DNA of 64,000 nt, taken from positions 49,453-113,452 of the IMG/VR virus record IMGVR_UViG_3300011113_000396; one strand, given 5' to 3'. Shown one piece after another: positions 1 to 64,000 of this stretch (its first letter is position 1; each line of letters opens with the position of its first letter). Origin of the DNA: a virus. Both the position numbers and the translations under genes were made by a program. The notes under the pieces were generated by a model. The model had not been told where the DNA came from. It did no database searches and saw nothing but the letters and a program-made list of their open reading frames with translations.

Positions 1-525
1 GGTCAGAACCTCGGTGAAATGACCGATGTTGAATATTTTAAGCGTAAACTATATCAATCATTAAATATTCCTGCATCAAGATTAGCTGGCGACAACCAGT
101 TTAACATGGGTCGATCTGCTGAAATCACAAGAGATGAAGTAAAATTCTTCAAGTTCATCGAAAGAATCCGTTTACGCTTCTCGGTTCTATTCTTGAATTT
201 ACTAAAGGTACAGTTGGTTCTCAAAGGAATTATTACTGTAGAAGATTGGGATGACATGTATTCTGATATTGAGTTTGAATTCAATACAGATTCATATTTT
301 AATGATATCAAGGATGCAGAAGTTCTTGCTAGCAGATTGGATCTTGTAGCAGCCGCCGAGCAATACATTGGTAAATATTTTTCTACCGATTACATTCGTA
401 AAAATATTTTGAAGCAATCTGATGAAGAAATTGAACTCATAAATACTCAGATGCAGTTTGATATTTTGAAGATGCAACAAGCTGCGGCAGCTCAACAACA
501 GCAAATGCAACAGGAGCAACAATGA
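1..525 (+). CDS. gp20: Portal vertex protein, C-terminal part (truncated by window edge)
   Basis: Frame open from base 1 (GQNLGEM...); YF..KLY.SLNIP.SRL and GRSAEITRDEVKF motifs typical of T4-like gp20; upstream of gp21-gp23. Confidence 0.95.
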   Translation, partial: GQNLGEMTDVEYFKRKLYQSLNIPASRLAGDNQFNMGRSAEITRDEVKFFKFIERIRLRFSVLFLNLLKVQLVLKGIITVEDWDDMYSDIEFEFNTDSYFNDIKDAEVLASRLDLVAAAEQYIGKYFSTDYIRKNILKQSDEEIELINTQMQFDILKMQQAAAAQQQQMQQEQQ

Positions 526-923
526 AGCATAGACTAAAAAAGATTGTTTTTGAGTCCTTGGACAAGAACAAACTCCAATTTAATATTAAAAATGAGCTTT
601 CTTTTAGAGTTAGCCAATTAATAAACGAAAAAATGCTTTTTGAGCAGAACAGAATGCTACAAAAATGCACTCCAAAAGTTTCGACCGATTCTATGGTTAG
701 ATTTGTTTCTGTAATTAAGGAATCCCTACAATCCAAATATCCTATAGACATTAAATTAAACAACGGCGAAAATATAACTATTAATAGCAAAGAAGGGCAG
801 AAGTTGGCTATTTTGTTTGATAATCTAAATGAAAATAACCGTGTCAAAATGACTTCTTCGCTATTTGAGAATAGCAAAAACTACAAAAATATTTTAGATT
901 TCAGCAAAAATATAAGGAAATAA
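522..923 (+). CDS. Hypothetical protein, probable prohead core component
   Basis: Between gp20 and gp21, where T4 has gp67/gp68; several hydrophobic-x-E sites. Confidence 0.55.
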   Translation: MKHRLKKIVFESLDKNKLQFNIKNELSFRVSQLINEKMLFEQNRMLQKCTPKVSTDSMVRFVSVIKESLQSKYPIDIKLNNGENITINSKEGQKLAILFDNLNENNRVKMTSSLFENSKNYKNILDFSKNIRK

Positions 924-924
924 A

Positions 925-1233
925 ATGTCATCAAAGAAAATTTTCAAACAAATCCTTGAAGAGAATGTAGTCGGAGCTAGAAACTCCGTCCGTGAAATGC
1001 TTTATTCTAAGCTAAAACAAAGACTCAATGAAAAGTATATTGAAGTATCAAGAACATATTTCAATGAAGGTAAAATGGAAGATGTTGATGGCGATGGTCA
1101 GGTCGGTAATGATACCGAAGACGCTATTGCTACCAAGTTCATGAAGATGGGAATGCCTCAAGATAAAGCAGTTGCAAAGGCAAAGAGCATAACTGCTAAA
1201 AAGGGCAGCAAAGATAAGAAGAACAAAAAATGA
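925..1233 (+). CDS. Hypothetical protein, probable prohead core protein (gp67/68 position)
   Basis: Synteny; ILEE, LNE and FNE sites; basic tail. Confidence 0.55.
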   Translation: MSSKKIFKQILEENVVGARNSVREMLYSKLKQRLNEKYIEVSRTYFNEGKMEDVDGDGQVGNDTEDAIATKFMKMGMPQDKAVAKAKSITAKKGSKDKKNKK

Positions 1234-1877
1234 AGTTAATCACCGAAACAATTGAAAATGTTCGTGTAATAACTGAAAGCGTCGATGGAAATAACAAGAA
1301 TTATTTCATCGAAGGTATCTTCATGCAAGCTGATACCAAGAATAGAAATGGTAGAACTTACCCCAAGCCTATTCTTATGAATGAAGTTAGACGTTATATC
1401 AACGAACATGTCAATAATAAGAGAGCCTTCGGTGAACTAAACCATCCAACTGGTCCTTCTGTCAATCTAGACAGAGTCTCACATCTTATCACAGAACTCC
1501 ACGAACGTGGAAATGATGTTTATGGTAAGGCTAAAATTCTTGATACCCCAACCGGAAAAATTGTTAAGAGTCTTTTAGGAGAAGGCGTTCAGCTTGGAGT
1601 TTCTTCAAGAGGAATGGGTTCTCTAAAGAAGACCAAAGAAGGTGTCAATCAAGTACAAGAAGACTTCATGCTTGCTGCGGTTGACATTGTAGCAGATCCT
1701 TCTGCTCCACATGCGTTTGTCAACGGCATAATGGAAGGTAAAGAATGGGTATGGAGTAATGGTGTTCTTAAAGAACAGACCATCTCCAACTATAAGAAAG
1801 AAATTCTAAAGACTCCAAGCAAGCAACTTCAAGAAAAAGTTCTTAAGACATTTGAACACTTTTTAAGAAATCTATGA
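1230..1877 (+). CDS. gp21: Prohead core protease
   Basis: MKLITE N-terminus; IEGIFMQA..KNRNGR.YP, GELNHP, GVSSRGMGSL and DIVADPSAP motifs. Confidence 0.97.
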   Translation: MKLITETIENVRVITESVDGNNKNYFIEGIFMQADTKNRNGRTYPKPILMNEVRRYINEHVNNKRAFGELNHPTGPSVNLDRVSHLITELHERGNDVYGKAKILDTPTGKIVKSLLGEGVQLGVSSRGMGSLKKTKEGVNQVQEDFMLAAVDIVADPSAPHAFVNGIMEGKEWVWSNGVLKEQTISNYKKEILKTPSKQLQEKVLKTFEHFLRNL

Positions 1878-2365
1878 ATTACTTAGAGCAAACATATTTA
1901 AAACAAATCAATCAACTTCAAGAAGAGTTGAATGTTTTAAAACATCAAGAAAAAACATTGTCTGAACAATCTACATTTGAATCACAAGCAGATGTAGAAA
2001 CTTATGCAAAAACTGCACTCGATTCTTTAAGTCCAGAAAACTTAGTTCGTGATGCCGCAAGTGCATTAGTAGGATCAATGGCAGTTAAAAATGTATTAGG
2101 TCAAGTAAATTTAAAGCAAATTCTTCAAAAAAATATGCAAGATTTTATGAGAGGAACTTTAGAATATAGTTTAGGCGATATTGGAAATTCGCTCGCAAAT
2201 ACTTTAGTCAACGCTGCTGGTAGGAATCCTTTCCAACTTGCTAAGGCAATTAGCGTGACTCGTTACAATCCATATGCAATTTTTGATCCCACAGAAAGAA
2301 ATGATGGTACGCGAAGAGCTAATCCACAAAATATAGATTCATTGTTAGCTAATGAATCAGATTAA
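1874..2365 (+). CDS. Hypothetical protein, possible internal head protein
   Basis: In head operon; coiled-coil-like leader ending TLSE, resembling the leader of ORF 60459. Confidence 0.6.
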   Translation: MNYLEQTYLKQINQLQEELNVLKHQEKTLSEQSTFESQADVETYAKTALDSLSPENLVRDAASALVGSMAVKNVLGQVNLKQILQKNMQDFMRGTLEYSLGDIGNSLANTLVNAAGRNPFQLAKAISVTRYNPYAIFDPTERNDGTRRANPQNIDSLLANESD

Positions 2366-2380
2366 TAAATAATTTAGGAG
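2364..2380 (+). promoter_or_regulatory. T4 late-type promoter (AATAAATA) and SD (AGGAG) for gp22
   Basis: Match to gp55-type TATAAATA; AGGAG 5 nt before ATG 2386. Confidence 0.65.
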
Positions 2381-2385
2381 AAAAT

Positions 2386-3438
2386 ATGAGAAACAGAAAA
2401 AAATATATCGAAGATGAAATTCTAAGCGAAGAGATGGAAGATGAGACTGAGGAAGAAGAAATGGATGATTCCGAGGAACAAATGGATGATGATTCCGAAG
2501 ATGAAGATACTTCTTCTAACCCCGGCAAAAAGGCAGCTGGATTCGTTGACTTTGATGTTAACGGAATGGGCAGCATGGATGCTAATGGCGGTAGAGTATT
2601 CATTCAAACAGATCCAAGAATGGATCCAAACATGGCCAATCTTGCTCCCTACAACCAAATGACTATTGCTACCCCCAAGGTATCACCTGTTCAGATGAAG
2701 GAAGCATTTGACGCAATCTTTGCGGATGCTGCTCTTTCAGAAGAAGTTGTAAACAAGCTACAGACCGTATTTGTTGCTGCACTCAACGAAAAAGTTGAAG
2801 AGCACGCTAAGAACACAACCAAGATTCTTGCCGAGCAATACGAAAAGAATCTTGAAATCATGGCAGGAACATTGGCTGAAAAGCTTGATGAGTATCTTGG
2901 CTATGTCGTTGAAGAATGGATGGACGAGAACAAGGTTGAAGTAGAACGCGGCATTAAGACTCAGGTTGCTGAAAATTTCATTCGTGGTCTAAAAAATCTA
3001 TTCGAAGCACATTACATTGATGTTCCAGAAGAGAAGTACAACCTTGTCGATGAACTATTTGAACAGAATGATGAATTGACAAGAACCATGAACAAGGTCA
3101 TTAATGAAAACATGAACCTCAAGAAGGAAAGTGTTGCCAATAAGATCTCAAGCATCTTCCTAGAAGAATGCCATGGATTAACCGATACACAAGTCGAAAA
3201 ACTAGGCTCGCTTGCTAAGGGTCTCGATTTTGATGGAGAAAATTCATTTAGAGGTAAGCTACAATCGCTCAAGGAAGCTTATTTCTTCAGAAAACAAGAA
3301 GCCAGACCAGCTCCAGTAGCTCCAGTAGCTAGTCCAGTAATGGATCTACATGAGATGGTTCAGCCGACTGCGCCAACTATAGACAATGAAACCGTCGCTC
3401 AAGTGGCTAGAGCAATGAGTAGACATATTAAGAAATAA
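2386..3438 (+). CDS. gp22: Prohead core scaffold protein
   Basis: KLDEYLGYVVEEWMDENK, GIKTQVAENFI.GLKNLF..HYIDVPEEK; immediately upstream of gp23. Confidence 0.95.
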   Translation: MRNRKKYIEDEILSEEMEDETEEEEMDDSEEQMDDDSEDEDTSSNPGKKAAGFVDFDVNGMGSMDANGGRVFIQTDPRMDPNMANLAPYNQMTIATPKVSPVQMKEAFDAIFADAALSEEVVNKLQTVFVAALNEKVEEHAKNTTKILAEQYEKNLEIMAGTLAEKLDEYLGYVVEEWMDENKVEVERGIKTQVAENFIRGLKNLFEAHYIDVPEEKYNLVDELFEQNDELTRTMNKVINENMNLKKESVANKISSIFLEECHGLTDTQVEKLGSLAKGLDFDGENSFRGKLQSLKEAYFFRKQEARPAPVAPVASPVMDLHEMVQPTAPTIDNETVAQVARAMSRHIKK

Positions 3439-3449
3439 TAAGGATTTAA

Positions 3450-3467
3450 CCTAAATAACACAGGAGA
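3450..3467 (+). promoter_or_regulatory. Late promoter (CCTAAATA) and SD (AGGAG) for gp23
   Basis: TAAATA core upstream of the major capsid gene. Confidence 0.65.
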
Positions 3468-3476
3468 AAAATAAAA

Positions 3477-4880
3477 ATGTTCGAAGATTCAACACCGTAT
3501 GATATTTTAACTGAAAAGTGGAACCCCGTCCTAAATCACGACGCAGTTCCCGCTATTGAAGATGTATACAAGAAGAAAGTAACCGCAGTCCTTCTTGAGA
3601 ACCAAGAAGCTGCTATGCGTCAGCAGTATCTAACCGAAACTTCAGCCAATGCTATTGGTGGTGGTTTCGCTCTTAACACCAATGCCAATCCCAACACCAA
3701 TCTAGCTGGTTATGACCCAATCCTAATCAGCCTCGTTCGCCGCGCCATGCCAAACCTCATGGCCTACGACATCGCTGGTGTTCAGCCCATGACCGCTCCT
3801 ACTGGACTCATTTTTGCAATGAGATCTAAGTATGACGGTCAGGGCGGAAATGAAGCTCTATTCGCTGAACCATTTGCTAAGTTCAGCGGTTCAGGTGCAA
3901 CCTCAGCTGGTGCTGCAACTGATACAGATCCAACTGCTGGTGTAGCTCCAGTAAGTTTCTCTGGACTAACTGTTACTAAGGCTTCAATTTTTGGACATGA
4001 GTTCCAAGCATTAAACACAGCTAGAGCTGAAGGTTTAGGAGAATCTGCTTCTAATGTATTTAAAGAAATGGCATTTGCTATCGACCGTATTGCCGTAACT
4101 GCTAAGACTCGCGCTCTAAAGGCAGAGTATACCACTGAGCTTGCTCAGGACCTTAAGGCTGTTCACGGACTTGACGCTGAAACCGAACTCGCCAACATCC
4201 TAAGCACTGAAATTCTTGCTGAAATGAACCGCGAGCTTATCCGCAACATTTATCACGTTGCCAAGCTTGGTTGCCAGCAGTCAGATCTTTTCTACAAGTC
4301 ATCATCACCCGGTACTGGTGGTGCATATGACCTAGCTCTCGACTCAGACGGTCGTTGGAGCGCAGAACGCTTCCGTGGCCTCATGTTCCAGATTGAACGT
4401 GAAGCTAACCTAATTGCTAAGGACACTCGTCGCGGTAAGGGTAACTTCATCGTCTGCTCATCAGACGTTGCTTCAGCCCTCACCATGGGTGGCTTCCTCC
4501 AGTTGACCCCAGCTCCTGCTACCCAGCTTGAAGTTGATGATACTGGAAACACCTTCGCTGGTATTCTAGCTGGTAAGATGCGCGTTTACATTGACCCCTA
4601 CAGCAGCGCAACCCAGAACTTTGTCTGCGTTGGCTATAGAGGTGCAAGCCCCTACGACGCTGGTCTCTTCTACTGCCCATACGTTCCACTCCAGATGGTT
4701 CGTGCAGTCGATCCTGACACCTTCCAGCCCAAGATTGGCTTCAAGACCCGCTACGGCATGGTCCAGAACCCATTCGTCCGCGTTTCTGGTTCACCAGACG
4801 GCGCAAACATGTCCGAAGGTAAGAATCAGTACTATAGACTCTTCGCAGTCACCAACCTCCACGGTAACACTGGTAACTGA
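3477..4880 (+). CDS. gp23: Major capsid protein
   Basis: LISLVRRAMPNLMAYDIAGVQPM..PTGLIFAMRS, RALKAEYT.ELAQDLKAVHGLDAE, FYCPYVPL, FQPKIGFKTRYG; YLTE maturation site. Confidence 0.99.
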   Translation: MFEDSTPYDILTEKWNPVLNHDAVPAIEDVYKKKVTAVLLENQEAAMRQQYLTETSANAIGGGFALNTNANPNTNLAGYDPILISLVRRAMPNLMAYDIAGVQPMTAPTGLIFAMRSKYDGQGGNEALFAEPFAKFSGSGATSAGAATDTDPTAGVAPVSFSGLTVTKASIFGHEFQALNTARAEGLGESASNVFKEMAFAIDRIAVTAKTRALKAEYTTELAQDLKAVHGLDAETELANILSTEILAEMNRELIRNIYHVAKLGCQQSDLFYKSSSPGTGGAYDLALDSDGRWSAERFRGLMFQIEREANLIAKDTRRGKGNFIVCSSDVASALTMGGFLQLTPAPATQLEVDDTGNTFAGILAGKMRVYIDPYSSATQNFVCVGYRGASPYDAGLFYCPYVPLQMVRAVDPDTFQPKIGFKTRYGMVQNPFVRVSGSPDGANMSEGKNQYYRLFAVTNLHGNTGN

Positions 4881-4904
4881 TAAGTTTCTATAAAAGGAAA
4901 TGAG

Positions 4905-4933
4905 AAGGGAGAGGAGAAATCCTCTCCCTTTTT
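4905..4933 (+). terminator. Rho-independent terminator after gp23
   Basis: Perfect 11-bp stem AAGGGAGAGGA/TCCTCTCCCTT, GAAA loop, T run. Confidence 0.9.
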
Positions 4934-4948
4934 CATTATACATACATT

Positions 4949-5470
4949 ATGGCGCAAGCTGATTATCCAGTTAATATTAGTCAACTTAATAGAAATTTTT
5001 ATACCTTTAAGTTGTCTAGAATACCTACTACAACCTTCTTTTTACAGAAGGTTACTTTGCCGGGTATTCTATCCCCAAATTTTGATCAGCCAACCACATT
5101 AGGTGTTCCAGTAAAAAGACCACTTGGAACCTATAATTTCGCAAATCTTGATATTGAATTTATTGTAGATGAAAATATGACTAACTGGTTGGAGATTTAT
5201 AGATGGATGAGAAATATAGGTAATCTTGATTCGGATTGCACTTATAATATTCCCGAAAATAAATTTACATCAACTGGAACTCTTATCATTCAGAAGAGTT
5301 CATATACAGCAAATATTACTACCACCTTCTTTGATATATTTCCTATATCATTGGGGGGAATTGGCTTTGATACTACACTTCCAGCATCCGAGCCAGCAAG
5401 AGTAAGTGCATCATTTGCCTATACATACTATAGCTTTAGTCCAGATCCGGGAAATACTACTTTAGATTGA
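4949..5470 (+). CDS. gp3: Tail completion / sheath terminator protein (gp3-like)
   Basis: FFLQKVTLPGI, L.IEFIVDENMTNWLEIY.WM motifs; gp23-gp3-uvsY-uvsW order; TATACATA late box 4 nt before ATG. Confidence 0.85.
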   Translation: MAQADYPVNISQLNRNFYTFKLSRIPTTTFFLQKVTLPGILSPNFDQPTTLGVPVKRPLGTYNFANLDIEFIVDENMTNWLEIYRWMRNIGNLDSDCTYNIPENKFTSTGTLIIQKSSYTANITTTFFDIFPISLGGIGFDTTLPASEPARVSASFAYTYYSFSPDPGNTTLD

Positions 5471-5499
5471 TTTTATTTATATTTGTGTATACTTAAATT

Positions 5500-5934
5500 A
5501 TGAATTTTGATGAACTAAAAGAACAGGTCGAAAAAGATCTTAAGATCGATATCACAGAACTTGCTCAAGAATCTGTAATAACACCGCAGATTCACAACAA
5601 GTATTTGTTATTTTTCAAAAAATACAAAGAAGAACTTTCTGCCGATGAACGAACCATGAAAGTATTAAGAAAATACAAATGGCTTTATTACATGGGAAAG
5701 TTGAGCAGAGAAGAATTACAGAATCTCAAATGGGAACCATTTGAATTAAATATTCTCAAGACAGACGTAGATAAGTTCATCGAAGCTGACGATGACATTA
5801 TCAATCTTGAAGGAAAAATTGCAGAAAAGAAAGAAATGGTCAATTATCTTGATGGTGTCATTAAGATTGTAAATGGTCGCCAATGGAATATTAGATCCGC
5901 TATTGATTGGATTAAATTCACAAATGGACAATGA
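5500..5934 (+). CDS. uvsY: Recombination mediator UvsY
   Basis: TPQIHNKYL, KWLYY.GK, WNIRSAIDW.KF motifs; precedes uvsW. Confidence 0.92.
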   Translation: MNFDELKEQVEKDLKIDITELAQESVITPQIHNKYLLFFKKYKEELSADERTMKVLRKYKWLYYMGKLSREELQNLKWEPFELNILKTDVDKFIEADDDIINLEGKIAEKKEMVNYLDGVIKIVNGRQWNIRSAIDWIKFTNGQ

Positions 5935-7417
5935 AATTAAAATAGAAGCTGTTGATGATGCATTCATCAAGATACGATGTCCAAAGGATATCGCTAAAGA
6001 GCTTAATACCTATTTTACATTCACAGTTCCTAATCACAAATACAATCCATCATTTAAAAAGAGATTATGGGATGGTAAGATTCGTCTTTATAACCTTGCT
6101 AGTCAGCGAATTTACAAGGGAATGCTTCCATATGTTAAAAAGTTCTTCGATGATCGGCATTATCCTTATAAAAATGAAATCATTGAAGACACTACTTACA
6201 TTGAAGAAGATCACATCCGCAAATTCATAACCGATTATCTTAAGGTATCAAGTGGCGGAAAAATTATAACTCCCCACGATTATCAAATTAATGCAGTAAC
6301 TCATGGAATTAGAAACAAGAGAGCATTACTTCTTTCTCCAACTGGTTCCGGCAAATCATTAATAATTTATTCATTAATTCGATACTTTATTGATAATATG
6401 CCAAAGGATAAAAGTATCTTAATTGTTGTGCCTACCACAAGTCTGGTTGCTCAATTATATAATGACTTTGCAGACTACTCTAAATTAAATGGCTGGGATG
6501 TTAAGGCAAATGTTAAAAAGATATATGCTGGGGAGTCTAAAGTTATTGACAAAAAAGTAATTATCTCTACATGGCAAAGTATCTTCAGAGAGAATGAAAA
6601 ATTTTTTGATAACTTTCATGCTGTCATAGGCGACGAATGTCATTTATTCAAAGCAAAATCTCTTTCCATGATTATGGAAAAGATGAAAAACTGCCCAGTT
6701 CGTTTTGGTCTTTCGGGAACACTTGATAACACTAAAGTTCATAAATTTATAATCGAAGGGCTATTTGGACCTCTTTATAGAGTTACTACTACTAAGTCTC
6801 TAATTGAGAAGGATGTATTAAGTAATATTAATATCAATTGCTTAATCTTTAAGTATCCTCTTGAAGAATGTAATAAGGTAAAAAGAGTAGATTACAGAGA
6901 TGAATTAGATTTTATATTTTCAAGTGAAAAAAGATACAACATGATACATCAGCTATGTAAATCCTTAAAGGGAAATACATTGGTACTTTTCAGTCATGTA
7001 GAAACGCATGGAAAAAAATTGTACGATATGATGAAGGATTTTGATAAGAGTGTTTTCTATATTTCAGGAGAAGTTCCTCTTGATGAGAGAGAATTTATAC
7101 GACAAAAGATTGATACTCTTGAAGATAGCATTCTAATAGCATCATATGGTACATGTTCTACTGGCATTAATATTAAGAACATTCATAACATTGTTTTCTC
7201 GTCCCCATCGAAATCTGTTGTTCGTGTTCTTCAGTCTATTGGCCGAGGATTGAGAAAAGCTGATAATAAAACACATATGACTTTATATGATTTGGTAGAT
7301 GATTTGAGATATAAGAAATATACAAATCATACATTCAACCATTTCATTGAACGATTGAAGATTTATGAAAATGAAAAATTTCCTTTCAAGCTCATAAATC
7401 TCAATCAAGATTCATAA
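5924..7417 (+). CDS. uvsW: DNA helicase UvsW (SF2)
   Basis: WDGKIRL, SPTGSGKS, DECH, QSIGRGLR; likely start ATG 5924. Confidence 0.96.
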   Translation: MDNEIKIEAVDDAFIKIRCPKDIAKELNTYFTFTVPNHKYNPSFKKRLWDGKIRLYNLASQRIYKGMLPYVKKFFDDRHYPYKNEIIEDTTYIEEDHIRKFITDYLKVSSGGKIITPHDYQINAVTHGIRNKRALLLSPTGSGKSLIIYSLIRYFIDNMPKDKSILIVVPTTSLVAQLYNDFADYSKLNGWDVKANVKKIYAGESKVIDKKVIISTWQSIFRENEKFFDNFHAVIGDECHLFKAKSLSMIMEKMKNCPVRFGLSGTLDNTKVHKFIIEGLFGPLYRVTTTKSLIEKDVLSNININCLIFKYPLEECNKVKRVDYRDELDFIFSSEKRYNMIHQLCKSLKGNTLVLFSHVETHGKKLYDMMKDFDKSVFYISGEVPLDEREFIRQKIDTLEDSILIASYGTCSTGINIKNIHNIVFSSPSKSVVRVLQSIGRGLRKADNKTHMTLYDLVDDLRYKKYTNHTFNHFIERLKIYENEKFPFKLINLNQDS

Positions 7418-7435
7418 ATACTAATGGAGGTCATT

Positions 7436-8152
7436 ATGGATTTAGACTACAAGATCTTTAAGTTGAAAAGTGGTGAAGAAATAATTGGCTTGATCGATAG
7501 TCAGGATGATATGACCATAAAAATCAGTAGACCAATGGTGGTAAAGTCAGTTTTGATGGTTGATAAATCTGGCTATCCAAAAGAAGTTATGATTATGCGT
7601 AATTGGCTTGAATTAACAAATGAATTAGATGTTAAATTGCCAAAAGATCACATTGCAACTACTTTAAATCCTGCAAAGGAAACTGTTTTTCTATACGAAA
7701 AGCAAAAAATACGCGAGGATCAAGAATATCTCTACAAGCAAATGATGGAAGATATTACTCCTCAACTTCCAAGTGATTTAGGATTTTCTGGAATGAATCC
7801 ACAGATGATGAATATGATTCAAAAGAAAATGGAAGAAGAGCTTTTTGGCAAACAGCAAAAAAACGAAGAAGGAGATACTGCAACTCCAGAACAACCAGAA
7901 AAAAAACCAAATATGGTTGGAATGTTCTTGTTCTTTCCTCCCGATATTATTGCAGATCTGATTGACACTGGAGTTTTAGATCCTGAGATGTTTGCTGAAC
8001 TCGCTGAAGATGATGCTTTAATTCCTGAAATGGAAAGACTTTCAGAGAAAGAACTCAAAGAAATTGATTTGAGTGATTGGCCTGATGATCCAAGTAAGCT
8101 CATTCAGGATAGCTCTGAAGATAACTCTGAAGAAGACTCAGAGGATACTTAA
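7436..8152 (+). CDS. Hypothetical protein with Sm-like N-terminus and acidic tail
   Basis: KIFKLKSGEEIIG motif, typical of the gene between uvsW and gp55 in T4-like phages; CATAAATA at 7413 and GGAGG SD before ATG 7436. Confidence 0.7.
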   Translation: MDLDYKIFKLKSGEEIIGLIDSQDDMTIKISRPMVVKSVLMVDKSGYPKEVMIMRNWLELTNELDVKLPKDHIATTLNPAKETVFLYEKQKIREDQEYLYKQMMEDITPQLPSDLGFSGMNPQMMNMIQKKMEEELFGKQQKNEEGDTATPEQPEKKPNMVGMFLFFPPDIIADLIDTGVLDPEMFAELAEDDALIPEMERLSEKELKEIDLSDWPDDPSKLIQDSSEDNSEEDSEDT

Positions 8153-8207
8153 AGTACTCTATAGTATCTAATAAGTATAATTTCCCTTGTCCATCGCGTA
8201 CACGCTC

Positions 8208-8235
8208 ATTGTAGCAAGGAAAACAATTCTGTCAA
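8208..8235 (-). promoter_or_regulatory. Sigma70-type promoter pointing antisense, no substantial downstream ORF
   Basis: Minus strand TTGACA-N16-TACAAT. Confidence 0.7.
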
Positions 8236-8243
8236 TACCCCCC

Positions 8244-8271
8244 TTGCTCTTATGTTATTTGGACGTATAAT
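8244..8271 (+). promoter_or_regulatory. Sigma70-type promoter of gp55 (leaderless)
   Basis: TTGCTC-N16-TATAAT, 6 nt before ATG 8278, no SD. Confidence 0.7.
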
Positions 8272-8277
8272 GTAATT

Positions 8278-8934
8278 ATGAAGAAAACTAAACAAAAGAA
8301 GAAAAAAATCGAATTAGAAGAAGATGAAGATGATTTAGGGTTTGATGATTTTGCTATTGAAATAGAACCAGAAGTCATAAAGCCTGCCACAAAAGGACAT
8401 TACATCGATAACTCAAAGTTTAATGATGAAATGACAAAGTGGATCAAGAAAGTCAGAACGGCTGAAAAAAATGGTAAGGATAGACCTCCTGTAACTGACT
8501 ATATTGCAGAATGTTTTTTAAAAATTGCGGAACATCTGTCCTACAGACCAAATTTTATGAACTACCCCTATAGAGAAGAGATGGTGGGTGATGGAATTGA
8601 AAATTGTTTGATGTACGCACATAATTTCAACCCAGATAAGTCATCAAACCCCTTTTCTTATTTTACCCAGATTATATACTATGCATTCCTTAGACGAATA
8701 GAGAAGGAAAAGAAGCAATCGTATGTAAAGTTTAAGATAATGGAAGAAAATGCCGATGATAAATTCTATAAGTGGTTTAAGGAAAACTACTTTGAGAAGG
8801 ACGGTAAGCCAGAACTAGCTGATGTTTTTAATCTCACAGAACGAGATGTAGAAAGATTTGAAGAAAAAGCTGGTGGCGGAACCAAGAAAAAGACCAGAAA
8901 AAAGAAAAAGGTTATTAAAAGAGGTTTAATGTGA
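8278..8934 (+). CDS. gp55: Late transcription sigma factor
   Basis: HYIDN, YIAECFLKIAEHLSYRPNF.NY.YREEMVGDGIENCL.Y..NFNP.KS.NPFSYFTQI. Confidence 0.97.
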   Translation: MKKTKQKKKKIELEEDEDDLGFDDFAIEIEPEVIKPATKGHYIDNSKFNDEMTKWIKKVRTAEKNGKDRPPVTDYIAECFLKIAEHLSYRPNFMNYPYREEMVGDGIENCLMYAHNFNPDKSSNPFSYFTQIIYYAFLRRIEKEKKQSYVKFKIMEENADDKFYKWFKENYFEKDGKPELADVFNLTERDVERFEEKAGGGTKKKTRKKKKVIKRGLM

Positions 8935-9980
8935 AAATAGCAGTCATTAATGACACCCACTTCGGAATCAGAAATGATTCCGAATTGTTTTTAAATTACT
9001 TCATAGATTTTTTTAAAGAACAATTCTTTCCATATCTCAAAGATAATAATATCGATACGGTAATTCATCTTGGAGATTTCTTCGATAGAAGAAAATATAT
9101 CAATTTTAACACATTAAACCGAGTTACTAATGAAATCCTTGTTCCCCTGAAAGAGATGGGAATTCAAGTACATTGTCTAGTCGGTAATCACGACACTTAT
9201 TATAAAAATACTAATAGAGTAAATTCTGTATGTCAGCTACTTCCAGCGTTTGATAATATCAAAACTTATGGTGAATTCGATATTATCAATATCGATGGAA
9301 CCGAAATCGCTATGGTTCCTTGGATCAACGATTCAAATGAAAAAGATATAGTCAAGCAACTCAAGAAGTGCAAAGCAACGATTGCATGTGGCCACTTTGA
9401 ACTAACAGGATATGAAGTTCTTCGTGGTGTAAAGTTTGATGGTGGAATGTCAGATGAAGTTCTTGCCAAGTTTGAAATTGTTCTTTCTGGCCATTTTCAT
9501 CTGAAATCATCCCATAAAAATATTTACTACTTGGGTACTCAATACCAAATGCTTTTCTCCGATATTAATGAAGCAAAGGGCTTCCATGTCTTTGATCTAA
9601 AGTCTAGAGAATTGGAATATATCCAGAACAGAAATTGCATTTTTCATAGAATTTTTTACGATGACAGTGCAACACCCAAGATCGATAAGATGGATTTCTC
9701 TCAGTACGAGAATAAGCTCGTAAAGATTATAGTCCAAAGAAAAACTAATCCTGCTACTTATGAAAAGTTTATTGATGGCATCAATTCTGCAAATGCTCAT
9801 GAGATTTCTATAGTTGATGAGACATTTGTACCAGATGATTCAAACGATGTTGCTGATTTGAGTGTTGATACACTTTCATTCATCGAAAAAGAAATCGATC
9901 AATTGATTGATGTCAAAAATAAAGACGAACTCAAGAAAATGGTTCATGATATTTACTTTGAAAGTCTAGATAATGATTAA
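8931..9980 (+). CDS. gp47: Recombination endonuclease subunit (Mre11/SbcD-like)
   Basis: DTHFG, GDFFD, GNHD, GHF and SGHFH phosphoesterase motifs; GTG start. Confidence 0.96.
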   Translation: MKIAVINDTHFGIRNDSELFLNYFIDFFKEQFFPYLKDNNIDTVIHLGDFFDRRKYINFNTLNRVTNEILVPLKEMGIQVHCLVGNHDTYYKNTNRVNSVCQLLPAFDNIKTYGEFDIINIDGTEIAMVPWINDSNEKDIVKQLKKCKATIACGHFELTGYEVLRGVKFDGGMSDEVLAKFEIVLSGHFHLKSSHKNIYYLGTQYQMLFSDINEAKGFHVFDLKSRELEYIQNRNCIFHRIFYDDSATPKIDKMDFSQYENKLVKIIVQRKTNPATYEKFIDGINSANAHEISIVDETFVPDDSNDVADLSVDTLSFIEKEIDQLIDVKNKDELKKMVHDIYFESLDND

Positions 9981-11682
9981 GTTTACCCAACTAAGATTCA
10001 AGAATTTTGGTTCATTCGGCAATAATTTTACTGAAATCGATTTTGGTAAAAAGGGAAATTATCTAGTTTCAGGCAAAAACGGAGATGGAAAGTCCTTTGC
10101 CTTTCTAGATGCTATTACTTTTGGTTTGTTTGGTGTTCCTTTTAGAAATATCAATATTCCACAACTAGTCAATAGTGTAAATAAGAAAAACTGTGTGGTA
10201 GAGGTAGAATTTGATATTGGGTTGACCAAATACATGGTTAGGCGTGGCCTAGCCCCCAAGATCTTTGAAATTTACAAAGATGGCAAGTTGATAGAACAAG
10301 CCGCCAAGACTAAGGAATATCAGGAATATTTGGAAAAGAATATCCTTAAAATGGGATATAAGTCTTTTACTCAGGTTGTTATTCTTGGAAAGTCTTCTTT
10401 TGTCCCGTTTATGCAACTTACTGCGGCTGACAGACGAGAAGTCATTGAAAATGTTTTGGATATCGGTATTTTTAGCTCTATGAATTTAGTATTAAAGGGC
10501 AAGATTTCTCAGCAGAAAGAGTTTATTAAGCAAAAAAAGACCGATTTATCCACAATTCAGGGCAAGGTAGATGTTTTGGATCGTAATCGCCAAGAATTGG
10601 AGAAGAAAAAGCAGGATATTGAAACTAAGCTACAAAATAGGCTTAACGAAATTGATGTTAGTATCACCCAATATAGAGATCCAATTGCCTCATTAGAGGC
10701 AGAACTAGCCGCCAAGGAGGCTGTTCTAGCCACTTTTGCCGAAACCAAGTATACGGGTATGCTTGAACTGAGGTCGAGCTTAAAAGCCAACCTAGAGTCA
10801 TTAAAGGAAGACATTCAGTTTTATCAGGAAAATGAAGTGTGTCCTGCATGTAAGCAGGCTATAACGGATAACCACAGGAACGAAATCTGTGCGACTAAGA
10901 ATACCAAAAAAGACGAAATTGATACAGCCATTCAAAAATTGAATGAGATGATCGAAGAACAAAAAAATAATGACAACTCCAAAAAGAATTTGGAAAGAGA
11001 AATATCAAATATTAAGAATGATATAAGACAAGCAAACCAAAAAATTGCCAATCTAGAAGAACAAAAGAAAATTTATGAAAAAGAAGCCAAAATTGATCTG
11101 GTGGATACTATCGAAAAAATTACAAACGACATTGCTACTTTTAAGAAGGAAGCTAAGGCACATCAACGAAGCTTGGATACACTTTACAATGAGAACGAAG
11201 ATCTAGAAATACTTTCTGGGCTTCTGAAGGATAGTGGTATTAAAACCAAAATTATTCGCCATTATCTTCCATTGATGAATCAGATTGTGAATAAGTATCT
11301 TTCCAACATGAATTTCTTCGTCCATTTTTACTTGGATGACGAATTCAAGGAAACGATCAAAAGTCGCCACCGAGATGACTTTTCCTACATGAGCTTTAGT
11401 GAAGGTGAAAAGCTTAGGATTGACTTAGCATTGCTTTTAGCATGGAGAGAAGTCGCTAAACAGAAGAATAGTGTCAGTTGTAATCTATTGATTTTGGATG
11501 AAGTATTTGATTCTTCGCTAGATTCCGTGGGTACGGATGAATTGATGAAAATCCTAAATATATTAGGTAAGGAAACTAATGTGATTGTAATCAGTCACAA
11601 AACGGATCAGCTTACCGATAAGTTTAAGTACATTTACACGCTGGAGAAGAAGAATAACTTTAGCAAAATAAGCCTTACATAA
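9973..11682 (+). CDS. gp46: Recombination ATPase subunit (Rad50/SbcC-like)
   Basis: Walker A GKNGDGKS, coiled coil with CPAC zinc hook, FSEGEK, LILDEVFD. Confidence 0.97.
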   Translation: MIKFTQLRFKNFGSFGNNFTEIDFGKKGNYLVSGKNGDGKSFAFLDAITFGLFGVPFRNINIPQLVNSVNKKNCVVEVEFDIGLTKYMVRRGLAPKIFEIYKDGKLIEQAAKTKEYQEYLEKNILKMGYKSFTQVVILGKSSFVPFMQLTAADRREVIENVLDIGIFSSMNLVLKGKISQQKEFIKQKKTDLSTIQGKVDVLDRNRQELEKKKQDIETKLQNRLNEIDVSITQYRDPIASLEAELAAKEAVLATFAETKYTGMLELRSSLKANLESLKEDIQFYQENEVCPACKQAITDNHRNEICATKNTKKDEIDTAIQKLNEMIEEQKNNDNSKKNLEREISNIKNDIRQANQKIANLEEQKKIYEKEAKIDLVDTIEKITNDIATFKKEAKAHQRSLDTLYNENEDLEILSGLLKDSGIKTKIIRHYLPLMNQIVNKYLSNMNFFVHFYLDDEFKETIKSRHRDDFSYMSFSEGEKLRIDLALLLAWREVAKQKNSVSCNLLILDEVFDSSLDSVGTDELMKILNILGKETNVIVISHKTDQLTDKFKYIYTLEKKNNFSKISLT

Positions 11683-11985
11683 ATGTACAACTACCGAGGA
11701 AAATTTCGAATACTACAGCCAGATGGCAATATGACCGTCTATTCTCAATATGATGTTGTCGAGAAGGAAGGCAAGCATTATATGGCTGTGTTTGATACCT
11801 ATGGTTTCTCCCCCGAACACGGAGAACTTCGCGGTTGGAAAAAAATAAACGGAACTGTTCCTGTTACCAGTAGCAGTGCCCCATCCAATCCCGATGTCGG
11901 ACAGCAATGGCTCGATACTGTTTCTGGAATTCTATTCGAATATGTTGACGATGGAAATTCTAAACAGTGGTTAGCCATTAGCTAG
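11683..11985 (+). CDS. Small protein with fibre-type/carbohydrate-binding-like motif
   Basis: C-terminal SAPSNP..G..WLDT..G.L..Y....QW resembles the C-terminus of ORF 27007. Confidence 0.6.
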   Translation: MYNYRGKFRILQPDGNMTVYSQYDVVEKEGKHYMAVFDTYGFSPEHGELRGWKKINGTVPVTSSSAPSNPDVGQQWLDTVSGILFEYVDDGNSKQWLAIS

Positions 11986-11992
11986 GAGACTT

Positions 11993-12178
11993 ATGGGATA
12001 CTATTATGAAAAGAAGAAGAATAATAGTTGGAGAAGAAAATTTTACAGAGAATTGGCAAAGAAACAAAGGCGTTCTACGCGACATTATTTGAATAAACTT
12101 GTTCAAGATGTTTGCTCAGGAGCTATTGACTTTGATGAGTTCTTGGATATGATGCGTAGAAGAGGTAATATATTATGA
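11993..12178 (+). CDS. Small basic hypothetical protein
   Basis: AGGAG SD upstream; overlaps gp45 start (ATGA). Confidence 0.55.
   Translation: MGYYYEKKKNNSWRRKFYRELAKKQRRSTRHYLNKLVQDVCSGAIDFDEFLDMMRRRGNIL
12126..12153 (+). promoter_or_regulatory. Sigma70-type promoter for gp45 operon
   Basis: TTGACT-N16-TATGAT, then GAGGT SD. Confidence 0.6.
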
Positions 12179-12873
12179 AGACTAAAAGTGCCACTAAGCT
12201 AAGTAAAGAGACTCTGCAAATTCTGAAGAACTTTGCATCCCTCAATTCCAATCTCCTTGTCAAGCCCGGTAATCGTCTTGTTACGGTTACTCCCTACAAG
12301 AATGTGATGGCCGAAGCCATTATTCAGGAGGAGTTTGATACTGAATTCGCTATCTGGGATCTGTCCAAGTTCCTTGGCATCGTGTCGATGTTCGAAGATC
12401 CTGACTTTATTTTCCACGACAAGTATGTGGAGATTGAAGGTAGCAATCATTCTACCGTAAAGTATTTCTACTGTGATCCGAAGCTTATCACTTCTTATCC
12501 AACTAAGAATCTTGTCATGCCCCGTATTGTCCTAGAACTTGAGTTCTCGGAGCGTAAACTGACCGAACTGCAAAAGGCAGCATCGATTCTACAGATTCAG
12601 GATCTCAAGATCTTCTGTGACAGCGGTAGTATTATGGGTGAGATGTTCGATTCTAAGGACAGCACTACAAACACCTATAGCGTAGAGTTCCCATACGACG
12701 GCGAACTTGAGACTGATGAGTTTGAGTTCCACTTCAAGATTGAGAATCTGAAGTTTATTCCGGGAGCCTATAAGGCTCAATTCTCGGAAAATATTGTGTC
12801 TAAGTTTGTTTGCAATAATACTCCAATTTCTTATTGGGTTGCAATGGAACCGTCTTCCAACTACGGAAAGTAA
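12175..12873 (+). CDS. gp45: Sliding clamp
   Basis: LSKETLQILKNFASLN.NL, FAIWDL.KFL, KIENLKFIPG.Y; followed by gp44/gp62. Confidence 0.95.
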   Translation: MKTKSATKLSKETLQILKNFASLNSNLLVKPGNRLVTVTPYKNVMAEAIIQEEFDTEFAIWDLSKFLGIVSMFEDPDFIFHDKYVEIEGSNHSTVKYFYCDPKLITSYPTKNLVMPRIVLELEFSERKLTELQKAASILQIQDLKIFCDSGSIMGEMFDSKDSTTNTYSVEFPYDGELETDEFEFHFKIENLKFIPGAYKAQFSENIVSKFVCNNTPISYWVAMEPSSNYGK

Positions 12874-12877
12874 GTAA

Positions 12878-13825
12878 ATGAATATTGATCACTTTGTATG
12901 GGCGGAAAAATACCGCCCATCATCCATTTCTGAATGCATTCTTTCTAAGGAGAATGCAAATACATTCAATAGCATGGTGAAGCAAGGAGAGCCACAAAAT
13001 CTTATGCTATCCGGCCCAGCCGGATGCGGTAAGACTACGGTTGCTAAGGCTCTTTGCAAGGATCTTGGATGCGATTACATTCTGATCAACTGCTCTGAAG
13101 ATGGCAATATTGATACTCTTCGCACAAAGATTCGTGGATTTGCTAGCACTGTATCATTGACTAGTGCCAAGAAGGTAGTTATTCTTGATGAATTTGATTA
13201 TAGCAATGCAAATAGCATTCAACCCGCTCTGCGCGGGGCTATCGAAGAGTTTTCTTCTAATTGCAGATTCATTATGACTTGCAATTGGCCAAGTCGCATC
13301 ATTGATCCTCTTCATTCCCGGTGTACGCACATCTCATTTGTGATTCCTTATGAGGAAAGATCTACGCTTGCGACTAATATGTTTAAGCGTGTGAAGCACA
13401 TTCTTGATACCGAAAAGGTAAAGTATAACGATAGTGCTCTTGCTACTCTAGTAAACACCCATTTCCCAGACTTTAGGCGCATTATTAATGAATTGCAGAG
13501 ATATTCTGTCTCTGGCGAGATTGACGTTGGTATTCTAAGCCAATGCAAGGAGATCGATCTCAAGAAGCTGGCTGGATATATGTCCAGTAAGAATTTTGCC
13601 GAGGTTCGGAAATGGGTCGTCAACAATCTTGAGAATAACAATACAGATATTTTTCGAAGGATCTATGATAATCTGACTGATATGCTACAGCCAGCCAGCA
13701 TCCCACAAGCAGTCATGATTATTGCAGAATACCAATATAAGGCAGCATTTGTCGCAGATCAAGAGATCAATATGACTGCATTCTTGGTAGAAATCATGAT
13801 GCAATGTGAGTTTAAGAAGAAATGA
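12878..13825 (+). CDS. gp44: Clamp loader large subunit
   Basis: WAEKYRP, GPAGCGKTT, ILDEFD, PLHSRC, FPDFRR. Confidence 0.97.
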   Translation: MNIDHFVWAEKYRPSSISECILSKENANTFNSMVKQGEPQNLMLSGPAGCGKTTVAKALCKDLGCDYILINCSEDGNIDTLRTKIRGFASTVSLTSAKKVVILDEFDYSNANSIQPALRGAIEEFSSNCRFIMTCNWPSRIIDPLHSRCTHISFVIPYEERSTLATNMFKRVKHILDTEKVKYNDSALATLVNTHFPDFRRIINELQRYSVSGEIDVGILSQCKEIDLKKLAGYMSSKNFAEVRKWVVNNLENNNTDIFRRIYDNLTDMLQPASIPQAVMIIAEYQYKAAFVADQEINMTAFLVEIMMQCEFKKK

Positions 13826-14193
13826 ACCTATCCAAGGTATTAGAAAGCATCAACTATACAAAGGAAGATGCCCTTGTTGACAACGACAAGGATTATGTTC
13901 CATTTGTCGTAAATAGATCATTATCATATTTCATTGATACTATAGCCTACGCCAATCAGATGAATCTATACCCTCATCTGAACAAGCGTCTTCAATATGA
14001 TTATCTTAGAAATGCTATTCGCAAGAAGCGCAGATTCAGTAAATGGGCTAAGAAAGCCGAATACGACTGCCTAGAAGCTGTGTGCTTTTACTATGGATGT
14101 TCTAAGGTAAAGGCAATAGAAATCATCAACCTACTCTCCCAAGAGCAAAAATCACATATACAGTCAGAATACGAAAAACTCCAAAAAACCTAA
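13822..14193 (+). CDS. gp62: Clamp loader small subunit
   Basis: YVPFVVNRSLSYF.DT, QYDYL.N.IRKKRRFSKW.K. Confidence 0.93.
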   Translation: MNLSKVLESINYTKEDALVDNDKDYVPFVVNRSLSYFIDTIAYANQMNLYPHLNKRLQYDYLRNAIRKKRRFSKWAKKAEYDCLEAVCFYYGCSKVKAIEIINLLSQEQKSHIQSEYEKLQKT

Positions 14194-14217
14194 ATAATTT
14201 GGTATTATGGAGTTTTT

Positions 14218-14622
14218 ATGGATAATAATGACATATTTGATGGTTTAGGTGTTGAAGTAACATTAAAAGATAAAGACGCATTCTTGAAGGTCCGAGAGAC
14301 CCTAACAAGAATCGGCGTTTCTTCCAATCCAAACAAAAAGCTATATCAATCTTGCCATATCTTGCACAAGAAGGGCAGATATGCTATAATGCATTTTAAA
14401 GAATTATTTGTTTTAGACGGATTGGATAGTGATATGGACGAAACCGACTTGGCAAGAAGAAATACTATTGTAAAGCTTCTTGTCGAATGGGGTTTAGTCG
14501 ATCCAGTAGATGAGAATAGATATAAGGGGCCTCAGCTTCCGCTGAACAAGCTCAAGATCATTCCCTTTAAGGAGAAGGGTGATTGGAATCTAGTTCCTAA
14601 GTACCATATTGGAAAGAAATAA
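14218..14622 (+). CDS. regA: Translational repressor RegA
   Basis: FLKVRETLTRIGV, LYQSCHILHKKGRY.IMHFKELF, W.LVPKY.IG. Confidence 0.97.
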   Translation: MDNNDIFDGLGVEVTLKDKDAFLKVRETLTRIGVSSNPNKKLYQSCHILHKKGRYAIMHFKELFVLDGLDSDMDETDLARRNTIVKLLVEWGLVDPVDENRYKGPQLPLNKLKIIPFKEKGDWNLVPKYHIGKK

Positions 14623-14912
14623 TGAATATTGTTAATGATTATGATTTGTATGATAAAGCAAGAAATATGCTTTATGAAGGTCTTGCTAAGTACGATATCA
14701 AAAAACCAATCTTCATTTATGTTGACAATGAAATTGGCGATGCAGTCTTTAATATAAAAAAAAATAAACAGAATTTTGAATTAGCTATTATTCTTAGTAA
14801 TGAAGCTGTAAGTTTTGCTAAAGAAAATCTAATTGAAATTTTTAATAGATTTGATATGATTATTACCGATGATCCAGTAATAAGTGAATATTCATTCTTT
14901 AGTAAAAAATAA
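14622..14912 (+). CDS. Hypothetical protein
   Basis: Coupled to regA (TAATG); first gene of the AT-rich island. Confidence 0.55.
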   Translation: MNIVNDYDLYDKARNMLYEGLAKYDIKKPIFIYVDNEIGDAVFNIKKNKQNFELAIILSNEAVSFAKENLIEIFNRFDMIITDDPVISEYSFFSKK

Positions 14913-14918
14913 TTTATT

Positions 14919-15533
14919 ATGATACCAAAAATTATACACCAAATATGGTTGGGGGATCAATCAAAACGTCCTTCCAACCTTATAGAAACATGGAAAAGTA
15001 AAAATCCATCATGGCAACATAAATTGTGGACCGATGATAATTTACCCACATTGATATGCAAAAAACAATTTGAAGAATGTCCTTCGCTTCCCGGAAAAGC
15101 TGATATTTTAAGATATCAACTTCTTTACCAGCAAGGTGGGTTTTTTATTGATGCAGATTCTGAATGTATTAATTCTTTAGATGATTGTTTATTGAATAAT
15201 CATTGTTTTTGTTGCTGGGAAAACGAAACAGTCCGTAAAGGGCTTATGGCAAATGGATATTTAGCAGCAGAACGAGAGTGCGAATTGATGAAATTGATTA
15301 TGAATAAGATTGATTCATATCCACATATGAATTATCCTCCTCTAGCCACATGGGAAATAACGGGACCTTTATTACTAACTAATACAGCTTATCTCAATAA
15401 GTATCCAATCACAGTGTATCCTAGTTGGTATTTTATACCAAGACATTACACTGGATTGGAATATAAGGGTGATGGTAAAATATACGCAAAACAATATTGG
15501 GGAACCACTCCAAACAGTGGTTATGATTATTAA
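14919..15533 (+). CDS. Glycosyltransferase, GT32/Och1-like (DxD)
   Basis: IPKIIHQIWLG, ADILRY.LLY..GGFFIDAD, TGP. Confidence 0.9.
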   Translation: MIPKIIHQIWLGDQSKRPSNLIETWKSKNPSWQHKLWTDDNLPTLICKKQFEECPSLPGKADILRYQLLYQQGGFFIDADSECINSLDDCLLNNHCFCCWENETVRKGLMANGYLAAERECELMKLIMNKIDSYPHMNYPPLATWEITGPLLLTNTAYLNKYPITVYPSWYFIPRHYTGLEYKGDGKIYAKQYWGTTPNSGYDY

Positions 15534-16288
15534 TGGAAACCGTATCTATAGTTTTAAATTCATATCGAAGAACCAGATGGTTTATGGAACAATACCAAGC
15601 GATCAAAAATCAATCTGTTCCTATAAATGAAATCTATGTGTGGCAAAATAAATCTGATTCCGAGCCAATAGACGCATCATATAAAAACGATGTAATATTT
15701 GCAGACTGCAATCAAAATTTAGGTGTTTGGGCAAGATTTGCATTAGCTTTAAATTGTAGATCAGATTACATTGCAATTTTTGACGATGACACAATTCCCG
15801 GATCAAAATGGATAGAGAATTGCTTGAACACACACAAAACTCATCCCGGATTGCTTGGTACTGTTGGTGTTATATTTGGTGACAAGTATTATACTTGGAA
15901 CAAAGTGGAGCGTCTAGGTTGGTGTAACTCAAACGAAACAGTGAAACAAGTTGATATAGTAGGTCATTGTTGGTTTTTTCATAGAGATCTTCTTTCTGTT
16001 TTTTGGAGAGAACTTCCGAGCAAAAATCAAATACCAATTGTTGGCGAGGATATTCATTTTGCTAAAATGATACAAAAATATACTAATCAAGGGGTGTATG
16101 TTCCCCCCCATCCAACAAATGACAAGGAAATGTGGGGTAGTATAAAGGGAGAATCTTATGGACATAGTCAAGAGGCTATATCCATGAATTTGTATCAAGT
16201 TGGAAATATGAAACTTGCTGGTGGGCAGATGATGGCTATGGAACTTTCAAAAGCCGTTGATAATGGATTTAAATTACTAAGAGCATAA
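15533..16288 (+). CDS. GT-A fold glycosyltransferase (GT2-like)
   Basis: IVLNSYRR, ARF, IAIFDDDTIPG, GEDIHF. Confidence 0.8.
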   Translation: METVSIVLNSYRRTRWFMEQYQAIKNQSVPINEIYVWQNKSDSEPIDASYKNDVIFADCNQNLGVWARFALALNCRSDYIAIFDDDTIPGSKWIENCLNTHKTHPGLLGTVGVIFGDKYYTWNKVERLGWCNSNETVKQVDIVGHCWFFHRDLLSVFWRELPSKNQIPIVGEDIHFAKMIQKYTNQGVYVPPHPTNDKEMWGSIKGESYGHSQEAISMNLYQVGNMKLAGGQMMAMELSKAVDNGFKLLRA

Positions 16289-16289
16289 G

Positions 16290-17285
16290 ATGATATCAAT
16301 TTTTTATGGAACAAGACCAGAATATATAAAACTGTATAAACTTTATACAGAAATGAAAAATAAAAATTTTAATTGTGAACTAGTAAAAGTAAATCAACAC
16401 ACTACATTAATTGAAGATTGTTTTTCCGATAGATCAGTAGATATTTTAACTACTGATAATAATAGACTGAATTCAATTATCCAACAAGCTTTAAATAGTA
16501 AATTGTTTGGCTCAGATACAACACATGTAATTGTTCAGGGAGATACTGCAACTAGTTTTGGAATAGCTTTAAATGCATTTCATAATAAAATAAAAATAAT
16601 ACACATAGAAGCTGGCTTGAGAACTTGGGATAAAGAAAATCCATATCCAGAAGAAACATATAGAAAATGCATTTCTAGTATGGCTGATGTGCATTTTTGT
16701 GTTTCAACATTAAATAAAGAATGTTTACAAAACGAAAGAGTAAACGGTAAATTATATGTTGTCGGAAATACTGTTTTGGATAATTTAGATAATGAAAATA
16801 TTTATTATGGAAATATTATTCCTATAACTCTTCATAGAAGAGAGAATAAAGATAGAATTGAAAAAGTATTAAGGGCAATAGATAATGCAGCTTTAAATTT
16901 CAATCATTTAAACTTTGTATATCTAAAACATCCATCTGTAAACATTAATAATGAATTTAAAAATATCTTTGTTATGCCACCACAAACCTATTCAAGCATG
17001 ATAAATATGTTAAAACAATCAAGGTTTGTTATAACTGATAGTGGTGGAATTCAAGAAGAAGCATCTTTCTTTAAAAAAAGAACAATAGTTGTAAGAAAAG
17101 AAACAGAAAGAAAAGAGGGTCTTGGGGTATTTTCTGTTTTGGCTTTTGAGCCAATTAGTATAATAGAATCTATTAGAGAGTTTGATGAACATTATGAAAT
17201 AAATGAACCTTGTCCATATGGCGATGGCAAAGCTGTTGAAAAAATTGTTACAGTGTTGGAGCAATATATAAATGAAATTATTTAA
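16290..17285 (+). CDS. wecB: UDP-N-acetylglucosamine 2-epimerase
   Basis: GTRPE.IK, VQGDT, HIEAGLR, PEE, TLHRREN, TDSGGIQEEA, PYGDG. Confidence 0.95.
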   Translation: MISIFYGTRPEYIKLYKLYTEMKNKNFNCELVKVNQHTTLIEDCFSDRSVDILTTDNNRLNSIIQQALNSKLFGSDTTHVIVQGDTATSFGIALNAFHNKIKIIHIEAGLRTWDKENPYPEETYRKCISSMADVHFCVSTLNKECLQNERVNGKLYVVGNTVLDNLDNENIYYGNIIPITLHRRENKDRIEKVLRAIDNAALNFNHLNFVYLKHPSVNINNEFKNIFVMPPQTYSSMINMLKQSRFVITDSGGIQEEASFFKKRTIVVRKETERKEGLGVFSVLAFEPISIIESIREFDEHYEINEPCPYGDGKAVEKIVTVLEQYINEII

Positions 17286-17967
17286 AACTGAAATTGAAAA
17301 GTTATTTACACGATTAATTTCAAGAAAACCTTTTGCATTTAGCAAATATGCAGATGGTGAATGGATGGCAATGAATCAATTTCCGGTGTTTAATGGGGAA
17401 TTTAAATCGGATTCATCGGAAAAAACCTTAAACTCAATTAAACTTTTAAAAGAATCATTTGTTTATAGAGATCCTAATTATATTGTAGGAATCAGCTGTC
17501 CATGCTGCCAAGGCCAAGCACATGAACACATGAAAAAAGTTTCTGGTCAAGATGAAGAAAATCTTACATATGCAAATATATTTGTAAATTCAAATTATCA
17601 ATATTATAAAGATAACTTTATCCCAGAGTATAAAAATTGGAATGTAAATTTAGTAGCAAATGAAAATTCTAATATAGAAAAATTACCTTTTAATATAAAA
17701 AGGTTTTATCCAATCAAAGTTAATGCTTGGGTAGAAAATCTTGATTTAATTGAAACATTAAAAGAACTTAATACCCATGATGAATTGTATTTATTCGCCG
17801 CAGGACCTTTTGGCAATATATTGACATATAAAATGTGGCAACATAATAAAAATAATACTTATATGGATATTGGTTCTACATTAAATCCTTGGCTTGGCTT
17901 TGAAGGATTTAAACGTGGTTACTTATACGGATCAGAAGATTTAAGCAAAGTTTGTATTTGGGGTTAA
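17272..17967 (+). CDS. Probable GT-D fold (DUF1792-like) glycosyltransferase
   Basis: FSKYADGE and AAGP...YMDIGS echo the RFGDGE and LGP...IDIG motifs of GT-D. Confidence 0.55.
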   Translation: MKLFKTEIEKLFTRLISRKPFAFSKYADGEWMAMNQFPVFNGEFKSDSSEKTLNSIKLLKESFVYRDPNYIVGISCPCCQGQAHEHMKKVSGQDEENLTYANIFVNSNYQYYKDNFIPEYKNWNVNLVANENSNIEKLPFNIKRFYPIKVNAWVENLDLIETLKELNTHDELYLFAAGPFGNILTYKMWQHNKNNTYMDIGSTLNPWLGFEGFKRGYLYGSEDLSKVCIWG

Positions 17968-17985
17968 ATATAAAATTAATTTATT

Positions 17986-18708
17986 ATGAATAATATTACA
18001 TTATTTACATATACACATACTAACTGTAAAGATTTGTGGCCAATATATTTTGATTTATTGGATAAACACGCTCCTTCATTTGACAGTATTGTGGCATCAA
18101 ATCAAGTTTTTAATAGCTATAAAAATCATAAATTTGTAGAATATAAAGATGAAAATTATTGCCAAGAAATTGCAAACATTGTTGAAAACAACATACAAAC
18201 AGAATATATGATTTATATGCAAGAAGATTTTTTCTTGTATGATAATATTAATACCGAAGAATTAAAATACATCACTGATTTTTTGGATGAAAATATAGTT
18301 TCGTGTGTTCGATTAATTAAATGTGGTCAAGTGACAGAAATTCCAATCAAAGAAAAAATTTATTGGATTCAAGAACCAAATACACTACACGATTCAGTAA
18401 CATCAGTATCTTTCCAACCAACTATTTGGAAAACCAAGGATTACGTTGAACTTTATAGAAATACTGCTTACACTAAATTCCAAGAAGGAATTGAGTTTGC
18501 AAAAACCATGAATAAACTTAATTATCGTGCGGCATATTACTATAACAAAGAACCCAAAAGAGGTGGTATGCATTGGGATTCTTCCATATTTCCATACATA
18601 GCAACCGCTGTTGTCAAAGGAAAATGGAATTTCAGAGAATATACATCTGAACTTGATTTAATATTAAATCAATATAAAATAGATGCTGATGTCAGGGGCA
18701 AATGTTAA
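17986..18708 (+). CDS. Probable glycosyltransferase (GT-A like)
   Basis: YMIYMQEDFFL, SFQPTIW, A.VKGKW; island context. Confidence 0.6.
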   Translation: MNNITLFTYTHTNCKDLWPIYFDLLDKHAPSFDSIVASNQVFNSYKNHKFVEYKDENYCQEIANIVENNIQTEYMIYMQEDFFLYDNINTEELKYITDFLDENIVSCVRLIKCGQVTEIPIKEKIYWIQEPNTLHDSVTSVSFQPTIWKTKDYVELYRNTAYTKFQEGIEFAKTMNKLNYRAAYYYNKEPKRGGMHWDSSIFPYIATAVVKGKWNFREYTSELDLILNQYKIDADVRGKC

Positions 18709-19508
18709 TGAATGCTGCAATTGTTTACTTAACACGACGACAAGATATAAGTTTTCTTGTTAAAAGTTTAAATTTACTCAATGTTTTTTTTATAGACAAA
18801 TTTCAATACCCAGTTATTATTTTAGAAGACGATTTAAATAATGTGGATAAAGAGCAAATAAAATTATGTTTAAATAATTTAAAAATTAAAAATTTTATTC
18901 AATTTGAAAAGATTTCATTTAGTTTACCAGAATCTTTGTCTTTGGATTCAAATCGATATAATCCACCATTAGATGGTTTTAAGATGGGATACCGAAGCAT
19001 GTGTCAGTTTTTTTCTGGAGAAATATTTAATTGTAAATTTTTAGAAAAATATGATTGGATTTGGAGATTGGATTCTGATTCTTATATATTGAAACCTATA
19101 AACTACGATCCTTTTGCATATATGAAGGAAAATAACAAAGTTTATGCTTACATATCAGAATATATGAAAGATCAACCTTATGTAGTTGAAGGTCTTTTTG
19201 AAACGACAAAGCAGTTTATTGATCAAAATAAAATTAAACCTAATTTAATTTTACAACAATCATTAATAAATGGTTGGAATTGTGAAATGTTTTACACAAA
19301 TTTTGAAATTATGAATATTAAATTTATGAAAGAATCTGGATATATTGACTATTATGAATTTTTAAATTCAACAAATAATATTTTTTATAAAAGATGGGGC
19401 GATGCTCCAATTCGCTGGCTCGGTGTAAATATGTTTGCACAAGAAAATGACATATATTGCATAAAAGACATATCATATCAACACCAACATTGGATTAAAA
19501 ACACATGA
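18702..19508 (+). CDS. Alpha-1,2-mannosyltransferase, GT15 (Kre2/Mnt1-like)
   Basis: GYRSMCQFFSG, YDWIWRLDSD, FYTNFEI, FYKRWGDAP, Y.H motifs. Confidence 0.85.
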   Translation: MLMNAAIVYLTRRQDISFLVKSLNLLNVFFIDKFQYPVIILEDDLNNVDKEQIKLCLNNLKIKNFIQFEKISFSLPESLSLDSNRYNPPLDGFKMGYRSMCQFFSGEIFNCKFLEKYDWIWRLDSDSYILKPINYDPFAYMKENNKVYAYISEYMKDQPYVVEGLFETTKQFIDQNKIKPNLILQQSLINGWNCEMFYTNFEIMNIKFMKESGYIDYYEFLNSTNNIFYKRWGDAPIRWLGVNMFAQENDIYCIKDISYQHQHWIKNT

Positions 19509-20410
19509 GTTGTGTAGTTTTATGCCAGCTCGGATCAAAATGCTTTGATCCAAAATTGCAAAAATATTACGATCCTTGGGCATCACACATATGGAATGTT
19601 GCTCATCAAATAAGAAAATGGGATACTAATATTCCATTTTATTTTATAGTCGATGAACAAATTAAAAATATTTCAAACTATGAAAATTTTAATCTACTAA
19701 AAATTAATCCAGTCGAAACAAAAGATCTAGATCTGGAATTTGATCTACAAAATTTAAATTATTTTCAGTCTCATCATGATCCATTGTGGAAAAATTCTTT
19801 ACATAGATTTTTTTACATAAATTCTTTATTAAAAAATAAAAAGCTCGAAAACTGCATTACATTTGATAATGATGTTTTAGTTTATAACAATCTTACAGAG
19901 TTAAGCAATAAATTTAATGTTTTATACAAAAATTCATGTATAACACCAGTAATGTCGAATGAACTAGTATGTGGATTTTTTTGGATAAAAAATTCAAATG
20001 TTTTAAGTCGAATTAATGAAGGTTTAATTCATTATGCTAAAAATCCATTTGATCATCATCCAACCGAAATGAAAATGCTGTATATGATACAGCAATCAAA
20101 TCCAAATTTAATTGAAAATCTTCCAATTTGGCCGGATGGGAACAATTCTGAACATGCGGATTTAATTGGGGGTATCTTTGATCCATGCACGATTAGTCAA
20201 TTTCTAGCAGGCTGCAATAATGGACAACCACCCGGTACAATTCTAATGCATCATCTTCTAGGTTCGGAATTACAAAAACATAAGTACACCATACGAGAGA
20301 CAATTACAGATAATAAAAAAATATTTTACCTTATGGACAAAGAAGGTATTATGACTCGTATAAATAACTTGCATATGCACAAAAAAAGTGCTATAAAAAA
20401 CTATATTTAA
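19505..20410 (+). CDS. Probable glycosyltransferase
   Basis: RFFYI, FDNDVLVY (DxD), EM, IFDP..I.QFL.G, NLHMH.K. Confidence 0.6.
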   Translation: MSCVVLCQLGSKCFDPKLQKYYDPWASHIWNVAHQIRKWDTNIPFYFIVDEQIKNISNYENFNLLKINPVETKDLDLEFDLQNLNYFQSHHDPLWKNSLHRFFYINSLLKNKKLENCITFDNDVLVYNNLTELSNKFNVLYKNSCITPVMSNELVCGFFWIKNSNVLSRINEGLIHYAKNPFDHHPTEMKMLYMIQQSNPNLIENLPIWPDGNNSEHADLIGGIFDPCTISQFLAGCNNGQPPGTILMHHLLGSELQKHKYTIRETITDNKKIFYLMDKEGIMTRINNLHMHKKSAIKNYI

Positions 20411-20412
20411 AA

Positions 20413-21174
20413 ATGAATTCTATATGTATCACAACTTTTTGTAATAAAAATTTCTTAAGTAGAACCGAAGAAACAATTCGGCAATTGAGAACAAATGGAA
20501 AATATTCGGGAACTATTGTCTTATTGGTGGGAGATGATCTAAAATATTATAAAAATAATGATTCTAATTTAATAGTAAAATATTTTCCAACAATCGACAG
20601 ATCTAAAGTATTACAACAACTTAATGGCGTTTCAACTTCTGATGGGAGAGATTTAAACAAACCTTTTCAATGGCATAAAATTTATACCTTCCATGATTAT
20701 TTTCGCCAATGGAATAGCTGCATGTTGATTGATGGTGGAATGAAAATATACAACCCAATACAAAAAATGCTGGATTTAGATTGTAGAAATACTTTTTTGG
20801 CTCACTGCGATGGCTATCCAACATATGAGTGGAAATTATCAGGACAATTTGAATCAGAGCGATTTAAACATCTTTATAAAGAATTGTCTTCTTTGTACGA
20901 TTTAAACATAGATTATTTTCAAACAGGAATGTATTTATTTGATACTTCTCTAATAGAAGATCAGACAATAAATCGGCTGTTGGAATTGGGAAACCGTTAC
21001 ATTAATACTAGAACAAATGAACAGGCAATAATGAATTTGTTATTTAATTGTGAAAAACAAGTATGGAAACAGATTCAAATAAAAGATGACCAATTGCATT
21101 ATTATGATTGTATGGAACGAAATGGGTTAAACTGTAAAAATTACATAATGTTGAAGATGCCACAGACTTTATAA
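20413..21174 (+). CDS. Glycosyltransferase, GT8-like
   Basis: QWHK..F, LIDGG, YFQTG.YLFD, NEQAIMNL. Confidence 0.7.
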   Translation: MNSICITTFCNKNFLSRTEETIRQLRTNGKYSGTIVLLVGDDLKYYKNNDSNLIVKYFPTIDRSKVLQQLNGVSTSDGRDLNKPFQWHKIYTFHDYFRQWNSCMLIDGGMKIYNPIQKMLDLDCRNTFLAHCDGYPTYEWKLSGQFESERFKHLYKELSSLYDLNIDYFQTGMYLFDTSLIEDQTINRLLELGNRYINTRTNEQAIMNLLFNCEKQVWKQIQIKDDQLHYYDCMERNGLNCKNYIMLKMPQTL

Positions 21175-21175
21175 T

Positions 21176-21943
21176 ATGAATTACATTCAAGGTGAAAAAT
21201 TTATTTGTTTGGCTGATGGAATACAGATTCATTACCAAGACACAGAAAATGTAGATCGTTTTTTTGAAAATGAGGCACCAAACTATCCATTCATTTTAAT
21301 AAGTCATAATGGAGATGGTGCAGTCCGGATGGAACGAGACTCGGCTTATGATGCAAGTTTGTCTAAAGCACCACCAACTTTAATAAAGTGGTTTGCGCAA
21401 AATGTTTGCGTAAGAGATTCCAGAATGCAATCTATTCCAATAGGATTGGAAAATTCTAAATGGTTTCCAGAATTACAAAAGATAGAAAAATTAAAACAAA
21501 TAATCAAAAATAATAAATGCAGATACAATAAAATTTATTGCAATTTTAATATCGAAACAAATCCAACAGAAAGAATAAAAGCACATGCAATCGCATCTAA
21601 TCTTTCTTATTGCACGACGAATTTAGGAAAAAATGGATTTGGTTATAATGAATATGTTTCAAACTTATATCATCATGATTTTGTATTGTGTCCTGCTGGT
21701 AATGGAGAGGACACACATAGGTTATGGGAAACTCTTTATATTGGATCTATTCCTATTGTAAAGAGATCCATAAATACAATGTATTACACAGACTTGCCTA
21801 TTTGTTATGTCGATGATTGGGAAGAAATCAAGAATGAAAAATTTTTAAATGACGAATATGAAAGAATTTTAGATAATAATTCTTGGAATATGGATAAATT
21901 AAATTTTAATTATTGGTCTAATTTTATACTTAAGGCGAAATAA
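21176..21943 (+). CDS. Exostosin (GT47)-like glycosyltransferase
   Basis: IPIGLEN, FVLCPAGNGEDTHRLWETLY.GSIPIV. Confidence 0.8.
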   Translation: MNYIQGEKFICLADGIQIHYQDTENVDRFFENEAPNYPFILISHNGDGAVRMERDSAYDASLSKAPPTLIKWFAQNVCVRDSRMQSIPIGLENSKWFPELQKIEKLKQIIKNNKCRYNKIYCNFNIETNPTERIKAHAIASNLSYCTTNLGKNGFGYNEYVSNLYHHDFVLCPAGNGEDTHRLWETLYIGSIPIVKRSINTMYYTDLPICYVDDWEEIKNEKFLNDEYERILDNNSWNMDKLNFNYWSNFILKAK

Positions 21944-22046
21944 ATGCTTAATAATGAGGAAATAGAAGAAATTTTTAATAAATTTGTTAAAATAAATTAT
22001 ACTCATGAGTACGACACACGATATCACAAATAAAAAAGGTCTAAAA

Positions 22047-22676
22047 ATGAAAAGAACTGAACAATTAGTAAATATATTAGAAGATTCCGATAAAAATTAT
22101 TTATTTTCTAAATTACCTGAATCTATTTTTAAAATTCAAGGCATGTCTGGAAAATATTTTAAAAATGTTTTAAACAATATTTTATCTAACACCTTTATTA
22201 AAGAATATCTTGAAATAGGCGTATGGAAAGGTTCAACCTGTGTTGCAGGATTGTATGAAAATCAAAATAGATTAAATTACCATATTATTGATAATTTTTG
22301 TTCTTTCGGTGGACCAAAAGAAGAATTTGAAAAAAATTTTCAAACATTTTTGAATAAACCGTCAAATATAATTGATGCAGATTGTTTTTCAATTAAACCA
22401 AGTGAGCATGGAATAAAAAATATAGATGTGTATTTTTTTGATGGTCCACATGAAAAAATAGATCAATATAATGCTCTCAAATATTATTATGAATATTTAA
22501 ACGAATCATTTATTTTTATTGTAGATGATTGGAATTGGGAAATGGTTAGACAAGGCACATGGGATGCTATTAAAGATTTAAATTTAAATGTTCATAAAAA
22601 TATAGAACATTTTACCGAAACACAGGATTCAAATACTTGGTGGAACGGGTGCAGTTTTTTTGTTTTGGAAAAATAA
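22047..22676 (+). CDS. Class I SAM methyltransferase (Methyltransf_24-like)
   Basis: YLEIGVWKGST, YFFDGPH, FIVDDWNW, WWNG; probable start 22047. Confidence 0.85.
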   Translation: MKRTEQLVNILEDSDKNYLFSKLPESIFKIQGMSGKYFKNVLNNILSNTFIKEYLEIGVWKGSTCVAGLYENQNRLNYHIIDNFCSFGGPKEEFEKNFQTFLNKPSNIIDADCFSIKPSEHGIKNIDVYFFDGPHEKIDQYNALKYYYEYLNESFIFIVDDWNWEMVRQGTWDAIKDLNLNVHKNIEHFTETQDSNTWWNGCSFFVLEK

Positions 22677-22678
22677 AC

Positions 22679-23350
22679 ATGAACTTAGATATTTCAAATA
22701 TTTTTATTTATATTATTCATTATAAAGGCGCAGTTGACAGAAAAACATATTTATCTGAATGGTTAGATCGCAACAGCTTAAAAGCAACATGGATGACAGA
22801 TCCAGATCGTAACGATCTTACACAAGAAGTAATATCGCAATATTATAATCAACATTGTACAAAAGAATGGTCTGATTATCCTCATCTCAATAGATCTTTG
22901 ACCAAAGGCGAAATAGCATGTTCCATTGCCCACTTGAATGTTTATAAGGATGCAATAGAAAAAAATTATTCTAATATATTAGTTTTAGAAGATGACTGTA
23001 CATTCGTACCAAATTTTATTTTAAAGTTTAATAAATTGATGGAAAAAATTCCAGATGATTATGACGTTATCTCTTTAGGATCATGTTGTAATTTAAAACA
23101 CGAAAAAGCCCATCTAGTAACAGAACCAACTTTATTTAAAAAAATACCGCCAGTTGGCAGATGTGCTTTTTCAAACCTTTTAAGTTTAAAAGGTTGTAAA
23201 AAAATCGTTGAAAGATGCATTCCATTTAGTTATCCAATGGATTGGCAAGCATTTGTGATAGCATCACAACATAATGAAGATCCGTTCAATTTTTATTGGG
23301 TAGAACCACCTATAACGATAGATGGTCAAAGTCCAACCACAGTAGGATAA
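22679..23350 (+). CDS. Glycosyltransferase family 25
   Basis: IYIIH...R, LTKGEIACSIAH, ILVLEDD, D.ISLG. Confidence 0.88.
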   Translation: MNLDISNIFIYIIHYKGAVDRKTYLSEWLDRNSLKATWMTDPDRNDLTQEVISQYYNQHCTKEWSDYPHLNRSLTKGEIACSIAHLNVYKDAIEKNYSNILVLEDDCTFVPNFILKFNKLMEKIPDDYDVISLGSCCNLKHEKAHLVTEPTLFKKIPPVGRCAFSNLLSLKGCKKIVERCIPFSYPMDWQAFVIASQHNEDPFNFYWVEPPITIDGQSPTTVG

Positions 23351-23352
23351 AT

Positions 23353-23940
23353 ATGAACCAAAATTACTTAACTAATTTAATCGAAGATTGTTTATATGGC
23401 AAAACTGATATAAGCCAACATAGGCTGTTCTTATTTTCATTGGTGTGTGCAATGAAACCAAAAAAAATATTAGAACTTGGCGTCAGGGGTGGCCACTCAA
23501 CGAGTGCGTTGTTATATGCATGTGACCTCATTGATTCGCAGCTAACATCGGTCGATATATCAGACCACCATTTTAGTTGTCCCGAGGAATTGAAGCATAG
23601 GTGGTGGTTTACAAAAAGTGATGCAATAAAATTTTTAGAAACAACTTCCGAAACATATGATATGATTTTTATAGATGATTGGCACGCCGAGGAACACGTT
23701 TACAAAGAATTGACTTTACTAAAAGATAAAGTAAAGCCAAATAATCTTATATTACTTCATGATCTCATGCATAGTTTTTCCCATCCAAACTATACAACAC
23801 AGGTTTATCCGTCAGGGCATGAATTTGAGGGATTAGGTCCCTATGGTGGCGTTCTTAAATTTGTTAAAGAAAATGTAAATTTTGAGTTTGCCACCGTACC
23901 CACTAATCACGGAATGACCATTTTGAGAAAAACAATATGA
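23353..23940 (+). CDS. Class I SAM methyltransferase (Methyltransf_24-like)
   Basis: ILELGVRGGHST, DMIFIDDWH, ILLHD. Confidence 0.85.
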   Translation: MNQNYLTNLIEDCLYGKTDISQHRLFLFSLVCAMKPKKILELGVRGGHSTSALLYACDLIDSQLTSVDISDHHFSCPEELKHRWWFTKSDAIKFLETTSETYDMIFIDDWHAEEHVYKELTLLKDKVKPNNLILLHDLMHSFSHPNYTTQVYPSGHEFEGLGPYGGVLKFVKENVNFEFATVPTNHGMTILRKTI

Positions 23941-24764
23941 GACATTTAATATTAGGTTCAAGTGGACAGATAGGCTCACATTTAGTTCCTTATTTAAAAA
24001 CTAAAAACATTCAATCTATTGAATTTGACCTTGTCAACTCACCGTATCAAGATCTTAGAATAAATAATAATACTTTTCTTGAAAAATGTATAGATGAATC
24101 GGATTTTGTATATTTTTTGGCTTTTGATGTTGGTGGCTCACGATATCTCAAAACCTATCAAAATAGCTATTCTTTTATAGAAAATAATACAAAGTTGATG
24201 GACCAAACATTTGGGTTATTGAAAAAATACAATAAGCCGTTTCTATTTACTTCCTCACAAATGTCAAATATGGACTATTCACCATACGGAACATTAAAAC
24301 GATTGGGTGAATACTATACAAATTCTTTAAATGGTTTAGTTGTTAAATTTTGGAATGTATATGGGATTGAACATGACGAAAATAAATCTCATGTGATAAC
24401 TGATTTTATTAAAAAAGCATTAAAAAATAAAAAAATAGACATGCTTACTGATGGTTCGGAGGAAAGACAATTTTTATACGCTGATGATTGCTCTGAGTGT
24501 CTTTTGACTTTGTCTCAAAAGCTTAATATTTTGGATAGAACAAAAGAATATCACATTACAAATTTTAAATGGTCAAAAGTTATTGATGTGGCTAAAATTA
24601 TTCAAAAAAATATCGATTGCGATATTGTACCAGCAACAACAAAAGACTCAATTCAATTGAATAAAAAAAATGAACCGGATACACACATATTGCAATATTG
24701 GAAACCAAGAACCACGTTAGAAGAAGGTATAAATAAAATGTGTTTTTATTATAAGAAATTGTGA
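23937..24764 (+). CDS. NAD-dependent nucleotide-sugar epimerase/dehydratase
   Basis: GSSGQIG, YGTLK (YxxxK), NVYG, RQFLYADD. Confidence 0.9.
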   Translation: MRHLILGSSGQIGSHLVPYLKTKNIQSIEFDLVNSPYQDLRINNNTFLEKCIDESDFVYFLAFDVGGSRYLKTYQNSYSFIENNTKLMDQTFGLLKKYNKPFLFTSSQMSNMDYSPYGTLKRLGEYYTNSLNGLVVKFWNVYGIEHDENKSHVITDFIKKALKNKKIDMLTDGSEERQFLYADDCSECLLTLSQKLNILDRTKEYHITNFKWSKVIDVAKIIQKNIDCDIVPATTKDSIQLNKKNEPDTHILQYWKPRTTLEEGINKMCFYYKKL

Positions 24765-24776
24765 AAGGAATAAAAA

Positions 24777-25754
24777 ATGAAAAAAGCTCTTGTGCTGGGT
24801 GCTGGTGGATTTATCGGAGGTCATTTAGTAACTCGTCTAAAGAATGAAGGCTATTGGGTTCGTGGCGTTGATATAAAAGAACACGAATACAAAAAAACAG
24901 ATGCGGATGAGTTTTTTGTATTGGATCTGAGGATTCAAGAAAATGTTGCAAAATCACTTGCACTCACAAGTAATTCTGGATTTGATGAAATATATCAGTT
25001 AGCCGCAGATATGGGTGGTGCTGGTTACATTTTTACCGGTGATCACGATGCAGATGTTATGCACAATTCAGCGTTGATTAATTTGCACGTTACACAGGAA
25101 GCAATAAAATATGCTAAACTACCTAAAGTATTCTATTCATCTTCAGCATGCATGTATCCAGAATACAATCAACTAGATCCAGATAATCCAAAATGCTCAG
25201 AGGATTCTGCATACCCTGCTGCCCCCGATAGTGAATATGGCTGGGAAAAATTATTCAGCGAACGGTTATATTTGGCATATAATCGAAATTATGGTCTTCC
25301 TGTTCGTATTGGTCGTTTTCACAATATTTTTGGTCCATATGGATCATGGAATAATGGTAAGGAAAAAGCTCCAGCCGCAATATGCAGAAAAGTTGCTTTT
25401 TCTGAAAATGGTACAATAGAAATTTGGGGCGATGGAAAGCAAACAAGATCGTTTTTATATATCGATGATTGTGTAGAAATAGTAAGACGATTTATGGAAT
25501 CAGATTTTAATGGTCCTATGAATATAGGTTCAGAAGAAATGATATCTATAAATGGTTTAGCTGAATTAGTAATGCATTTGGCAAATAAAAAATTAATAAT
25601 CAAAAATATTTCTGGCCCTCAAGGAGTGCGTGGAAGAAATTCAGACAACAAATTGATGCGCGATAAACTTAATTGGGAACCAAATCAACCATTATCCATC
25701 GGTTTAAAGAAAACTTATGACTGGATTTATAGCTTAAAAACTTGTCAATATTAA
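24777..25754 (+). CDS. GDP-mannose 3,5-epimerase-like protein
   Basis: GAGGFIG, QLAADMGGAG, YSSSACMYPE, YGWEK, RFHNIFGP.G.W..GKEKAPAA.CRK, GVRGRNSDN. Confidence 0.9.
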   Translation: MKKALVLGAGGFIGGHLVTRLKNEGYWVRGVDIKEHEYKKTDADEFFVLDLRIQENVAKSLALTSNSGFDEIYQLAADMGGAGYIFTGDHDADVMHNSALINLHVTQEAIKYAKLPKVFYSSSACMYPEYNQLDPDNPKCSEDSAYPAAPDSEYGWEKLFSERLYLAYNRNYGLPVRIGRFHNIFGPYGSWNNGKEKAPAAICRKVAFSENGTIEIWGDGKQTRSFLYIDDCVEIVRRFMESDFNGPMNIGSEEMISINGLAELVMHLANKKLIIKNISGPQGVRGRNSDNKLMRDKLNWEPNQPLSIGLKKTYDWIYSLKTCQY

Positions 25755-25769
25755 ATTAATTGGTATAAT
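25742..25769 (+). promoter_or_regulatory. Sigma70-type promoter (leaderless) for GT2-TPR
   Basis: TTGTCA-N16-TATAAT, 6 nt before ATG 25776. Confidence 0.7.
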
Positions 25770-25775
25770 AAAATT

Positions 25776-27005
25776 ATGAACCCTACAATAACATTATGCA
25801 TGATCGTTAAAAATGAATCCGCAGTGATTCTCCAGTGCCTTGAATCGATGTACAAGTATGTTGATCGATACGACATCACGGATACTGGTTCTACTGACGG
25901 AACCCAAGACATTATCCGCAAGTTCTTTGCAGAAAAGGGAATCCCCGGTGAGATCTACCAGTCAGATTGGAAGGGATTCGGTGACCATGCTGGCCGCATT
26001 GGTTCTAGAACCGAGGCTTTCCGAAACTGCGACGGCAAGGCTGACTATGTTTGGGTAATTGATGCAGATGATTATCTTGAAGGCGATTTCAAGTATCCCC
26101 CAAACATGAATGCTGCGGCCTATGCTCTTACATTTAAGAGAGATGATTTCACTTGGTGGAGAACTCAGATCTTCAAGAATGAACTTCTTTGGAGATATGT
26201 TGGTGTTCTTCATGAATATCCAGATACTGATAAGAAGCCATATGCTGTTGAAAAGATTCATGGCAATTATCATGTCACAGCCAGAACTGCTGGATTCGAA
26301 AGAAACGCAAACAAAACACTTGTTGAAAAGTATTCCAAGGATGCAGAAACCCTTGTCAAGGCTCTGGAAGAAGATCCAACGAATGTTCGATATATGTTCT
26401 ATCTTGGACAAAGCTATTTTGATTCGCAGCAATGGGGAAAGGCTGAAGATGCTTACCTAAAGCGTTCCAAGATGGGTGATTGGGGTGAAGAAGTATTCTT
26501 TTCTCTTTACCGAGCGGCAATCTGCAAGATTCTACAAGCAAAGGCATGGCCAGAAATTTATGATGCCTTCCTTAACGCTTACGAATCACGCCCAACAAGA
26601 GCAGAACCATTATATCAACTCGCTAGGCTAAATCGCCTACATAATAGACCAAGAACAGGATTTATCTATGCACAAATGGCAGCACAAATTCCATACCCTC
26701 AAGAAGACCTTCTTTTCGTTGATCACGGTATTTACAAGTGGGGTATTTTGGACGAAATTTCGTCAACTGCTTGGTATGCGGGTAAGCCCCACATCGGCTT
26801 TGAAGCCAGCCGCGTGCTGCTGCAAGAGAAAAGGTTGCCGCAAGACCAAACAGACAGAGTCACGAAGAACTTCTTAACTTATAAGGATCTGCTAGAAAAA
26901 CTCCACACTCAGCAGCAGATGAATGTGGAAGCAGAAAAGGAGAAGGCAAAGCAACAAAAGAAACAGCAGAAAAAGATGAAAAGGATGCAAAAGTTAAGAA
27001 GGTGA
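25776..27005 (+). CDS. GT2 glycosyltransferase with TPR repeats (protein O-glycosyltransferase-like)
   Basis: [29 protein letters not shown]; TPR helices ([23 protein letters not shown]). Confidence 0.9.
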
Positions 27006-27006
27006 C

Positions 27007-28734
27007 ATGAAATTCTCAGATATCTTTAAAAAAGAACAAAAAATAAATCTTGCTGGCCTAACCAAGCAAGATGTTCTTTTATTAAAAGAAGATATTTCAG
27101 AATTTAAGACTGGTACTAAGTTTACTGTCAATCCCAAAAACAAGAGTGATAAGTCCGTAGAAATAGGCGATGGTCTTACCGAATTGCATCTAGTTGATGA
27201 AAAAGGTAAAACTGTCCTATTTTCGGGAAATTACTCAAAAATTGCGTCATTATTCACAATTTTAGAGGAAAAGACCCCCGAACCACAAATCATAGTTGTA
27301 GAAAAAACTATTGTCAATGAGATAAAAAAGAAACAAGTAATAGAAGGCAAAGAAGGTCCGATAGGGCCACAAGGCCCAAGAGGTGATATTGGAGCCAGAG
27401 GGGAACTAGGACCTGTTGGGGCTAAGGGAGAGCGCGGAGAACAGGGTGAGGTGGGCGAACAGGGTCCACAGGGCATTGCTGGCCCAATCGGGCCTAAAGG
27501 TCCAGTAGGACCGCAGGGGCCAAAGGGAGACAAGGGAGATAAAGGCGATCAGGGAGTTCCCGGAGAACGAGGTCCTATAGGCCCAGAAGGTCCAAAGGGA
27601 GATCGCGGAGAAGCTGGAGAGCCGGGACTTGATGGATTGCAGGGAGAACGAGGGCTAATTGGTCCGCAGGGTCCAAAGGGAGATATGGGAGAACCGGGTC
27701 TTCCCGGACCAAGAGGCCTAATGGGTCCACAAGGACCAAAGGGAGAGCGCGGAGAACCCGGAGAACAGGGTCCAGAAGGTCCTCAAGGTCCAATAGGACA
27801 AGACGGCCTTCCCGGTGAAAAGGGCGACAAGGGCGATCCCGGTGTCGTTTCTGCCAGTTTTCCATTAATCTACGACAAAAAATCGGCAAATCTAAGTTTT
27901 GACACTAAATTTTTGGACGATAAGATCACCAAGATAGCTGTAGATCCACTTTTGGCTAGCGGTGGCAGTGGTCTGGGTGTCAAAGAAAACGGATCAATAC
28001 TTGTCAAAACGGGTGTTGATTATTTGGATTTTAGAGGTTCTATTGATCTTACCAGACAAGGTAGAACTGTTATCGTTACAGGAACATCTTCAGGATCTGG
28101 TACTGGCATAACTGGCCCTACAGGTCCAACTGGTCCAGCGGGTGCAACTGGTGCTGACGGATCGATTGGTCCTGTGGGTCCGACTGGTGTTACGGGAGTT
28201 ACTGGTGCTGATGGTTCAATTGGCCCTATTGGTCCAACAGGTGCTACAGGCGTTACAGGAGCAGACGGTTCAATCGGCCCTATTGGTCCAACAGGTGCAA
28301 CTGGAGTTACTGGTCCTATTGGACCTACTGGAGCTACAGGACCATCTGGTATAACCAATATTAATGGTATTACTTTATCCCCTGTAACTATAAGAGATGG
28401 AACTGGAATTTTAATAGCAAATAATATTCCAAATAGAGAAATAAGTATTGAAAACGCTTGGGGAGAATTAGCAGATTCGAATTCAACCCTTGAACCGTAT
28501 ATTTTAGTTAGTTTAAATGGATTAATAGGTGCTCCATCATTATTTGCCGGAACAGGAATAACTCTCTCTGTCGGAACTCAAGGTATTACAATTTCATCCA
28601 CTTTACCCAAGTTCACGGAAGGGACAACTGCCCCAGCAAATCCAATTGCAGGAGATAGGTGGTACAATACAGACGATGGTGTGATATACACATCAGTTAC
28701 TAAATCAGGATCACAAATTTGGATAGTTGGATGA
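27007..28734 (+). CDS. Collagen-like virion fibre protein
   Basis: Two G-X-Y tracts (charged ~27346-27843; Thr-rich ~28105-28356); C-terminal APANP..GDRWYNT motif. Confidence 0.85.
28105..28356 (+). repeat. Degenerate 54-nt coding repeats ([18 protein letters not shown]) in G-x-T collagen tract
   Basis: About three copies with mostly synonymous differences, flanked by partial units. Confidence 0.8.
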
Positions 28735-28747
28735 GGATAAATAGAGT

Positions 28748-31303
28748 ATGCCGATAAATTTTCCCAATTCACCAAGCATTGGAGCTACCTACGACTACGA
28801 AGGTATTCATTATATTTACAATGGTATAGGCTGGGTCAACAAAAGCATTTTTGGTATTTCAGCTGGAACTAATATTAGCTTTACTAATTATAATGGCACT
28901 GGTCCTCTAATTATTTCAGCGATAGATACTACTGGTATAACCAGCGCAGTAACATCATTCAATGGTAAAACAGGTGCGGTTCAGGGAGTATCTAGTTTTG
29001 CTGGGCTAACAGGAACAGTTGGTTCTGGAATAACCACAAACGGAATTTTATATTTTGATGGTTCTGACGTTCAAGGATCAGCACTCCTGACATTTAATGG
29101 TTCTGATATAGTTCTTGATACATCTGGTCATTTTGATGGGAATATACTTGGTAGATCTGAAGTCTATATTAAAGCAGATGAAGCAATAAACGAAGGAGAT
29201 CCAGTTTATGTTACTGGTTCTGTTGGTGCGTCTGAGCGATTGACTGTTGCAAAAGCCGATTCAGCAATTTCTGCAAAAATGCCTGCTGCTGGTATAGCCG
29301 CTCAAAGTTTAGCTTCGAATGGTGAAGGAGTAATGATTATTAATGGCTGGGTCCGGAATTACGATACGACGGGGCTAACAGCAAATCAAATACTATTTGT
29401 TGCTTCTGGTGGTGGTTTGACCGCTACAAGACCAACATCTGCTGGAGTATTGGTTCAGAACATAGCAAGAGTTGGCAGACCAAACCACGCAAACGGCTCA
29501 ATCATTGTAACTGGAGCAAGTAGAGCAAATGATGTACCAAACACTATTCGCGTATATCAGTACATTGAGATGCCAGATGGATTTACGTTCAATACTGTTG
29601 TTTCTAGTTTCAATGGAAACACGGGAGCTGTTCAAGGAATATCAGCAGCTGTTGCGGGATCTGGTATCAGTGTTTCTGGTGCTACTGGATCTGTTACTAT
29701 TACCAATACTGGTGTCTTGAGTTTTAATGGTAATACTGGAGCAATCCAAGGTGTATCTTCCATCAATGGAGCAACTGGTGCAATTACAAGTGTTGCGTTT
29801 ACAAATGCAGCACAGACTTTTAGTGCTTTACAGAGTTTTAGTTCTGGTATTTCTGCTAGTAGTGGGATTACTTTTGGAAATAATTTAACAATTAAAACTG
29901 GATCAGGGGATTTAACGATTGGTTCTAATTCAGGACCATTAAATACTCTTGTAATTGGGAATGCATCGTTAGCATCAAATAATACTATAGCTAACTCTAT
30001 TATCATTGGCAAAAATGCAATGTCATCTTCTGGTGTAAATTCTGCTGATTCTTTTGCAATAGGTTTAGGAGCGTTGAATTCCAATGATGCTACTTCAAAT
30101 TTTGGTATTGGGGTAGCAGCAGGATATAGCACTACTTTAGGTGGTGAAAATTTCTTTATTGGAAATAATGCTGGTTATGATTGTGTTGAAGGTTCTGGAA
30201 ATGTCGCCATAGGTCCAGCAGTATTACAAAATATTAATAATGGAACAGAAAATACAGGTATTGGATATTCGTGTTTATTTAGTTCTGTTGACACTAATTT
30301 CAATACTGCTGTTGGATCTGCTTCTTTACAAAATACATCATCTGGATCCGAAAATACTGCTATCGGATATGCATCTTTAGCAACTAACCTTACAGGAGCA
30401 GGAAACGTAGCACTTGGATATAATGCTGGTTTATATAGAGGCACAGCATCATTATCAAGAACTACTGGTACTGGTGGAATTTATATTGGATATCAAGCAA
30501 GAGCATCAGCTAATGCAATGACCGATGAAATCGTCATCGGTAGAAATGCAGTTGGTCTTGGATCAAATACAGCAGTCATTGGTGCAACTGCACAATCATC
30601 TGCCACGATTTATGGAGTAATGAATCTTCCGGGTGGATTGAGTGCTTCTGGTGGAATTACTTTCAATAGTAACATACAAATCAATAATAAAGCAATTCTT
30701 GGATCTGCTGCTTTAGGAGCAGCAACTCCCGGTTGTATTGAATTTGATGGAAATGTGGTTTATGCAGGAACTACCGCTGGTAGAGGAGTTGTAAGTACTC
30801 AACAAATATCAGTAATGACTGCGGCTACTAAATCTTTATTAAATGCTACGGGAGATCAAAATATTTTTGATACTCCACAAGATGTAATAACATTGGCTGC
30901 AAATACGACATATCAGATTGAAGGTTATATTCTCCTTTCAACAGGTACAACTACCCTTAGACATTTATCTTTGAGATTTACTCAAGGTATTGTTGCTAAT
31001 CCTCCAACAATACATTTTGCGACAATAGGCGTTCCTACCACTAGTGGCGGAGCAGTAAGAGCACAAGACACAGCATTCTTCAACACTACCACTGGAGGAG
31101 TGATCACCCAAACTACTTTTAATACTAATAGCTACAATGTATTTATTAGAGGTTTAATAAAAACTGTAGATTCTGTTACTATAACACCACAAATAGCATT
31201 CAGTGCAGCACCGGGAGTCACAAATACTGTTAATTTCGGTACATATATTTCATTCATTCCGATTGGAAATGGATCGATGGCATCTGTAGGGCCTTGGGCA
31301 TAA
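28748..31303 (+). CDS. Tail fibre / receptor-binding protein
   Basis: MPINFPNSP start; repeated V.SFNG.TGAVQG; N.A.G..AL beta-roll (YadA-head-like) repeats; GATAAATA late box. Confidence 0.8.
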   Translation: MPINFPNSPSIGATYDYEGIHYIYNGIGWVNKSIFGISAGTNISFTNYNGTGPLIISAIDTTGITSAVTSFNGKTGAVQGVSSFAGLTGTVGSGITTNGILYFDGSDVQGSALLTFNGSDIVLDTSGHFDGNILGRSEVYIKADEAINEGDPVYVTGSVGASERLTVAKADSAISAKMPAAGIAAQSLASNGEGVMIINGWVRNYDTTGLTANQILFVASGGGLTATRPTSAGVLVQNIARVGRPNHANGSIIVTGASRANDVPNTIRVYQYIEMPDGFTFNTVVSSFNGNTGAVQGISAAVAGSGISVSGATGSVTITNTGVLSFNGNTGAIQGVSSINGATGAITSVAFTNAAQTFSALQSFSSGISASSGITFGNNLTIKTGSGDLTIGSNSGPLNTLVIGNASLASNNTIANSIIIGKNAMSSSGVNSADSFAIGLGALNSNDATSNFGIGVAAGYSTTLGGENFFIGNNAGYDCVEGSGNVAIGPAVLQNINNGTENTGIGYSCLFSSVDTNFNTAVGSASLQNTSSGSENTAIGYASLATNLTGAGNVALGYNAGLYRGTASLSRTTGTGGIYIGYQARASANAMTDEIVIGRNAVGLGSNTAVIGATAQSSATIYGVMNLPGGLSASGGITFNSNIQINNKAILGSAALGAATPGCIEFDGNVVYAGTTAGRGVVSTQQISVMTAATKSLLNATGDQNIFDTPQDVITLAANTTYQIEGYILLSTGTTTLRHLSLRFTQGIVANPPTIHFATIGVPTTSGGAVRAQDTAFFNTTTGGVITQTTFNTNSYNVFIRGLIKTVDSVTITPQIAFSAAPGVTNTVNFGTYISFIPIGNGSMASVGPWA

Positions 31304-31315
31304 TAGGAGATTAAT

Positions 31316-31615
31316 ATGGCATTAATAAAATCATTTCAAGCAGTCAATGGCAACACATACACTTATTGGAGAATCGAAAAAATAGATCTTCAGCCAAAGC
31401 AAAACATTTGTGTAATTCGTGCTGTGGGTTACGCAGATCAAGCAGCAAGCACACAAGAAATGGCTCAAAGATATAACAAAATATTTGCAGTTGGTGATGA
31501 TTACTCTACTTACTTTGATTATTCTATACTTGATATGTTAGGAGAAAATCAGACACATCAAGCATATGAATTCTTAAAAACTCAATCATTCTTTTCCGGT
31601 TCTACAAACGCATAA
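31316..31615 (+). CDS. Fibre-associated/chaperone-like protein
   Basis: Follows fibre gene; YWRI...AY.FLKT...F pattern; AGGAG SD. Confidence 0.55.
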   Translation: MALIKSFQAVNGNTYTYWRIEKIDLQPKQNICVIRAVGYADQAASTQEMAQRYNKIFAVGDDYSTYFDYSILDMLGENQTHQAYEFLKTQSFFSGSTNA

Positions 31616-31626
31616 TAAATAATCAT

Positions 31627-32067
31627 ATGCCAGCAGGAAGATATGACATCATCGCAGAACAAGGAGCCTCCTTCAAGATCCAATTTGATTATTTGTATGC
31701 TGGAGTCGGAGGAACTGGAATAAGCTTGAGTAATTATACTTGCAGAATGCAAGTTAGAAAGTCTGCGTTAGACGAAAAAATTCTAATGGATCTTTCTATT
31801 TCTGGATTGACTTATGGCGGAACTACTGGTTTTTATCAACCCGGAGTCATAACTGGATCTACAGGAGTTGGTGGAATTACTCTTAATAGAGATATAAATG
31901 GTTCTGTTAAGAATGGCGGTATTTTGATAACAGCATCTTCTACTGTAACTAAATCGTTACCAGTAGGAAGACATCATTATGATCTTGAATTGACTAATAC
32001 TGTCTCTGGTGATGTTTTAAGATTACTTGAAGGTACATTCGAAGTTAATAGAGAGGTAACACGATAA
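31627..32067 (+). CDS. Virion structural protein (BppU-N-like)
   Basis: AGRYDI..EQGA.F, Y..RMQVR, YDLEL....V.RLLEG.F.V..EVTR; late box AATAAATA 5 nt upstream. Confidence 0.6.
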   Translation: MPAGRYDIIAEQGASFKIQFDYLYAGVGGTGISLSNYTCRMQVRKSALDEKILMDLSISGLTYGGTTGFYQPGVITGSTGVGGITLNRDINGSVKNGGILITASSTVTKSLPVGRHHYDLELTNTVSGDVLRLLEGTFEVNREVTR

Positions 32068-32219
32068 TGCAGCTTGTTAATCTATACGGAGACATGGCAA
32101 GTACGGTATTGGTGGTAACTCCCACAAATTATTCTGCTGTAATAAAAGTAAACTATCCAGATTATCTAAATTATGCTACAGTACTAGTACCCGGACCATT
32201 CCTCTCCGATACAATTTAA
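32067..32219 (+). CDS. Small 50-aa hypothetical protein (not in ORF track)
   Basis: TAATG-coupled to upstream gene: MQLVNLYGDMAS...FLSDTI; fills the gap to the next promoter. Confidence 0.5.
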   Translation: MQLVNLYGDMASTVLVVTPTNYSAVIKVNYPDYLNYATVLVPGPFLSDTI

Positions 32220-32223
32220 TTTC

Positions 32224-32251
32224 TTGACTTTTACGCAATTTAGTGTAAACT
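32224..32251 (+). promoter_or_regulatory. Sigma70-type promoter (leaderless) for dUTPase
   Basis: TTGACT-N16-TAAACT, 6 nt before ATG 32258. Confidence 0.7.
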
Positions 32252-32257
32252 TTTACT

Positions 32258-32764
32258 ATGGAATCACTAGGAATTTATAAGCTTCATCCGACAGTACAAT
32301 CACCAAGTCTTCAAACAGATAATTCGGCCTGTGCTGATGTATTTGCATTCATTCAAGGCAAAGAAATTACTGTTTATGATCGATACAACAGCAAGAGTAC
32401 CATCAAGACTGATGCGAATTCTGTTTCGATTCGAATCGGACCAAAGGAAAGAATTCTAGTTCCTACAGGAATCATTCTAGACATTCCAAAGCACTTCTCA
32501 GTGCGTATGCACCCTCGCTCTGGTCTTGCGATCAAGAAGGGCCTTGCTCTAGTCAACTGTGAAGGCGTAATCGACTCTGACTATGTGGAAGAACTCATGA
32601 TTCCATTGGTCAACACAAGCGATATTTCGTATGATATCGGTCATCAAGAACGAGTTGCCCAAATGGAACTTGTTCGTACTGAACATTTTGTTTATAATCA
32701 CATTTTTGAAAGACCTACACAGAAAACAAATAGAAGCGGTGGCTTCGGGAGCACAGGAGAATAG
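32258..32764 (+). CDS. dut: dUTPase (trimeric)
   Basis: SACAD, PRSGLA, GVIDSDY, RVAQ, RSGGFGSTG. Confidence 0.96.
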   Translation: MESLGIYKLHPTVQSPSLQTDNSACADVFAFIQGKEITVYDRYNSKSTIKTDANSVSIRIGPKERILVPTGIILDIPKHFSVRMHPRSGLAIKKGLALVNCEGVIDSDYVEELMIPLVNTSDISYDIGHQERVAQMELVRTEHFVYNHIFERPTQKTNRSGGFGSTGE

Positions 32765-32795
32765 TTGTCGAATATTCTAACTAATATATAGTTAG

Positions 32796-33389
32796 ATGAA
32801 AAAAAGAATACAATCAAGAGTTTACAGAAAAATATACGAAAACTATTATGGGGTAAAAATTCCTAAAGGAATGCATATACACCATATAGACGGAAATAGA
32901 GAAAACAACGATCCTTTAAATTTAAAGTTGTTAACTCCAAAAGAACATTTTGCTATACATTTAGAACAAGGCGATCCTATTTGTCAACATGGAAAATTTT
33001 TACAAGGAGCATCTGAAGCGGGTAAAAAAGGAGGAAGATCTACCTCGTTAAAAAAAGTAAAATGTTGTGCTGATAATATGAAAAAAAATAGAAGAGCCGA
33101 TTTAGGAGCAAAAGCTTCTGTGGAGGCAAGAAAAAAAGCAAAAACATTTTTCTTTTCCGAAGACTATCAAAAACAACTCCAAAAAAGATTAAAAGAACAA
33201 AAAATTGGACCCTATTCAGATGAACATAAAGAAATGGTAAGCAAATTAGGTAAATCAAAAGGAAAAAAACCAATTTACGGAGATAAAACATGGGTTAGTT
33301 CTTACGAAGCTTCCGTAGAAACTAAGTTACCAGCAAGTACAATTAGATATCGTTGTAGAAATAATATTAAAGGATGGAGATATGAATAA
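32796..33389 (+). CDS. Free-standing HNH homing endonuclease
   Basis: HIHHIDGNRENND..NL.LLT..EH..IH; C-terminal HTH-like tail; AT-rich. Confidence 0.85.
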   Translation: MKKRIQSRVYRKIYENYYGVKIPKGMHIHHIDGNRENNDPLNLKLLTPKEHFAIHLEQGDPICQHGKFLQGASEAGKKGGRSTSLKKVKCCADNMKKNRRADLGAKASVEARKKAKTFFFSEDYQKQLQKRLKEQKIGPYSDEHKEMVSKLGKSKGKKPIYGDKTWVSSYEASVETKLPASTIRYRCRNNIKGWRYE

Positions 33390-33705
33390 TATGAATAGAG
33401 AAGAACTTTTTAAGCATCATAGCGAATTATGTGAGAAAGCATTTGATATTCTTGTTGCAAAAAATAACGATTATGCTTCAGGAAAAGATCCCTTTTCCAA
33501 TTTCAGAAAAGGTGAAATATTTAATCTATGTTCGACGGAAGTTGGTATTCTTTTAAGAATTACTGATAAGATGTCTCGTTTATCTACATTTGCCAAAGAA
33601 GGAAAACTTTCCGTAGAAAACGAAGGTTATCAGGACGCAATTCTAGACATCATGAACTATTGCGTTCTATTTTCGGCTTATGTAAAGTCTAAGGATGATG
33701 CTTGA
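33382..33705 (+). CDS. DUF1599 / nucleotide-modification-associated domain protein
   Basis: KNNDYA...PFSNF, GILLRITDKMSRL, DAILDIMNY. Confidence 0.7.
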   Translation: MNNMNREELFKHHSELCEKAFDILVAKNNDYASGKDPFSNFRKGEIFNLCSTEVGILLRITDKMSRLSTFAKEGKLSVENEGYQDAILDIMNYCVLFSAYVKSKDDA

Positions 33706-33729
33706 TTTGTGATCAACTGCCAGTATAAT
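33702..33729 (+). promoter_or_regulatory. Sigma70-type promoter (leaderless) for gp43
   Basis: TTGATT-N16-TATAAT, 6 nt before ATG 33736. Confidence 0.7.
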
Positions 33730-33735
33730 TCACAC

Positions 33736-36285
33736 ATGAACTTTTACACATGTGTTGAGATTCGTGGCAACAAGATTCTTTATAGAGGGGTGGAAGATGG
33801 GAGTCGGGTCTGTAGGGAAATTCCTTACAGGCCCACTCTTTATTCTTATACCCACAAACCATCCGATTGGAAGACTCTTGATGGTAGGGCTGTAGAGCCA
33901 ATCAAGCCCGGTACAATCACAGAGACTAGAGACTTTCTAGATCAGTACGCCAATATTTCTGGTTTCTCTATCTTTGGGCAAACTGACTTCATCTACCAGT
34001 TTATTGGTGAAGAATTTCCCAATGACATTGATTATAAGGTAGATCAAATTGTTACTGCCTTTATTGATATTGAAACCAAGTGTGAGGCTGGGTTTCCGAA
34101 CATTGAAACTGCCAATGAACAGGTGATTGCGATCACCGTGCGGATCAAGAACAAGTCTTATGTCTATGGCTTAGGTACTTTCCACATTGACAATCCGAAT
34201 GTTAGCTGTCATCAGTATGACAACGAAAATCAAATGCTTAAGGACTTTATTGAGTTCTGGGAGCAGCAAAAGCCTGACATTGTAACTGGATGGAACGTCA
34301 GATTCTTCGATATTCCATATCTTTATAATCGAATTTCTTACCTGTTTGGAGAAGATACGGCCAATCGCCTATCTCCTTGGAAGAAAGTAATTAAGAAGAA
34401 GATCGACACCAAGTCATCTCGCGGAGAGCAAACCGCCTGTGATATTATTGGCGTATCTACTCTAGACTACTACGAGTTGTATAAGAAGTTTACTTACACC
34501 AATCAGGAATCTTACCGATTGGATTATATTGCTTCTGTTGAACTCGGTGAAAAGAAACTGTCTTATGATGAATATGACAGCCTGAGAGAATTCTACAAGC
34601 AGGACTTCAATAAGTTCATTCACTATAACTTCCATGACGTAGAACTGGTCTTCAAATTGGATCAGAAGATGAAGTTGATTGAACTTGTTCTTGCTGTTGC
34701 ATATTCAGCAAAGGTGAATCACGAAGATGTTTATAGCCAAGTTAGGACTTGGGACACCATCATTTACCACGAACTCAGTAAGAAGAATATTGTTATTCCT
34801 CCAAAGAAGGAAGCAATTAAAGAGGCACAATATGCTGGGGCGTATGTAAAGGATCCAATTGTAGGGATGCATGAATGGGTAGTTTCATTTGACTTGAACA
34901 GTCTGTACCCACACTTGATCATGCAATATAACATCTCTCCAGAGACAAAGGCGGACTGTGGATCTTTGTTTGGCCGTGGTGTTGTAACCCCAGATATGAT
35001 TTTGGATGATACCAACGATGCCAAGAAATTCACAGGACTTGCGAAGAAAGAAAACGTAAGTCTCGCCGCCAATGGTGTAGCATTTACCAAGAAGTTTCAG
35101 GGCTTTCTACCGAAGCTTATGGAGCAGATGTACGAAGAGCGAAGCCTGTACAAGAAGAAGATGATTGAGGCTCAGAAGACTCTTGAAAAGCTAGATCCTG
35201 ATGCTCCGCAGAGCGTTAAGGAAGAGCTTGAATTCTTGATTGCCAAGTACAATAATTTCCAGATGGCGCGTAAGATTCAGTTGAACTCTGCTTACGGTGC
35301 GATTGGAAACGAATACTTTCGGTACTATGACGAAGCCAACGCGGAAGCAATTACTATTTCAGGACAGCTTTCCATTCGCTGGATTCAGGGTAAGATCAAT
35401 GTCTTGCTAAATGGAATGCTTAAGACTGATGACGATTATGTGATCGCAAGCGATACTGATTCAGTATATGTGAACATGGGTCCTATTGTTGACAAGTTCT
35501 GCGAAGGAAAGACCAAGGAACAGACAGTAGATTTCTTGGACAAGTCTTGCAAGGAACTGGTCGAGCCTTTCATCAAGAAGTGCTACGAAGAACTCGCCAA
35601 CAAGATGAATGCTTATGGAAATAAAATGAGCATGAAGCGAGAATCTATCGCGTCGAAGGGTATTTGGACAGCCAAGAAGCGATATGTGCTCCTAGTACAC
35701 GATTCAGAAGGTGTTAGATACGCAAAGCCCAAGATTAAGATCATGGGCATTGAAACTACTCGTTCATCCACACCACAAGTAGTCCGCGATGAACTGAAGA
35801 AGTGTATTGAAATCATTATGTTGCTCGACAACAATACTCTGCTCAATTATATCGATGAATTTAGGAAGCGATTCAAGAAGCTTCCGGCTGAGGATGTTGC
35901 ATTCCCCAGATCAGTCAATGGTATGAAAGACTATACTGATTCCCTGAATATCTACAAGAAGGGAACCCCCATTGCCGTTAAGGGAGCACTGATTTACAAC
36001 CATTATATCAAGAAGAACAAACTGGAGAAAAAGTATCAGTTGATTCGTGATGCTGACAAGATTAAGTTTGTATATCTAAAGACTCCGAATCCGATTGCTG
36101 GTTGCTTTGGCAAGGATCAGGTTATCTCCTTCTATTCGTCTTTGCCGAAAGAACTTGATTTATCGTCTTATATCGACTATGATACTCAGTTTGAGAAAGC
36201 GTTCTTGGATCCACTCAAGAGCATAATCGAAGCTATCGGGTGGAAGACAGAAAACAGAAATACTCTGGAGTCATTATTTGCATAA
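33736..36285 (+). CDS. gp43: DNA polymerase, family B
   Basis: DIET, GWN..FFDIPY, SFDLNSLYP, KIQLNSAYG, SDTDS, KKRY. Confidence 0.98.
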   Translation: MNFYTCVEIRGNKILYRGVEDGSRVCREIPYRPTLYSYTHKPSDWKTLDGRAVEPIKPGTITETRDFLDQYANISGFSIFGQTDFIYQFIGEEFPNDIDYKVDQIVTAFIDIETKCEAGFPNIETANEQVIAITVRIKNKSYVYGLGTFHIDNPNVSCHQYDNENQMLKDFIEFWEQQKPDIVTGWNVRFFDIPYLYNRISYLFGEDTANRLSPWKKVIKKKIDTKSSRGEQTACDIIGVSTLDYYELYKKFTYTNQESYRLDYIASVELGEKKLSYDEYDSLREFYKQDFNKFIHYNFHDVELVFKLDQKMKLIELVLAVAYSAKVNHEDVYSQVRTWDTIIYHELSKKNIVIPPKKEAIKEAQYAGAYVKDPIVGMHEWVVSFDLNSLYPHLIMQYNISPETKADCGSLFGRGVVTPDMILDDTNDAKKFTGLAKKENVSLAANGVAFTKKFQGFLPKLMEQMYEERSLYKKKMIEAQKTLEKLDPDAPQSVKEELEFLIAKYNNFQMARKIQLNSAYGAIGNEYFRYYDEANAEAITISGQLSIRWIQGKINVLLNGMLKTDDDYVIASDTDSVYVNMGPIVDKFCEGKTKEQTVDFLDKSCKELVEPFIKKCYEELANKMNAYGNKMSMKRESIASKGIWTAKKRYVLLVHDSEGVRYAKPKIKIMGIETTRSSTPQVVRDELKKCIEIIMLLDNNTLLNYIDEFRKRFKKLPAEDVAFPRSVNGMKDYTDSLNIYKKGTPIAVKGALIYNHYIKKNKLEKKYQLIRDADKIKFVYLKTPNPIAGCFGKDQVISFYSSLPKELDLSSYIDYDTQFEKAFLDPLKSIIEAIGWKTENRNTLESLFA

Positions 36286-36895
36286 TCTAAACATTAGTCA
36301 ATTTTATTGCTTTCTTCGTAAGGAACATATGTACCAGCACCAAGACCATATTGGTGAATTTGATAAGGTAATGGTATTTGGAATTCAATCTTGCTCAGGA
36401 AGCGCGATGACTTTCCATGTCATGACTGACTATGGATTGGTTAGAAGTAGAGTCCCAATCCACATGTTGTGCTGGAAACAAGATGCACCTCCTATGCCTC
36501 TGGATTATCTACAGCTGTGGGATTGCTTTCATGAAAATGTTTCTGTTGTAGAATATGATGCTTTATTTGATACAAGAGCAAAGGTTATTCTGAAAGATAA
36601 GTCAGAGCATTGGGGGGAATACGTTATGACATTTGATTGGTATCGAAATTCTTATTCCGATGAACCATCTCAGTATAAATGTCTTCATATGATTGCTTTG
36701 GACAATGGCAACTACACTCTACAACCAAATAATAGAATCTATTGGAAGAATATGTCATTTGTAACTAAACCTTTTCCTACAAACCCGGATTTCAAGGTTG
36801 ACAACAAGAGTTGGAGATGCGAGGGAGAAAGTGATCGCTGGATCATTGACGGACACGACGATAATTACTATTATGATATCAAGGAGAATAAATAA
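36278..36895 (+). CDS. Hypothetical phage protein
   Basis: Overlaps both neighbours; LQLWDCF, Y..TFDW, LDNGNY.LQPNNRI motifs. Confidence 0.7.
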
Positions 36896-37800
36896 TGGAT
36901 TTTTTAAAGGAAATGATTAATGCGTCTGGTAACAAATTTGCTAGCAAAGTCGAAGACGGTCTTGACGGATCTGATGTTGGTGGGTATGTTGATACTGGGT
37001 CTTATGCTTTTAATGCTCTTCTTTCTGGCAGTCTTTTTGACGGTTTACCTAATAACAAGATTACCTGTTTGGCTGGTGAGTCTGCTACTGGCAAGACTTA
37101 CTTCAGCCTTGGTATCGTTGCACAGTTTCTTGCAGCCAACCCCGAAGGCGTAGTACTATACTTTGATACCGAACAGGCAGTAACTAGCGACATGTTTACA
37201 GAGCGCGGTGTGGATCCTACTCGCGTTGCTGTTTTCCCAGTAGAAACAGTTGAAGAGTTCCGCCACCAGTGCCTGACAATCGTTGACAAGGTTCTTGCGA
37301 CAGACGAATCTGAGCGCAAGCCGATGATGATTGTCCTTGACTCACTGGGCATGTTGAGCACTGCCAAGGAAATGAATGATGTCGCTGAAGGTAAGAATAC
37401 CCGCGACATGACACGCGCACAAGTCATCAAGGGAACCTTCCGTGTTCTTACGCTGAAGCTTGGCAAGGCCAAGATTCCCATGGTTATGACAAACCATACT
37501 TATGATGTCGTTGGTTGCCTATCAGACGATGTCAATGTCCTAATGGAAGATGGAACGGTGAAGAATATCTCTGATGTTGTGGTTGGAGACAGAGTGGAAA
37601 CAATGGGCGGATCATCCTCAGTTACCAAACTATTTTCGTATGATGTGAATGAAGTTATTGAAGTTGAACTAAGTGATGGTACAACTTTCTTTGCTACCCC
37701 AAATCACAAGTTTATGACAAGAGATGGTTCTTGGAAACCTATCTCAGACATCGGGGAGGGTGAGGATATTCTTGCTGTCGAGGAGTTTGCGAAGTCGTGA
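36895..37800 (+). CDS. uvsX: UvsX recombinase N-extein fused to split intein N-half
   Basis: [32 protein letters not shown] then CLSDD...TPNH; stop after 94 intein residues. Confidence 0.93.
37516..37797 (+). mobile_element. Split intein N-half (94 aa) in uvsX
   Basis: Cys1 block [22 protein letters not shown], block B ATPNHKF; acidic. Confidence 0.9.
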
Positions 37801-38382
37801 ATAAGGAATACCAATACTCTTCGCTGCCCATCGAATGCTTGGATATGAAACTCCATTCACGACAACTTCCTTTGATCTTGGATCACATAGGGACTTCTTT
37901 AGTTTGTATGAATCTGATGTTACCGATTCCTTCCATTTTGTGGAGTTTCGTCTACCTTCAGATAATGCCTCTCCATCGTAGTTTTTTCGCAAAATGTCGG
38001 GGTCTATTGTCTTATATGTTCTACGACCTTCTGCATATGCTTGCTTCAAAGAAATGGATCTTTTGGTACGGGATTGTTCTGAATGGATTTTTCCCTTCAG
38101 AGAATCTGAAATGTTTTTCTTCCAATCAACCGAAGAGTCAGATTTTATGAACTTTTGGAATCCATCTTTGGCTAGTTCTATTCGTGTCACTTCTGCTTCT
38201 TCGGTCTTTCCGGAAAGCATTTTCCAAGCCACAAAGTCTTCTTGTTTGCCGTGTTTCTCATATAGGAGTCTGTGTGCTTCTGCGTGTTCTTTAACAGAAA
38301 GAAGAACAAGATTTGATGGGTCATCAGTTCCACCCATGTGTCTTGGTATTATATGATGTTTATGTTTTAAATTAATTTGCAT
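37744..38382 (-). CDS. HNH homing endonuclease, antisense, between the uvsX halves
   Basis: [20 protein letters not shown]...EHAEAH; NUMOD3-like KG..HSE..R.K.S; C-terminal V.GV.YPSI..AA HTH. Confidence 0.9.
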
Positions 38383-38415
38383 TACCCCATATGTATGGTT
38401 TAGGAGATTTAAACA

Positions 38416-38925
38416 ATGAGTATTCTACAAATAGTAAAAAAGACGGTACACACTAATCGTCCAACCAAGGTTTATGATTTTACTGTCGAAAACGACCACC
38501 ACTATATTCTTTCCAACGGAGTTATTTCCCACAACTCTTATGTTCCAATGAAAGAACTAGGTGGTGGATCTGGTCTAAAATATGCGGCTTCTACTATCGT
38601 AACATTGTCCAAGAAGAAGGACAAGCAGGATGATGAAGTTGTAGGTAATATCATTACTTGCAAGCTTTACAAGAGCCGACTAACCAAGGAAAACAAGATC
38701 GTTCAGGTTCAACTGAATTTCGATAGCGGTCTGAACCGTTACTACGGTCTTGTTGACCTTGCCTTGGATTACGGTATCTTCAAGAAGAACTCTACCAAGA
38801 TTGAGCTTCCTGATGGTACAAAGGTGTTTGAGAAGCATATCAACGAAGAACCTGAGAAGTATTTCACTCAGGAGATTCTAAAGCAAATTGATGAGCGCGT
38901 TCAGGAGGATTTCAAGTATGGCTGA
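38416..38925 (+). CDS. uvsX: Split intein C-half (40 aa) fused to UvsX C-extein
   Basis: TAGGAG SD; [20 protein letters not shown] then [26 protein letters not shown]. Confidence 0.93.
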
Positions 38926-39190
38926 TGTATTATTCTGTGACGGACATGACAATGCATTTATGGGTCTTATGTGGAGATTCGGACATACTGCTCCAATCGC
39001 TGCATATAGTAGACCAACAATAATAAAGAATCTAATGTCAGAAGGTATGACCCACGATGATGCTGAAGAATTTTTTGAATTCAATATAATCGGTGCATGG
39101 GTTGGAGAGGGTACTCCATGTTTCATTGAAACTATAGGAATTGATGAGGCAAAAGAAGTTGTAAAGGACTACAGCGATGAAGAAGTATAA
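38918..39190 (+). CDS. Hypothetical phage protein
   Basis: DGHD.AF.G, GMT..DA.EFFEFNI.GAWVGE.TP; start likely 38918. Confidence 0.7.
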
Positions 39191-39485
39191 CTTACGCCCC
39201 GACATGAATGCGGAGACCATGCCATTAGAAGTTGCTGATGGTAAATTTAAAGGTTACGTCTTCACTCTTGGTAAAATTCACATCAAGGAAGACAATGACC
39301 AGTTGCTTTTGGACTTCACTTATGATATTCTAGAGGGAGATATCACAGGCATTCCAAAGAAAGAATTTGATGTCATTGTAGGTGATATTGTTGTCCAATT
39401 ACTTGAGGAAGAAGAAGCCCGTATAGGCAAGGAGCCAATTGATGTCGATGGAGAAAATTATATTGAAGAATCTAGCGACGAATGA
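39177..39485 (+). CDS. Hypothetical protein, gp40 position (possible head vertex assembly chaperone)
   Basis: Between uvsX and gp41 as in T4; G.F.G......K.....L.F.YDI. Confidence 0.5.
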   Translation: MKKYNLRPDMNAETMPLEVADGKFKGYVFTLGKIHIKEDNDQLLLDFTYDILEGDITGIPKKEFDVIVGDIVVQLLEEEEARIGKEPIDVDGENYIEESSDE

Positions 39486-40836
39486 GACTTACGCCAGAAA
39501 GGTTCATCCGTTCCTCAAGCAAGAATATTTTGGCAGCACTACTACAAAGACTGTCTTTGATCTAATCAATAACTTCATTTCGAAGTACAATAGCCTCCCC
39601 TCAAGGGAGGCTATGATTATTTCTCTTAACGAGATGGACATTGTTTCCGAGGATCAATACAAGGAAACACATGAATGTATCGAAGAAATTTTTTCTAATT
39701 CTGAGTCAAGTGAACTTACTTGGCTCGTAGAACAAACTGAAAACCATGTTAAGGACAAGGCTGTTTACAACGCAATCATGGATTCAATTCATATCATTGA
39801 AGGTAAGTCCAAGACATACACAAAGAACGCCATTCCTAGTATTCTTTCTAATGCATTGTCAGTATCCTTTGATAATCATATCGGCCACGATTATATTGAT
39901 GATGCAGAGCGACGATTTGCCTTCTACCACCAAGTAGAAAAGCGGGTTCCATTTGATCTTGAGTTTTTCAATGCCATTACTGGTGGTGGTGTGCCATCCA
40001 AAACACTTAATATTGTCATGGCGGGTACAGGTGTAGGTAAATCACTATTCCTTTGCCATCACGCAGCCAATTGCTTGATGCAGAATCTAAATGTACTTTA
40101 CATTACATGCGAAATGGCTGAAGAGCGGATTGCAGAACGCATTGACGCAAATCTACTGGATATCACGATTGACGATCTCAAGACCCTGCCTAAGTCCATC
40201 TACGACAAGAAGATTGCAGATCTTCAATCTACGATCAAGTCCAAACTTATTGTCAAGGAATATCCAACAGCATCAGCATCAGTCACTAACTTCAAACATC
40301 TACTGGATGAATTGAAGATTAAAAAGCGATTTGTGCCTGATGTTATTTTCATTGATTATTTGAATATCTGTGCATCTGCTCGGCTCAAGGCTGGTGCGAA
40401 TGTGGGTAGCTATTACTACATTAAGGCTATTGCCGAAGAGATTCGTGGGTTGGCAGTGGAATACAATGTGCCAATCTTCTCTGCTACCCAAGTCAATCGT
40501 TCGGGATTTGCCAATAGTGATTTTGGTCTTGAGGACACATCTGAATCATTCGGTCTACCAGCAACTGCGGATTTCTTTGTTGCACTTATCGCCACGGAAG
40601 AACTCGATGAACTTGACCAAATTATGGTCAAGCAGTTGAAGAATCGCTATAATAGCGCAACGGTAAACAAGAAGTTCGTCCTTGGCATCAATCGGGCAAA
40701 GATGAAGCTCTTTGATGTCAAGCGCGAAGAACAGCAGAATATTTCTGAGTCAAATCAGAACAATCCTCATGGGTATGGGGATGGATTTGACGGTAAGAAG
40801 TTTAGCCGTGACTTTAGCGACTGGACGATTGAATGA
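39448..40836 (+). CDS. gp41: Replicative DNA helicase
   Basis: AGTGVGKS, EMAEERIAERIDAN, KEYPT, IDYLNIC, ATQ.NRSG, SESFGLPATAD, KQLKNRY. Confidence 0.97.
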   Translation: MEKIILKNLATNETYARKVHPFLKQEYFGSTTTKTVFDLINNFISKYNSLPSREAMIISLNEMDIVSEDQYKETHECIEEIFSNSESSELTWLVEQTENHVKDKAVYNAIMDSIHIIEGKSKTYTKNAIPSILSNALSVSFDNHIGHDYIDDAERRFAFYHQVEKRVPFDLEFFNAITGGGVPSKTLNIVMAGTGVGKSLFLCHHAANCLMQNLNVLYITCEMAEERIAERIDANLLDITIDDLKTLPKSIYDKKIADLQSTIKSKLIVKEYPTASASVTNFKHLLDELKIKKRFVPDVIFIDYLNICASARLKAGANVGSYYYIKAIAEEIRGLAVEYNVPIFSATQVNRSGFANSDFGLEDTSESFGLPATADFFVALIATEELDELDQIMVKQLKNRYNSATVNKKFVLGINRAKMKLFDVKREEQQNISESNQNNPHGYGDGFDGKKFSRDFSDWTIE

Positions 40837-41840
40837 GCGCATACATTGACAAGATGTTCATTAACATGGTTTCCGACAACCTGAAAAGGTTTAAATGGAA
40901 GAAAGACAATCTTGCTAATTGTCGCTGTCCATTCTGCGGAGATTCCAAGAAGCGTAAGAACATTGCCCGGGGGTATTTCTACCAAAAGGGCAATGATTTC
41001 TTTTTCCGTTGCCATAACTGTGGATACGGCACTAATCTTTACAATTTCTTGGACAACATGAACCCAAATCTTGCCAAAGAATACGCTTTGCGTAGATTTA
41101 CCTGTGGAGAAAATGGAAGATCCAATTACAAGAAACCAAAGAATGAAGAACTTTTTACCCCAAGCAAGAAAGTTGCTATATTCGAAAAGCCGATCAATAG
41201 CGTCAATGTTTGTGACCTTAGTCCTGATGATAAAGTCGTTCAGTATCTTGAAAGTCGTAAGATTCCCGATGAATCGCTGTGCTATTTTTATTACACCGAG
41301 GACTTCTCACAACTCGCCAAATACTTTGATCCCGAGCACAATCTCAAACCAGAGCCGAGACTCGTCATTCCATTCTATAATGACTCAAAGGAACTCATTG
41401 GAGTCCAAGGTCGTGCGTTGGAAGCAGATTCCAAAATCCGCTATATTACTCTCAAGAAGGATTCGGTGGAGAAATTATGGTATGGACTTTGGAGAGTGAA
41501 TCCAGAGGAACCAATCTATATCACAGAAGGACCGATTGACAGCATCTTCCTACCTAACTCTCTTGCAATGGTTGGTGCTGCTGGGGACATGAAGCTTCCT
41601 GAGAAGATTGCAAAGAGTGAGGTAATCTATGTCTTTGATAACGAGAAGCGCAACAAACAGATATGTGCGTTTATGGAAACTGTCATTGAGAAAGGCCATA
41701 AGATTCTTATTTGGCCAGATGTTAAGGTCAAGGATATTAACGACTATGTTCTTGCGTTTGGTGATCCGATGGCTATGATACGCTCCAATACGCATTCAGG
41801 TCTTGAAGCAAAATTGAGGTTTATGAAATGGAAAAAGTAA
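40833..41840 (+). CDS. gp61: DNA primase
   Basis: CRCPFCGDS and CHNCG zinc finger, RLVIPF, QGR, EGPIDS, DNE.RN, KDIND. Confidence 0.96.
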   Translation: MSAYIDKMFINMVSDNLKRFKWKKDNLANCRCPFCGDSKKRKNIARGYFYQKGNDFFFRCHNCGYGTNLYNFLDNMNPNLAKEYALRRFTCGENGRSNYKKPKNEELFTPSKKVAIFEKPINSVNVCDLSPDDKVVQYLESRKIPDESLCYFYYTEDFSQLAKYFDPEHNLKPEPRLVIPFYNDSKELIGVQGRALEADSKIRYITLKKDSVEKLWYGLWRVNPEEPIYITEGPIDSIFLPNSLAMVGAAGDMKLPEKIAKSEVIYVFDNEKRNKQICAFMETVIEKGHKILIWPDVKVKDINDYVLAFGDPMAMIRSNTHSGLEAKLRFMKWKK

Positions 41841-42532
41841 ATGTACTTGATAAGGGTTTCGTTCGACTCATTGAAGTGATGGGTTCTGATTTGACTGTTG
41901 TAAATGCGGCCAGAGTCTCGTTCCACAAGGAATCATCTTGGGACGGAGAACAGCACTGGACCGGATCAATTACTGGTAAGACCCTACCAGACAAGGACAA
42001 GAAGCTTATTTCGTATCTGGCCAAGCACAAGCATTGGACCCCCTTTGCCCATCCCCAGATCATGCTCCATATCAAGGCCCCTATTTCGATTCGTACTCAG
42101 CTTTTTAAGCACAAGGTCGGATTCGTTGAAAATGAAATTTCTCGTCGGTATGTAACCGAAGAACCCGAAATTTACACTCCAAAATGGCGCACAAAGCCCA
42201 CAAATGGGGCCAAACAGGGGTCAGAAGACTTTCTTACCAATGAAGACACACTAGCGGCTGCTGAGGCCATGTATTTTGAGGTGGCTAGCGATGCCCTAAA
42301 GACCTACCAATGGCTCATTGGGGCGGGAATTGCCCCAGAACAGGCTCGGTTTGCCCTACCACAGGGTACATACACCGAATGGTACTGGACGGGTTCTCTG
42401 GCCGCTTATGCCCGTGTTTTTAAGCAAAGAATTGACCCCCACGCTCAATGGGAGGTTCGGGAATACGCAAATGCCATGGGTAGTCTAATTCAACCTAATT
42501 TCCCAGTCTGTTGGGCAGAACTTACCAAGTAA
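41828..42532 (+). CDS. thyX: Flavin-dependent thymidylate synthase
   Basis: VVNAARVSF, H.HWTPF.H, NEISRRY, PEQAR..LP, HAQWEVR. Confidence 0.96.
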   Translation: MEKVNVLDKGFVRLIEVMGSDLTVVNAARVSFHKESSWDGEQHWTGSITGKTLPDKDKKLISYLAKHKHWTPFAHPQIMLHIKAPISIRTQLFKHKVGFVENEISRRYVTEEPEIYTPKWRTKPTNGAKQGSEDFLTNEDTLAAAEAMYFEVASDALKTYQWLIGAGIAPEQARFALPQGTYTEWYWTGSLAAYARVFKQRIDPHAQWEVREYANAMGSLIQPNFPVCWAELTK

Positions 42533-42586
42533 ATATTGACTAAATACCCAACACGGCTAGAATGCCACAACAATAAGGAAAATTTA

Positions 42587-44350
42587 ATGCAATTACCGAC
42601 CCCATACCAGAGTTTTATCCATTCTTCGCGTTATGCTCGTTGGATAGAGGCAGAATCGCGCAGAGAATCGTGGTCAGAGACTGTTTCTCGTTATTTTAAT
42701 TTCTTCGAAGAACATTTGAAGAATAACTGCAACTACAAACTTCCCAAGGAACTACGAAAGGAACTTGAAGCTGCCGTGCTCAATCTAGAAGTCATGCCAT
42801 CCATGCGTTGTCTCATGACCGCAGGAGAGGCACTTGAGCGCGATCATGTGGCTGGATATAATTGCTCATACGTTTCTACAAACAAAGTTCGTTCTTTTGA
42901 TGAAATTTTATATATCCTTATGTGCGGAACCGGTGTCGGGTTTTCCGTAGAAAGGGAATTCGTTGAAAAACTTCCTACTATTGCTGAAGAATTTACAGAT
43001 AGCGATTCACTCATTGTGGTTGAAGATTCTAAGATCGGTTGGGCTAAAGCCTACAAAGAACTATTCTCGCTACTTATTGGTGGTCAGATACCGCGATGGG
43101 ACATTTCAAAAATTCGCCCTGCGGGAGCGAGACTTAAGACCTTTGGTGGACGAGCGTCAGGACCTGAACCTCTGGAAGACCTTTTCCGCTTTACCGTTGA
43201 AACCTTCCGTAAGGCAGCTGGTCGTAAACTCACGACGGTCGAATGCCACGATATCGTATGCAAAATTGCTGAAATCGTCGTTGTAGGTGGCGTTCGTCGT
43301 TCTGCTCTCATCTCTCTATCGTCACTTGACGATGACCGTATGCGTAATGCAAAGAGCGGTGCATGGTGGGAGAACAATGGTCAACGCGCACTAGCAAACA
43401 ACTCTGCCTCATACAAGAGCAAGCCAGACATGGAAACCTTCATGGACGAATGGGTTGCACTTGTCAAGAGCAAGAGCGGTGAGCGTGGTATCTTCAATCG
43501 TCAGGCCGCAAAGAACCAGATCAAGCGTCTTGGTGATCGTCGCAATCCAAACTATGACTTCGGAACCAATCCTTGCTCAGAAATTATTTTGCGTGATCGT
43601 GAGTTCTGCAACCTATCTGAAGTCGTGATTCGTGCTGACGATACTCCAGATACTCTTGCTCGTAAGGTTCGTCTTGCTACCATTCTTGGTACATTCCAGT
43701 CAACTCTTACAAAGTTCCGCTACCTGTCAAGCGATTGGCAGAAGAACTGTGAAGAAGAGCGTCTGCTTGGTGTGTCTCTGACTGGTATCATGGATAACGA
43801 GATCACTAATGGTCGTGCGGGTGATCTACCAGATCTACTTGAGCATCTACGCCATGTCGCGGTGGATACTAACAAGGAGTATGCTCATAAGCTAAAAATC
43901 AACGAGTCTGCTGCAATCACTTGCGTCAAACCTTCAGGGTGTGGAACTTTAGACACTAAAATTAAAACTACAAATGGTATTATGTCATTTGCTGAGATAT
44001 TTGAATTCTGTGGAAAAGATCCAGAAAATCTATTAGAGGGATCGTGGGTACAACCACCTGTTGAATTGTTTGTATATGATCAAAACGACGATCTAAGAAA
44101 GGTTACAAATCTCTATGTAAAGGGTATGTCACCCGTATTTGAGATTGAAGATGAACACGGTAATGTTTATAAATTTTCACCAGAACATAAATTACTGACC
44201 AATAATGGTTGGAAGTGTATGCGAGAATTAACTACAGATGACTACATCATGTCATTTGATCCTCTTGAAAATCTTAAAACACTATATACTAGTGGTGTAT
44301 TAAACCAAGAGGAAGTTAATGAATCGAAAGAAAATAAGACGTTATTATAA
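42587..44350 (+). CDS. nrdJ: Class II (B12) ribonucleotide reductase N-extein fused to split intein N-half
   Basis: SRYARW, MPSMR, GYNC, GTGVGFS, GGVRRSALI, GTNPCSEI, CNLSE, TCVKPSG then CGTLDT...SPEH. Confidence 0.93.
   Translation: MQLPTPYQSFIHSSRYARWIEAESRRESWSETVSRYFNFFEEHLKNNCNYKLPKELRKELEAAVLNLEVMPSMRCLMTAGEALERDHVAGYNCSYVSTNKVRSFDEILYILMCGTGVGFSVEREFVEKLPTIAEEFTDSDSLIVVEDSKIGWAKAYKELFSLLIGGQIPRWDISKIRPAGARLKTFGGRASGPEPLEDLFRFTVETFRKAAGRKLTTVECHDIVCKIAEIVVVGGVRRSALISLSSLDDDRMRNAKSGAWWENNGQRALANNSASYKSKPDMETFMDEWVALVKSKSGERGIFNRQAAKNQIKRLGDRRNPNYDFGTNPCSEIILRDREFCNLSEVVIRADDTPDTLARKVRLATILGTFQSTLTKFRYLSSDWQKNCEEERLLGVSLTGIMDNEITNGRAGDLPDLLEHLRHVAVDTNKEYAHKLKINESAAITCVKPSGCGTLDTKIKTTNGIMSFAEIFEFCGKDPENLLEGSWVQPPVELFVYDQNDDLRKVTNLYVKGMSPVFEIEDEHGNVYKFSPEHKLLTNNGWKCMRELTTDDYIMSFDPLENLKTLYTSGVLNQEEVNESKENKTLL
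43940..44347 (+). mobile_element. Split intein N-half (136 aa incl. tail) in nrdJ
   Basis: Cys1 CGTLDTKIKTTNG, block B FSPEHKLLT..GW; sequence turns AT-rich at the junction. Confidence 0.88.
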
Positions 44351-44957
44351 GGAAAATAAAGGACCAATACCAAAAGGATATGAAATACATCACATAATTC
44401 CTCTTTACGAGGGAGGATCAAATGATATTTCAAATCTAATAGCACTTTCATTTGAAGATCATAAAAAAATACACCATGAAAGATATTTAAAAAATGGTAA
44501 TGTTAGAGATTTGATGGCTAGTAAAATTGGAATATCATCTTCTCAACTAAAACTAGAAAAATGTAGATTGGGTGGTAAAAAAGGCGCAGAAACGCAAATA
44601 AAAAATAAAATTGGAATTCACTCTCAAACAAAAGAAGAAAGATTGATATTAGCGTCCAAGGGTGGTAAACGAGGAGCATTTACTCAATCGAAATGGCAAT
44701 CTGAATTTGGAAAACGGGGTGGAATCAAAAATAAAGGTTTTGTTTGGTTGACTAATGGTATTGATAATATTAAATATACAAAAAAACAACAACAATTAAA
44801 AAGCATAAAACAGTTCATTGAAGAAAATAAAGACTATAGAATAGGAAGAACAGAACCTAAACTCATCTGTTCTGTGTGTGGAAAACAATTAAACGCAAGA
44901 GCAATCGGAAGATTTCATAACGAAAGGTGTAAACATGGTAAAAATAAAATCAATTAA
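44319..44957 (+). CDS. HNH homing endonuclease between the nrdJ halves
   Basis: EIHHIIPL..GG.ND..NL..L...H...H; GGK.G repeats; W.TNG; C-terminal CSVCGK..H...C. Confidence 0.9.
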   Translation: MNRKKIRRYYKENKGPIPKGYEIHHIIPLYEGGSNDISNLIALSFEDHKKIHHERYLKNGNVRDLMASKIGISSSQLKLEKCRLGGKKGAETQIKNKIGIHSQTKEERLILASKGGKRGAFTQSKWQSEFGKRGGIKNKGFVWLTNGIDNIKYTKKQQQLKSIKQFIEENKDYRIGRTEPKLICSVCGKQLNARAIGRFHNERCKHGKNKIN

Positions 44958-45612
44958 AAAACTTTCACCCGAATTTATGGTCGATATAGAGGTAGAGGGT
45001 ACTCACTCATATCAACTATCCAACGGATGGATTTCTCACAATACAGTTTCGCAACTTGTGGATGCTGCTTCGGGTATTCATGCTCGTCACGCTAGTTATT
45101 ACATTCGTCGTGTTCGCGCTGACCGTAAGGACCCAATCTGCCAGTTTATGATTGACAAGGGATTCCCTGCCGAGCCATGCGTAATGAAGCCAAACCATAC
45201 TATGGTCTTCTCATTCCCCATGAAGTCTCCTGAACATTGCATTACTCGTAATGACATGACCGCTCTTGAGCAGTTGCAACTCTGGCTAACATATCAACAG
45301 TACTGGTGCGAACATAAGCCAAGCGTTACCATCACTGTTCGTGATGAGGAGTGGATGGAAGTCGGGGCGTGGGTATATTCTCACTTCGATGAGATCAGCG
45401 GTATTTCGTTCCTTCCGCACTCAGATCATACTTATCGTCAGGCTCCCTATGAAGATTGCACTAGAGAGCAATACGAGGCACTTTTGAATAAGATTCCATC
45501 AACAGTGGATTGGTCAGAACTGTCTAAGTATGAAAAGGAAGACAACACCACTGGCACACAAACATTCAGTTGCACTGCTGGCTCATGTGAGCTAGTAGAT
45601 TTGACTAAATAA
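44935..45612 (+). CDS. nrdJ: Split intein C-half (36 aa) fused to NrdJ C-extein
   Basis: MVKIKSIKK...MVDIEV.GTHSY.L.NG.ISHN then TVSQLVDAASGIH, YYIRRVR, WCEHKPSVT, GISFLP, terminal CTAGSC. Confidence 0.93.
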   Translation: MVKIKSIKKLSPEFMVDIEVEGTHSYQLSNGWISHNTVSQLVDAASGIHARHASYYIRRVRADRKDPICQFMIDKGFPAEPCVMKPNHTMVFSFPMKSPEHCITRNDMTALEQLQLWLTYQQYWCEHKPSVTITVRDEEWMEVGAWVYSHFDEISGISFLPHSDHTYRQAPYEDCTREQYEALLNKIPSTVDWSELSKYEKEDNTTGTQTFSCTAGSCELVDLTK

Positions 45613-45636
45613 ATTACAATTTAATATTACGCACTG

Positions 45637-45672
45637 GCGACCCTATCGGTAAAACGATAGGGTCGCTTTTTT
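45637..45672 (+). terminator. Rho-independent terminator after nrdJ-C
   Basis: Perfect 12-bp stem GCGACCCTATCG/CGATAGGGTCGC plus T6. Confidence 0.92.
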
Positions 45673-45685
45673 GCCTAAATAGTAT

Positions 45686-46246
45686 ATGATTGTAGCCGGA
45701 ATTGATTATTCTTTAACGTGTCCGTGCATTTGCATCTATAATGACTTCAATAAAAAGAAGGTATTTAAATTTGAAGATTGCATGTTTTTCTTTTTGACAG
45801 ACATCAAAAAATACGCTGATGTATTTTATAATAACATTCGCGGCGAGCTTTTTCCAAAATACGATAGCAGTTGCCAGAGGTACGATAGCATTTCAGATTG
45901 GGCGGTTGATTTGTTAATTGGATGTGATATGGTTGCAATTGAAGATTATGCTTATAATGCTAAAGGAAGAGTATTTCATATAGCAGAAAATACTGGTATA
46001 TTGAAATATAAACTGTATCAAAAAGCCATTCCAATCGAAGTTGTACAGCCTACCGTTGTTAAGAAGTTCGCAACAGGTAAAGGTAACTCAGATAAGAATA
46101 ACATGTACAAGTTCTTTTTAATGGAAACGGCTGCTGATATCAAAGGAATCATTACTCCCGGAAAAGACGAATCGACCAATCCGGTTAGTGATGTGGTCGA
46201 TTCGTATTATATCTGTAAGCACTTATATAAAAGTATGATTACCTAA
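45686..46246 (+). CDS. RuvC-like nuclease / resolvase
   Basis: GIDYS, VAIEDYAY, IAENTG.LKY, PT.VKKFATGKGN..K, DVVDSY; CCTAAATA late box. Confidence 0.75.
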   Translation: MIVAGIDYSLTCPCICIYNDFNKKKVFKFEDCMFFFLTDIKKYADVFYNNIRGELFPKYDSSCQRYDSISDWAVDLLIGCDMVAIEDYAYNAKGRVFHIAENTGILKYKLYQKAIPIEVVQPTVVKKFATGKGNSDKNNMYKFFLMETAADIKGIITPGKDESTNPVSDVVDSYYICKHLYKSMIT

Positions 46247-48995
46247 CCGTTGGTGGGTTAATCGGTGAAGGTGGAACGACTGGTGATGAAGGCTTTATCT
46301 GAGCTTTCTCTAATTGTTCTCTAGCTGCTTTCTGCATAGCTTCTAAGTATGCTAATCTCGCTCTACCAGCAATTATGGCTGATTTTTGTATGTCAGTTTC
46401 TGATGTTAGTTCTCTACCTAAAAGACCAGCTTCTTCTAATTCATCGTAAAACTGTTTCTGGTATGAAGTTAAATCACCTGATGGTCTTACTTGAGCTGGC
46501 ATTTTTGGTTGTTTTAGTAATCTTTCTGTATCAGCTCTCAATCGATCTTGCTGTTCTTTTGAAAGATTTTTAGCTGATTCGTAGAATTCTTTCAAACTAC
46601 CTTGCATTTTTGGAGGTTGGAACATAGATCCTATGAGATGTACGCCAGCTTCAGCAGCTGTTGGAATTGCTAATGCTGCTGCTGCCATTTTAGGATATAA
46701 CCCCGGCATTCTAGCTAGTTGCTGCGATGCTCTAATAGAAAATGGAGTTGCTGCCATACCAACTCCAGCACCGACTAAATTGGTTGTAGCTGATGTGTCA
46801 GTACCAAGTCCTTTAGAAATAAAATCTATTGCCAATCCCTGAGCCGCGCTAGGCAACCCGCCTCTTAATATATTACCTTTAAATGTACCTCCACGCTCCA
46901 TCATACTTGCTAAAGTACCAGCAGTTCCATATGAAGTAGCACTTTGAGCTACATCTCTAACAGCTTGGTTTGGGCTATTTGGATCGAATCCAAATATGGA
47001 CCATTCCCCCACTTTCTCCATAGCGTAATCTGATCCTAGATTTGCACCTACAATCTTAGCAACGTCAAATACACCTTTACCAACTTTTAAGAGTTTTGCA
47101 TCTCTTTTATATGCAGAAGTTATTTCAGGTGCTTCTCCATACAACTCTCTTGCTCTAGCTAACAATTCAGCGTGTTCTGGGGTTGCTGCTGGAGCATCTA
47201 ATTTCATTTCTTTGCCCAATGGAGAAAGAGGTCTTGCAGAATCAGCAAAGGCAAATCTACCAGCAGATCTGTCAAATCTTAAAACCCCAGAATCAATCAT
47301 TTCTTCAACTGATAATGCTCTTGTTAAAGTACCTTGTGCAGCACTTGTCTCAAGAGTTGTAATTGTGGCTGGTCTTACCCTCCATTTATTTTGAGCAACA
47401 TCAAATTCATAACCCGATCCAATTTGAGAAAGTTGTCTTACTTGCTGAAGTGGAGTAAGCTCAGTCGATCCCCTTACTCTTTTGACTTTATATTCATTCT
47501 TGGCAGGATCATATTCAAATTCTGCATTAAAATATTCTTTTTCATCTAGAATTCCTAATGCTTCTTTTTGTCTCTCTCTGATGACAGCAGGATCGGTTGA
47601 TTTATAAGTAGTATCTAAATCAGCAAAAGTTTTCAAAAGTGGTGATGATCCAGTTTCATTGAATTGCAACTGATCAATCATTTTTCTTCTTACAACATCA
47701 GCAGCTGCTTCTGCTGGATCACCCATTAGAGCGGGTCTGCCTTGTCTAGCAATATCTGGATCTAATAATTTTGGATTTCCAAATTGCCGTGCAAGTTGAG
47801 TGACATCACCATATGCAGCATCAAAAATTGGCTCAAGTACTTGTCTTATCTTTGCCTTTTTATGTGCTTTGTAAATTTCTTGCATCTCTCTAAATTGACT
47901 GTCAGCCAAAGCCCTAATTCTAGGATCGATAGCTGTTCCCGGTCTAACCTGAGCTAAACCAGCTGCATCTACATCTTGTACAACGAATCCAGCCTGTTTA
48001 AGTTGATCTTCTAATTGTCTATATCTTTCGTACATAGATCCCGATGCGGGTGCTTTAGCCCTTTTACCACCGGGAATCGGATCTATTCCAGCTTCAACCC
48101 TAAAGTCCTTTTTCATAGAATCGGCGTTGATATATCGATCTACTGAAATAGCTTTTGGCTGTTGAATATCACCCTGAGAAGTTTTATATCGATCAGATAT
48201 TCTACCTTCATCGCGGGGTTCTATAATGCCACTAATCAATTGATCAAGTTGATATTCTCTATTTGCTGATCTGCGAGCCTTTAATTGATCCTTATATTTT
48301 GCAACTTCAGTTTTTAATTGTTTATCTTTGCCTGTATCTGGTAAGGATGCTAATACATCATCTAAAAATGAATCATCTAGCAAGTCAGGATTTATTGCTG
48401 CTGCCTGACGCATATAATTATCTGGATCTGTAAATTTTAAATTTTCTCCTGCGATTTGTTCAATACTTTCACCAGCTTTTAGTTGAGCTTTAGCCGCACT
48501 TGCTTTTGGTGGAGTCTTTGCTCTTGATCTTTTATCAAATTCAAGTTTTGAAGCCAAGACTAAAGGAGTTAATTGAGCCATTTCTTTTTCAATATACATG
48601 TCCTTTCGACCAGTGTCTTCAGCCGCAGCCACTTGTGTTCTCAAATTATTGATTAATAGCTCTTCGCCGCGAGTTAGTTCTCCGGGAAGGGGTGGTGCGC
48701 CATCATAAGGAGTACCCAATCCAATCGCATATGCACGTTTAGCTCTTCCCTCATCAGCATACATGTTGAGGAGATCTTCTTCAATTTCAGCCTGTTCTTT
48801 CGCGGCAAGAATATCTTTTCTTGCCTTTTCTAGTTGCACACTTCGTTCTTGAGTCTGTTGTGCTGCTCTGGGATCAAGCAATGGATTTGGCCTACCACCA
48901 GAACCAGTTAGCATAGCTTCTTGCTCTGTAAGCAAGGATCTTCTTTTTGTGAGTATAGCAGCGTTAATTAAAGAACGATGTGATTTATAATCCAT
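46239..48995 (-). CDS. Large hypothetical protein, candidate internal/ejection protein
   Basis: 918 aa; TATAAATA 5 nt upstream; leader ending LLTE; Gly/Ala-rich hydrophobic stretches near C-terminus. Confidence 0.7.
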   Translation of the reverse strand: MDYKSHRSLINAAILTKRRSLLTEQEAMLTGSGGRPNPLLDPRAAQQTQERSVQLEKARKDILAAKEQAEIEEDLLNMYADEGRAKRAYAIGLGTPYDGAPPLPGELTRGEELLINNLRTQVAAAEDTGRKDMYIEKEMAQLTPLVLASKLEFDKRSRAKTPPKASAAKAQLKAGESIEQIAGENLKFTDPDNYMRQAAAINPDLLDDSFLDDVLASLPDTGKDKQLKTEVAKYKDQLKARRSANREYQLDQLISGIIEPRDEGRISDRYKTSQGDIQQPKAISVDRYINADSMKKDFRVEAGIDPIPGGKRAKAPASGSMYERYRQLEDQLKQAGFVVQDVDAAGLAQVRPGTAIDPRIRALADSQFREMQEIYKAHKKAKIRQVLEPIFDAAYGDVTQLARQFGNPKLLDPDIARQGRPALMGDPAEAAADVVRRKMIDQLQFNETGSSPLLKTFADLDTTYKSTDPAVIRERQKEALGILDEKEYFNAEFEYDPAKNEYKVKRVRGSTELTPLQQVRQLSQIGSGYEFDVAQNKWRVRPATITTLETSAAQGTLTRALSVEEMIDSGVLRFDRSAGRFAFADSARPLSPLGKEMKLDAPAATPEHAELLARARELYGEAPEITSAYKRDAKLLKVGKGVFDVAKIVGANLGSDYAMEKVGEWSIFGFDPNSPNQAVRDVAQSATSYGTAGTLASMMERGGTFKGNILRGGLPSAAQGLAIDFISKGLGTDTSATTNLVGAGVGMAATPFSIRASQQLARMPGLYPKMAAAALAIPTAAEAGVHLIGSMFQPPKMQGSLKEFYESAKNLSKEQQDRLRADTERLLKQPKMPAQVRPSGDLTSYQKQFYDELEEAGLLGRELTSETDIQKSAIIAGRARLAYLEAMQKAAREQLEKAQIKPSSPVVPPSPINPPTVR

Positions 48996-49003
48996 ACTAG
49001 TAT

Positions 49004-49534
49004 TTATACTTTTCTACGCTTTTTTCTACGAAGCATAGTAAGTTTGTTTCTAGCAGGAACGGCTATTTCATCTGTTTCTGGGGGATATCCTAATCCCTGA
49101 ATACCACCCCCACTAACTGAGTTTGCTGGTACTCCACCACCTTCACCTTCTTCTTTCAATAAGGCTCTGATGGAAATATTTTTCTTCATAAATGTATCCT
49201 CAAGAAGATACATCGCGTCATCGTTAGTTAGATTGTAATTTTTTGATTCTGCAAGGAATAGATTAAGAAGGGATAAGAAATTCCCATACTGGGCTTGAAA
49301 TTTTGGATCGGGGACCATGTCAAAATAATATTTAATCTTTACTATAATCACCTCCAGAGGATCAGCATTTTTTTCATCAATAGCAACTTCTGGGGGTATT
49401 AAAAAGTTTCCATCGTTGTCTATGATACCTTTGCGGTAAAGATCTAATGATGTGTAATCTGAATTGATCATCTGCACGAATTTGTACATCGTGAACGGAC
49501 GAACATACGCACTTGCTGACATATAATTACTCAT
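49004..49534 (-). CDS. Hypothetical protein (T4-like head-region type)
   Basis: Y..GIID.DG.FL; LLKEE then P.NSV.GG.I.GLG and basic tail. Confidence 0.7.
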   Translation of the reverse strand: MSNYMSASAYVRPFTMYKFVQMINSDYTSLDLYRKGIIDNDGNFLIPPEVAIDEKNADPLEVIIVKIKYYFDMVPDPKFQAQYGNFLSLLNLFLAESKNYNLTNDDAMYLLEDTFMKKNISIRALLKEEGEGGGVPANSVSGGGIQGLGYPPETDEIAVPARNKLTMLRRKKRRKV

Positions 49535-49910
49535 TTGTTTTAAGCAACCTGTCTATTCTTGGGTCTGTTGGAATGGTTTGAATATTTACTTCTGAAATAA
49601 ATTTTGGGAGTAAATCGAGATCTACTAAAAAACTTTTAAGGAATGAATGATATTTTTTATCCAATTTAAAAAAGAGCATCTTGGCGGATGGCTCTTTTCC
49701 AAATACATTTGATAAAATGATAAGGTGATTTCTTATGAGGGTAATCTTGAGTTCTTTTTCAAATTCGAATTTACCAAATAATCTTTTAATGTACTTAATT
49801 CTTCGCAAATCATCAAAGAACTCGTCTTTGCTGATGCATGATGGGTTATTATATTTTTCTTTAGCGTATTGCTCAAAATTTATTTGATTGAGCACTTCAC
49901 CATCATGCAT
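49527..49910 (-). CDS. Conserved T4-like hypothetical protein
   Basis: LN..NF..YA...Y.NP.C....EF..DL.RIKYIKRLF, LI.NHLI.L.NVFG; likely start ATG 49910. Confidence 0.75.
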   Translation of the reverse strand: MHDGEVLNQINFEQYAKEKYNNPSCISKDEFFDDLRRIKYIKRLFGKFEFEKELKITLIRNHLIILSNVFGKEPSAKMLFFKLDKKYHSFLKSFLVDLDLLPKFISEVNIQTIPTDPRIDRLLKTNE

Positions 49911-50388
49911 TGGGTGCGAGGAAGATATCAAGGACATAAAGTTTTCTCTTATTCTTCGAAACATTAATATGAAGATCCATACCCACGCCACCATTGAATT
50001 CCTTGATACCATCGGTCATTAAGAATCCATCTTTGAGAAGATCATGCTCAGGTGAGGTTCCAAATGTTCCACCATATCTTGTAATTGGGAAAACATTTTC
50101 ACCAACATTTAGTGGAGTCTGCATGGTAAAGTTAAAATCAATACCTACAAGATTCAATTTTGCTCTTAGAAGAGCGATTGCACCCTTTGGATCAATATAG
50201 TCTCTTGATCCGAAAGCATTGAGGAACGCATTTACTCTTTCAAATTGTTCCCCGTTTTCAATTCTAAAGGCTCCAAAATCTGAAACGGCAGATCTTGTGG
50301 TTCTTGTGGGTTCGCCGGGTTGACCGAGGCCACCAGCGAAATAGTCTTCGTTTTCGAAAAGTTTTTGTGTTAGATCTTTAAATTTCAT
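49903..50388 (-). CDS. Hypothetical protein
   Basis: Overlap-coupled; MKFKDLTQKLFE leader; YIDP..A...LR.KL..VG, YGG.FG. Confidence 0.7.
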   Translation of the reverse strand: MKFKDLTQKLFENEDYFAGGLGQPGEPTRTTRSAVSDFGAFRIENGEQFERVNAFLNAFGSRDYIDPKGAIALLRAKLNLVGIDFNFTMQTPLNVGENVFPITRYGGTFGTSPEHDLLKDGFLMTDGIKEFNGGVGMDLHINVSKNKRKLYVLDIFLAPNA

Positions 50389-52511
50389 TTCTTGAATTCC
50401 TCAAATATTCCCTTCAGATAATTGATCCTCATATTCTGAGGTTCCATATCCTTTACCTTCTTAGTATTTATCATTTGATGAATCATATCACCGGGAGTTT
50501 CTTCGATTTTTGTGCCTTTATTGATCTTGAATTGATATTCGTTCATTGCTTCGGTGTCATCTGGAGATGAATCGCAACCGCATCCTTCAACGGCTTCTGA
50601 AATCTTTCTCCATCCTCCACCCTTCTTTTTGTAGCACTTTGCAGCCCAAGCATTGGCATAGGCTGAATTTCCTGTTATGGTTACAAATCCATTTTGAATC
50701 ATAACCCATGTATTATTTTCAGTCTCGGGACACCATACTTCTTCAGTACCAGCATCTTCAATTATTAGATTTTGGGTATTGTGTGTTTTCTTATTTCTAA
50801 TGATTGTAGCGGCCTTCATTTCTGGATATTTGTCAGAGAAAGAAACATGATAACCATTTAAGGATGCTGCGAGAATAGCAGCGTAGAAATGATCTTCGTT
50901 CTTCTGGCTAAAACCAAATGTATGACGTTTTTCTATCTTTGTGCTGATTCCCTGATCGTGGCCATCATAAACAATTGCACTGGCCAAAAATATTTCTCTT
51001 TGTTCTTTGGACATAGAAAGAACTTTTTCTGTCCATGAGTTTTTCTTTGACCAATTTTCTAAAATTAAATCAGAAGAATTGTTAAGTTCTGAGCAACAAA
51101 CTAGTTGCATGTGCTTATTGATGTCCTTAGTTTCCACCAAACCAGTATTTTGATAGTCAGAACCACTCTTAACTACCCATTTGTGATTAGGGGTACATTT
51201 TATCTTAAATCCGGTTGCTTTGCCCATCTCAACAATAGGAGCATCATCAAAATGATGTAGATTAAGTATTGGTTTCCATTCAAGTTCATCATTTTGAATA
51301 TTGTATGATAAAATTTCATCTCCAATCACAAGATTGTGGTAGCTTTCTGGTCCATTTCTAGTAATCGCTAGAGAATCCATTGTAACACATGGATATACAT
51401 CAAACTTTTGTTTAGCTTGAGCAATGCAAGCACTCCACTTTTTCTTATCTGTTGGAGAGTTCTTTTCCAAAAGAACTCCATATGAAAGAGCTTCTTCCGA
51501 AAGAAGAGAAGAAACGCTTCTCTTGCTCCAGAATCTACAAGCCCAGTATCTAGCCTTCCAGATGGGACCGGGATTATCGCAATTGTGGCGTGCGCGGAAG
51601 TTCTTTCTTCTGGCTGGATTATCTCTTTTGATTTCCATGTTTGGATCGCCAAACTCAACCTTTACGACATTTCCCTTGTCGTTCTTGACATAGACCTTAT
51701 ACTTCTTGACATCGCCACGCATTGGCTTATTTAGTTTGACTTTTTTGCCTTTGTGTTCGGCAGCTTCTTCAAGGAAACCCCAGCTATTTTCTTGGAAGTA
51801 CTTATTTTCTGATTCAAAGAAGACGGCAACAATTTCATCGCCAGAGCATTCTTCGATTGTTTCAAGGCCGCGATCAAGCCCCATGGATTCAACAATCAAC
51901 TTCAAAGTGCCATCCCGGTGATAAGATATTTCTTGGACTTCTACGGGAGTGGTTGCATTCTTGTAATAAACATCCCCCACATTCAGCTGTCTGGCAAGCT
52001 TGCCAACAGAGTGAATTACGACTCCGACTGGAGTTTTCATTTCGACAATCTTCTTGTCCATTTCACAGGGAGGAGTCTTATATTTTTTGTTTCTTTTTGA
52101 GATATCCATAGATTGACCGGGTGTGTTGGCTTTCGTCTTTTTATTTATGTCCATTAATTCGTCTGGAATTATTGTTTCTTCGTTCATCTTCTTTTTCTTT
52201 GCTGCCCCGGTCTCGACATAGACAGGCTTTCGGCCTTTACCGCCTTCGCCTTTTTCGTCATATCCAGCCTTTTTCTGAGCTTTTCTTTTTCTTTTGACAA
52301 ACGACGAAATACCTTTTTTACCTAATTTGTTTGCTTTTTGTTTTGATAAACAAGCAGAATAGGCCTCACCTTCCTTGGCATCTCCGCATTTACCGACTCT
52401 TTTTCCCGATGAGTCATATCTGTCCCAGCCGGGTTCTGAATTGGCAGATTCGTCGTGAAACCATTTGCCCAAACCAGAATCTTTATATACCTCATCGAGT
52501 TTATTTTTCAT
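50385..52511 (-). CDS. Multi-module basic protein (DUF5872/DUF6321-like modules) containing a cis intein
   Basis: GLGKWF...CG...C; V.LNKP....KK..VYVK...V.FGDP.M...R..FRARH.C...YWAC; KFDVYP[intein]SAYANAW..K.YKKKGG.W. Confidence 0.8.
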   Translation of the reverse strand: MKNKLDEVYKDSGLGKWFHDESANSEPGWDRYDSSGKRVGKCGDAKEGEAYSACLSKQKANKLGKKGISSFVKRKRKAQKKAGYDEKGEGGKGRKPVYVETGAAKKKKMNEETIIPDELMDINKKTKANTPGQSMDISKRNKKYKTPPCEMDKKIVEMKTPVGVVIHSVGKLARQLNVGDVYYKNATTPVEVQEISYHRDGTLKLIVESMGLDRGLETIEECSGDEIVAVFFESENKYFQENSWGFLEEAAEHKGKKVKLNKPMRGDVKKYKVYVKNDKGNVVKVEFGDPNMEIKRDNPARRKNFRARHNCDNPGPIWKARYWACRFWSKRSVSSLLSEEALSYGVLLEKNSPTDKKKWSACIAQAKQKFDVYPCVTMDSLAITRNGPESYHNLVIGDEILSYNIQNDELEWKPILNLHHFDDAPIVEMGKATGFKIKCTPNHKWVVKSGSDYQNTGLVETKDINKHMQLVCCSELNNSSDLILENWSKKNSWTEKVLSMSKEQREIFLASAIVYDGHDQGISTKIEKRHTFGFSQKNEDHFYAAILAASLNGYHVSFSDKYPEMKAATIIRNKKTHNTQNLIIEDAGTEEVWCPETENNTWVMIQNGFVTITGNSAYANAWAAKCYKKKGGGWRKISEAVEGCGCDSSPDDTEAMNEYQFKINKGTKIEETPGDMIHQMINTKKVKDMEPQNMRINYLKGIFEEFKK
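50667..51389 (-). mobile_element. Contiguous intein (241 aa) with one LAGLIDADG-like motif
   Basis: Cys1 CVTMDS.AITRNG, block B CTPNHKW, FLASAIVYDG, block F VWCPET.N.TW, terminal GN then Ser+1. Confidence 0.9.
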
Positions 52512-53106
52512 CGGTTGCTTTCTGCTGTAATAGACTGACTTCTATGGAATCCTTAGCTCTTTCTAGTGCCTTTTTGCAGGATTCTATATCTATAGTTTCA
52601 AATGTCACCCTATTGCACCATTGAACCATGATATATCCTGTAATCTTACCTTTATTTTTGATTGTGGTAGTCATGTAGGCTTCGACATTATCAGTTTCAA
52701 GTATTTGGCGAAATATGCTAGCTTTGAGTTGGCCTAGCTTTCTAATAACAATATTTTCTGATATTAATGATTGAACATGTTCAATGAACATGGAAATCAA
52801 TACTTCTCTCATCTTGGTGTATTGTGCGCTTACTCCGCTGTGAAGAGATTCGTGAGTCATTGACAATTTCTTCATTGAAATACCATCAATGAAATATTCA
52901 CCATTATGAAATTGAACCAGCTGTGTTCTGGCTGCGTCACACTCAAGTCTTAATTCAGTTAAAGCTTCGTGAATATCGCTGTGAGTTTTCCAGTATTCGA
53001 TATTATAGGCTTCTTTTCTTTTCTTTTTCCAACGAAAAAAATATACCAATGCTCCTGCAATAGTAGCACCCAGTGCCGTTCCTAGTTCCAGATAATTATT
53101 TGGCAT
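52501..53106 (-). CDS. Membrane-anchored GAF-like protein (possible T-type holin)
   Basis: N-terminal TM helix then RWKKKRK; QFHNG...S..K.S.THE soluble domain. Confidence 0.5.
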   Translation of the reverse strand: MPNNYLELGTALGATIAGALVYFFRWKKKRKEAYNIEYWKTHSDIHEALTELRLECDAARTQLVQFHNGEYFIDGISMKKLSMTHESLHSGVSAQYTKMREVLISMFIEHVQSLISENIVIRKLGQLKASIFRQILETDNVEAYMTTTIKNKGKITGYIMVQWCNRVTFETIDIESCKKALERAKDSIEVSLLQQKATDEK

Positions 53107-55546
53107 CAAGGTGTTTATGTCCAATTGCATTTAGTATCCTTTTAATATCCTGCCCCGGAGTATTTAGTAGATAATTAAGAAGCAATTCTTTAGTGCCTTC
53201 ATCTCCAGCACCATGCTCTTCATAAGTCATTCCCTTGTATTTCTTGTTGTTGCTTCTGTTTGTTGATTTATCTTGAACTCTTAGATTCTTTTCAGAGTTA
53301 TTCATAGGATTGCCGTCTTTATGATCGACATCCTTACCATCGCCCTTTTTTACTCTTCCCTGACGAGCGAGTTTTCTTCTGGCAGTAACTCTCTTTGCTC
53401 TTCTCTTGATTTGTTCTGGCTTACCGTGGTATTCACGATATTCCTTCTTATAATCACGATCACGCTTTTCTTCCGTGATTGATTCTGGGGCATTGTTGTA
53501 AGTGTATGCCAGAGCCAAAGCAACTAGAGTTTCAGGATCAAGCTGTTTCTTGGACTTCTTGAGATTGATAAATTGTTTTCTATTGATGAGTTTTTGTTCA
53601 AGTAGTTTAGCAAATGGTTTATCTGAATTGATAAGAATCTGTTCAGCCACATCCATATAGTGTCCGAGGGAATCAAACTCAATTTGCTCTTCGCTGCTTC
53701 GAACAACTGGAATGGTAATTTCTTTACCATTGACTCTAATGATATTGTTCTTTGAAACAAACTTCTTAAGATCTTTAACCTTTAGCATTGGGTTAAAGCA
53801 GAGCATCGATTCAAAATCATATGATTCAAGCATAAGTGAAAGAAGGAATCTAACCGGATCTTTCATTACATCTGCTGTCTTATAAACTAAAGATTTCATC
53901 AATGTCTTTTCATTGACCTCTGGCATTTCTTCTTCAAAAAGCTTTCTCTTAAACTTCTTAAATTTGATCTTAGAAAGCCCAGCCAATTCGGTGAGAAGCG
54001 CATCGTCAATCGCATAGATGCCATTATCACGAACAATGTGTGTGGCATTAGCTATTGGATTCTGATCTTGTCCAGATAAGTAAGCTCCAATCAAAGCCTT
54101 TTTAGCTTCGATATTTACTGGATTTTTCTTTTTGTTTATATCTTGGATGAATAGTGGAATGAGCTGTTCCATCTGCTGTTTGAATACTTCAAGAGAAGCT
54201 TGTGGCAACACCATACCGTTTTCATCTAGAACTTTTTTCTTTGCTACCAACTCAGTCAAATTTTTCTTTACCTTGTTATTGATATTTGGATCATTCATCA
54301 AGGCTTCGTATTGGGTGGAGTTGAATAGTGTCTTTCCGAATTGAGATGCAATAGTTTGAAATCCCTGAGCTAATGTAGGAGTGATCTGCATCTGGCTCAA
54401 ATCCATGGTGCTAAACAGATTGAAAATCATCATCTTCTGAGCATCATAATTTTCATCTTTGGGAGCAATGAAAATCTTATTTTGATTTACAATCGGATTG
54501 ATTCTCTTATCACTGGTAAACAACTTCGCAGTTGGCTGACTTCCGTCCATGTTGAAAACAGCAGTCTCATAGAAATGATTCAATACTGTTCCGTCTAGAG
54601 TGTTCATCTTTTCCAGAAGCTTCTTGGCTAACAAGAATGCTTCCTTAGTAAATCTTGAGAATTTACCTCCCATGAATGTGAGAGTGTAGTTGAGTTCTTG
54701 TCCAGAAGCACCGGATGCTATTCTGGACAATACAATCATTGCACGAACAACTTGCTCGCTAAGTGAAATTTTGCGGCCAGTTTCATCTTCGTCTGTAATG
54801 AGTATTCCAAAGTTCTTAAGATTATCTAAAGATAGCTTTGAAAGTGTATCTTTGTAGTTAAGTTTTGAACGCAATGGCATGAAGATGCTCATAGCCATCA
54901 TGTGCTGCTGGGCAATGAACATTGGGTCATTAGGATTTACTTCTTGCTGTGGCTCGCCACCTTCCTCTTGGGGCTGATCTTCTGGAGCTTCTTCCTCTCC
55001 CTCAGCCTCAAGTAGATCGCGCTCTGCACGTTTTCTCTTCTTCTCAAAGTCCTTGTCATCTTTATACATCTGCATGGACATTCTTAATTCTTTTCTAAAA
55101 TCATCAAATCCACGGAACATATCCCTTCTCTTTCGGGTTTTTCCTGATTGATTAGAAATTTCGTTTAAAAGATTAAGAATTTGATCATCGATACTTTCAT
55201 CCATATAGACCCTCTGGTTTGATGCTATGTCCAATGCTTTAGCCTGACCTCTTTCCCGAGCCTGTCGGGCTAGAAGTTCTTTACGGTCGTTTGTTAGATC
55301 GATTTGATCACGACGCTCTCTAGCGGCAAGTTGTTTTCTCTCTCCCCGCGAGGCCTTTTTATTCTTAAGAATGCGTCTTCTTCTTTTGTATTCTAGAGCT
55401 TCGCGTTTTCTTCTGGCGGAAATTACTCGTCTTTCCACTCTCGATTGAAGAATTTCATTGCGGAGATATGTACCCTCATCAAGGCTCATGCCTTGGCTAC
55501 GGGCAAATTTAATAAAGGTAGGTAAATCGAACCAACTGTCGTTCAT
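53096..55546 (-). CDS. Large hypothetical protein with C-terminal HNH module
   Basis: TATAAATA 5 nt before ATG 55546; RDYKKEY..YH...DVDHKDGNP.NN...NLR....NR near C-terminus. Confidence 0.8.
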   Translation of the reverse strand: MNDSWFDLPTFIKFARSQGMSLDEGTYLRNEILQSRVERRVISARRKREALEYKRRRRILKNKKASRGERKQLAARERRDQIDLTNDRKELLARQARERGQAKALDIASNQRVYMDESIDDQILNLLNEISNQSGKTRKRRDMFRGFDDFRKELRMSMQMYKDDKDFEKKRKRAERDLLEAEGEEEAPEDQPQEEGGEPQQEVNPNDPMFIAQQHMMAMSIFMPLRSKLNYKDTLSKLSLDNLKNFGILITDEDETGRKISLSEQVVRAMIVLSRIASGASGQELNYTLTFMGGKFSRFTKEAFLLAKKLLEKMNTLDGTVLNHFYETAVFNMDGSQPTAKLFTSDKRINPIVNQNKIFIAPKDENYDAQKMMIFNLFSTMDLSQMQITPTLAQGFQTIASQFGKTLFNSTQYEALMNDPNINNKVKKNLTELVAKKKVLDENGMVLPQASLEVFKQQMEQLIPLFIQDINKKKNPVNIEAKKALIGAYLSGQDQNPIANATHIVRDNGIYAIDDALLTELAGLSKIKFKKFKRKLFEEEMPEVNEKTLMKSLVYKTADVMKDPVRFLLSLMLESYDFESMLCFNPMLKVKDLKKFVSKNNIIRVNGKEITIPVVRSSEEQIEFDSLGHYMDVAEQILINSDKPFAKLLEQKLINRKQFINLKKSKKQLDPETLVALALAYTYNNAPESITEEKRDRDYKKEYREYHGKPEQIKRRAKRVTARRKLARQGRVKKGDGKDVDHKDGNPMNNSEKNLRVQDKSTNRSNNKKYKGMTYEEHGAGDEGTKELLLNYLLNTPGQDIKRILNAIGHKHLDAK

Positions 55547-55567
55547 CAAAGTATTTATAACGACAGT

Positions 55568-55966
55568 CTATTCCTCTTTTCGGACGAACTTGAAGCCTTT
55601 ATAAGACTTTCTCTTGCCTATGACTAAGTCATACATCGCAGACCGATTTAGGTCGTTCTCTTGGCAATACTGATACAAGTTTTCAATTTCAACTTCTTTG
55701 CCTTCTTTGATGTAAATAAAACACCTTTTCTTGTCAATTTTTATGACTGGTTCTGGCATTTTGAAGTTTTTAAATTCCTCTGAAAGTTCATACGGAACAG
55801 TATTTGATTCTTCAATCCATTTCCAATGCTTATCTACCTTAACAAAACAGCCGCCATGCTTTCTTGTAAAGGTCTTTCTGTGGTAATCGGATCTGGCATC
55901 TTCATTCATTCTGACCCATAAACGACTATTTCTTATATTCACTTGATCAGTTTCACTTAGACTCAT
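55568..55966 (-). CDS. Hypothetical protein with C-terminal NUMOD1-like DNA-binding motif
   Basis: IENL..YC....L..SAM..L..GKRKSYKG. Confidence 0.55.
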   Translation of the reverse strand: MSLSETDQVNIRNSRLWVRMNEDARSDYHRKTFTRKHGGCFVKVDKHWKWIEESNTVPYELSEEFKNFKMPEPVIKIDKKRCFIYIKEGKEVEIENLYQYCQENDLNRSAMYDLVIGKRKSYKGFKFVRKEE

Positions 55967-56630
55967 TGAACTTTTCCTTGTATTTCTGTATCACATCAAA
56001 TAGTTTTCCAACGTATTTGATTGGCTTGTCGATGAATTCTTGAACAGAGCCGTCTTCGCATGTAATGAGGATGACAATGTTTTCAATCTTTTCATTGAAT
56101 CTTTCCTCCCAGAGAAGAGCATATGCAGTTGCTTGAAGCTTATAGTTTTCAATATCTTCTTCGCGCTTTCTGTTCGTACTTCCCTTGAAGTCAATAATGC
56201 TCTTTACTCCGTTATAGTCAGCAACGCAGTCTACTCGACCAGCGAGACCGACCTTTGCGCCCCATAGAGGGTATTCAAGTGCATGTACGTTATCTATAGT
56301 GTCTAATTTGTCCTGTACTTGCTTGAAAAGTTCGTACTGATCTGGCATCAATGAATTTTTTTCAATCTGTTCATTGAGCAAATAATTTTCAATTAGTTTG
56401 TGTAGGTTAGTACCTCGTTGGCAAACTCTTTGAGATTCTTTTGGATTATCTCTTCGCCACTTCTTGAAGAATTCGTTCTTTTCCCAGCCTACGACTGTAG
56501 TTACACTAGGAAACTTTCCACCCGGACAGACATAGACTCGTCTACCGTCTTCGGTGATTTGTTGTACTTGATCTTCTTGGAGTTTAGGAAGATGATTAAA
56601 TGATTTGGTATTGATATATTCAGATAGCAT
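55953..56630 (-). CDS. PD-(D/E)xK exonuclease (RecB/lambda-exo-like)
   Basis: PSVTT, RGT..H..IE, E..L, AGRVDC, IIDFK, Y.LQ..AY. Confidence 0.88.
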   Translation of the reverse strand: MLSEYINTKSFNHLPKLQEDQVQQITEDGRRVYVCPGGKFPSVTTVVGWEKNEFFKKWRRDNPKESQRVCQRGTNLHKLIENYLLNEQIEKNSLMPDQYELFKQVQDKLDTIDNVHALEYPLWGAKVGLAGRVDCVADYNGVKSIIDFKGSTNRKREEDIENYKLQATAYALLWEERFNEKIENIVILITCEDGSVQEFIDKPIKYVGKLFDVIQKYKEKFNESK

Positions 56631-57631
56631 TACATAATTTCGGATACACTTGTCACATCACGAATAGGACCAATGTCTTTGGTTTGCATTAAAAATGAAC
56701 CGTCATTTGATTTGGACTGTATTATACCACTAATGAGGTTTGATGCAGATACTAAATCCTCTTCATATGCTTTAAATTCTTCGGCAGGAGCCTCAGTTCC
56801 AGTTTTAGTGGCCTCAGCTTGGCCGGTCATTTGAGCCTCATCTTGCGACATAAGATATCCACCAACACCCAATGCAGTGGCGGCACCTAGAGCAAATGGC
56901 TTAACATTTGATTGTGGTTCGATATAATCTGATGCAGAACTTGTTTGGGCTGAAGCTGCCTTTTTAGTTTGTTGTGGTTCAACGTAAATATAATCTTGTC
57001 TTGGTGACGTTGGCACTGCTCTTGTTTCTGGTGCCATTTTAGCCATGCTTGGATCATAAATGTTTACGCTTGGATCAGATACTCCAATTTTTTTTAGATA
57101 TGGTGAGACATCTAAATCGGAAGCACCGCGTCCGATTGCCTTAGAAATTGCACCAGCTAATCCCTCATTTAAAAGTTTAGATCTTTCAATTCTAAGAGTG
57201 AATTCTCTTACACTAAAATCTTCTTTGAGGCCACTCTTTGGCTTCTTATCATAATTCTTGGTTTGTTTATTTCTAGTCTCAATAAACTTTTTGATTTGAG
57301 TAGTTACGTCTTTGTTTGATCTTTCGTCAATGACTCTAAAGTTTTTAGCACCGTGAATAACATCAAGAAGACCTTTTTGTGAAGAAGCGGTTCTTATTTT
57401 CGTCCCTGTCGATGTCCTGATTTCGACTCGGTATTTGCCTCTTTTGATAACTTCTTCTTTTCTTTTGTCTTTCGGTTTTCCATAATTATCTTCTTCAAAT
57501 AATTCAATAAAGCGAAACTTCTCTTCAAGAGACATCTTACCAGAAGCCTGCTCGACCTCCGAAAGAATCTCTTGAAGTTCCTGTTCGTTATTTTTGATTG
57601 CGTCTTCGAAAAGTTTAGTTAGCTTCTTCAT
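56630..57631 (-). CDS. Hypothetical protein, candidate internal protein
   Basis: TATAAATA 5 nt before ATG 57631; LFE/LSE/LKE/LNE sites; one Gly/Ala hydrophobic segment. Confidence 0.7.
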   Translation of the reverse strand: MKKLTKLFEDAIKNNEQELQEILSEVEQASGKMSLEEKFRFIELFEEDNYGKPKDKRKEEVIKRGKYRVEIRTSTGTKIRTASSQKGLLDVIHGAKNFRVIDERSNKDVTTQIKKFIETRNKQTKNYDKKPKSGLKEDFSVREFTLRIERSKLLNEGLAGAISKAIGRGASDLDVSPYLKKIGVSDPSVNIYDPSMAKMAPETRAVPTSPRQDYIYVEPQQTKKAASAQTSSASDYIEPQSNVKPFALGAATALGVGGYLMSQDEAQMTGQAEATKTGTEAPAEEFKAYEEDLVSASNLISGIIQSKSNDGSFLMQTKDIGPIRDVTSVSEIM

Positions 57632-57650
57632 ATTTGTATTTATAAATGGA

Positions 57651-57950
57651 TTACTTCCATCTAGTACCGCGCATATCACTAGCCCGGTCTAATTTTCTCT
57701 TTGCATATTCAGGCATATTTTGCTTCATACGACTCATGAGTTCGCTCCATCTACCACCAGATGCCTTGTCTGGGGTCAGAGTAGTATCAGCACTCAGGCC
57801 GGGAGTAACATCTTTCCAACTCTTTACAACACATTTTGATTTGCCACATGATGGGCATTTTTCTTTAGTTGGCTTATCTCTTTCGGCCATTGTATGAACT
57901 TCTTCAAAATAATGTTCACATTCAGTACATTCATATCCGTAATTTGGCAT
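57651..57950 (-). CDS. FmdB-family zinc ribbon protein
   Basis: MP.Y.YEC..C...FE and CPSCG. Confidence 0.85.
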   Translation of the reverse strand: MPNYGYECTECEHYFEEVHTMAERDKPTKEKCPSCGKSKCVVKSWKDVTPGLSADTTLTPDKASGGRWSELMSRMKQNMPEYAKRKLDRASDMRGTRWK

Positions 57951-57951
57951 G

Positions 57952-58479
57952 TCAATTCCTTAAAAATTTCTTCCATTCTTGATTGTGATATATGTATTCG
58001 CGCAATCCGAGAATACTTACAAATGGGGGCTTGGGTTTCTTTTCTAGATTAAGACCCGATTCTTTGAGTGGCTTGTTTGCTTTTTTCAAATTGCAGCAGT
58101 GGCATGATGTCACCAGATTTTCCCATGTGGATCCGCCACCCTTTGACTTAGGAACAACATGGTCAAGTGTTGCATTCTTATCATCAAGATCTTTCTTGCA
58201 ATACTGGCAAGTGTATTGATCCCGAAGGAATATGTTTTTCCGCGTGGGAGGAATCCTTCTAAATGGCACACGCACGAATGTTTTTAAGATGATTGTCTTA
58301 GGCAATTTAACGACTTGCTCTGAGGTCTTAATCTCATAAAAATCATTGCTGTAATTCAAGGCTTTTCCATTGTTTAGAAGCTTAACAGCCTTGATCCAAT
58401 CAACAATGTTGAGTATTTCCTCTGATGCATTTAGCAGAAGAACTTTACGAATCATTCGTGAATATTTAGGTTTACTCAT
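57952..58479 (-). CDS. HNH endonuclease (McrA-like)
   Basis: VLLLNAS, TR.NIF.RD.Y.CQYC, TLDHVVPKSKGG..TWENLV..C..CN..K; real start may be 58455. Confidence 0.9.
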   Translation of the reverse strand: MSKPKYSRMIRKVLLLNASEEILNIVDWIKAVKLLNNGKALNYSNDFYEIKTSEQVVKLPKTIILKTFVRVPFRRIPPTRKNIFLRDQYTCQYCKKDLDDKNATLDHVVPKSKGGGSTWENLVTSCHCCNLKKANKPLKESGLNLEKKPKPPFVSILGLREYIYHNQEWKKFLRN

Positions 58480-58515
58480 TTTTTCATTATAAAGATATTC
58501 ACTTTTAAATCAAGA

Positions 58516-60417
58516 TTACTTGCCCAAACCTATTGATTTCAATTGAAGTTCCGTTAGATCTCGATCAGACATCTTGACAGCATCAATTCCTGCAATTCCT
58601 GTTTGCATTTGGAACTGTCCTGCAAAAGAAGCATCAGCAGCTAGTCTTCTTCTTAGCATGTCTGCCTGATATCTTTTGTTTGATGGCTCGTTCCAATAAT
58701 TAAACATTTGCTCTTCCTGTGAAGGTGCTCTTGTTCTGCCCTCAGCATATTTCTTTTCAGCAGCTCGTAGTCCTTTGGCTAGCTGACCACCTCGTTCAAT
58801 GTCTGTTGATGGAGGCCCAACTTCTGGGGCTGTAGATCCAGCTTCAGTGTATTCATATTTTTTTGCAATAGTATCTGCACCAACATAAGGGTCATATTCT
58901 GTTCCTTTGAATGTTGATTTAAATTGTTTCTTTTTTGATGCAATTTCTTCTCTTGCGAGTTTATTTGCAAATCCTTTAGCAAATCCTTCAGGATTTTTTT
59001 CAAATGCTTTCTTTTGTCCTTCTGTAAATCTATCTGAATATTTTCCACCCAATACATCTTGGAAATATTGTTCTTTATTTACACCAGTCTCAGAATATTC
59101 TCTGGCAGCTCTGGCAAAGATATTGCCATATGCAGTAACTCTTTTATCCTCTGGAACATCCGCTAGGCTAGTGATGCCATACTTTTGCGCTGCTCTTTGC
59201 AATGCTTTTTGTTCAGCACTTTCTCCACCAAATGATTTGATGTTTTCATATCTAAATGCTTTTAGTTTTCTTTGTGCGTTTAAAAGATCTTCAAGAGATT
59301 TAGCTGATGCAGTATCAGCTGTTGTCTTTTGCTTTAACCAATCAGTTGTGGTAACATCATCATTAATCCCGAATACTCTTTCTCTTGGTGTTAGTTTTCT
59401 TGGGAATCTTTTTTGCATCTCCGCATCGATTTCTGCTTCAGTTGGCTCATAATCCATAGCCTGCTTTACTTTTGCAGATCTTGCTTGCCCAAGGAATCCA
59501 CCAAATATATCTGGATTTTTTCTAGCCAATTCCAATTGTTCTTCTCTTGATAATGTTCTATCTCCTTGGGTTGCATCATAATCTTGTGCAGAAGTTTTTT
59601 TGATGTTTCTAGAAGCCGCAGCACCTTTTAGTGCTTTGGTTAAATCTTTACCAAGACCGGAAAATACATCTGAAACATTTGCAATATCTTGTTTCACATC
59701 TCTTTGAGTAGCATCTCGGTCAGACGCTTCAGTTGGTTTCATATAACCTTCTGGGGGATATGCATCTGGAGAAACTACTGGAGTATCATAAGATCTATTT
59801 GGATTAAGAATTCTTCTATCTGAATTAGCTTGCAGATATGCCTGAATATCGTTTAATCCTTCATAATCTTGCACAGGAATGTCTGAGTCTTCTGGATCCT
59901 CATCTTCTTGAGGAGGTCTTGCTATTAGTTCAGGAATAGCAGGAGGTGCTTTTTGGGTGTCAGCCTTTGCTTGTCGAGGTGCATCAAATTCCGGTCTATC
60001 AAATATTCCAGCTGGAGCCTTGTCCAAGACATCGTTTGCACCCCGAACAAATTTTTCAACTGCCTGTTGAATCAAAGCTTGATATTTGTCATCAGACATC
60101 AATTGGGGCATACCGATATATTCTCCTGCATCAACAAATCCAGATTTGCCAAAATCCTGATACATGGTATCCTCTGGCTCTATAAATCTTGAGCCAGTTG
60201 GTTCCGAGTCAAGGTTTTTTCTTGCTTTAGCAATAAGTTCTTGAAATTTTCTATTACGCTCAAGGGCTTGGTTTACTAAACCTCGCTCAAGTTCAATCTC
60301 AGACTGAATACTGTCTTTAAATTTTTGCTTAGAACTTTTTTGGCCTAAGCTAGATAATGGTTGACTGTCTTCGTAAGGATTTCTCAAATCTTGATCGGTT
60401 GGTATTTGTCTTGGCAT
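58516..60417 (-). CDS. Large hypothetical protein
   Basis: 633-aa ORF; TATACATA late box 4 nt upstream; charged, helical composition. Confidence 0.7.
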   Translation of the reverse strand: MPRQIPTDQDLRNPYEDSQPLSSLGQKSSKQKFKDSIQSEIELERGLVNQALERNRKFQELIAKARKNLDSEPTGSRFIEPEDTMYQDFGKSGFVDAGEYIGMPQLMSDDKYQALIQQAVEKFVRGANDVLDKAPAGIFDRPEFDAPRQAKADTQKAPPAIPELIARPPQEDEDPEDSDIPVQDYEGLNDIQAYLQANSDRRILNPNRSYDTPVVSPDAYPPEGYMKPTEASDRDATQRDVKQDIANVSDVFSGLGKDLTKALKGAAASRNIKKTSAQDYDATQGDRTLSREEQLELARKNPDIFGGFLGQARSAKVKQAMDYEPTEAEIDAEMQKRFPRKLTPRERVFGINDDVTTTDWLKQKTTADTASAKSLEDLLNAQRKLKAFRYENIKSFGGESAEQKALQRAAQKYGITSLADVPEDKRVTAYGNIFARAAREYSETGVNKEQYFQDVLGGKYSDRFTEGQKKAFEKNPEGFAKGFANKLAREEIASKKKQFKSTFKGTEYDPYVGADTIAKKYEYTEAGSTAPEVGPPSTDIERGGQLAKGLRAAEKKYAEGRTRAPSQEEQMFNYWNEPSNKRYQADMLRRRLAADASFAGQFQMQTGIAGIDAVKMSDRDLTELQLKSIGLGK

Positions 60418-60458
60418 ACTTTATGTATATACCGAATTTAGTTTATATATAGTATGAT

Positions 60459-61490
60459 ATGATAAACCACACCTACTTAAGAAATAAAATCGCTGATCTC
60501 CAAGAACAAATCAACCGTCAAAGAATCATCAATCACAGATTGATGAGTTTGATGGAAAATACACAATATGTCGATGAACAGGGAAATCCTGTAGAGGTCG
60601 ATGAAAAGCTATTACAAAGTGATTATAGGGACGGAAGTCTTATTTTTAATGGTATTAAAGTTAAAAAGGTTGAGTCACAAACATCAGCATTTCCAGAAAA
60701 TAAAACTAGATTTCCAGACCCTTCAAATCAGAAGCCATCAGACACCAAGGGACCAGATAAGCCATCAACTCCAGAAGTACCACAGCCAAATGTAGATCCA
60801 AGTGGTTTAGCAAATCAGGCTGGCCCCGGTGCTGCTGCTATGGCAAATCAACTGGCTCAAGCGGGAGTAGGTGCTGGTGGTCAACCTAGCCAATCGGGTG
60901 GTGTAAATCTAAACTTTGCAAACATGTTTGCAGGACAATTCGCAAAGGGTCCAGTAAATGTTGGTGGTAATCAGCAAGTTTCATCTGGCTCAGGTGCTCA
61001 GACTATGAATTTTGGCACAATGGCTAGTGGAAATGCAGTAGTGGCTGGTGGTGGAATTTCAAATAGTAATATAGTAAGTGGAAATTCAAATAGCAATACC
61101 GCTATTGGTAGCAAAGTAGCCAGCGGTCTAGGAAAAATTGATTCTGGAAATACTTCAACTACAAGTACTACCACAAATACAAATTCTGGAAATACTACAA
61201 ATACAAATTCTGGAAATACTACAACTAATAGAAATGTCGCTATTGGTGGCAGTAGCATAGGCGTTAACACTAAACCAGCACCCACAAAGTCTCGGACACC
61301 ACCCTACGCAAGTGATGATATGGAATCTAGAAGAGTTCAGCCGGGGTATGGTGCTTATAGTGCTTCTAATAATAAAAATAAACCCCAAAAAGTTGCCGCA
61401 AATGAAAATTTCCAACTCAAAGTAAATAAAACTTTGAATGAAATGAATCGTCTGTTCGGACGCAAAGACGGTGGCCTCAGAAAATCTTGA
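60459..61490 (+). CDS. Low-complexity Gly/Asn/Thr-rich hypothetical protein, candidate internal protein
   Basis: TATATATA box upstream; leader TYL..KI..LQE.IN...LME. Confidence 0.7.
   Translation: MINHTYLRNKIADLQEQINRQRIINHRLMSLMENTQYVDEQGNPVEVDEKLLQSDYRDGSLIFNGIKVKKVESQTSAFPENKTRFPDPSNQKPSDTKGPDKPSTPEVPQPNVDPSGLANQAGPGAAAMANQLAQAGVGAGGQPSQSGGVNLNFANMFAGQFAKGPVNVGGNQQVSSGSGAQTMNFGTMASGNAVVAGGGISNSNIVSGNSNSNTAIGSKVASGLGKIDSGNTSTTSTTTNTNSGNTTNTNSGNTTTNRNVAIGGSSIGVNTKPAPTKSRTPPYASDDMESRRVQPGYGAYSASNNKNKPQKVAANENFQLKVNKTLNEMNRLFGRKDGGLRKS
61173..61224 (+). repeat. Perfect 24-nt tandem duplication (TNTNSGNT)
   Basis: ACAAATACAAATTCTGGAAATACT twice plus partial copy. Confidence 0.85.
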
Positions 61491-61498
61491 AATAGCTA

Positions 61499-61526
61499 TT
61501 GACTTGGGGGAGGTTTGTGCTAAAGT
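61499..61526 (+). promoter_or_regulatory. Sigma70-type promoter (leaderless)
   Basis: TTGACT-N16-TAAAGT, 6 nt before ATG 61533. Confidence 0.65.
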
Positions 61527-61532
61527 ATTTGT

Positions 61533-61751
61533 ATGCACAACCTCCCCTTTAGCATTCGCGTCCGTGGTACGATTGAAAGCCTTAAGAACGAGATGGAGAT
61601 GACCAAGGGAACTGAAGAGTTTCTTGATTGGAGTCCACTCATCAAGTGTTTACAAGAAGCACTAACCGAAAACACTGAACCTGAGCAGATTGATGAATTC
61701 AATCAACCTGTTCAATTGGAAGAAGACTTTGAAGATTGTGAGGCATGGTAA
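61533..61751 (+). CDS. Small acidic hypothetical early protein
   Basis: 72 aa behind the promoter. Confidence 0.6.
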   Translation: MHNLPFSIRVRGTIESLKNEMEMTKGTEEFLDWSPLIKCLQEALTENTEPEQIDEFNQPVQLEEDFEDCEAW

Positions 61752-61841
61752 TGATGGATCACATCGATTATTTGTATTGGTTGGAACTTAGTTGGGATAT
61801 GAATCAGGATACTGGATCTAACGAACCGCAAGAGGAGAACA

Positions 61842-62003
61842 ATGTTCAAGAAAAGTGATTTTAGAGGTTCCCGTGGGGAACAACGTAACAAGAAGCGTAA
61901 GAAGTGGGACCACAAGCCTTTCAAGCGTCCCAAGGATGACAAGGGTAGCAATCAACGCTTCGACTGGAACAACCAGAACAATCAAAACGACGGATTCAAC
62001 TAA
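61842..62003 (+). CDS. Small basic 53-aa protein (not in ORF track)
   Basis: GAGGAG SD; MFKKSDFRGSRGEQRNKKRKKWDHKPFKRPK... Confidence 0.55.
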   Translation: MFKKSDFRGSRGEQRNKKRKKWDHKPFKRPKDDKGSNQRFDWNNQNNQNDGFN

Positions 62004-62619
62004 ACGCTCTGTTTAGTTCATCCATGACTAGTTTGGGAACTACGAGGTGACTCTTCACCTTGAAGTTCCCTGCTAGCAATTTCAATAGTTTATTTGATTT
62101 GTAAACATCAAATTTCATTTTCAGGCAATATGATTCCATCCACATATGATGGAGATACACATAAAGGTTCGCCTTTTTGATGTACATATCTTTATTGAAT
62201 GAAATGCCCCATTTTTCAAGAAGCTTTACTGTGCGTCGTTCACAGTCTCTTTCATTTTCAGCAACCATTCGGAAAGCATTTCTGATTTGTTTTCCGGTCC
62301 AGTTTTTGTTGACAAACCCAACAGAGACATTATTTACAATGTCCTGAGCCTCATCAAGCTTTTTTGTAAACTGCTCTGGTTGGTCAAGCCATTGTAGAAA
62401 ATGGCAGTATTCGTGTGCCAGTACATAGATCCATGTCTGGCCTCTTTTTGCTACACGAATTTTTCTTTCTTTTTTAGTTCTGCCGTAGATGAAATACCCA
62501 TCACATCTGGCATTTCCGACATTGACTTTTTTGCCTCTTCCAAGGGTTAAGGAGAATCCATATTCTCCAAGATGCTTGCGAATGTGTTTGACAAACTCGG
62601 CTTCTTTTGTCATAGGCAC
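61996..62619 (-). CDS. HExxH metallopeptidase-like protein
   Basis: VLAHEYCHFLQW plus downstream E.DCE; start GTG 62619 or ATG 62613. Confidence 0.7.
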   Translation of the reverse strand: MPMTKEAEFVKHIRKHLGEYGFSLTLGRGKKVNVGNARCDGYFIYGRTKKERKIRVAKRGQTWIYVLAHEYCHFLQWLDQPEQFTKKLDEAQDIVNNVSVGFVNKNWTGKQIRNAFRMVAENERDCERRTVKLLEKWGISFNKDMYIKKANLYVYLHHMWMESYCLKMKFDVYKSNKLLKLLAGNFKVKSHLVVPKLVMDELNRAFS

Positions 62620-62663
62620 CTCATTATATTTAGTATATCAGATATCCCAAAAAAACCCAGTAA

Positions 62664-62680
62664 TATAAATAAAGTAGGAG
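62664..62680 (+). promoter_or_regulatory. Consensus late promoter TATAAATA plus SD
   Basis: Exact T4 late consensus; AGGAG before ATG 62687. Confidence 0.75.
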
Positions 62681-62686
62681 TATATT

Positions 62687-63121
62687 ATGCCTACTGAACT
62701 TATTTCTTTAATCGGCGGGTCGTTGACTGGATTTCTTTTTAAGTTCATGGCTCAGAAAAGCCAAGATCAAAAAGAAATTTTTGAGCGTCTAATTGCTGCA
62801 AATAAACAAACTACAGAGAATCAAGACAAGGCAGCACAGAGAGTTCCTATAGACATCGGAAAGGGTGTGCGTCAATTAATTGTATTGACCATGCTGTTCG
62901 GTACAATCGCAGCACCATTCATACTCCCATTCTTCGGTGTTCCAACATTCGTAGAAGTTGATACCACCAATCCAGAGGGTTTGTTTGGATTGATTCCAGA
63001 AACAAGCAAGAAATATTTTGTTGAAGTAAATGGCTTCCTCTATACTTCAGAGAATAGACAAATTTTAGTTTCAATTGTTGGATTCTATTTCGGCACAGCC
63101 GCAGCAGGGAGAAAGTCATGA
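62687..63121 (+). CDS. Membrane protein, holin-like
   Basis: Three hydrophobic segments; IVGFYFG C-terminal motif typical of 3TM holins. Confidence 0.55.
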   Translation: MPTELISLIGGSLTGFLFKFMAQKSQDQKEIFERLIAANKQTTENQDKAAQRVPIDIGKGVRQLIVLTMLFGTIAAPFILPFFGVPTFVEVDTTNPEGLFGLIPETSKKYFVEVNGFLYTSENRQILVSIVGFYFGTAAAGRKS

Positions 63122-63369
63122 GATACACCAAACTAATTGCGATTGCTTTACTTCTTTCCCTGTTAGTCGCCGCTGGATGCAAATGCGTTGGCCCAGAGAT
63201 TGTACCCGACAACACTGGTGACAGCGTAGTAATGATGTCACTTAAATCACAGATTGAAAAGAATCAGAAGATAGAACAAAATTGGTCATGGATTGTTTGG
63301 TATATTCCTGTTCTATTCTTAGTGGTTGCATGGGGCTACAAAGAGTTCTTCACTAAAAAGAAGAACTGA
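63118..63369 (+). CDS. Lipoprotein with C-terminal TM helix (u-spanin-like)
   Basis: Signal peptide ending VAAGC; C-terminal WSWIVWYIPVLFLVVAWGY then basic tail. Confidence 0.5.
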   Translation: MRYTKLIAIALLLSLLVAAGCKCVGPEIVPDNTGDSVVMMSLKSQIEKNQKIEQNWSWIVWYIPVLFLVVAWGYKEFFTKKKN

Positions 63370-63372
63370 CTA

Positions 63373-63400
63373 TTGACATCGTCTATTGGTTGGCTATAAT
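63373..63400 (+). promoter_or_regulatory. Consensus sigma70 promoter for the tRNA
   Basis: TTGACA-N16-TATAAT. Confidence 0.85.
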
Positions 63401-63410
63401 ACCCGAGTAA

Positions 63411-63484
63411 GCCTCCGTAGCTCAGTTGGTAGCAGCATTTGACTTTTAATCAATAGGTCGTAGGTTCGAATCCTACCGGAGGCA
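63411..63484 (+). tRNA. tRNA-Lys (UUU), CCA not encoded
   Basis: Acceptor GCCTCCG/CGGAGGC+A; anticodon loop CTTTTAA; T arm GTAGG-TTCGAAT-CCTAC. Confidence 0.93.
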
Positions 63485-63487
63485 TTG

Positions 63488-63844
63488 ATGTGTAAGTGTA
63501 AATTTTGCAACAAGACTTTCAATACACATAAAGAATCCAACGCAAGTATCTGTGGATCATGTAGTGTGTCCAAGCGTAGATGGATCTCTAAAATTGCTTT
63601 AGTAAAACAATTAGGTGGAAAATGTAGCAAATGTGGTTTTGCTGGTCATCCCAGTGCATTACATTTCCATCATGTAGATCCAAAAGAAAAGAACTACTCC
63701 ATAAACAGTAATAAATTAATCGCAAAAGATAGATTGAATGAAGTAAAGAAATGCATTCTTCTTTGCGCTAACTGTCATTCAATTCAACATGCAAATAATG
63801 ATTTGCTTAAGTCGTTTGGTCTTCTTAATGAAGATTGGCTTTGA
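63488..63844 (+). CDS. HNH endonuclease abutting the tRNA
   Basis: CxxC pairs; LGGKC..CG...ALHFHHVDP..K...E..KC.LLCANCH...H. Confidence 0.85.
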   Translation: MCKCKFCNKTFNTHKESNASICGSCSVSKRRWISKIALVKQLGGKCSKCGFAGHPSALHFHHVDPKEKNYSINSNKLIAKDRLNEVKKCILLCANCHSIQHANNDLLKSFGLLNEDWL

Positions 63845-63868
63845 CTTTCGACAGAATCGTGATATATT
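63841..63868 (+). promoter_or_regulatory. Sigma70-type promoter (leaderless)
   Basis: TTGACT-N16-TATATT, 6 nt before ATG 63875. Confidence 0.65.
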
Positions 63869-63874
63869 ATCATC

Positions 63875-64000
63875 ATGAGCGAAGAACTCACACAATTGGA
63901 GCAAGAACTTCTGGAGATGCTTGACAAGCAAGCACACACAGAACTCATGCTTGGTGAAAAGATCAACAGCACTCTGCTCAACAAGGCAATTGAAATGATT
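63875..64000 (+). CDS. Hypothetical protein, N-terminal part (truncated by window edge)
   Basis: MSEELTQLEQELLEMLDKQ... open to the end. Confidence 0.55.
   Translation, partial: MSEELTQLEQELLEMLDKQAHTELMLGEKINSTLLNKAIEMI

Follow-up and report, generated by a model that had tools for sequence, protein, structure and literature searches.

An uncultured marine T4-like phage contig (IMG/VR record IMGVR_UViG_3300011113_000396) contains a large sugar-gene island, and the question raised by this locus is which acceptor its enzymes glycosylate. In the window analyzed here (the whole stretch of 64,000 nucleotides, positions 49,453 to 113,452 of the record), the island spans positions 14622-32067, with all genes co-oriented. 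It is bordered by regA on the left and by dUTPase/gp43 on the right.

14218..14622, plus strand: regA translation repressor, left border (phrog_242, E 4e-51)
32258..32764, plus strand: dUTPase, right border (phrog_135 and phrog_262)

The dUTPase gene is followed by HNH, a DUF1599-like ORF and the gp43 DNA polymerase; DUF1599 is the 'nucleotide modification associated domain 1'. Similar surroundings are found in relatives that encode the GT-A + TPR glycosyltransferase of the island (GT2-TPR): regA lies upstream of it in 20 related loci, and dUTPase and gp43 lie downstream in 37 and 31 of 80 loci, respectively. Our ORF list agrees with the layout given in a preliminary description, which ended the island at 28734; its extension to 32067 adds the genes for an 851-aa tail-fibre-like protein and a proposed fibre-docking protein, with a 99-aa ORF between them. 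We favor, with moderate confidence, the reading that sequence and structural models here outline a three-layer virion-fibre glycosylation module. A swappable sugar block ends in a protein-type glycosyltransferase joined to collagen-like fibre genes, and thus the phage probably sugar-coats its own fibres, which departs from the published host-surface reading of such genes.

The first layer is an AT-rich cassette at 14622-25754, whose gene content is as follows.

14622..14912, plus strand: 96-aa ORF, first cassette gene (GC 0.24)
14919..15533, plus strand: GT32-type (Gly_transf_sug) glycosyltransferase with DxD motif (PF04488, 41 bits, cut-off 23)
15533..16288, plus strand: GT2 glycosyltransferase (PF00535, 33 bits, cut-off 23.3)
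16290..17285, plus strand: WecB-like non-hydrolysing UDP-GlcNAc 2-epimerase (PF02350, 206 bits)
17272..17967, plus strand: possible GT-D-fold protein, weak match (PF08759, 18.5 bits, under the cut-off of 27)
17986..18708, plus strand: 240-aa ORF, no family match
18702..19508, plus strand: GT15 (Kre2/Mnt1-type) alpha-1,2-mannosyltransferase homologue, soluble short form (PF01793, 143 bits)
19505..20410, plus strand: 301-aa protein of a virus-only family (Atlas features 0.98 to unnamed viral clusters)
20413..21174, plus strand: probable GT8-like nucleotide-diphospho-sugar transferase (Atlas 0.98 to viral glycosyltransferase clusters)
21176..21943, plus strand: RXYLT1_C / GT47-like glycosyltransferase (PF24785, 34 bits, cut-off 27)
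22005..22676, plus strand: Methyltransf_24 (TylF-like) methyltransferase (PF13578, 28 bits, cut-off 26.3)
22637..23350, plus strand: GT25 glycosyltransferase (PF01755, 68 bits)
23296..23940, plus strand: Methyltransf_24 / CmcI-rhamnosyl-O-methyltransferase-like enzyme (PF13578, 54 bits; PF04989, 27 bits)
23937..24764, plus strand: SDR nucleotide-sugar epimerase/reductase (PF01370, 80 bits)
24777..25754, plus strand: SDR nucleotide-sugar epimerase/dehydratase (PF01370, 140 bits)

Six glycosyltransferases of the island (the GT32-type, GT2, GT15, RXYLT1_C/GT47-like, GT25 and GT2-TPR enzymes) pass their Pfam cut-off and the others are weak, so that the 9-10 enzymes counted previously become six firm ones and up to four weaker candidates. 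The GT-D assignment falls below the Pfam cut-off, and the GT8-like assignment derives from Atlas look-alikes, one cluster of which has PF01501 in 41% of its members; the protein has no Pfam match of its own. For two further proteins the outcome is mixed: the model of the 301-aa protein reaches a TM of 0.80 to giant-virus GT47-domain proteins in an Atlas structure search and probably has a glycosyltransferase-like fold, which we take as a lead only, but the 240-aa ORF product has no match in Pfam, PHROGs, NCBIfam or PDB sequences. The 96-aa product likewise has none in Pfam, PHROG and NCBIfam, and the PF03016 match of the RXYLT1_C protein is under its cut-off. The two methyltransferases and three nucleotide-sugar enzymes of the preliminary description are recovered by Pfam, as two Methyltransf_24 proteins and as the WecB-like 2-epimerase plus two SDRs, with the epimerase scoring 198 bits against TIGR00236, slightly below the cut-off of 210. 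Judged from the sequence, the GT25 gene likely starts at ATG 22679, the first Met of its ORF lying 3 nt past the stop of the preceding gene, and the second Methyltransf_24 gene likely starts at ATG 23353. Two of the families are known for glycans on proteins, which fits a protein acceptor: GT15 is the fungal O-mannan family, and animal collagen galactosyltransferases belong to GT25. The GT15 protein matches the yeast Ktr4 and Kre2 structures (E 3e-31 and 1e-30, respectively) and has no match among 50,697 phage records. We infer that the cassette enzymes act on one and the same glycan: the soluble nucleotide-sugar enzymes, glycosyltransferases and two sugar-type methyltransferases would remake host sugar nucleotides and then lengthen and methylate this glycan.

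The cassette could instead remodel the host envelope (O-antigen, capsule or another surface glycan), for example in a superinfection block, with its proximity to fibre genes reflecting a shared hypervariable slot. We consider this rather unlikely, even though this is how clusters with glycosyltransferases and sugar epimerases have been interpreted in published work on pelagimyophages and cyanomyophages, where marine T4-like hypervariable regions mix such genes with fibre genes as our island does and are read as LPS/cell-wall, host-surface change or DNA modification clusters (PMC7029224; PMC12801897). GT25, GT8-like, GT2 and WecB-like enzymes are frequent in LPS and O-antigen loci, soluble glycosyltransferases also assemble lipid-linked O-antigen units, and the cassettes upstream in related loci consist mainly of SDR, aminotransferase, nucleotidyltransferase and methyltransferase genes, an O-antigen-like content. 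Yet the island encodes no initiating polyprenyl-phosphate transferase and, as noted before, no flippase, polymerase (Wzy) or ligase, and a 19-residue hydrophobic scan of its proteins found no segment of membrane-helix type (top Kyte-Doolittle mean 1.56). The host could supply flippase and polymerase, and their absence from the island is thus weak evidence. Arguing further against envelope remodeling, the sole conserved glycosyltransferase is of a protein/peptide-modifying class, has late-promoter motifs in relatives and shows one-directional coupling to virion genes, and the same enzyme family adjoins collagen genes in bacteria.

This conserved enzyme would form the second layer of the fibre glycosylation module.

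25776..27005, plus strand: GT-A (GT2) + TPR protein-type glycosyltransferase, proposed initiator (Pfam GT2 46 bits, TPR 29 bits)

The DADD sequence at aa 96-99 of GT2-TPR is invariant (alignment A1). By sequence, its N terminus matches the Listeria flagellin O-GlcNAc transferase GmaR (E 3e-9), followed by the glycocin S-glycosyltransferases SunS and ThuS. For an AF2 model (pLDDT 88.9), Foldseek gives SunS and ThuS as matches that span the two domains (E 2e-14), and in VIA the corresponding Z-scores are 20.6 and 19.8, versus 15 for the top match that covers the GT-A domain alone. Fold and sequence place GT2-TPR with peptide and protein glycosyltransferases. SunS, ThuS and GmaR are cytoplasmic and act on peptides or proteins; they share with the phage enzyme the two-domain GT-A + TPR fold and a similar N-terminal sequence including the DxD region. 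The phage enzyme differs in having neither a glycocin precursor nor a MogR-type partner nearby, and in a long, basic C-terminal helix peculiar to the phage family. With SunS and ThuS as its top structural matches and TIGR04195 as its best NCBIfam match, GT2-TPR might be thought to belong to the glycocin type, with a small secreted peptide as the target of S- or O-glycosylation. This appears extremely improbable, as the TIGR04195 match scores 31 bits versus a SunS family cut-off of 350, the ORF lists hold no precursor-peptide, transporter or immunity gene, and the conserved neighbors are virion proteins. We rather envision that GT2-TPR, like SgtA from Clostridioides difficile, would grip a protein chain in its TPR superhelix, with the DxD-containing GT-A domain linking the first sugar to a Ser or Thr residue.

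The gene that directly follows encodes a candidate for this protein chain.

27007..28734, plus strand: collagen-like fibre protein, 575 aa, proposed acceptor (PF01391, E 8e-40; PHROG tail-fibre families)

The GT2-TPR stop codon ends at 27005 and the collagen ATG starts at 27007, leaving the 1-nt gap reported earlier. The roughly 28 triplets rich in G-x-T are also present, at aa 367-450, with 16 of 28 being G-x-T, and this block would most likely be the acceptor. A larger collagen block, absent from the preliminary description, comprises 56 charged triplets (aa 114-281) with no Ser or Thr and with 10 Lys in the Y position. In C. difficile, SgtA consists of a GT-A domain and four TPRs and is encoded directly upstream of bclA3; it puts beta-O-GlcNAc, as the first sugar, on Thr of the BclA3 G-P-T repeats, and this sugar is extended by other enzymes (PMC7157674). 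By architecture and gene order, the two systems are alike, with a soluble GT-A + TPR enzyme encoded just 5' of a co-oriented G-x-T collagen gene. They differ in that BclA3 is a spore-surface (exosporium) protein whereas ours is a phage virion-fibre candidate, in the large charged Thr-less block of the phage collagen, and in the ~15 additional, strain-variable sugar genes that precede the phage enzyme.

The association of enzyme and collagen gene recurs in relatives. In 31 of 51 related viral loci, a collagen ORF on the same strand begins no more than 3 kb downstream of GT2-TPR, and no collagen ORF is found upstream of it in 67 viral loci. The co-occurrence with G-x-T collagens holds only in part, however: about 20 of the 51 loci lack a collagen gene at distances up to 3 kb, and many of these retain just enzyme and adaptor (see below); in one phage subclade, which includes enzymes of 60-65% identity, G-x-T is absent or nearly so from the adjacent collagen. 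Of 80 bacterial loci encoding homologues (38-41% identity), 26 contain a non-PGRS collagen-like ORF no farther than 6 kb away, and in 24 of these 26 at least 30% of the Y positions are Thr. The proposal that GT2-TPR primes the adjacent collagen is supported by these comparative data, together with the SunS/ThuS/GmaR-type structure, the SgtA parallel and the late-promoter motifs in relatives. The family is absent from cultured marine T4-like phages in the 50,697-record collection; the cultured phage Tunturi_5 encodes a 37%-identical enzyme and a collagen/CBM5_12 tail fibre 3.7 kb apart. Sister phage contigs are 86% identical from window position 25738 through GT2-TPR and the collagen gene, and upstream of 25738 they show no DNA similarity. 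The sugar cassette is wholly different there and encodes a PLOD-type collagen glycosyltransferase domain. Cassettes are thus swapped between close relatives in front of a conserved gene order, in which the 24777..25754 SDR is kept just 5' of GT2-TPR in relatives; 44 of 80 loci contain a homologue of it.

The third layer would comprise the collagen-like fibre and the products of the remaining island genes.

28748..31303, plus strand: tail-fibre-like protein, 851 aa (PHROG structural and tail-spike families)
31316..31615, plus strand: 99-aa ORF (homologues in 3 related loci; no family match)
31627..32067, plus strand: p132/BppU-N-like Ig-fold protein, proposed fibre-docking adaptor (AF2 model, pLDDT 93)

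The 851-aa protein contains repeated SFNGxTGAxQG motifs and is similar to proteins annotated as tail fibres in cyanophages S-SM2 and S-PRM1 and in pelagiphage HTVC111P. The adaptor has the fold of the T5 p132 collar protein and of BppU-N: its model matches tail-tip chains of T5 and DT57C (E 9e-7 to 1e-5, TM 0.55-0.63), and among its BFVD matches are a BppU-N domain protein as well as minor tail proteins. It may thus dock the fibres on the tail. The adaptor, not the collagen, is the most constant neighbor of GT2-TPR: 51 of the 80 loci encode a homologue, in most cases 6-290 nt 3' of the enzyme gene. Such constancy, and the retention of enzyme and adaptor in loci lacking a collagen gene, would fit an enzyme that acts on a non-collagen protein (the adaptor, the 851-aa fibre or another virion or host protein), the collagen being just one of the module's interchangeable fibres. 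The 22% Ser+Thr content of the 851-aa protein and the adjacent collagens devoid of G-x-T point in the same direction. We nevertheless judge this unlikely, because the Gly/Ser/Thr-rich center of the adaptor is modeled as ordered beta strands (pLDDT >90) rather than as an exposed flexible acceptor, and because SgtA and the bacterial homologues pair specifically with G-x-T collagen-like ORFs.

T4 glucosylates hydroxymethylcytosine, and other phages put longer glycans on modified bases. DNA-decorating phage glycosyltransferases are well known, as cited in PMC12619734, and the ORF at 33382-33705 before gp43 has a weak DUF1599 match (21 bits, under the cut-off), so that the island might hypermodify phage DNA with glycans. 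We regard this as very unlikely: no thymidylate-synthase-family hydroxymethylase was found in the 113-kb contig, and a search run without positive control returned no Tet/JBP match. At 62% completeness of the contig, a missing hydroxymethyl-base pathway is not proof; the conserved enzyme however combines a TPR protein-binding domain with a peptide-glycosyltransferase fold.

Mycobacteriophage glycosyltransferases decorate the phages' own structural proteins (Freeman et al. 2023, as summarized in PMC12801897 and PMC12619734). There, a few enzymes modify the C termini of capsid and tail-tube subunits, whereas our T4-like phage has a much bigger, swappable cassette that is tied to accessory collagen-like fibres.

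Giant viruses such as Mimivirus and its relatives use their own sugar-nucleotide enzymes and glycosyltransferases for surface fibrils, and encode collagen-like proteins and collagen glycosyltransferases. Two island proteins (19505..20410 and 20413..21174) have their nearest look-alikes among giant-virus clusters, but giant-virus fibrils differ in their eukaryotic hosts and virion architecture, and we know of no GT-A + TPR initiating enzyme in their glycosylation.

For the phage, we infer that fibre glycosylation would bring protection of the fibres or altered adhesion, with glycan types differing between strains. In relatives, the T4 late-promoter motif TATAAATA is concentrated at the enzyme gene: 24 occurrences fall in the 250 nt 5' of it and 15 at its 3' end, with at most 5 in every other 250-nt bin. 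In this window, no exact TATAAATA lies directly upstream of the GT2-TPR gene; the motif is found at 24728-24735, 5' of the SDR gene at 24777..25754.

The window derives from a 113-kb contig with a CheckV completeness of 62%. Its clamp loader is only ~55% identical to counterparts from cyanomyophages, from pelagimyophage Mosig and from the Methylophilales phage Melnitz, and the contig thus belongs to a marine T4-like phage without a cultured close relative. In T4, gene 43 comes after regA; here, regA and the dUTPase/gp43 genes are separated by 17.4 kb of co-oriented genes (14622-32067), an island for which a megablast search of its whole length against 50,697 phage records returned no match. 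The region is organized as follows:

12175-14622: sliding clamp, clamp loaders and regA, left of the island
14622-32067, plus strand: island
14622-25754, plus strand: sugar cassette, ending in two SDR genes, SDR1 (23937-24764) and SDR2 (24777-25754)
25776-27005, plus strand: GT2-TPR enzyme
27007-28734, plus strand: collagen gene
28748-31303, plus strand: fibre gene (851 aa)
31627-32067, plus strand: adaptor (~145 aa)
from 32258: dUTPase, then HNH gene, gp43 DNA polymerase, UvsX, helicase and primase, right of the island

The HNH endonuclease gene (32796-33389), located between the dUTPase gene and a DUF1599-like ORF, has a homologue in none of 80 related loci and thus looks like a recent mobile insertion. 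The DUF1599-like ORF (33382-33705, directly before gp43) matches this 'nucleotide modification associated domain 1' weakly, with 21 bits and below the cut-off, and is kept in 36 of the 80 loci.

We compared the GT2-TPR enzyme, which has PF00535 and TPR_17 matches in Pfam, to glycosyltransferases of known structure. By sequence, the best match is GmaR (E 3e-9), followed by SunS and ThuS; all three act on peptides or proteins in the cytoplasm. An AF2 model built on 20 homologues (pLDDT 88.9) contains a GT-A domain (aa 1-170) and helical repeats (aa 182-350), and both domains are covered in the Foldseek match to SunS/ThuS (E 2e-14). Using VIA, we obtained Z-scores of 20.6 for SunS (268 residues aligned, rmsd 3.5) and 19.8 for ThuS, exceeding the best match restricted to a GT-A domain by about five units. 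The enzyme has the two-domain fold of SunS and ThuS in common, but its score against the SunS family proper (TIGR04195) is far below the cut-off (31.4 versus 350 bits, with only aa 2-100 matched), and we rejected that assignment. The DxD signature of GT-A enzymes is present as a DADD motif, with Asp-96, Ala-97, Asp-98 and Asp-99 invariant across an alignment of 20 sequences (50-64% identity). No hydrophobic segment was found in the enzyme, as expected for a soluble single protein. In the model, it ends in a long Lys- and Gln-rich C-terminal helix (aa 356-408, 26841-27002), and the alignment of the 20-sequence family likewise finishes in a Lys-rich tail. This modelled helix could serve in collagen trimer binding, nucleic acid binding or oligomerization.

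The GT2-TPR stop codon lies 1 nt before the collagen gene, as the preliminary description had it, and in the 28-triplet block described there as rich in G-x-T, 16 of the 28 triplets are of this type. The collagen protein matches PF01391 (Pfam Collagen) in 5 stretches with 135 bits and contains uninterrupted runs of 56 and 28 triplets. The larger block is made of 56 charged triplets without Ser/Thr and has 10 Lys residues in the Y position; a tblastn search with the C-terminal half of the protein gave no match. The GT25 gene and the Lys-rich block pointed to collagen glycosylation by way of hydroxylysine, but this route gained no support: a P4H-type 2OG oxygenase (PF13640) is absent from the contig. 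The 851-aa protein encoded downstream matches annotated tail-fibre proteins of cyanophages and one pelagiphage. The adaptor model (pLDDT 93) shows an Ig-like beta-sandwich resembling tail-tip chains of T5 and DT57C (8hqz_Q, E 9e-7; 7qg9_L, E 1.5e-6; TM 0.55-0.63). Also from the name of the adaptor's PHROG match ('L-shaped tail fiber protein assembly'), we take these chains to represent the p132 collar protein that anchors the L-shaped fibres. Among viral models (BFVD), matches of the adaptor include a protein with a BppU-N domain as well as N-terminal parts of minor tail and tail-fibre proteins. A homologue is found in 51 of the 80 loci, usually 6-290 nt after the GT2-TPR gene, and is kept even where the fibre gene is missing. 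We read the adaptor, from its predicted fold, as a putative protein for docking the module's fibres. Another protein, above all the adaptor itself or the Ser/Thr-rich fibre protein, is a less likely but realistic candidate for the acceptor of the GT2-TPR enzyme.

Is the pairing of this enzyme with a collagen gene peculiar to the window? Marine metagenomes contain very many members of the GT2-TPR family (5394 proteins at E <= 1e-5). The family is absent from the cultured marine T4-like phages among the 50,697 phage records, in which a soil jumbo phage, Tunturi_5 (37% identity), and four huge-phage records match, besides a small number of partial hits. We took the contexts of homologues from IMG/VR and GTDB loci, with two IMG/VR scans yielding 96 related viral loci. 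The order of the module is constant: sugar genes, SDR gene, GT2-TPR gene, the ~145-aa protein, fibre genes, dUTPase, DUF1599-like ORF and gp43, with regA upstream wherever the contig extends far enough. Co-occurrence across phages, which the preliminary description had proposed to examine for G-x-T collagens, is one-sided for collagen-like ORFs of at least 10 triplets: in 31 of the 51 loci with enough sequence, such an ORF begins downstream on the same strand, no more than 3 kb away, and 0 of 67 loci have one upstream. These phage collagens are very diverse, and many have G-N-T, G-A-T or G-S-T repeats. In one subclade, the collagens are charged and almost free of Thr, and often another fibre gene, which contains a short G-x-T run, comes after them.

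Full-length homologues at 38-41% identity are present in Streptomyces, mycobacteria, Polyangiaceae, Ottowia, Flagellimonas and other bacteria. A collagen-like ORF, here defined by 15 or more triplets with PGRS-type G-x-G repeats left out, lies within 6 kb in 26 of 80 bacterial loci, and 24 of these 26 ORFs carry Thr in at least 30% of their Y positions. Because collagen-like genes are rare in bacterial genomes, this pairing appears far above expectation, the baseline being that general rarity rather than random loci, and some high-G+C ORFs possibly being miscalled. Gly-rich ORFs beside mycobacterial homologues were considered as collagens and excluded from the count, their GTG/GAG repeats being of the PGRS type. 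At five such loci (L101, L106, L108, L111 and L124), the homologue is located 162-998 nt from a large opposite-strand Gly-rich ORF with PGRS-type GTG/GAG/GAT repeats, a hint that Gly-rich surface proteins other than collagens may be further partners of the family.

A related system is known from Clostridioides difficile, where SgtA, a GT-A plus TPR enzyme encoded directly upstream of bclA3, transfers beta-O-GlcNAc onto Thr of G-P-T repeats (PMC7157674). The window enzyme shares this architecture, compared at the level of domains rather than sequence, with a soluble GT-A domain followed by TPRs in one protein, and its gene is again directly upstream of, and co-oriented with, a G-x-T collagen gene. 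These comparative and structural findings together support the earlier proposal that GT2-TPR would prime the adjacent collagen fibre, and a probable role of the island in protein O-glycosylation of collagen-like surface fibres. Glycosylation of such fibres by a GT-A plus TPR enzyme is of a known kind; new are the T4-like phage setting and the large exchangeable sugar cassette.

Six glycosyltransferases of the island score above Pfam cut-offs (GT32-type, GT2, GT15, RXYLT1/GT47-like, GT25 and GT2 plus TPR), together with two Methyltransf_24 proteins, a WecB-like UDP-GlcNAc 2-epimerase and two SDR sugar-nucleotide enzymes. Pfam thus accounts for both methyltransferases and all three nucleotide-sugar enzymes previously listed, and for six of the roughly 9-10 glycosyltransferases; the GT-D candidate stays below threshold, and the GT8-like one (20413-21174) is recognized through Atlas look-alikes only. 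The protein encoded at 19505-20410 belongs to a virus-only family and resembles giant-virus GT47-domain proteins in the Atlas. For both neighbours (19505-21174), giant-virus (Nucleocytoviricota) proteins predominate in the clusters that are the nearest Atlas look-alikes. Searches of PDB sequences yielded no usable match for 17986-18708, 19505-20410 and 20413-21174, and no family could be assigned to ORFs 17986-18708 and 14622-14912. The gene at 18702-19508 encodes a soluble homologue of GT15 (Kre2/Mnt1-type) mannosyltransferases, matching yeast Ktr4 and Kre2 at E ~1e-31. It has no match among the 50,697 phage records; of its 188 relatives in metagenomes, a few come from Nitrospinae and archaeal MAGs.

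The cassette differs from the genes that follow it in both composition and conservation. Its G+C content is 24-36% up to 25754, versus 43-45% in the GT2-TPR and collagen genes. Two sister contigs (L003 and L005) are 86% identical to the window from position 25738, 38 nt before the GT2-TPR ATG, through the GT2-TPR and collagen genes into the start of the fibre gene; upstream of 25738, a position that we take as the exact edge of recombination, no DNA similarity to the window is detectable. Their cassette instead encodes a PLOD-type collagen glycosyltransferase domain, an FkbM methyltransferase, an SDR-sugar C-methyltransferase fusion and further SDRs. In L005, the PLOD-type domain (E 9e-20) is encoded at 3743-4447 and the fusion, of 858 aa, at 4492-7065. 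Among 150 upstream ORFs from 22 loci, 35 encode SDR epimerase/dehydratases, and others aminotransferases, nucleotidyltransferases, many kinds of methyltransferases and GT11. For most cassette genes of the window, homologues turn up in 0-5 of the 80 loci, the exceptions being SDR1 (16 loci) and SDR2 (44 loci).

We searched the 80 related loci for TATAAATA, the T4 late-promoter consensus. Of 113 plus-strand copies, 24 are located within 250 nt before the GT2-TPR gene, typically with AAGGA and then the ATG next, and another 15 at its 3' end, ahead of the next gene; every other 250-nt bin holds at most 5, and the minus strand 22 in total. The window itself has a copy at 24728, 49 nt before SDR2 and not directly upstream of GT2-TPR, and its 8 matches over the whole window versus 5.6 expected represent no enrichment, which shows up only when relatives are compared. 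Nor is the island enriched in sigma-70-like sites (105 versus 90 +/- 9). Its best plus-strand site of this type (25742-25769; TTGTCA, 16 nt, TG-extended TATAAT) ends 6 nt before the GT2-TPR ATG and sits exactly where similarity to the sister contigs starts (25738); a transcript from this predicted site would have almost no leader.

In line with the flippase, Wzy and ligase genes reported missing, hydrophobic segments of the membrane type are absent from all 20 proteins of the island (largest 19-residue Kyte-Doolittle mean 1.56), and the membrane parts of O-antigen/LPS synthesis (initiating polyprenyl-phosphate transferase, flippase/ABC transporter, polymerase, ligase) have no Pfam match in the island, although the host could supply them. 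In published work (PMC7029224, PMC12801897), such clusters are read as remodelling the host surface, and because soluble glycosyltransferases also work on lipid-linked intermediates, the cassette may have this role, with a lower probability. It would leave unexplained to which class the conserved enzyme belongs, why this enzyme is linked to virion genes on one side only, the late-promoter motifs and the bacterial collagen pairing. Glycosylation of DNA by the island is very improbable, with no hydroxymethylase (PF00303) in the 113-kb, 62% complete contig; a Tet/JBP search (PF12851) found no match in the contig, its control also matching nowhere.

Phage enzymes that glycosylate virions are known in mycobacteriophages, according to work cited in PMC12801897 and PMC12619734. 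In our full-text literature searches, no paper connected a TPR glycosyltransferase to collagen-like proteins in phages. Extending fibre glycosylation beyond the window, we tentatively suggest, at somewhat less than even chances, that many uncultured marine T4-like phages carry a fibre 'serotype locus', in which a fixed priming glycosyltransferase and a fixed docking protein are combined with an exchangeable cassette and exchangeable collagen-like fibres. Virion glycans would then differ between strains as bacterial O-antigens do, and much of what is annotated as 'LPS genes' in ocean phages would really be virion glycosylation. If this is correct, some of the sea's most abundant large phages would coat accessory fibres with self-built, strain-specific methylated glycans, and glycans would add a further variable to phage adsorption, stability and recognition. 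The reading of glycosyltransferase-rich islands in marine phages, now counted as host-surface or metabolic genes, would change, and G-x-T collagen repeats would be a predictable acceptor of the GT-A plus TPR family in phages and bacteria alike.

The idea is testable at the bench, since the cultured Tunturi_5 has the same pairing: a distance of 3.7 kb separates its homologue gp35 from gp29, which is annotated as a tail fibre and carries Pfam Collagen and CBM5_12 domains. Between gp35 and gp29, this phage (locus L001) carries four tandem paralogous genes that match no Pfam family and encode proteins of 281-285 aa (9388-12806).

Follow-up and report, generated by a model that had tools for sequence, protein, structure and literature searches.

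How UvsX is made when its gene is cut in two, and what a nuclease gene lying backwards between the halves contributes, are the questions raised by the locus described here. In the window, i.e., the whole stretch of 64,000 nucleotides of viral DNA that was analysed, the uvsX gene of an uncultured T4-like marine phage is interrupted, and thereby divided into two genes, by a mobile cassette, which comprises in order an N-intein, an inverted HNH gene and a C-intein and sits between the codons of UvsX Gly207 and residue 208. The upstream gene (ORF1, 36895-37800, + strand) encodes 301 aa, namely UvsX residues 1-207 (N-extein, 36895-37515, 207 codons, with the Walker A motif GESATGKT and ending in NHTYDVVG) followed by the 94-aa N-intein (37516-37800, 94 codons and a stop), where Cys1 and block B are found together with matches to Hint and Intein_splicing. 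The downstream gene (ORF2, 38416-38925, + strand, 169 aa) starts with the 40-aa C-intein (38416-38535, 40 codons), exhibiting block F and the block G VISHN and matching positions 122-155 of the Intein_splicing profile, and continues with UvsX residues 208-336 (C-extein, 38536-38925, 129 codons and a stop), the first of which is the Ser+1 nucleophile and which hold the L2-loop region. Between the two lies an intact, free-standing homing-endonuclease gene of 212 aa, the HNH gene (37744-38382, - strand), whose 3' end overlaps that of the N-intein tail-to-tail over 57 nt (37744-37800) and whose start faces ORF2 head-to-head across a gap of 33 nt (38383-38415) holding a Shine-Dalgarno sequence, a late-promoter-like box and a conserved motif. 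All three reading frames are open. On recheck, the coordinates given in an earlier sequence-only reading, as well as its antisense overlap of the HNH gene with the end of the N-intein and the gap, were all correct. The explanation that best accounts for this arrangement, with a probability of about 0.85 on the sequence comparisons given below, is a fractured uvsX whose product would be trans-spliced and whose cassette would spread by HNH-driven homing.

The exteins add up to 336 aa (207 + 129), which is the length of uninterrupted uvsX alleles, and the N-extein and C-extein are 97% and 94% identical to residues 1-207 and 208-336, respectively, of the uninterrupted 336-aa allele P0039. On the PHROG 97 (UvsX) profile, ORF1 covers positions 21-227 (E=2e-60) and ORF2 positions 228-330 (E=1.5e-16), i.e., the two are exactly adjacent, and the Pfam families RecA, Hint, Intein_splicing and HNH are all matched at the locus. 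Respective to solved structures, both the N-extein (E=4.7e-81) and the C-extein (E=2.9e-48) match the PDB UvsX 9gbg, a match to T4 UvsX 3io5 is also obtained (E=2.5e-24), and the C-extein aligns to residues 207-333 of 9gbg, its alignment to E. coli RecA beginning at about residue 211. A RecA core bearing Walker A and B, an L2 region and its close resemblance to UvsX proteins already characterised place the host protein in the RecA family. The insertion point corresponds to the start of the L2 DNA-binding loop region; that joining the halves restores this region, as had been proposed, agrees with 9gbg, where the predicted spliced junction occurs as contiguous sequence. Since uvsX is cut into two genes by the cassette, the enzyme is most likely joined at the protein level.

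The intein itself presents the hallmarks of class 1, namely an N-terminal Cys, a T-x-x-H motif, a penultimate His, a terminal Asn and Ser+1, and the exteins, which flank a conserved site, together rebuild the host protein in full. The Cys1 codon (TGC, 37516-37518, ORF1 residue 208) directly follows NHTYDVVG, block B reads TPNH and is followed by the stop, and the C-intein ends in ISHN before Ser+1 (TCT, 38536-38538). In 22 N-halves, C208, T268 and H271 are invariant, and the terminal HN and Ser+1 are kept in 44 of the 44 C-halves at this site, hereafter site a (C-half clusters numbered 44 at site a and 23 at a second site, site b). The split is canonical, into 94 + 40 aa; the N-intein has a net charge of -12 and the N-terminus of the C-intein is basic. 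Taken separately, the halves score 28.5 and 23.5 bits with the intein profile, below the Pfam gathering cut-off of 35.8, while both halves read through in the genome search reach 55.7 bits with PF14890 against the same cut-off of 35.8. No contiguous ancestor of the site-a intein appeared among the 120 and 150 matches listed. The sequence-only reading had seen here a uvsX fractured by a naturally split intein, which is borne out by the matches to PHROG 97, Hint, Intein_splicing and HNH and by the at least 12 loci sharing the layout; protein trans-splicing, which it also put forward, is the most likely route to UvsX in view of residue conservation, purifying selection, the extein sums and the lack of any intron model.

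As for the nuclease, it matches PF01844 at 25.0 bits, above the cut-off of 21.4, and PHROG 655 ('homing endonuclease') at E=1e-23. The core is N-terminal and is followed by a small C-terminal module, putatively DNA-binding; the HNH motif is present, with H9/H10, N24 and H33/H37 conserved in 32 relatives. Over 35-39 residues, the core of an AF2 model (pLDDT 90.7) superposes on that of pyocin AP41 and on that of colicin E9 with an rmsd of 1.0-2.0 A, and Foldseek searches with the model gave no globally significant match, the HNH-core matches being local only.

The layout recurs in a family of at least 12 loci, and in 12 of the 12 distinct loci sharing site a the HNH gene is on the opposite strand. 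Among eight relatives in which the overlap of HNH gene and N-intein was measured, six overlap by 39-84 nt, one (L001) overlaps by about 100 nt and has lost the N-intein stop, and one (L089) has a 10-nt gap instead. Identities of the N-intein and of the HNH co-vary across 8 loci and are discordant with extein identity, from which it follows that the cassette moves horizontally. Thus, the N-inteins of P0004, P0006 and P0008 are 99-100% identical while their exteins are 67-70% identical, and conversely L169 shares 93-98% identity with the window in the exteins, 69-72% in the intein and 62% in the HNH. The junction counts 11 differences in about 40 nt from the closest intein-less allele, whereas the neighbouring extein stretches, at -360 to -33 and +24 to +390, differ from it at about 1-3 positions per 30 nt, and the N-flank of the junction is closer to other intein-bearing alleles. 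Discordance of extein and cassette together with this mismatch cluster at the junction argues for horizontal mobility. A second insertion site in uvsX, site b, lies 11 aa downstream of site a (GGG|C...HN|SG.KY; L007, L037 and L065); these genes are likewise fractured by a split intein with a free-standing nuclease between the halves, encoded there on the same strand, and the families differ from the site-a HNH. Relatives of the HNH occur in two further contexts, i.e., as a free-standing gene adjoining an uninterrupted uvsX (L085) and inside a fractured gp41 (L064).

Could the insert be removed from the RNA instead? Group I introns with endonuclease ORFs do occur in recA, both in Bacillus and in phage 0305phi8-36 (PMC2677866), but a group I or group II intron has next to no chance of explaining the present locus, where Hint blocks A/B continue the frame of the N-extein, that of blocks F/G carries on into the C-extein, the nuclease is encoded on the other strand and Rfam intron families give nothing at E<=1 on either strand; the Rfam scan of 36500-39300 returned two chance snoRNA-like matches only. 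That uvsX was broken by insertion of a nuclease gene and is now decaying and non-functional is also highly improbable. The record is an incomplete fragment of a genome, and one truncated metagenomic allele (P0011) has an N-intein stump fused to the distal C-extein, but at the present locus none of the three ORFs is closed, the exteins remain 94-97% identical to intact alleles, and every part has a dN/dS far below 1 (N-intein, 0.06 vs L001; HNH, 0.10; C-intein, 0.04; dS of 0.8-1.6); the layout is moreover kept even where the exteins of the loci share only 51-68% identity.

Two further readings accept the intein halves and dispute their role or that of the nuclease. In the first, the halves would hold the UvsX pieces together non-covalently, without splicing, and precedent exists in the NrdA of Aeromonas phage Aeh1, a split phage enzyme working without ligation (PMC2677866; PMC3045599). 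It appears very unlikely for UvsX, considering that Cys1, T..H, HN and Ser+1 are invariant in the 22 N-halves and 44 C-halves and under strong purifying selection, and that the break falls in the L2 DNA-binding loop, where a bulky insert of 134 aa would likely disturb function. The second keeps the split intein as real, while the HNH would have ceased to drive homing here, being a passenger, a nicking enzyme serving marker exclusion against competing phages, or a protein domesticated for another role. Of the mob/HNH genes of T4, many have no known target or make nicks instead of cuts (PMC2988022), and the relatives beside intact uvsX and in gp41 show that the HNH also lives in other contexts; yet purifying selection on the HNH, and intein and HNH identities that vary together and apart from the exteins, as expected if the HNH moves the cassette, make this reading rather unlikely.

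Under the preferred reading of trans-splicing and homing, both uvsX halves would be transcribed rightward, probably as one RNA reading through the antisense HNH gene, since neither a terminator nor a second sigma-70 promoter was found between the halves. A sigma-70-like promoter candidate lies 5' of uvsX-N (36846-36874, + strand; TTGACG, 17-nt spacer, TATTAT), with 10 of 12 consensus matches, such sites in the region being not above shuffles. Each half would be translated from its own ribosome-binding site, that of uvsX-C being an AGGAG Shine-Dalgarno (38402-38406, + strand) 9 nt before the ATG of ORF2. The N-intein (94 aa, acidic) and the C-intein (40 aa) would then associate into a class-1 Hint fold and splice in trans by means of Cys1, TPNH, the Asp of block F, the penultimate His, the terminal Asn and Ser+1, yielding a 336-aa UvsX with the junction VVG-S-YVP. 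The HNH would be expressed from separate signals on the minus strand of the 33-nt gap, and in mixed infections would cut or nick intein-less uvsX alleles (VVG-A-YVP), whose junction in the L005 type reads GTAGTAGGA GCC TAT; recombinational repair would copy the whole cassette into them. Being on the opposite strand, the HNH gene can be neither translated from the uvsX message nor fused in frame with the intein, and cannot become an in-frame intein domain, which offers a simple explanation for why the inteins stay split and why nuclease expression would be uncoupled from that of uvsX.

Both a Shine-Dalgarno for ORF2 and a late-type box had been placed in the 33-nt gap by the sequence-only reading; the former holds, whereas the latter is degenerate, in that the box TTTAAATC (38413-38406, - strand) matches TATAAATA at 6 of 8 positions only. 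Nor does the window show enrichment of TATAAATA (8 occurrences vs 5.6 expected). On these grounds, a T4 late promoter for the HNH was rejected as a candidate. Three relatives have a perfect TATAAATA at -36 to -29 from the HNH start, the box of the window being at -31 to -24. A motif occurring once in the window, AACCATACATA (38400-38390, - strand), lies upstream of the HNH start and is conserved there in 9 loci, the free-standing copy of L085 included. A hairpin sequestering the ribosome-binding site in the HNH leader was also discarded, as folds of six loci revealed no standout structure (z from -0.6 to +0.7). As the sequence-only reading further proposed, late antisense transcription of the HNH gene could damp expression of uvsX-C.

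Mycobacterial RecA inteins have a host of the same superfamily as UvsX and are contiguous and inserted at other sites. Some VidaL-type split inteins were reportedly named after UvsX. The Pyrococcus RadA intein (PMC4513877), in the same superfamily too, is contiguous and at another site, whereas VidaL-type metagenomic inteins are atypically split with a 16-aa N-fragment (PMC13014065), unlike the canonical 94 + 40 aa of the site-a intein. The closest precedent, and the one to which the earlier reading alluded in stating that such systems were already known, is the fractured genes with split inteins and free-standing endonucleases, e.g., gp41-1, NrdJ-1 and IMPDH-1, described by Dassa, London, Stoddard, Schueler-Furman and Pietrokovski in 2009 (PMC2677866). 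Just as in those, a split intein, canonically divided between blocks B and F, breaks a conserved enzyme gene of phage DNA metabolism, the halves are separated by a free-standing nuclease gene flanked by short gaps or overlaps, and the background is that of T4-like marine phages. The differences concern (i) the host gene, UvsX being absent from their eight host enzymes, (ii) the nuclease, an HNH here, when only GIY-YIG and Vsr-like ones were found there and an HNH was no more than a predicted possibility, and (iii) the orientation, all three ORFs being on one strand in their genes and the HNH being inverted in the 12 site-a loci. The site-b genes resemble site a in host gene, split intein and free-standing nuclease and depart from it in their same-strand layout; in these alleles and in a fractured nrdJ of the window, the nuclease is an HNH or GIY-YIG-like one. 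No uvsX or inverted example of a fractured gene is described in the searchable literature. In T4, the free-standing nuclease SegA cleaves uvsX (PMC2988022), and the site-a system is akin to SegA, MobE/nrdB and 'collaborative homing', which pairs an intervening sequence with a separate nuclease gene, in that a nuclease gene not embedded in a reading frame would favour its own inheritance and that of the DNA around it; in L085, the HNH family is present as a free-standing gene beside an intact uvsX. Contrary to SegA and MobE, the uvsX-site nuclease gene is nested inside an intein, so that its insertion would be neutralised at the protein level. In Aeh1, the HNH gene mobE likewise splits a phage DNA-metabolism gene, nrdA, into two ORFs (PMC2677866; PMC3045599), but an intein is lacking, the halves come together non-covalently and the genes all point the same way.

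A broader and more doubtful proposal is that one HNH lineage habitually inserts backwards into inteins or beside target genes, recurrently generating split inteins (uvsX here, gp41 in L064), with the inverted orientation setting up convergent transcription that would time nuclease against host-gene expression. Because an antisense gene is never read through in frame, each such insertion would turn a contiguous intein into a permanently split one.

The class of fractured genes is extended by this locus to a phage recombinase, the enzyme on which T4-type homing itself depends, to HNH nucleases, predicted but not observed by Dassa et al. (2009), and to an inverted arrangement kept stably throughout a family of marine phages. 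The site-a family further amounts to dozens of natural, canonically split Cys1/Ser+1 intein pairs of 94 + 40 aa with charge-complementary halves. The window also holds a fractured nrdJ (42536-45612), with a split intein and a free-standing nuclease as in uvsX but with the nuclease gene on the same strand. Having two distantly related split-intein pairs in one genome makes them candidate orthogonal protein-ligation tools: the nrdJ and uvsX inteins are 26% identical, and the nrdJ HNH shares only the core with that of the uvsX site.

In this T4-like marine phage, uvsX is split over two ORFs with a third ORF between them. ORF1 (36895-37800, + strand, 301 aa) encodes the proximal part of UvsX, ending ...TNHTYDVVG, followed by a 94-aa intein stretch opened by a Cys (37516-37518, +) and containing TPNH as block B. 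ORF2 (38416-38925, +, 169 aa) starts with a 40-aa C-intein ending VISHN and directly followed by the first C-extein residue, i.e., a Ser (38536-38538, +), and the rest of UvsX. Between them, on the opposite strand, an HNH ORF (37744-38382, -, 212 aa) overlaps the end of ORF1 by 57 nt and leaves a 33-nt gap to ORF2, where an AGGAG is located 9 nt 5' of the ORF2 ATG. Upon re-reading the sequence, the positions of these ORFs proved exactly those of the sequence-only reading. In profile searches, ORF1 covered positions 21-227 and ORF2 positions 228-330 of PHROG 97 (UvsX-like recombinase), i.e., a gapless join; RecA, Hint and Intein_splicing were matched on both ORFs in the Pfam search, and in a six-frame read-through the two intein halves combined scored 55.7 bits against PF14890 (curated threshold 35.8), each half alone staying under that threshold (28.5 and 23.5 bits). 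The middle ORF matched PF01844 (HNH) over cut-off as well as PHROG 655 ("homing endonuclease"). Read structurally and evolutionarily, the sequence makes it highly probable that uvsX holds a genuine, functional-looking and mobile split-intein cassette, composed of the N-intein, the inverted HNH gene and the C-intein.

Together, the exteins amount to a whole UvsX, as their sum (207 + 129 = 336 aa) equals the length of the nearest among thousands of uninterrupted relatives. For one such 336-aa allele, P0039, identity reaches 97% over the N-extein and 94% over the C-extein, and the insertion site (hereafter site a, VVG|C ... HN|S YVP) appears there as VVG-A-YVP; the sequence of the UvsX structure 9gbg across this site corresponds to the predicted spliced junction. 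Upon alignment with Escherichia coli RecA, ORF2 residue 49 falls at about RecA residue 211, which puts the break in the L2 loop region, in agreement with its initial placement.

The division into 94 and 40 aa is canonical, between blocks B and F, and the charge polarity of the halves, namely a net charge of -12 for the N-intein and a basic N-terminus for the C-intein, is that known from DnaE split inteins (for charge complementarity, see PMC2677866). N-half proteins with the site-a junction, about 300 aa long, are numerous in protein databases, and the 22 that were aligned all have Cys208, Thr268 and His271. Site-a C-halves represent 44 of the best 120 clusters matching ORF2, all of which (44/44) keep HN|S. 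Respective to the related locus L001, dN/dS is 0.06 for the N-intein, 0.10 for the HNH gene and 0.04 for the C-intein (dS 0.8-1.6). No match to Rfam intron families was found at the uvsX locus. Some N-half variants were also encountered: P0026 (310 aa) carries a 10-aa insertion within block A; P0006 (L001, 3368-4333) has lost the N-intein stop and extends by 17 aa into the antisense HNH region; and in P0011 (315 aa, metagenome) the N-intein is cut after ..TELFS and fused directly to the distal C-extein (DSGLNRYY..), without the L2 region, as the result of a deletion or of chimeric assembly.

Twelve distinct site-a loci were retrieved by scanning contigs of IMG/VR and JGI metagenomes, i.e., the window, L001, L003, L004 (=L084=L168), L083, L086, L088, L089 (=L171), L090, L169, L170 and L172, with 43-82% (HNH) and 51-98% (exteins) identity to the window. 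All 12 have the HNH gene inverted between the intein halves. Among eight relatives measured, HNH and N-intein genes are tail-to-tail, overlapping by 39-84 nt in six, by about 100 nt in L001 (N-intein stop lost) and separated by 10 nt in L089; HNH and uvsX-C are head-to-head, about 30-55 nt apart.

As regards mobility, intein and host gene show discordant histories: the N-inteins of P0004, P0006 and P0008 are 99-100% identical while their exteins are just 67-70% identical; L169 and P0002 share 93-98% extein identity with the window, yet only 67-72% for the intein and 62% for the HNH. N-intein identity and HNH identity co-vary over eight loci (89/82, 72/62, 69/61, 69/62, 48/46, 41/50, 40/51 and 38/45%). 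Compared with L005 and L006, its nearest intein-less alleles (~90% nt identity), the window has 11 mismatches concentrated at -16 to +23 of the junction, versus about 1-3 per 30 nt farther out (-360 to -33 and +24 to +390), bins of 7-9 also occurring in the 5' part of the gene. In its final 30 nt, the N-extein matches two intein-bearing alleles, L003 and L004, at 28/30 and 27/30 positions, versus 25/30 for the intein-less L005. In this small sample, homing with a short co-conversion tract would leave such a pattern, as would target-site immunity.

Conservation of the HNH motif residues extends to 32 relatives. AF2 modelled the protein with confidence (pLDDT 90.7) but in an elongated shape (pTM 0.49), and Foldseek matches were only local; the first ~40 residues superpose on the HNH cores of pyocin AP41 and colicin E9 (rmsd 1-2 Å), and weak matches include I-HmuI and the I-TevI DNA-binding domain. 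As modelled, the protein fits a putative modular free-standing homing endonuclease. In L085 (1679-3361), a free-standing HNH gene (53% identical) is flanked, in inverted orientation, by gp43 and an uninterrupted 341-aa uvsX, with the TATAATCATAC motif upstream of its start as at the window's HNH gene. In L064 (4062-6615), uvsX is intact and an intein whose N-fragment is very short interrupts the downstream gp41 helicase within Walker A (..MAG|CVSPDTKV..), the inverted ORF in the gap holding a 40% relative of the window's HNH.

Since the sole usefully placed sigma-70-like site (36846-36874) lies upstream of uvsX-N and no terminator-like site was found between the uvsX halves, a single rightward transcript would run antisense through the HNH gene, and uvsX-C would use its own AGGAG for translation. 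Nine loci have in common, 5' of the HNH start, a motif approximating (T)A(A/T)AAT-CATAC, with a perfect TATAAATA at -36 to -29 in L086, L088 and L090 and TTTAAATC at -31 to -24 in the window; this conservation is partly that of the uvsX-C Shine-Dalgarno on the other strand. The window shows no enrichment in TATAAATA, and HNH leaders exhibit no notable structure. Late HNH transcription and any resulting damping of uvsX-C are speculative, and a regulatory role for the antisense orientation can be proposed only with low confidence.

Fractured genes were described at 26 loci for eight enzymes, including gp41, IMPDH, DnaE, NrdA, NrdJ, ligase and terminase, with three ORFs on the same strand, GIY-YIG or Vsr-like nucleases, and UvsX merely as an upstream neighbour (Dassa et al., 2009; PMC2677866). 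By comparison, the present cassette differs in its host gene, its HNH nuclease and its conserved inverted orientation. In T4, the free-standing GIY-YIG nuclease SegA is encoded beside uvsX and cleaves it, and homing requires UvsX (PMC2988022). The uvsX cassette, common in marine phage metagenomes, extends the fractured-gene arrangement and is not categorically new. No published account of an intein or split intein in UvsX was found in the searchable literature. Some of the atypical split inteins of VidaL type from Lake Vida were reportedly named after UvsX; the N-fragment of VidaL-type inteins is of 16 aa, unlike that of the window's uvsX intein.

Besides site a, uvsX presents a second site (site b), 11 residues downstream (..GG|C ... 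HN|SG.KY), occupied by a split intein with a same-strand free-standing nuclease, namely an HNH with NPFYGK repeats in L007 (3001-5169) and L065 (186-2347) and a GIY-YIG-like one in L037 (3001-5224); this type represents 23 of the best 120 C-half clusters. Both inteins occur in the uvsX of L088 (2007-4506), where the site-a split intein with inverted HNH is followed by an 11-residue extein segment, then a contiguous site-b mini-intein, within a 303-aa C-half ORF. Elsewhere in the window, a 708-aa ORF (50385-52511, -) of no Pfam family has a weak, below cut-off Intein_splicing match (51036-51323, E=1.3e-5), which may reflect a Hint-like module of a structural protein or arise by chance. The window also contains a second fractured gene, the class II ribonucleotide reductase nrdJ (42536-45612), comprising nrdJ-N with N-intein (42536-44350, +), a 212-aa HNH gene on the same strand (44319-44957, +) and a 36-aa C-intein ending ISHN|T with nrdJ-C (44935-45612, +); its intein is just 26% identical to that of uvsX, and the two HNH proteins have only their core in common.
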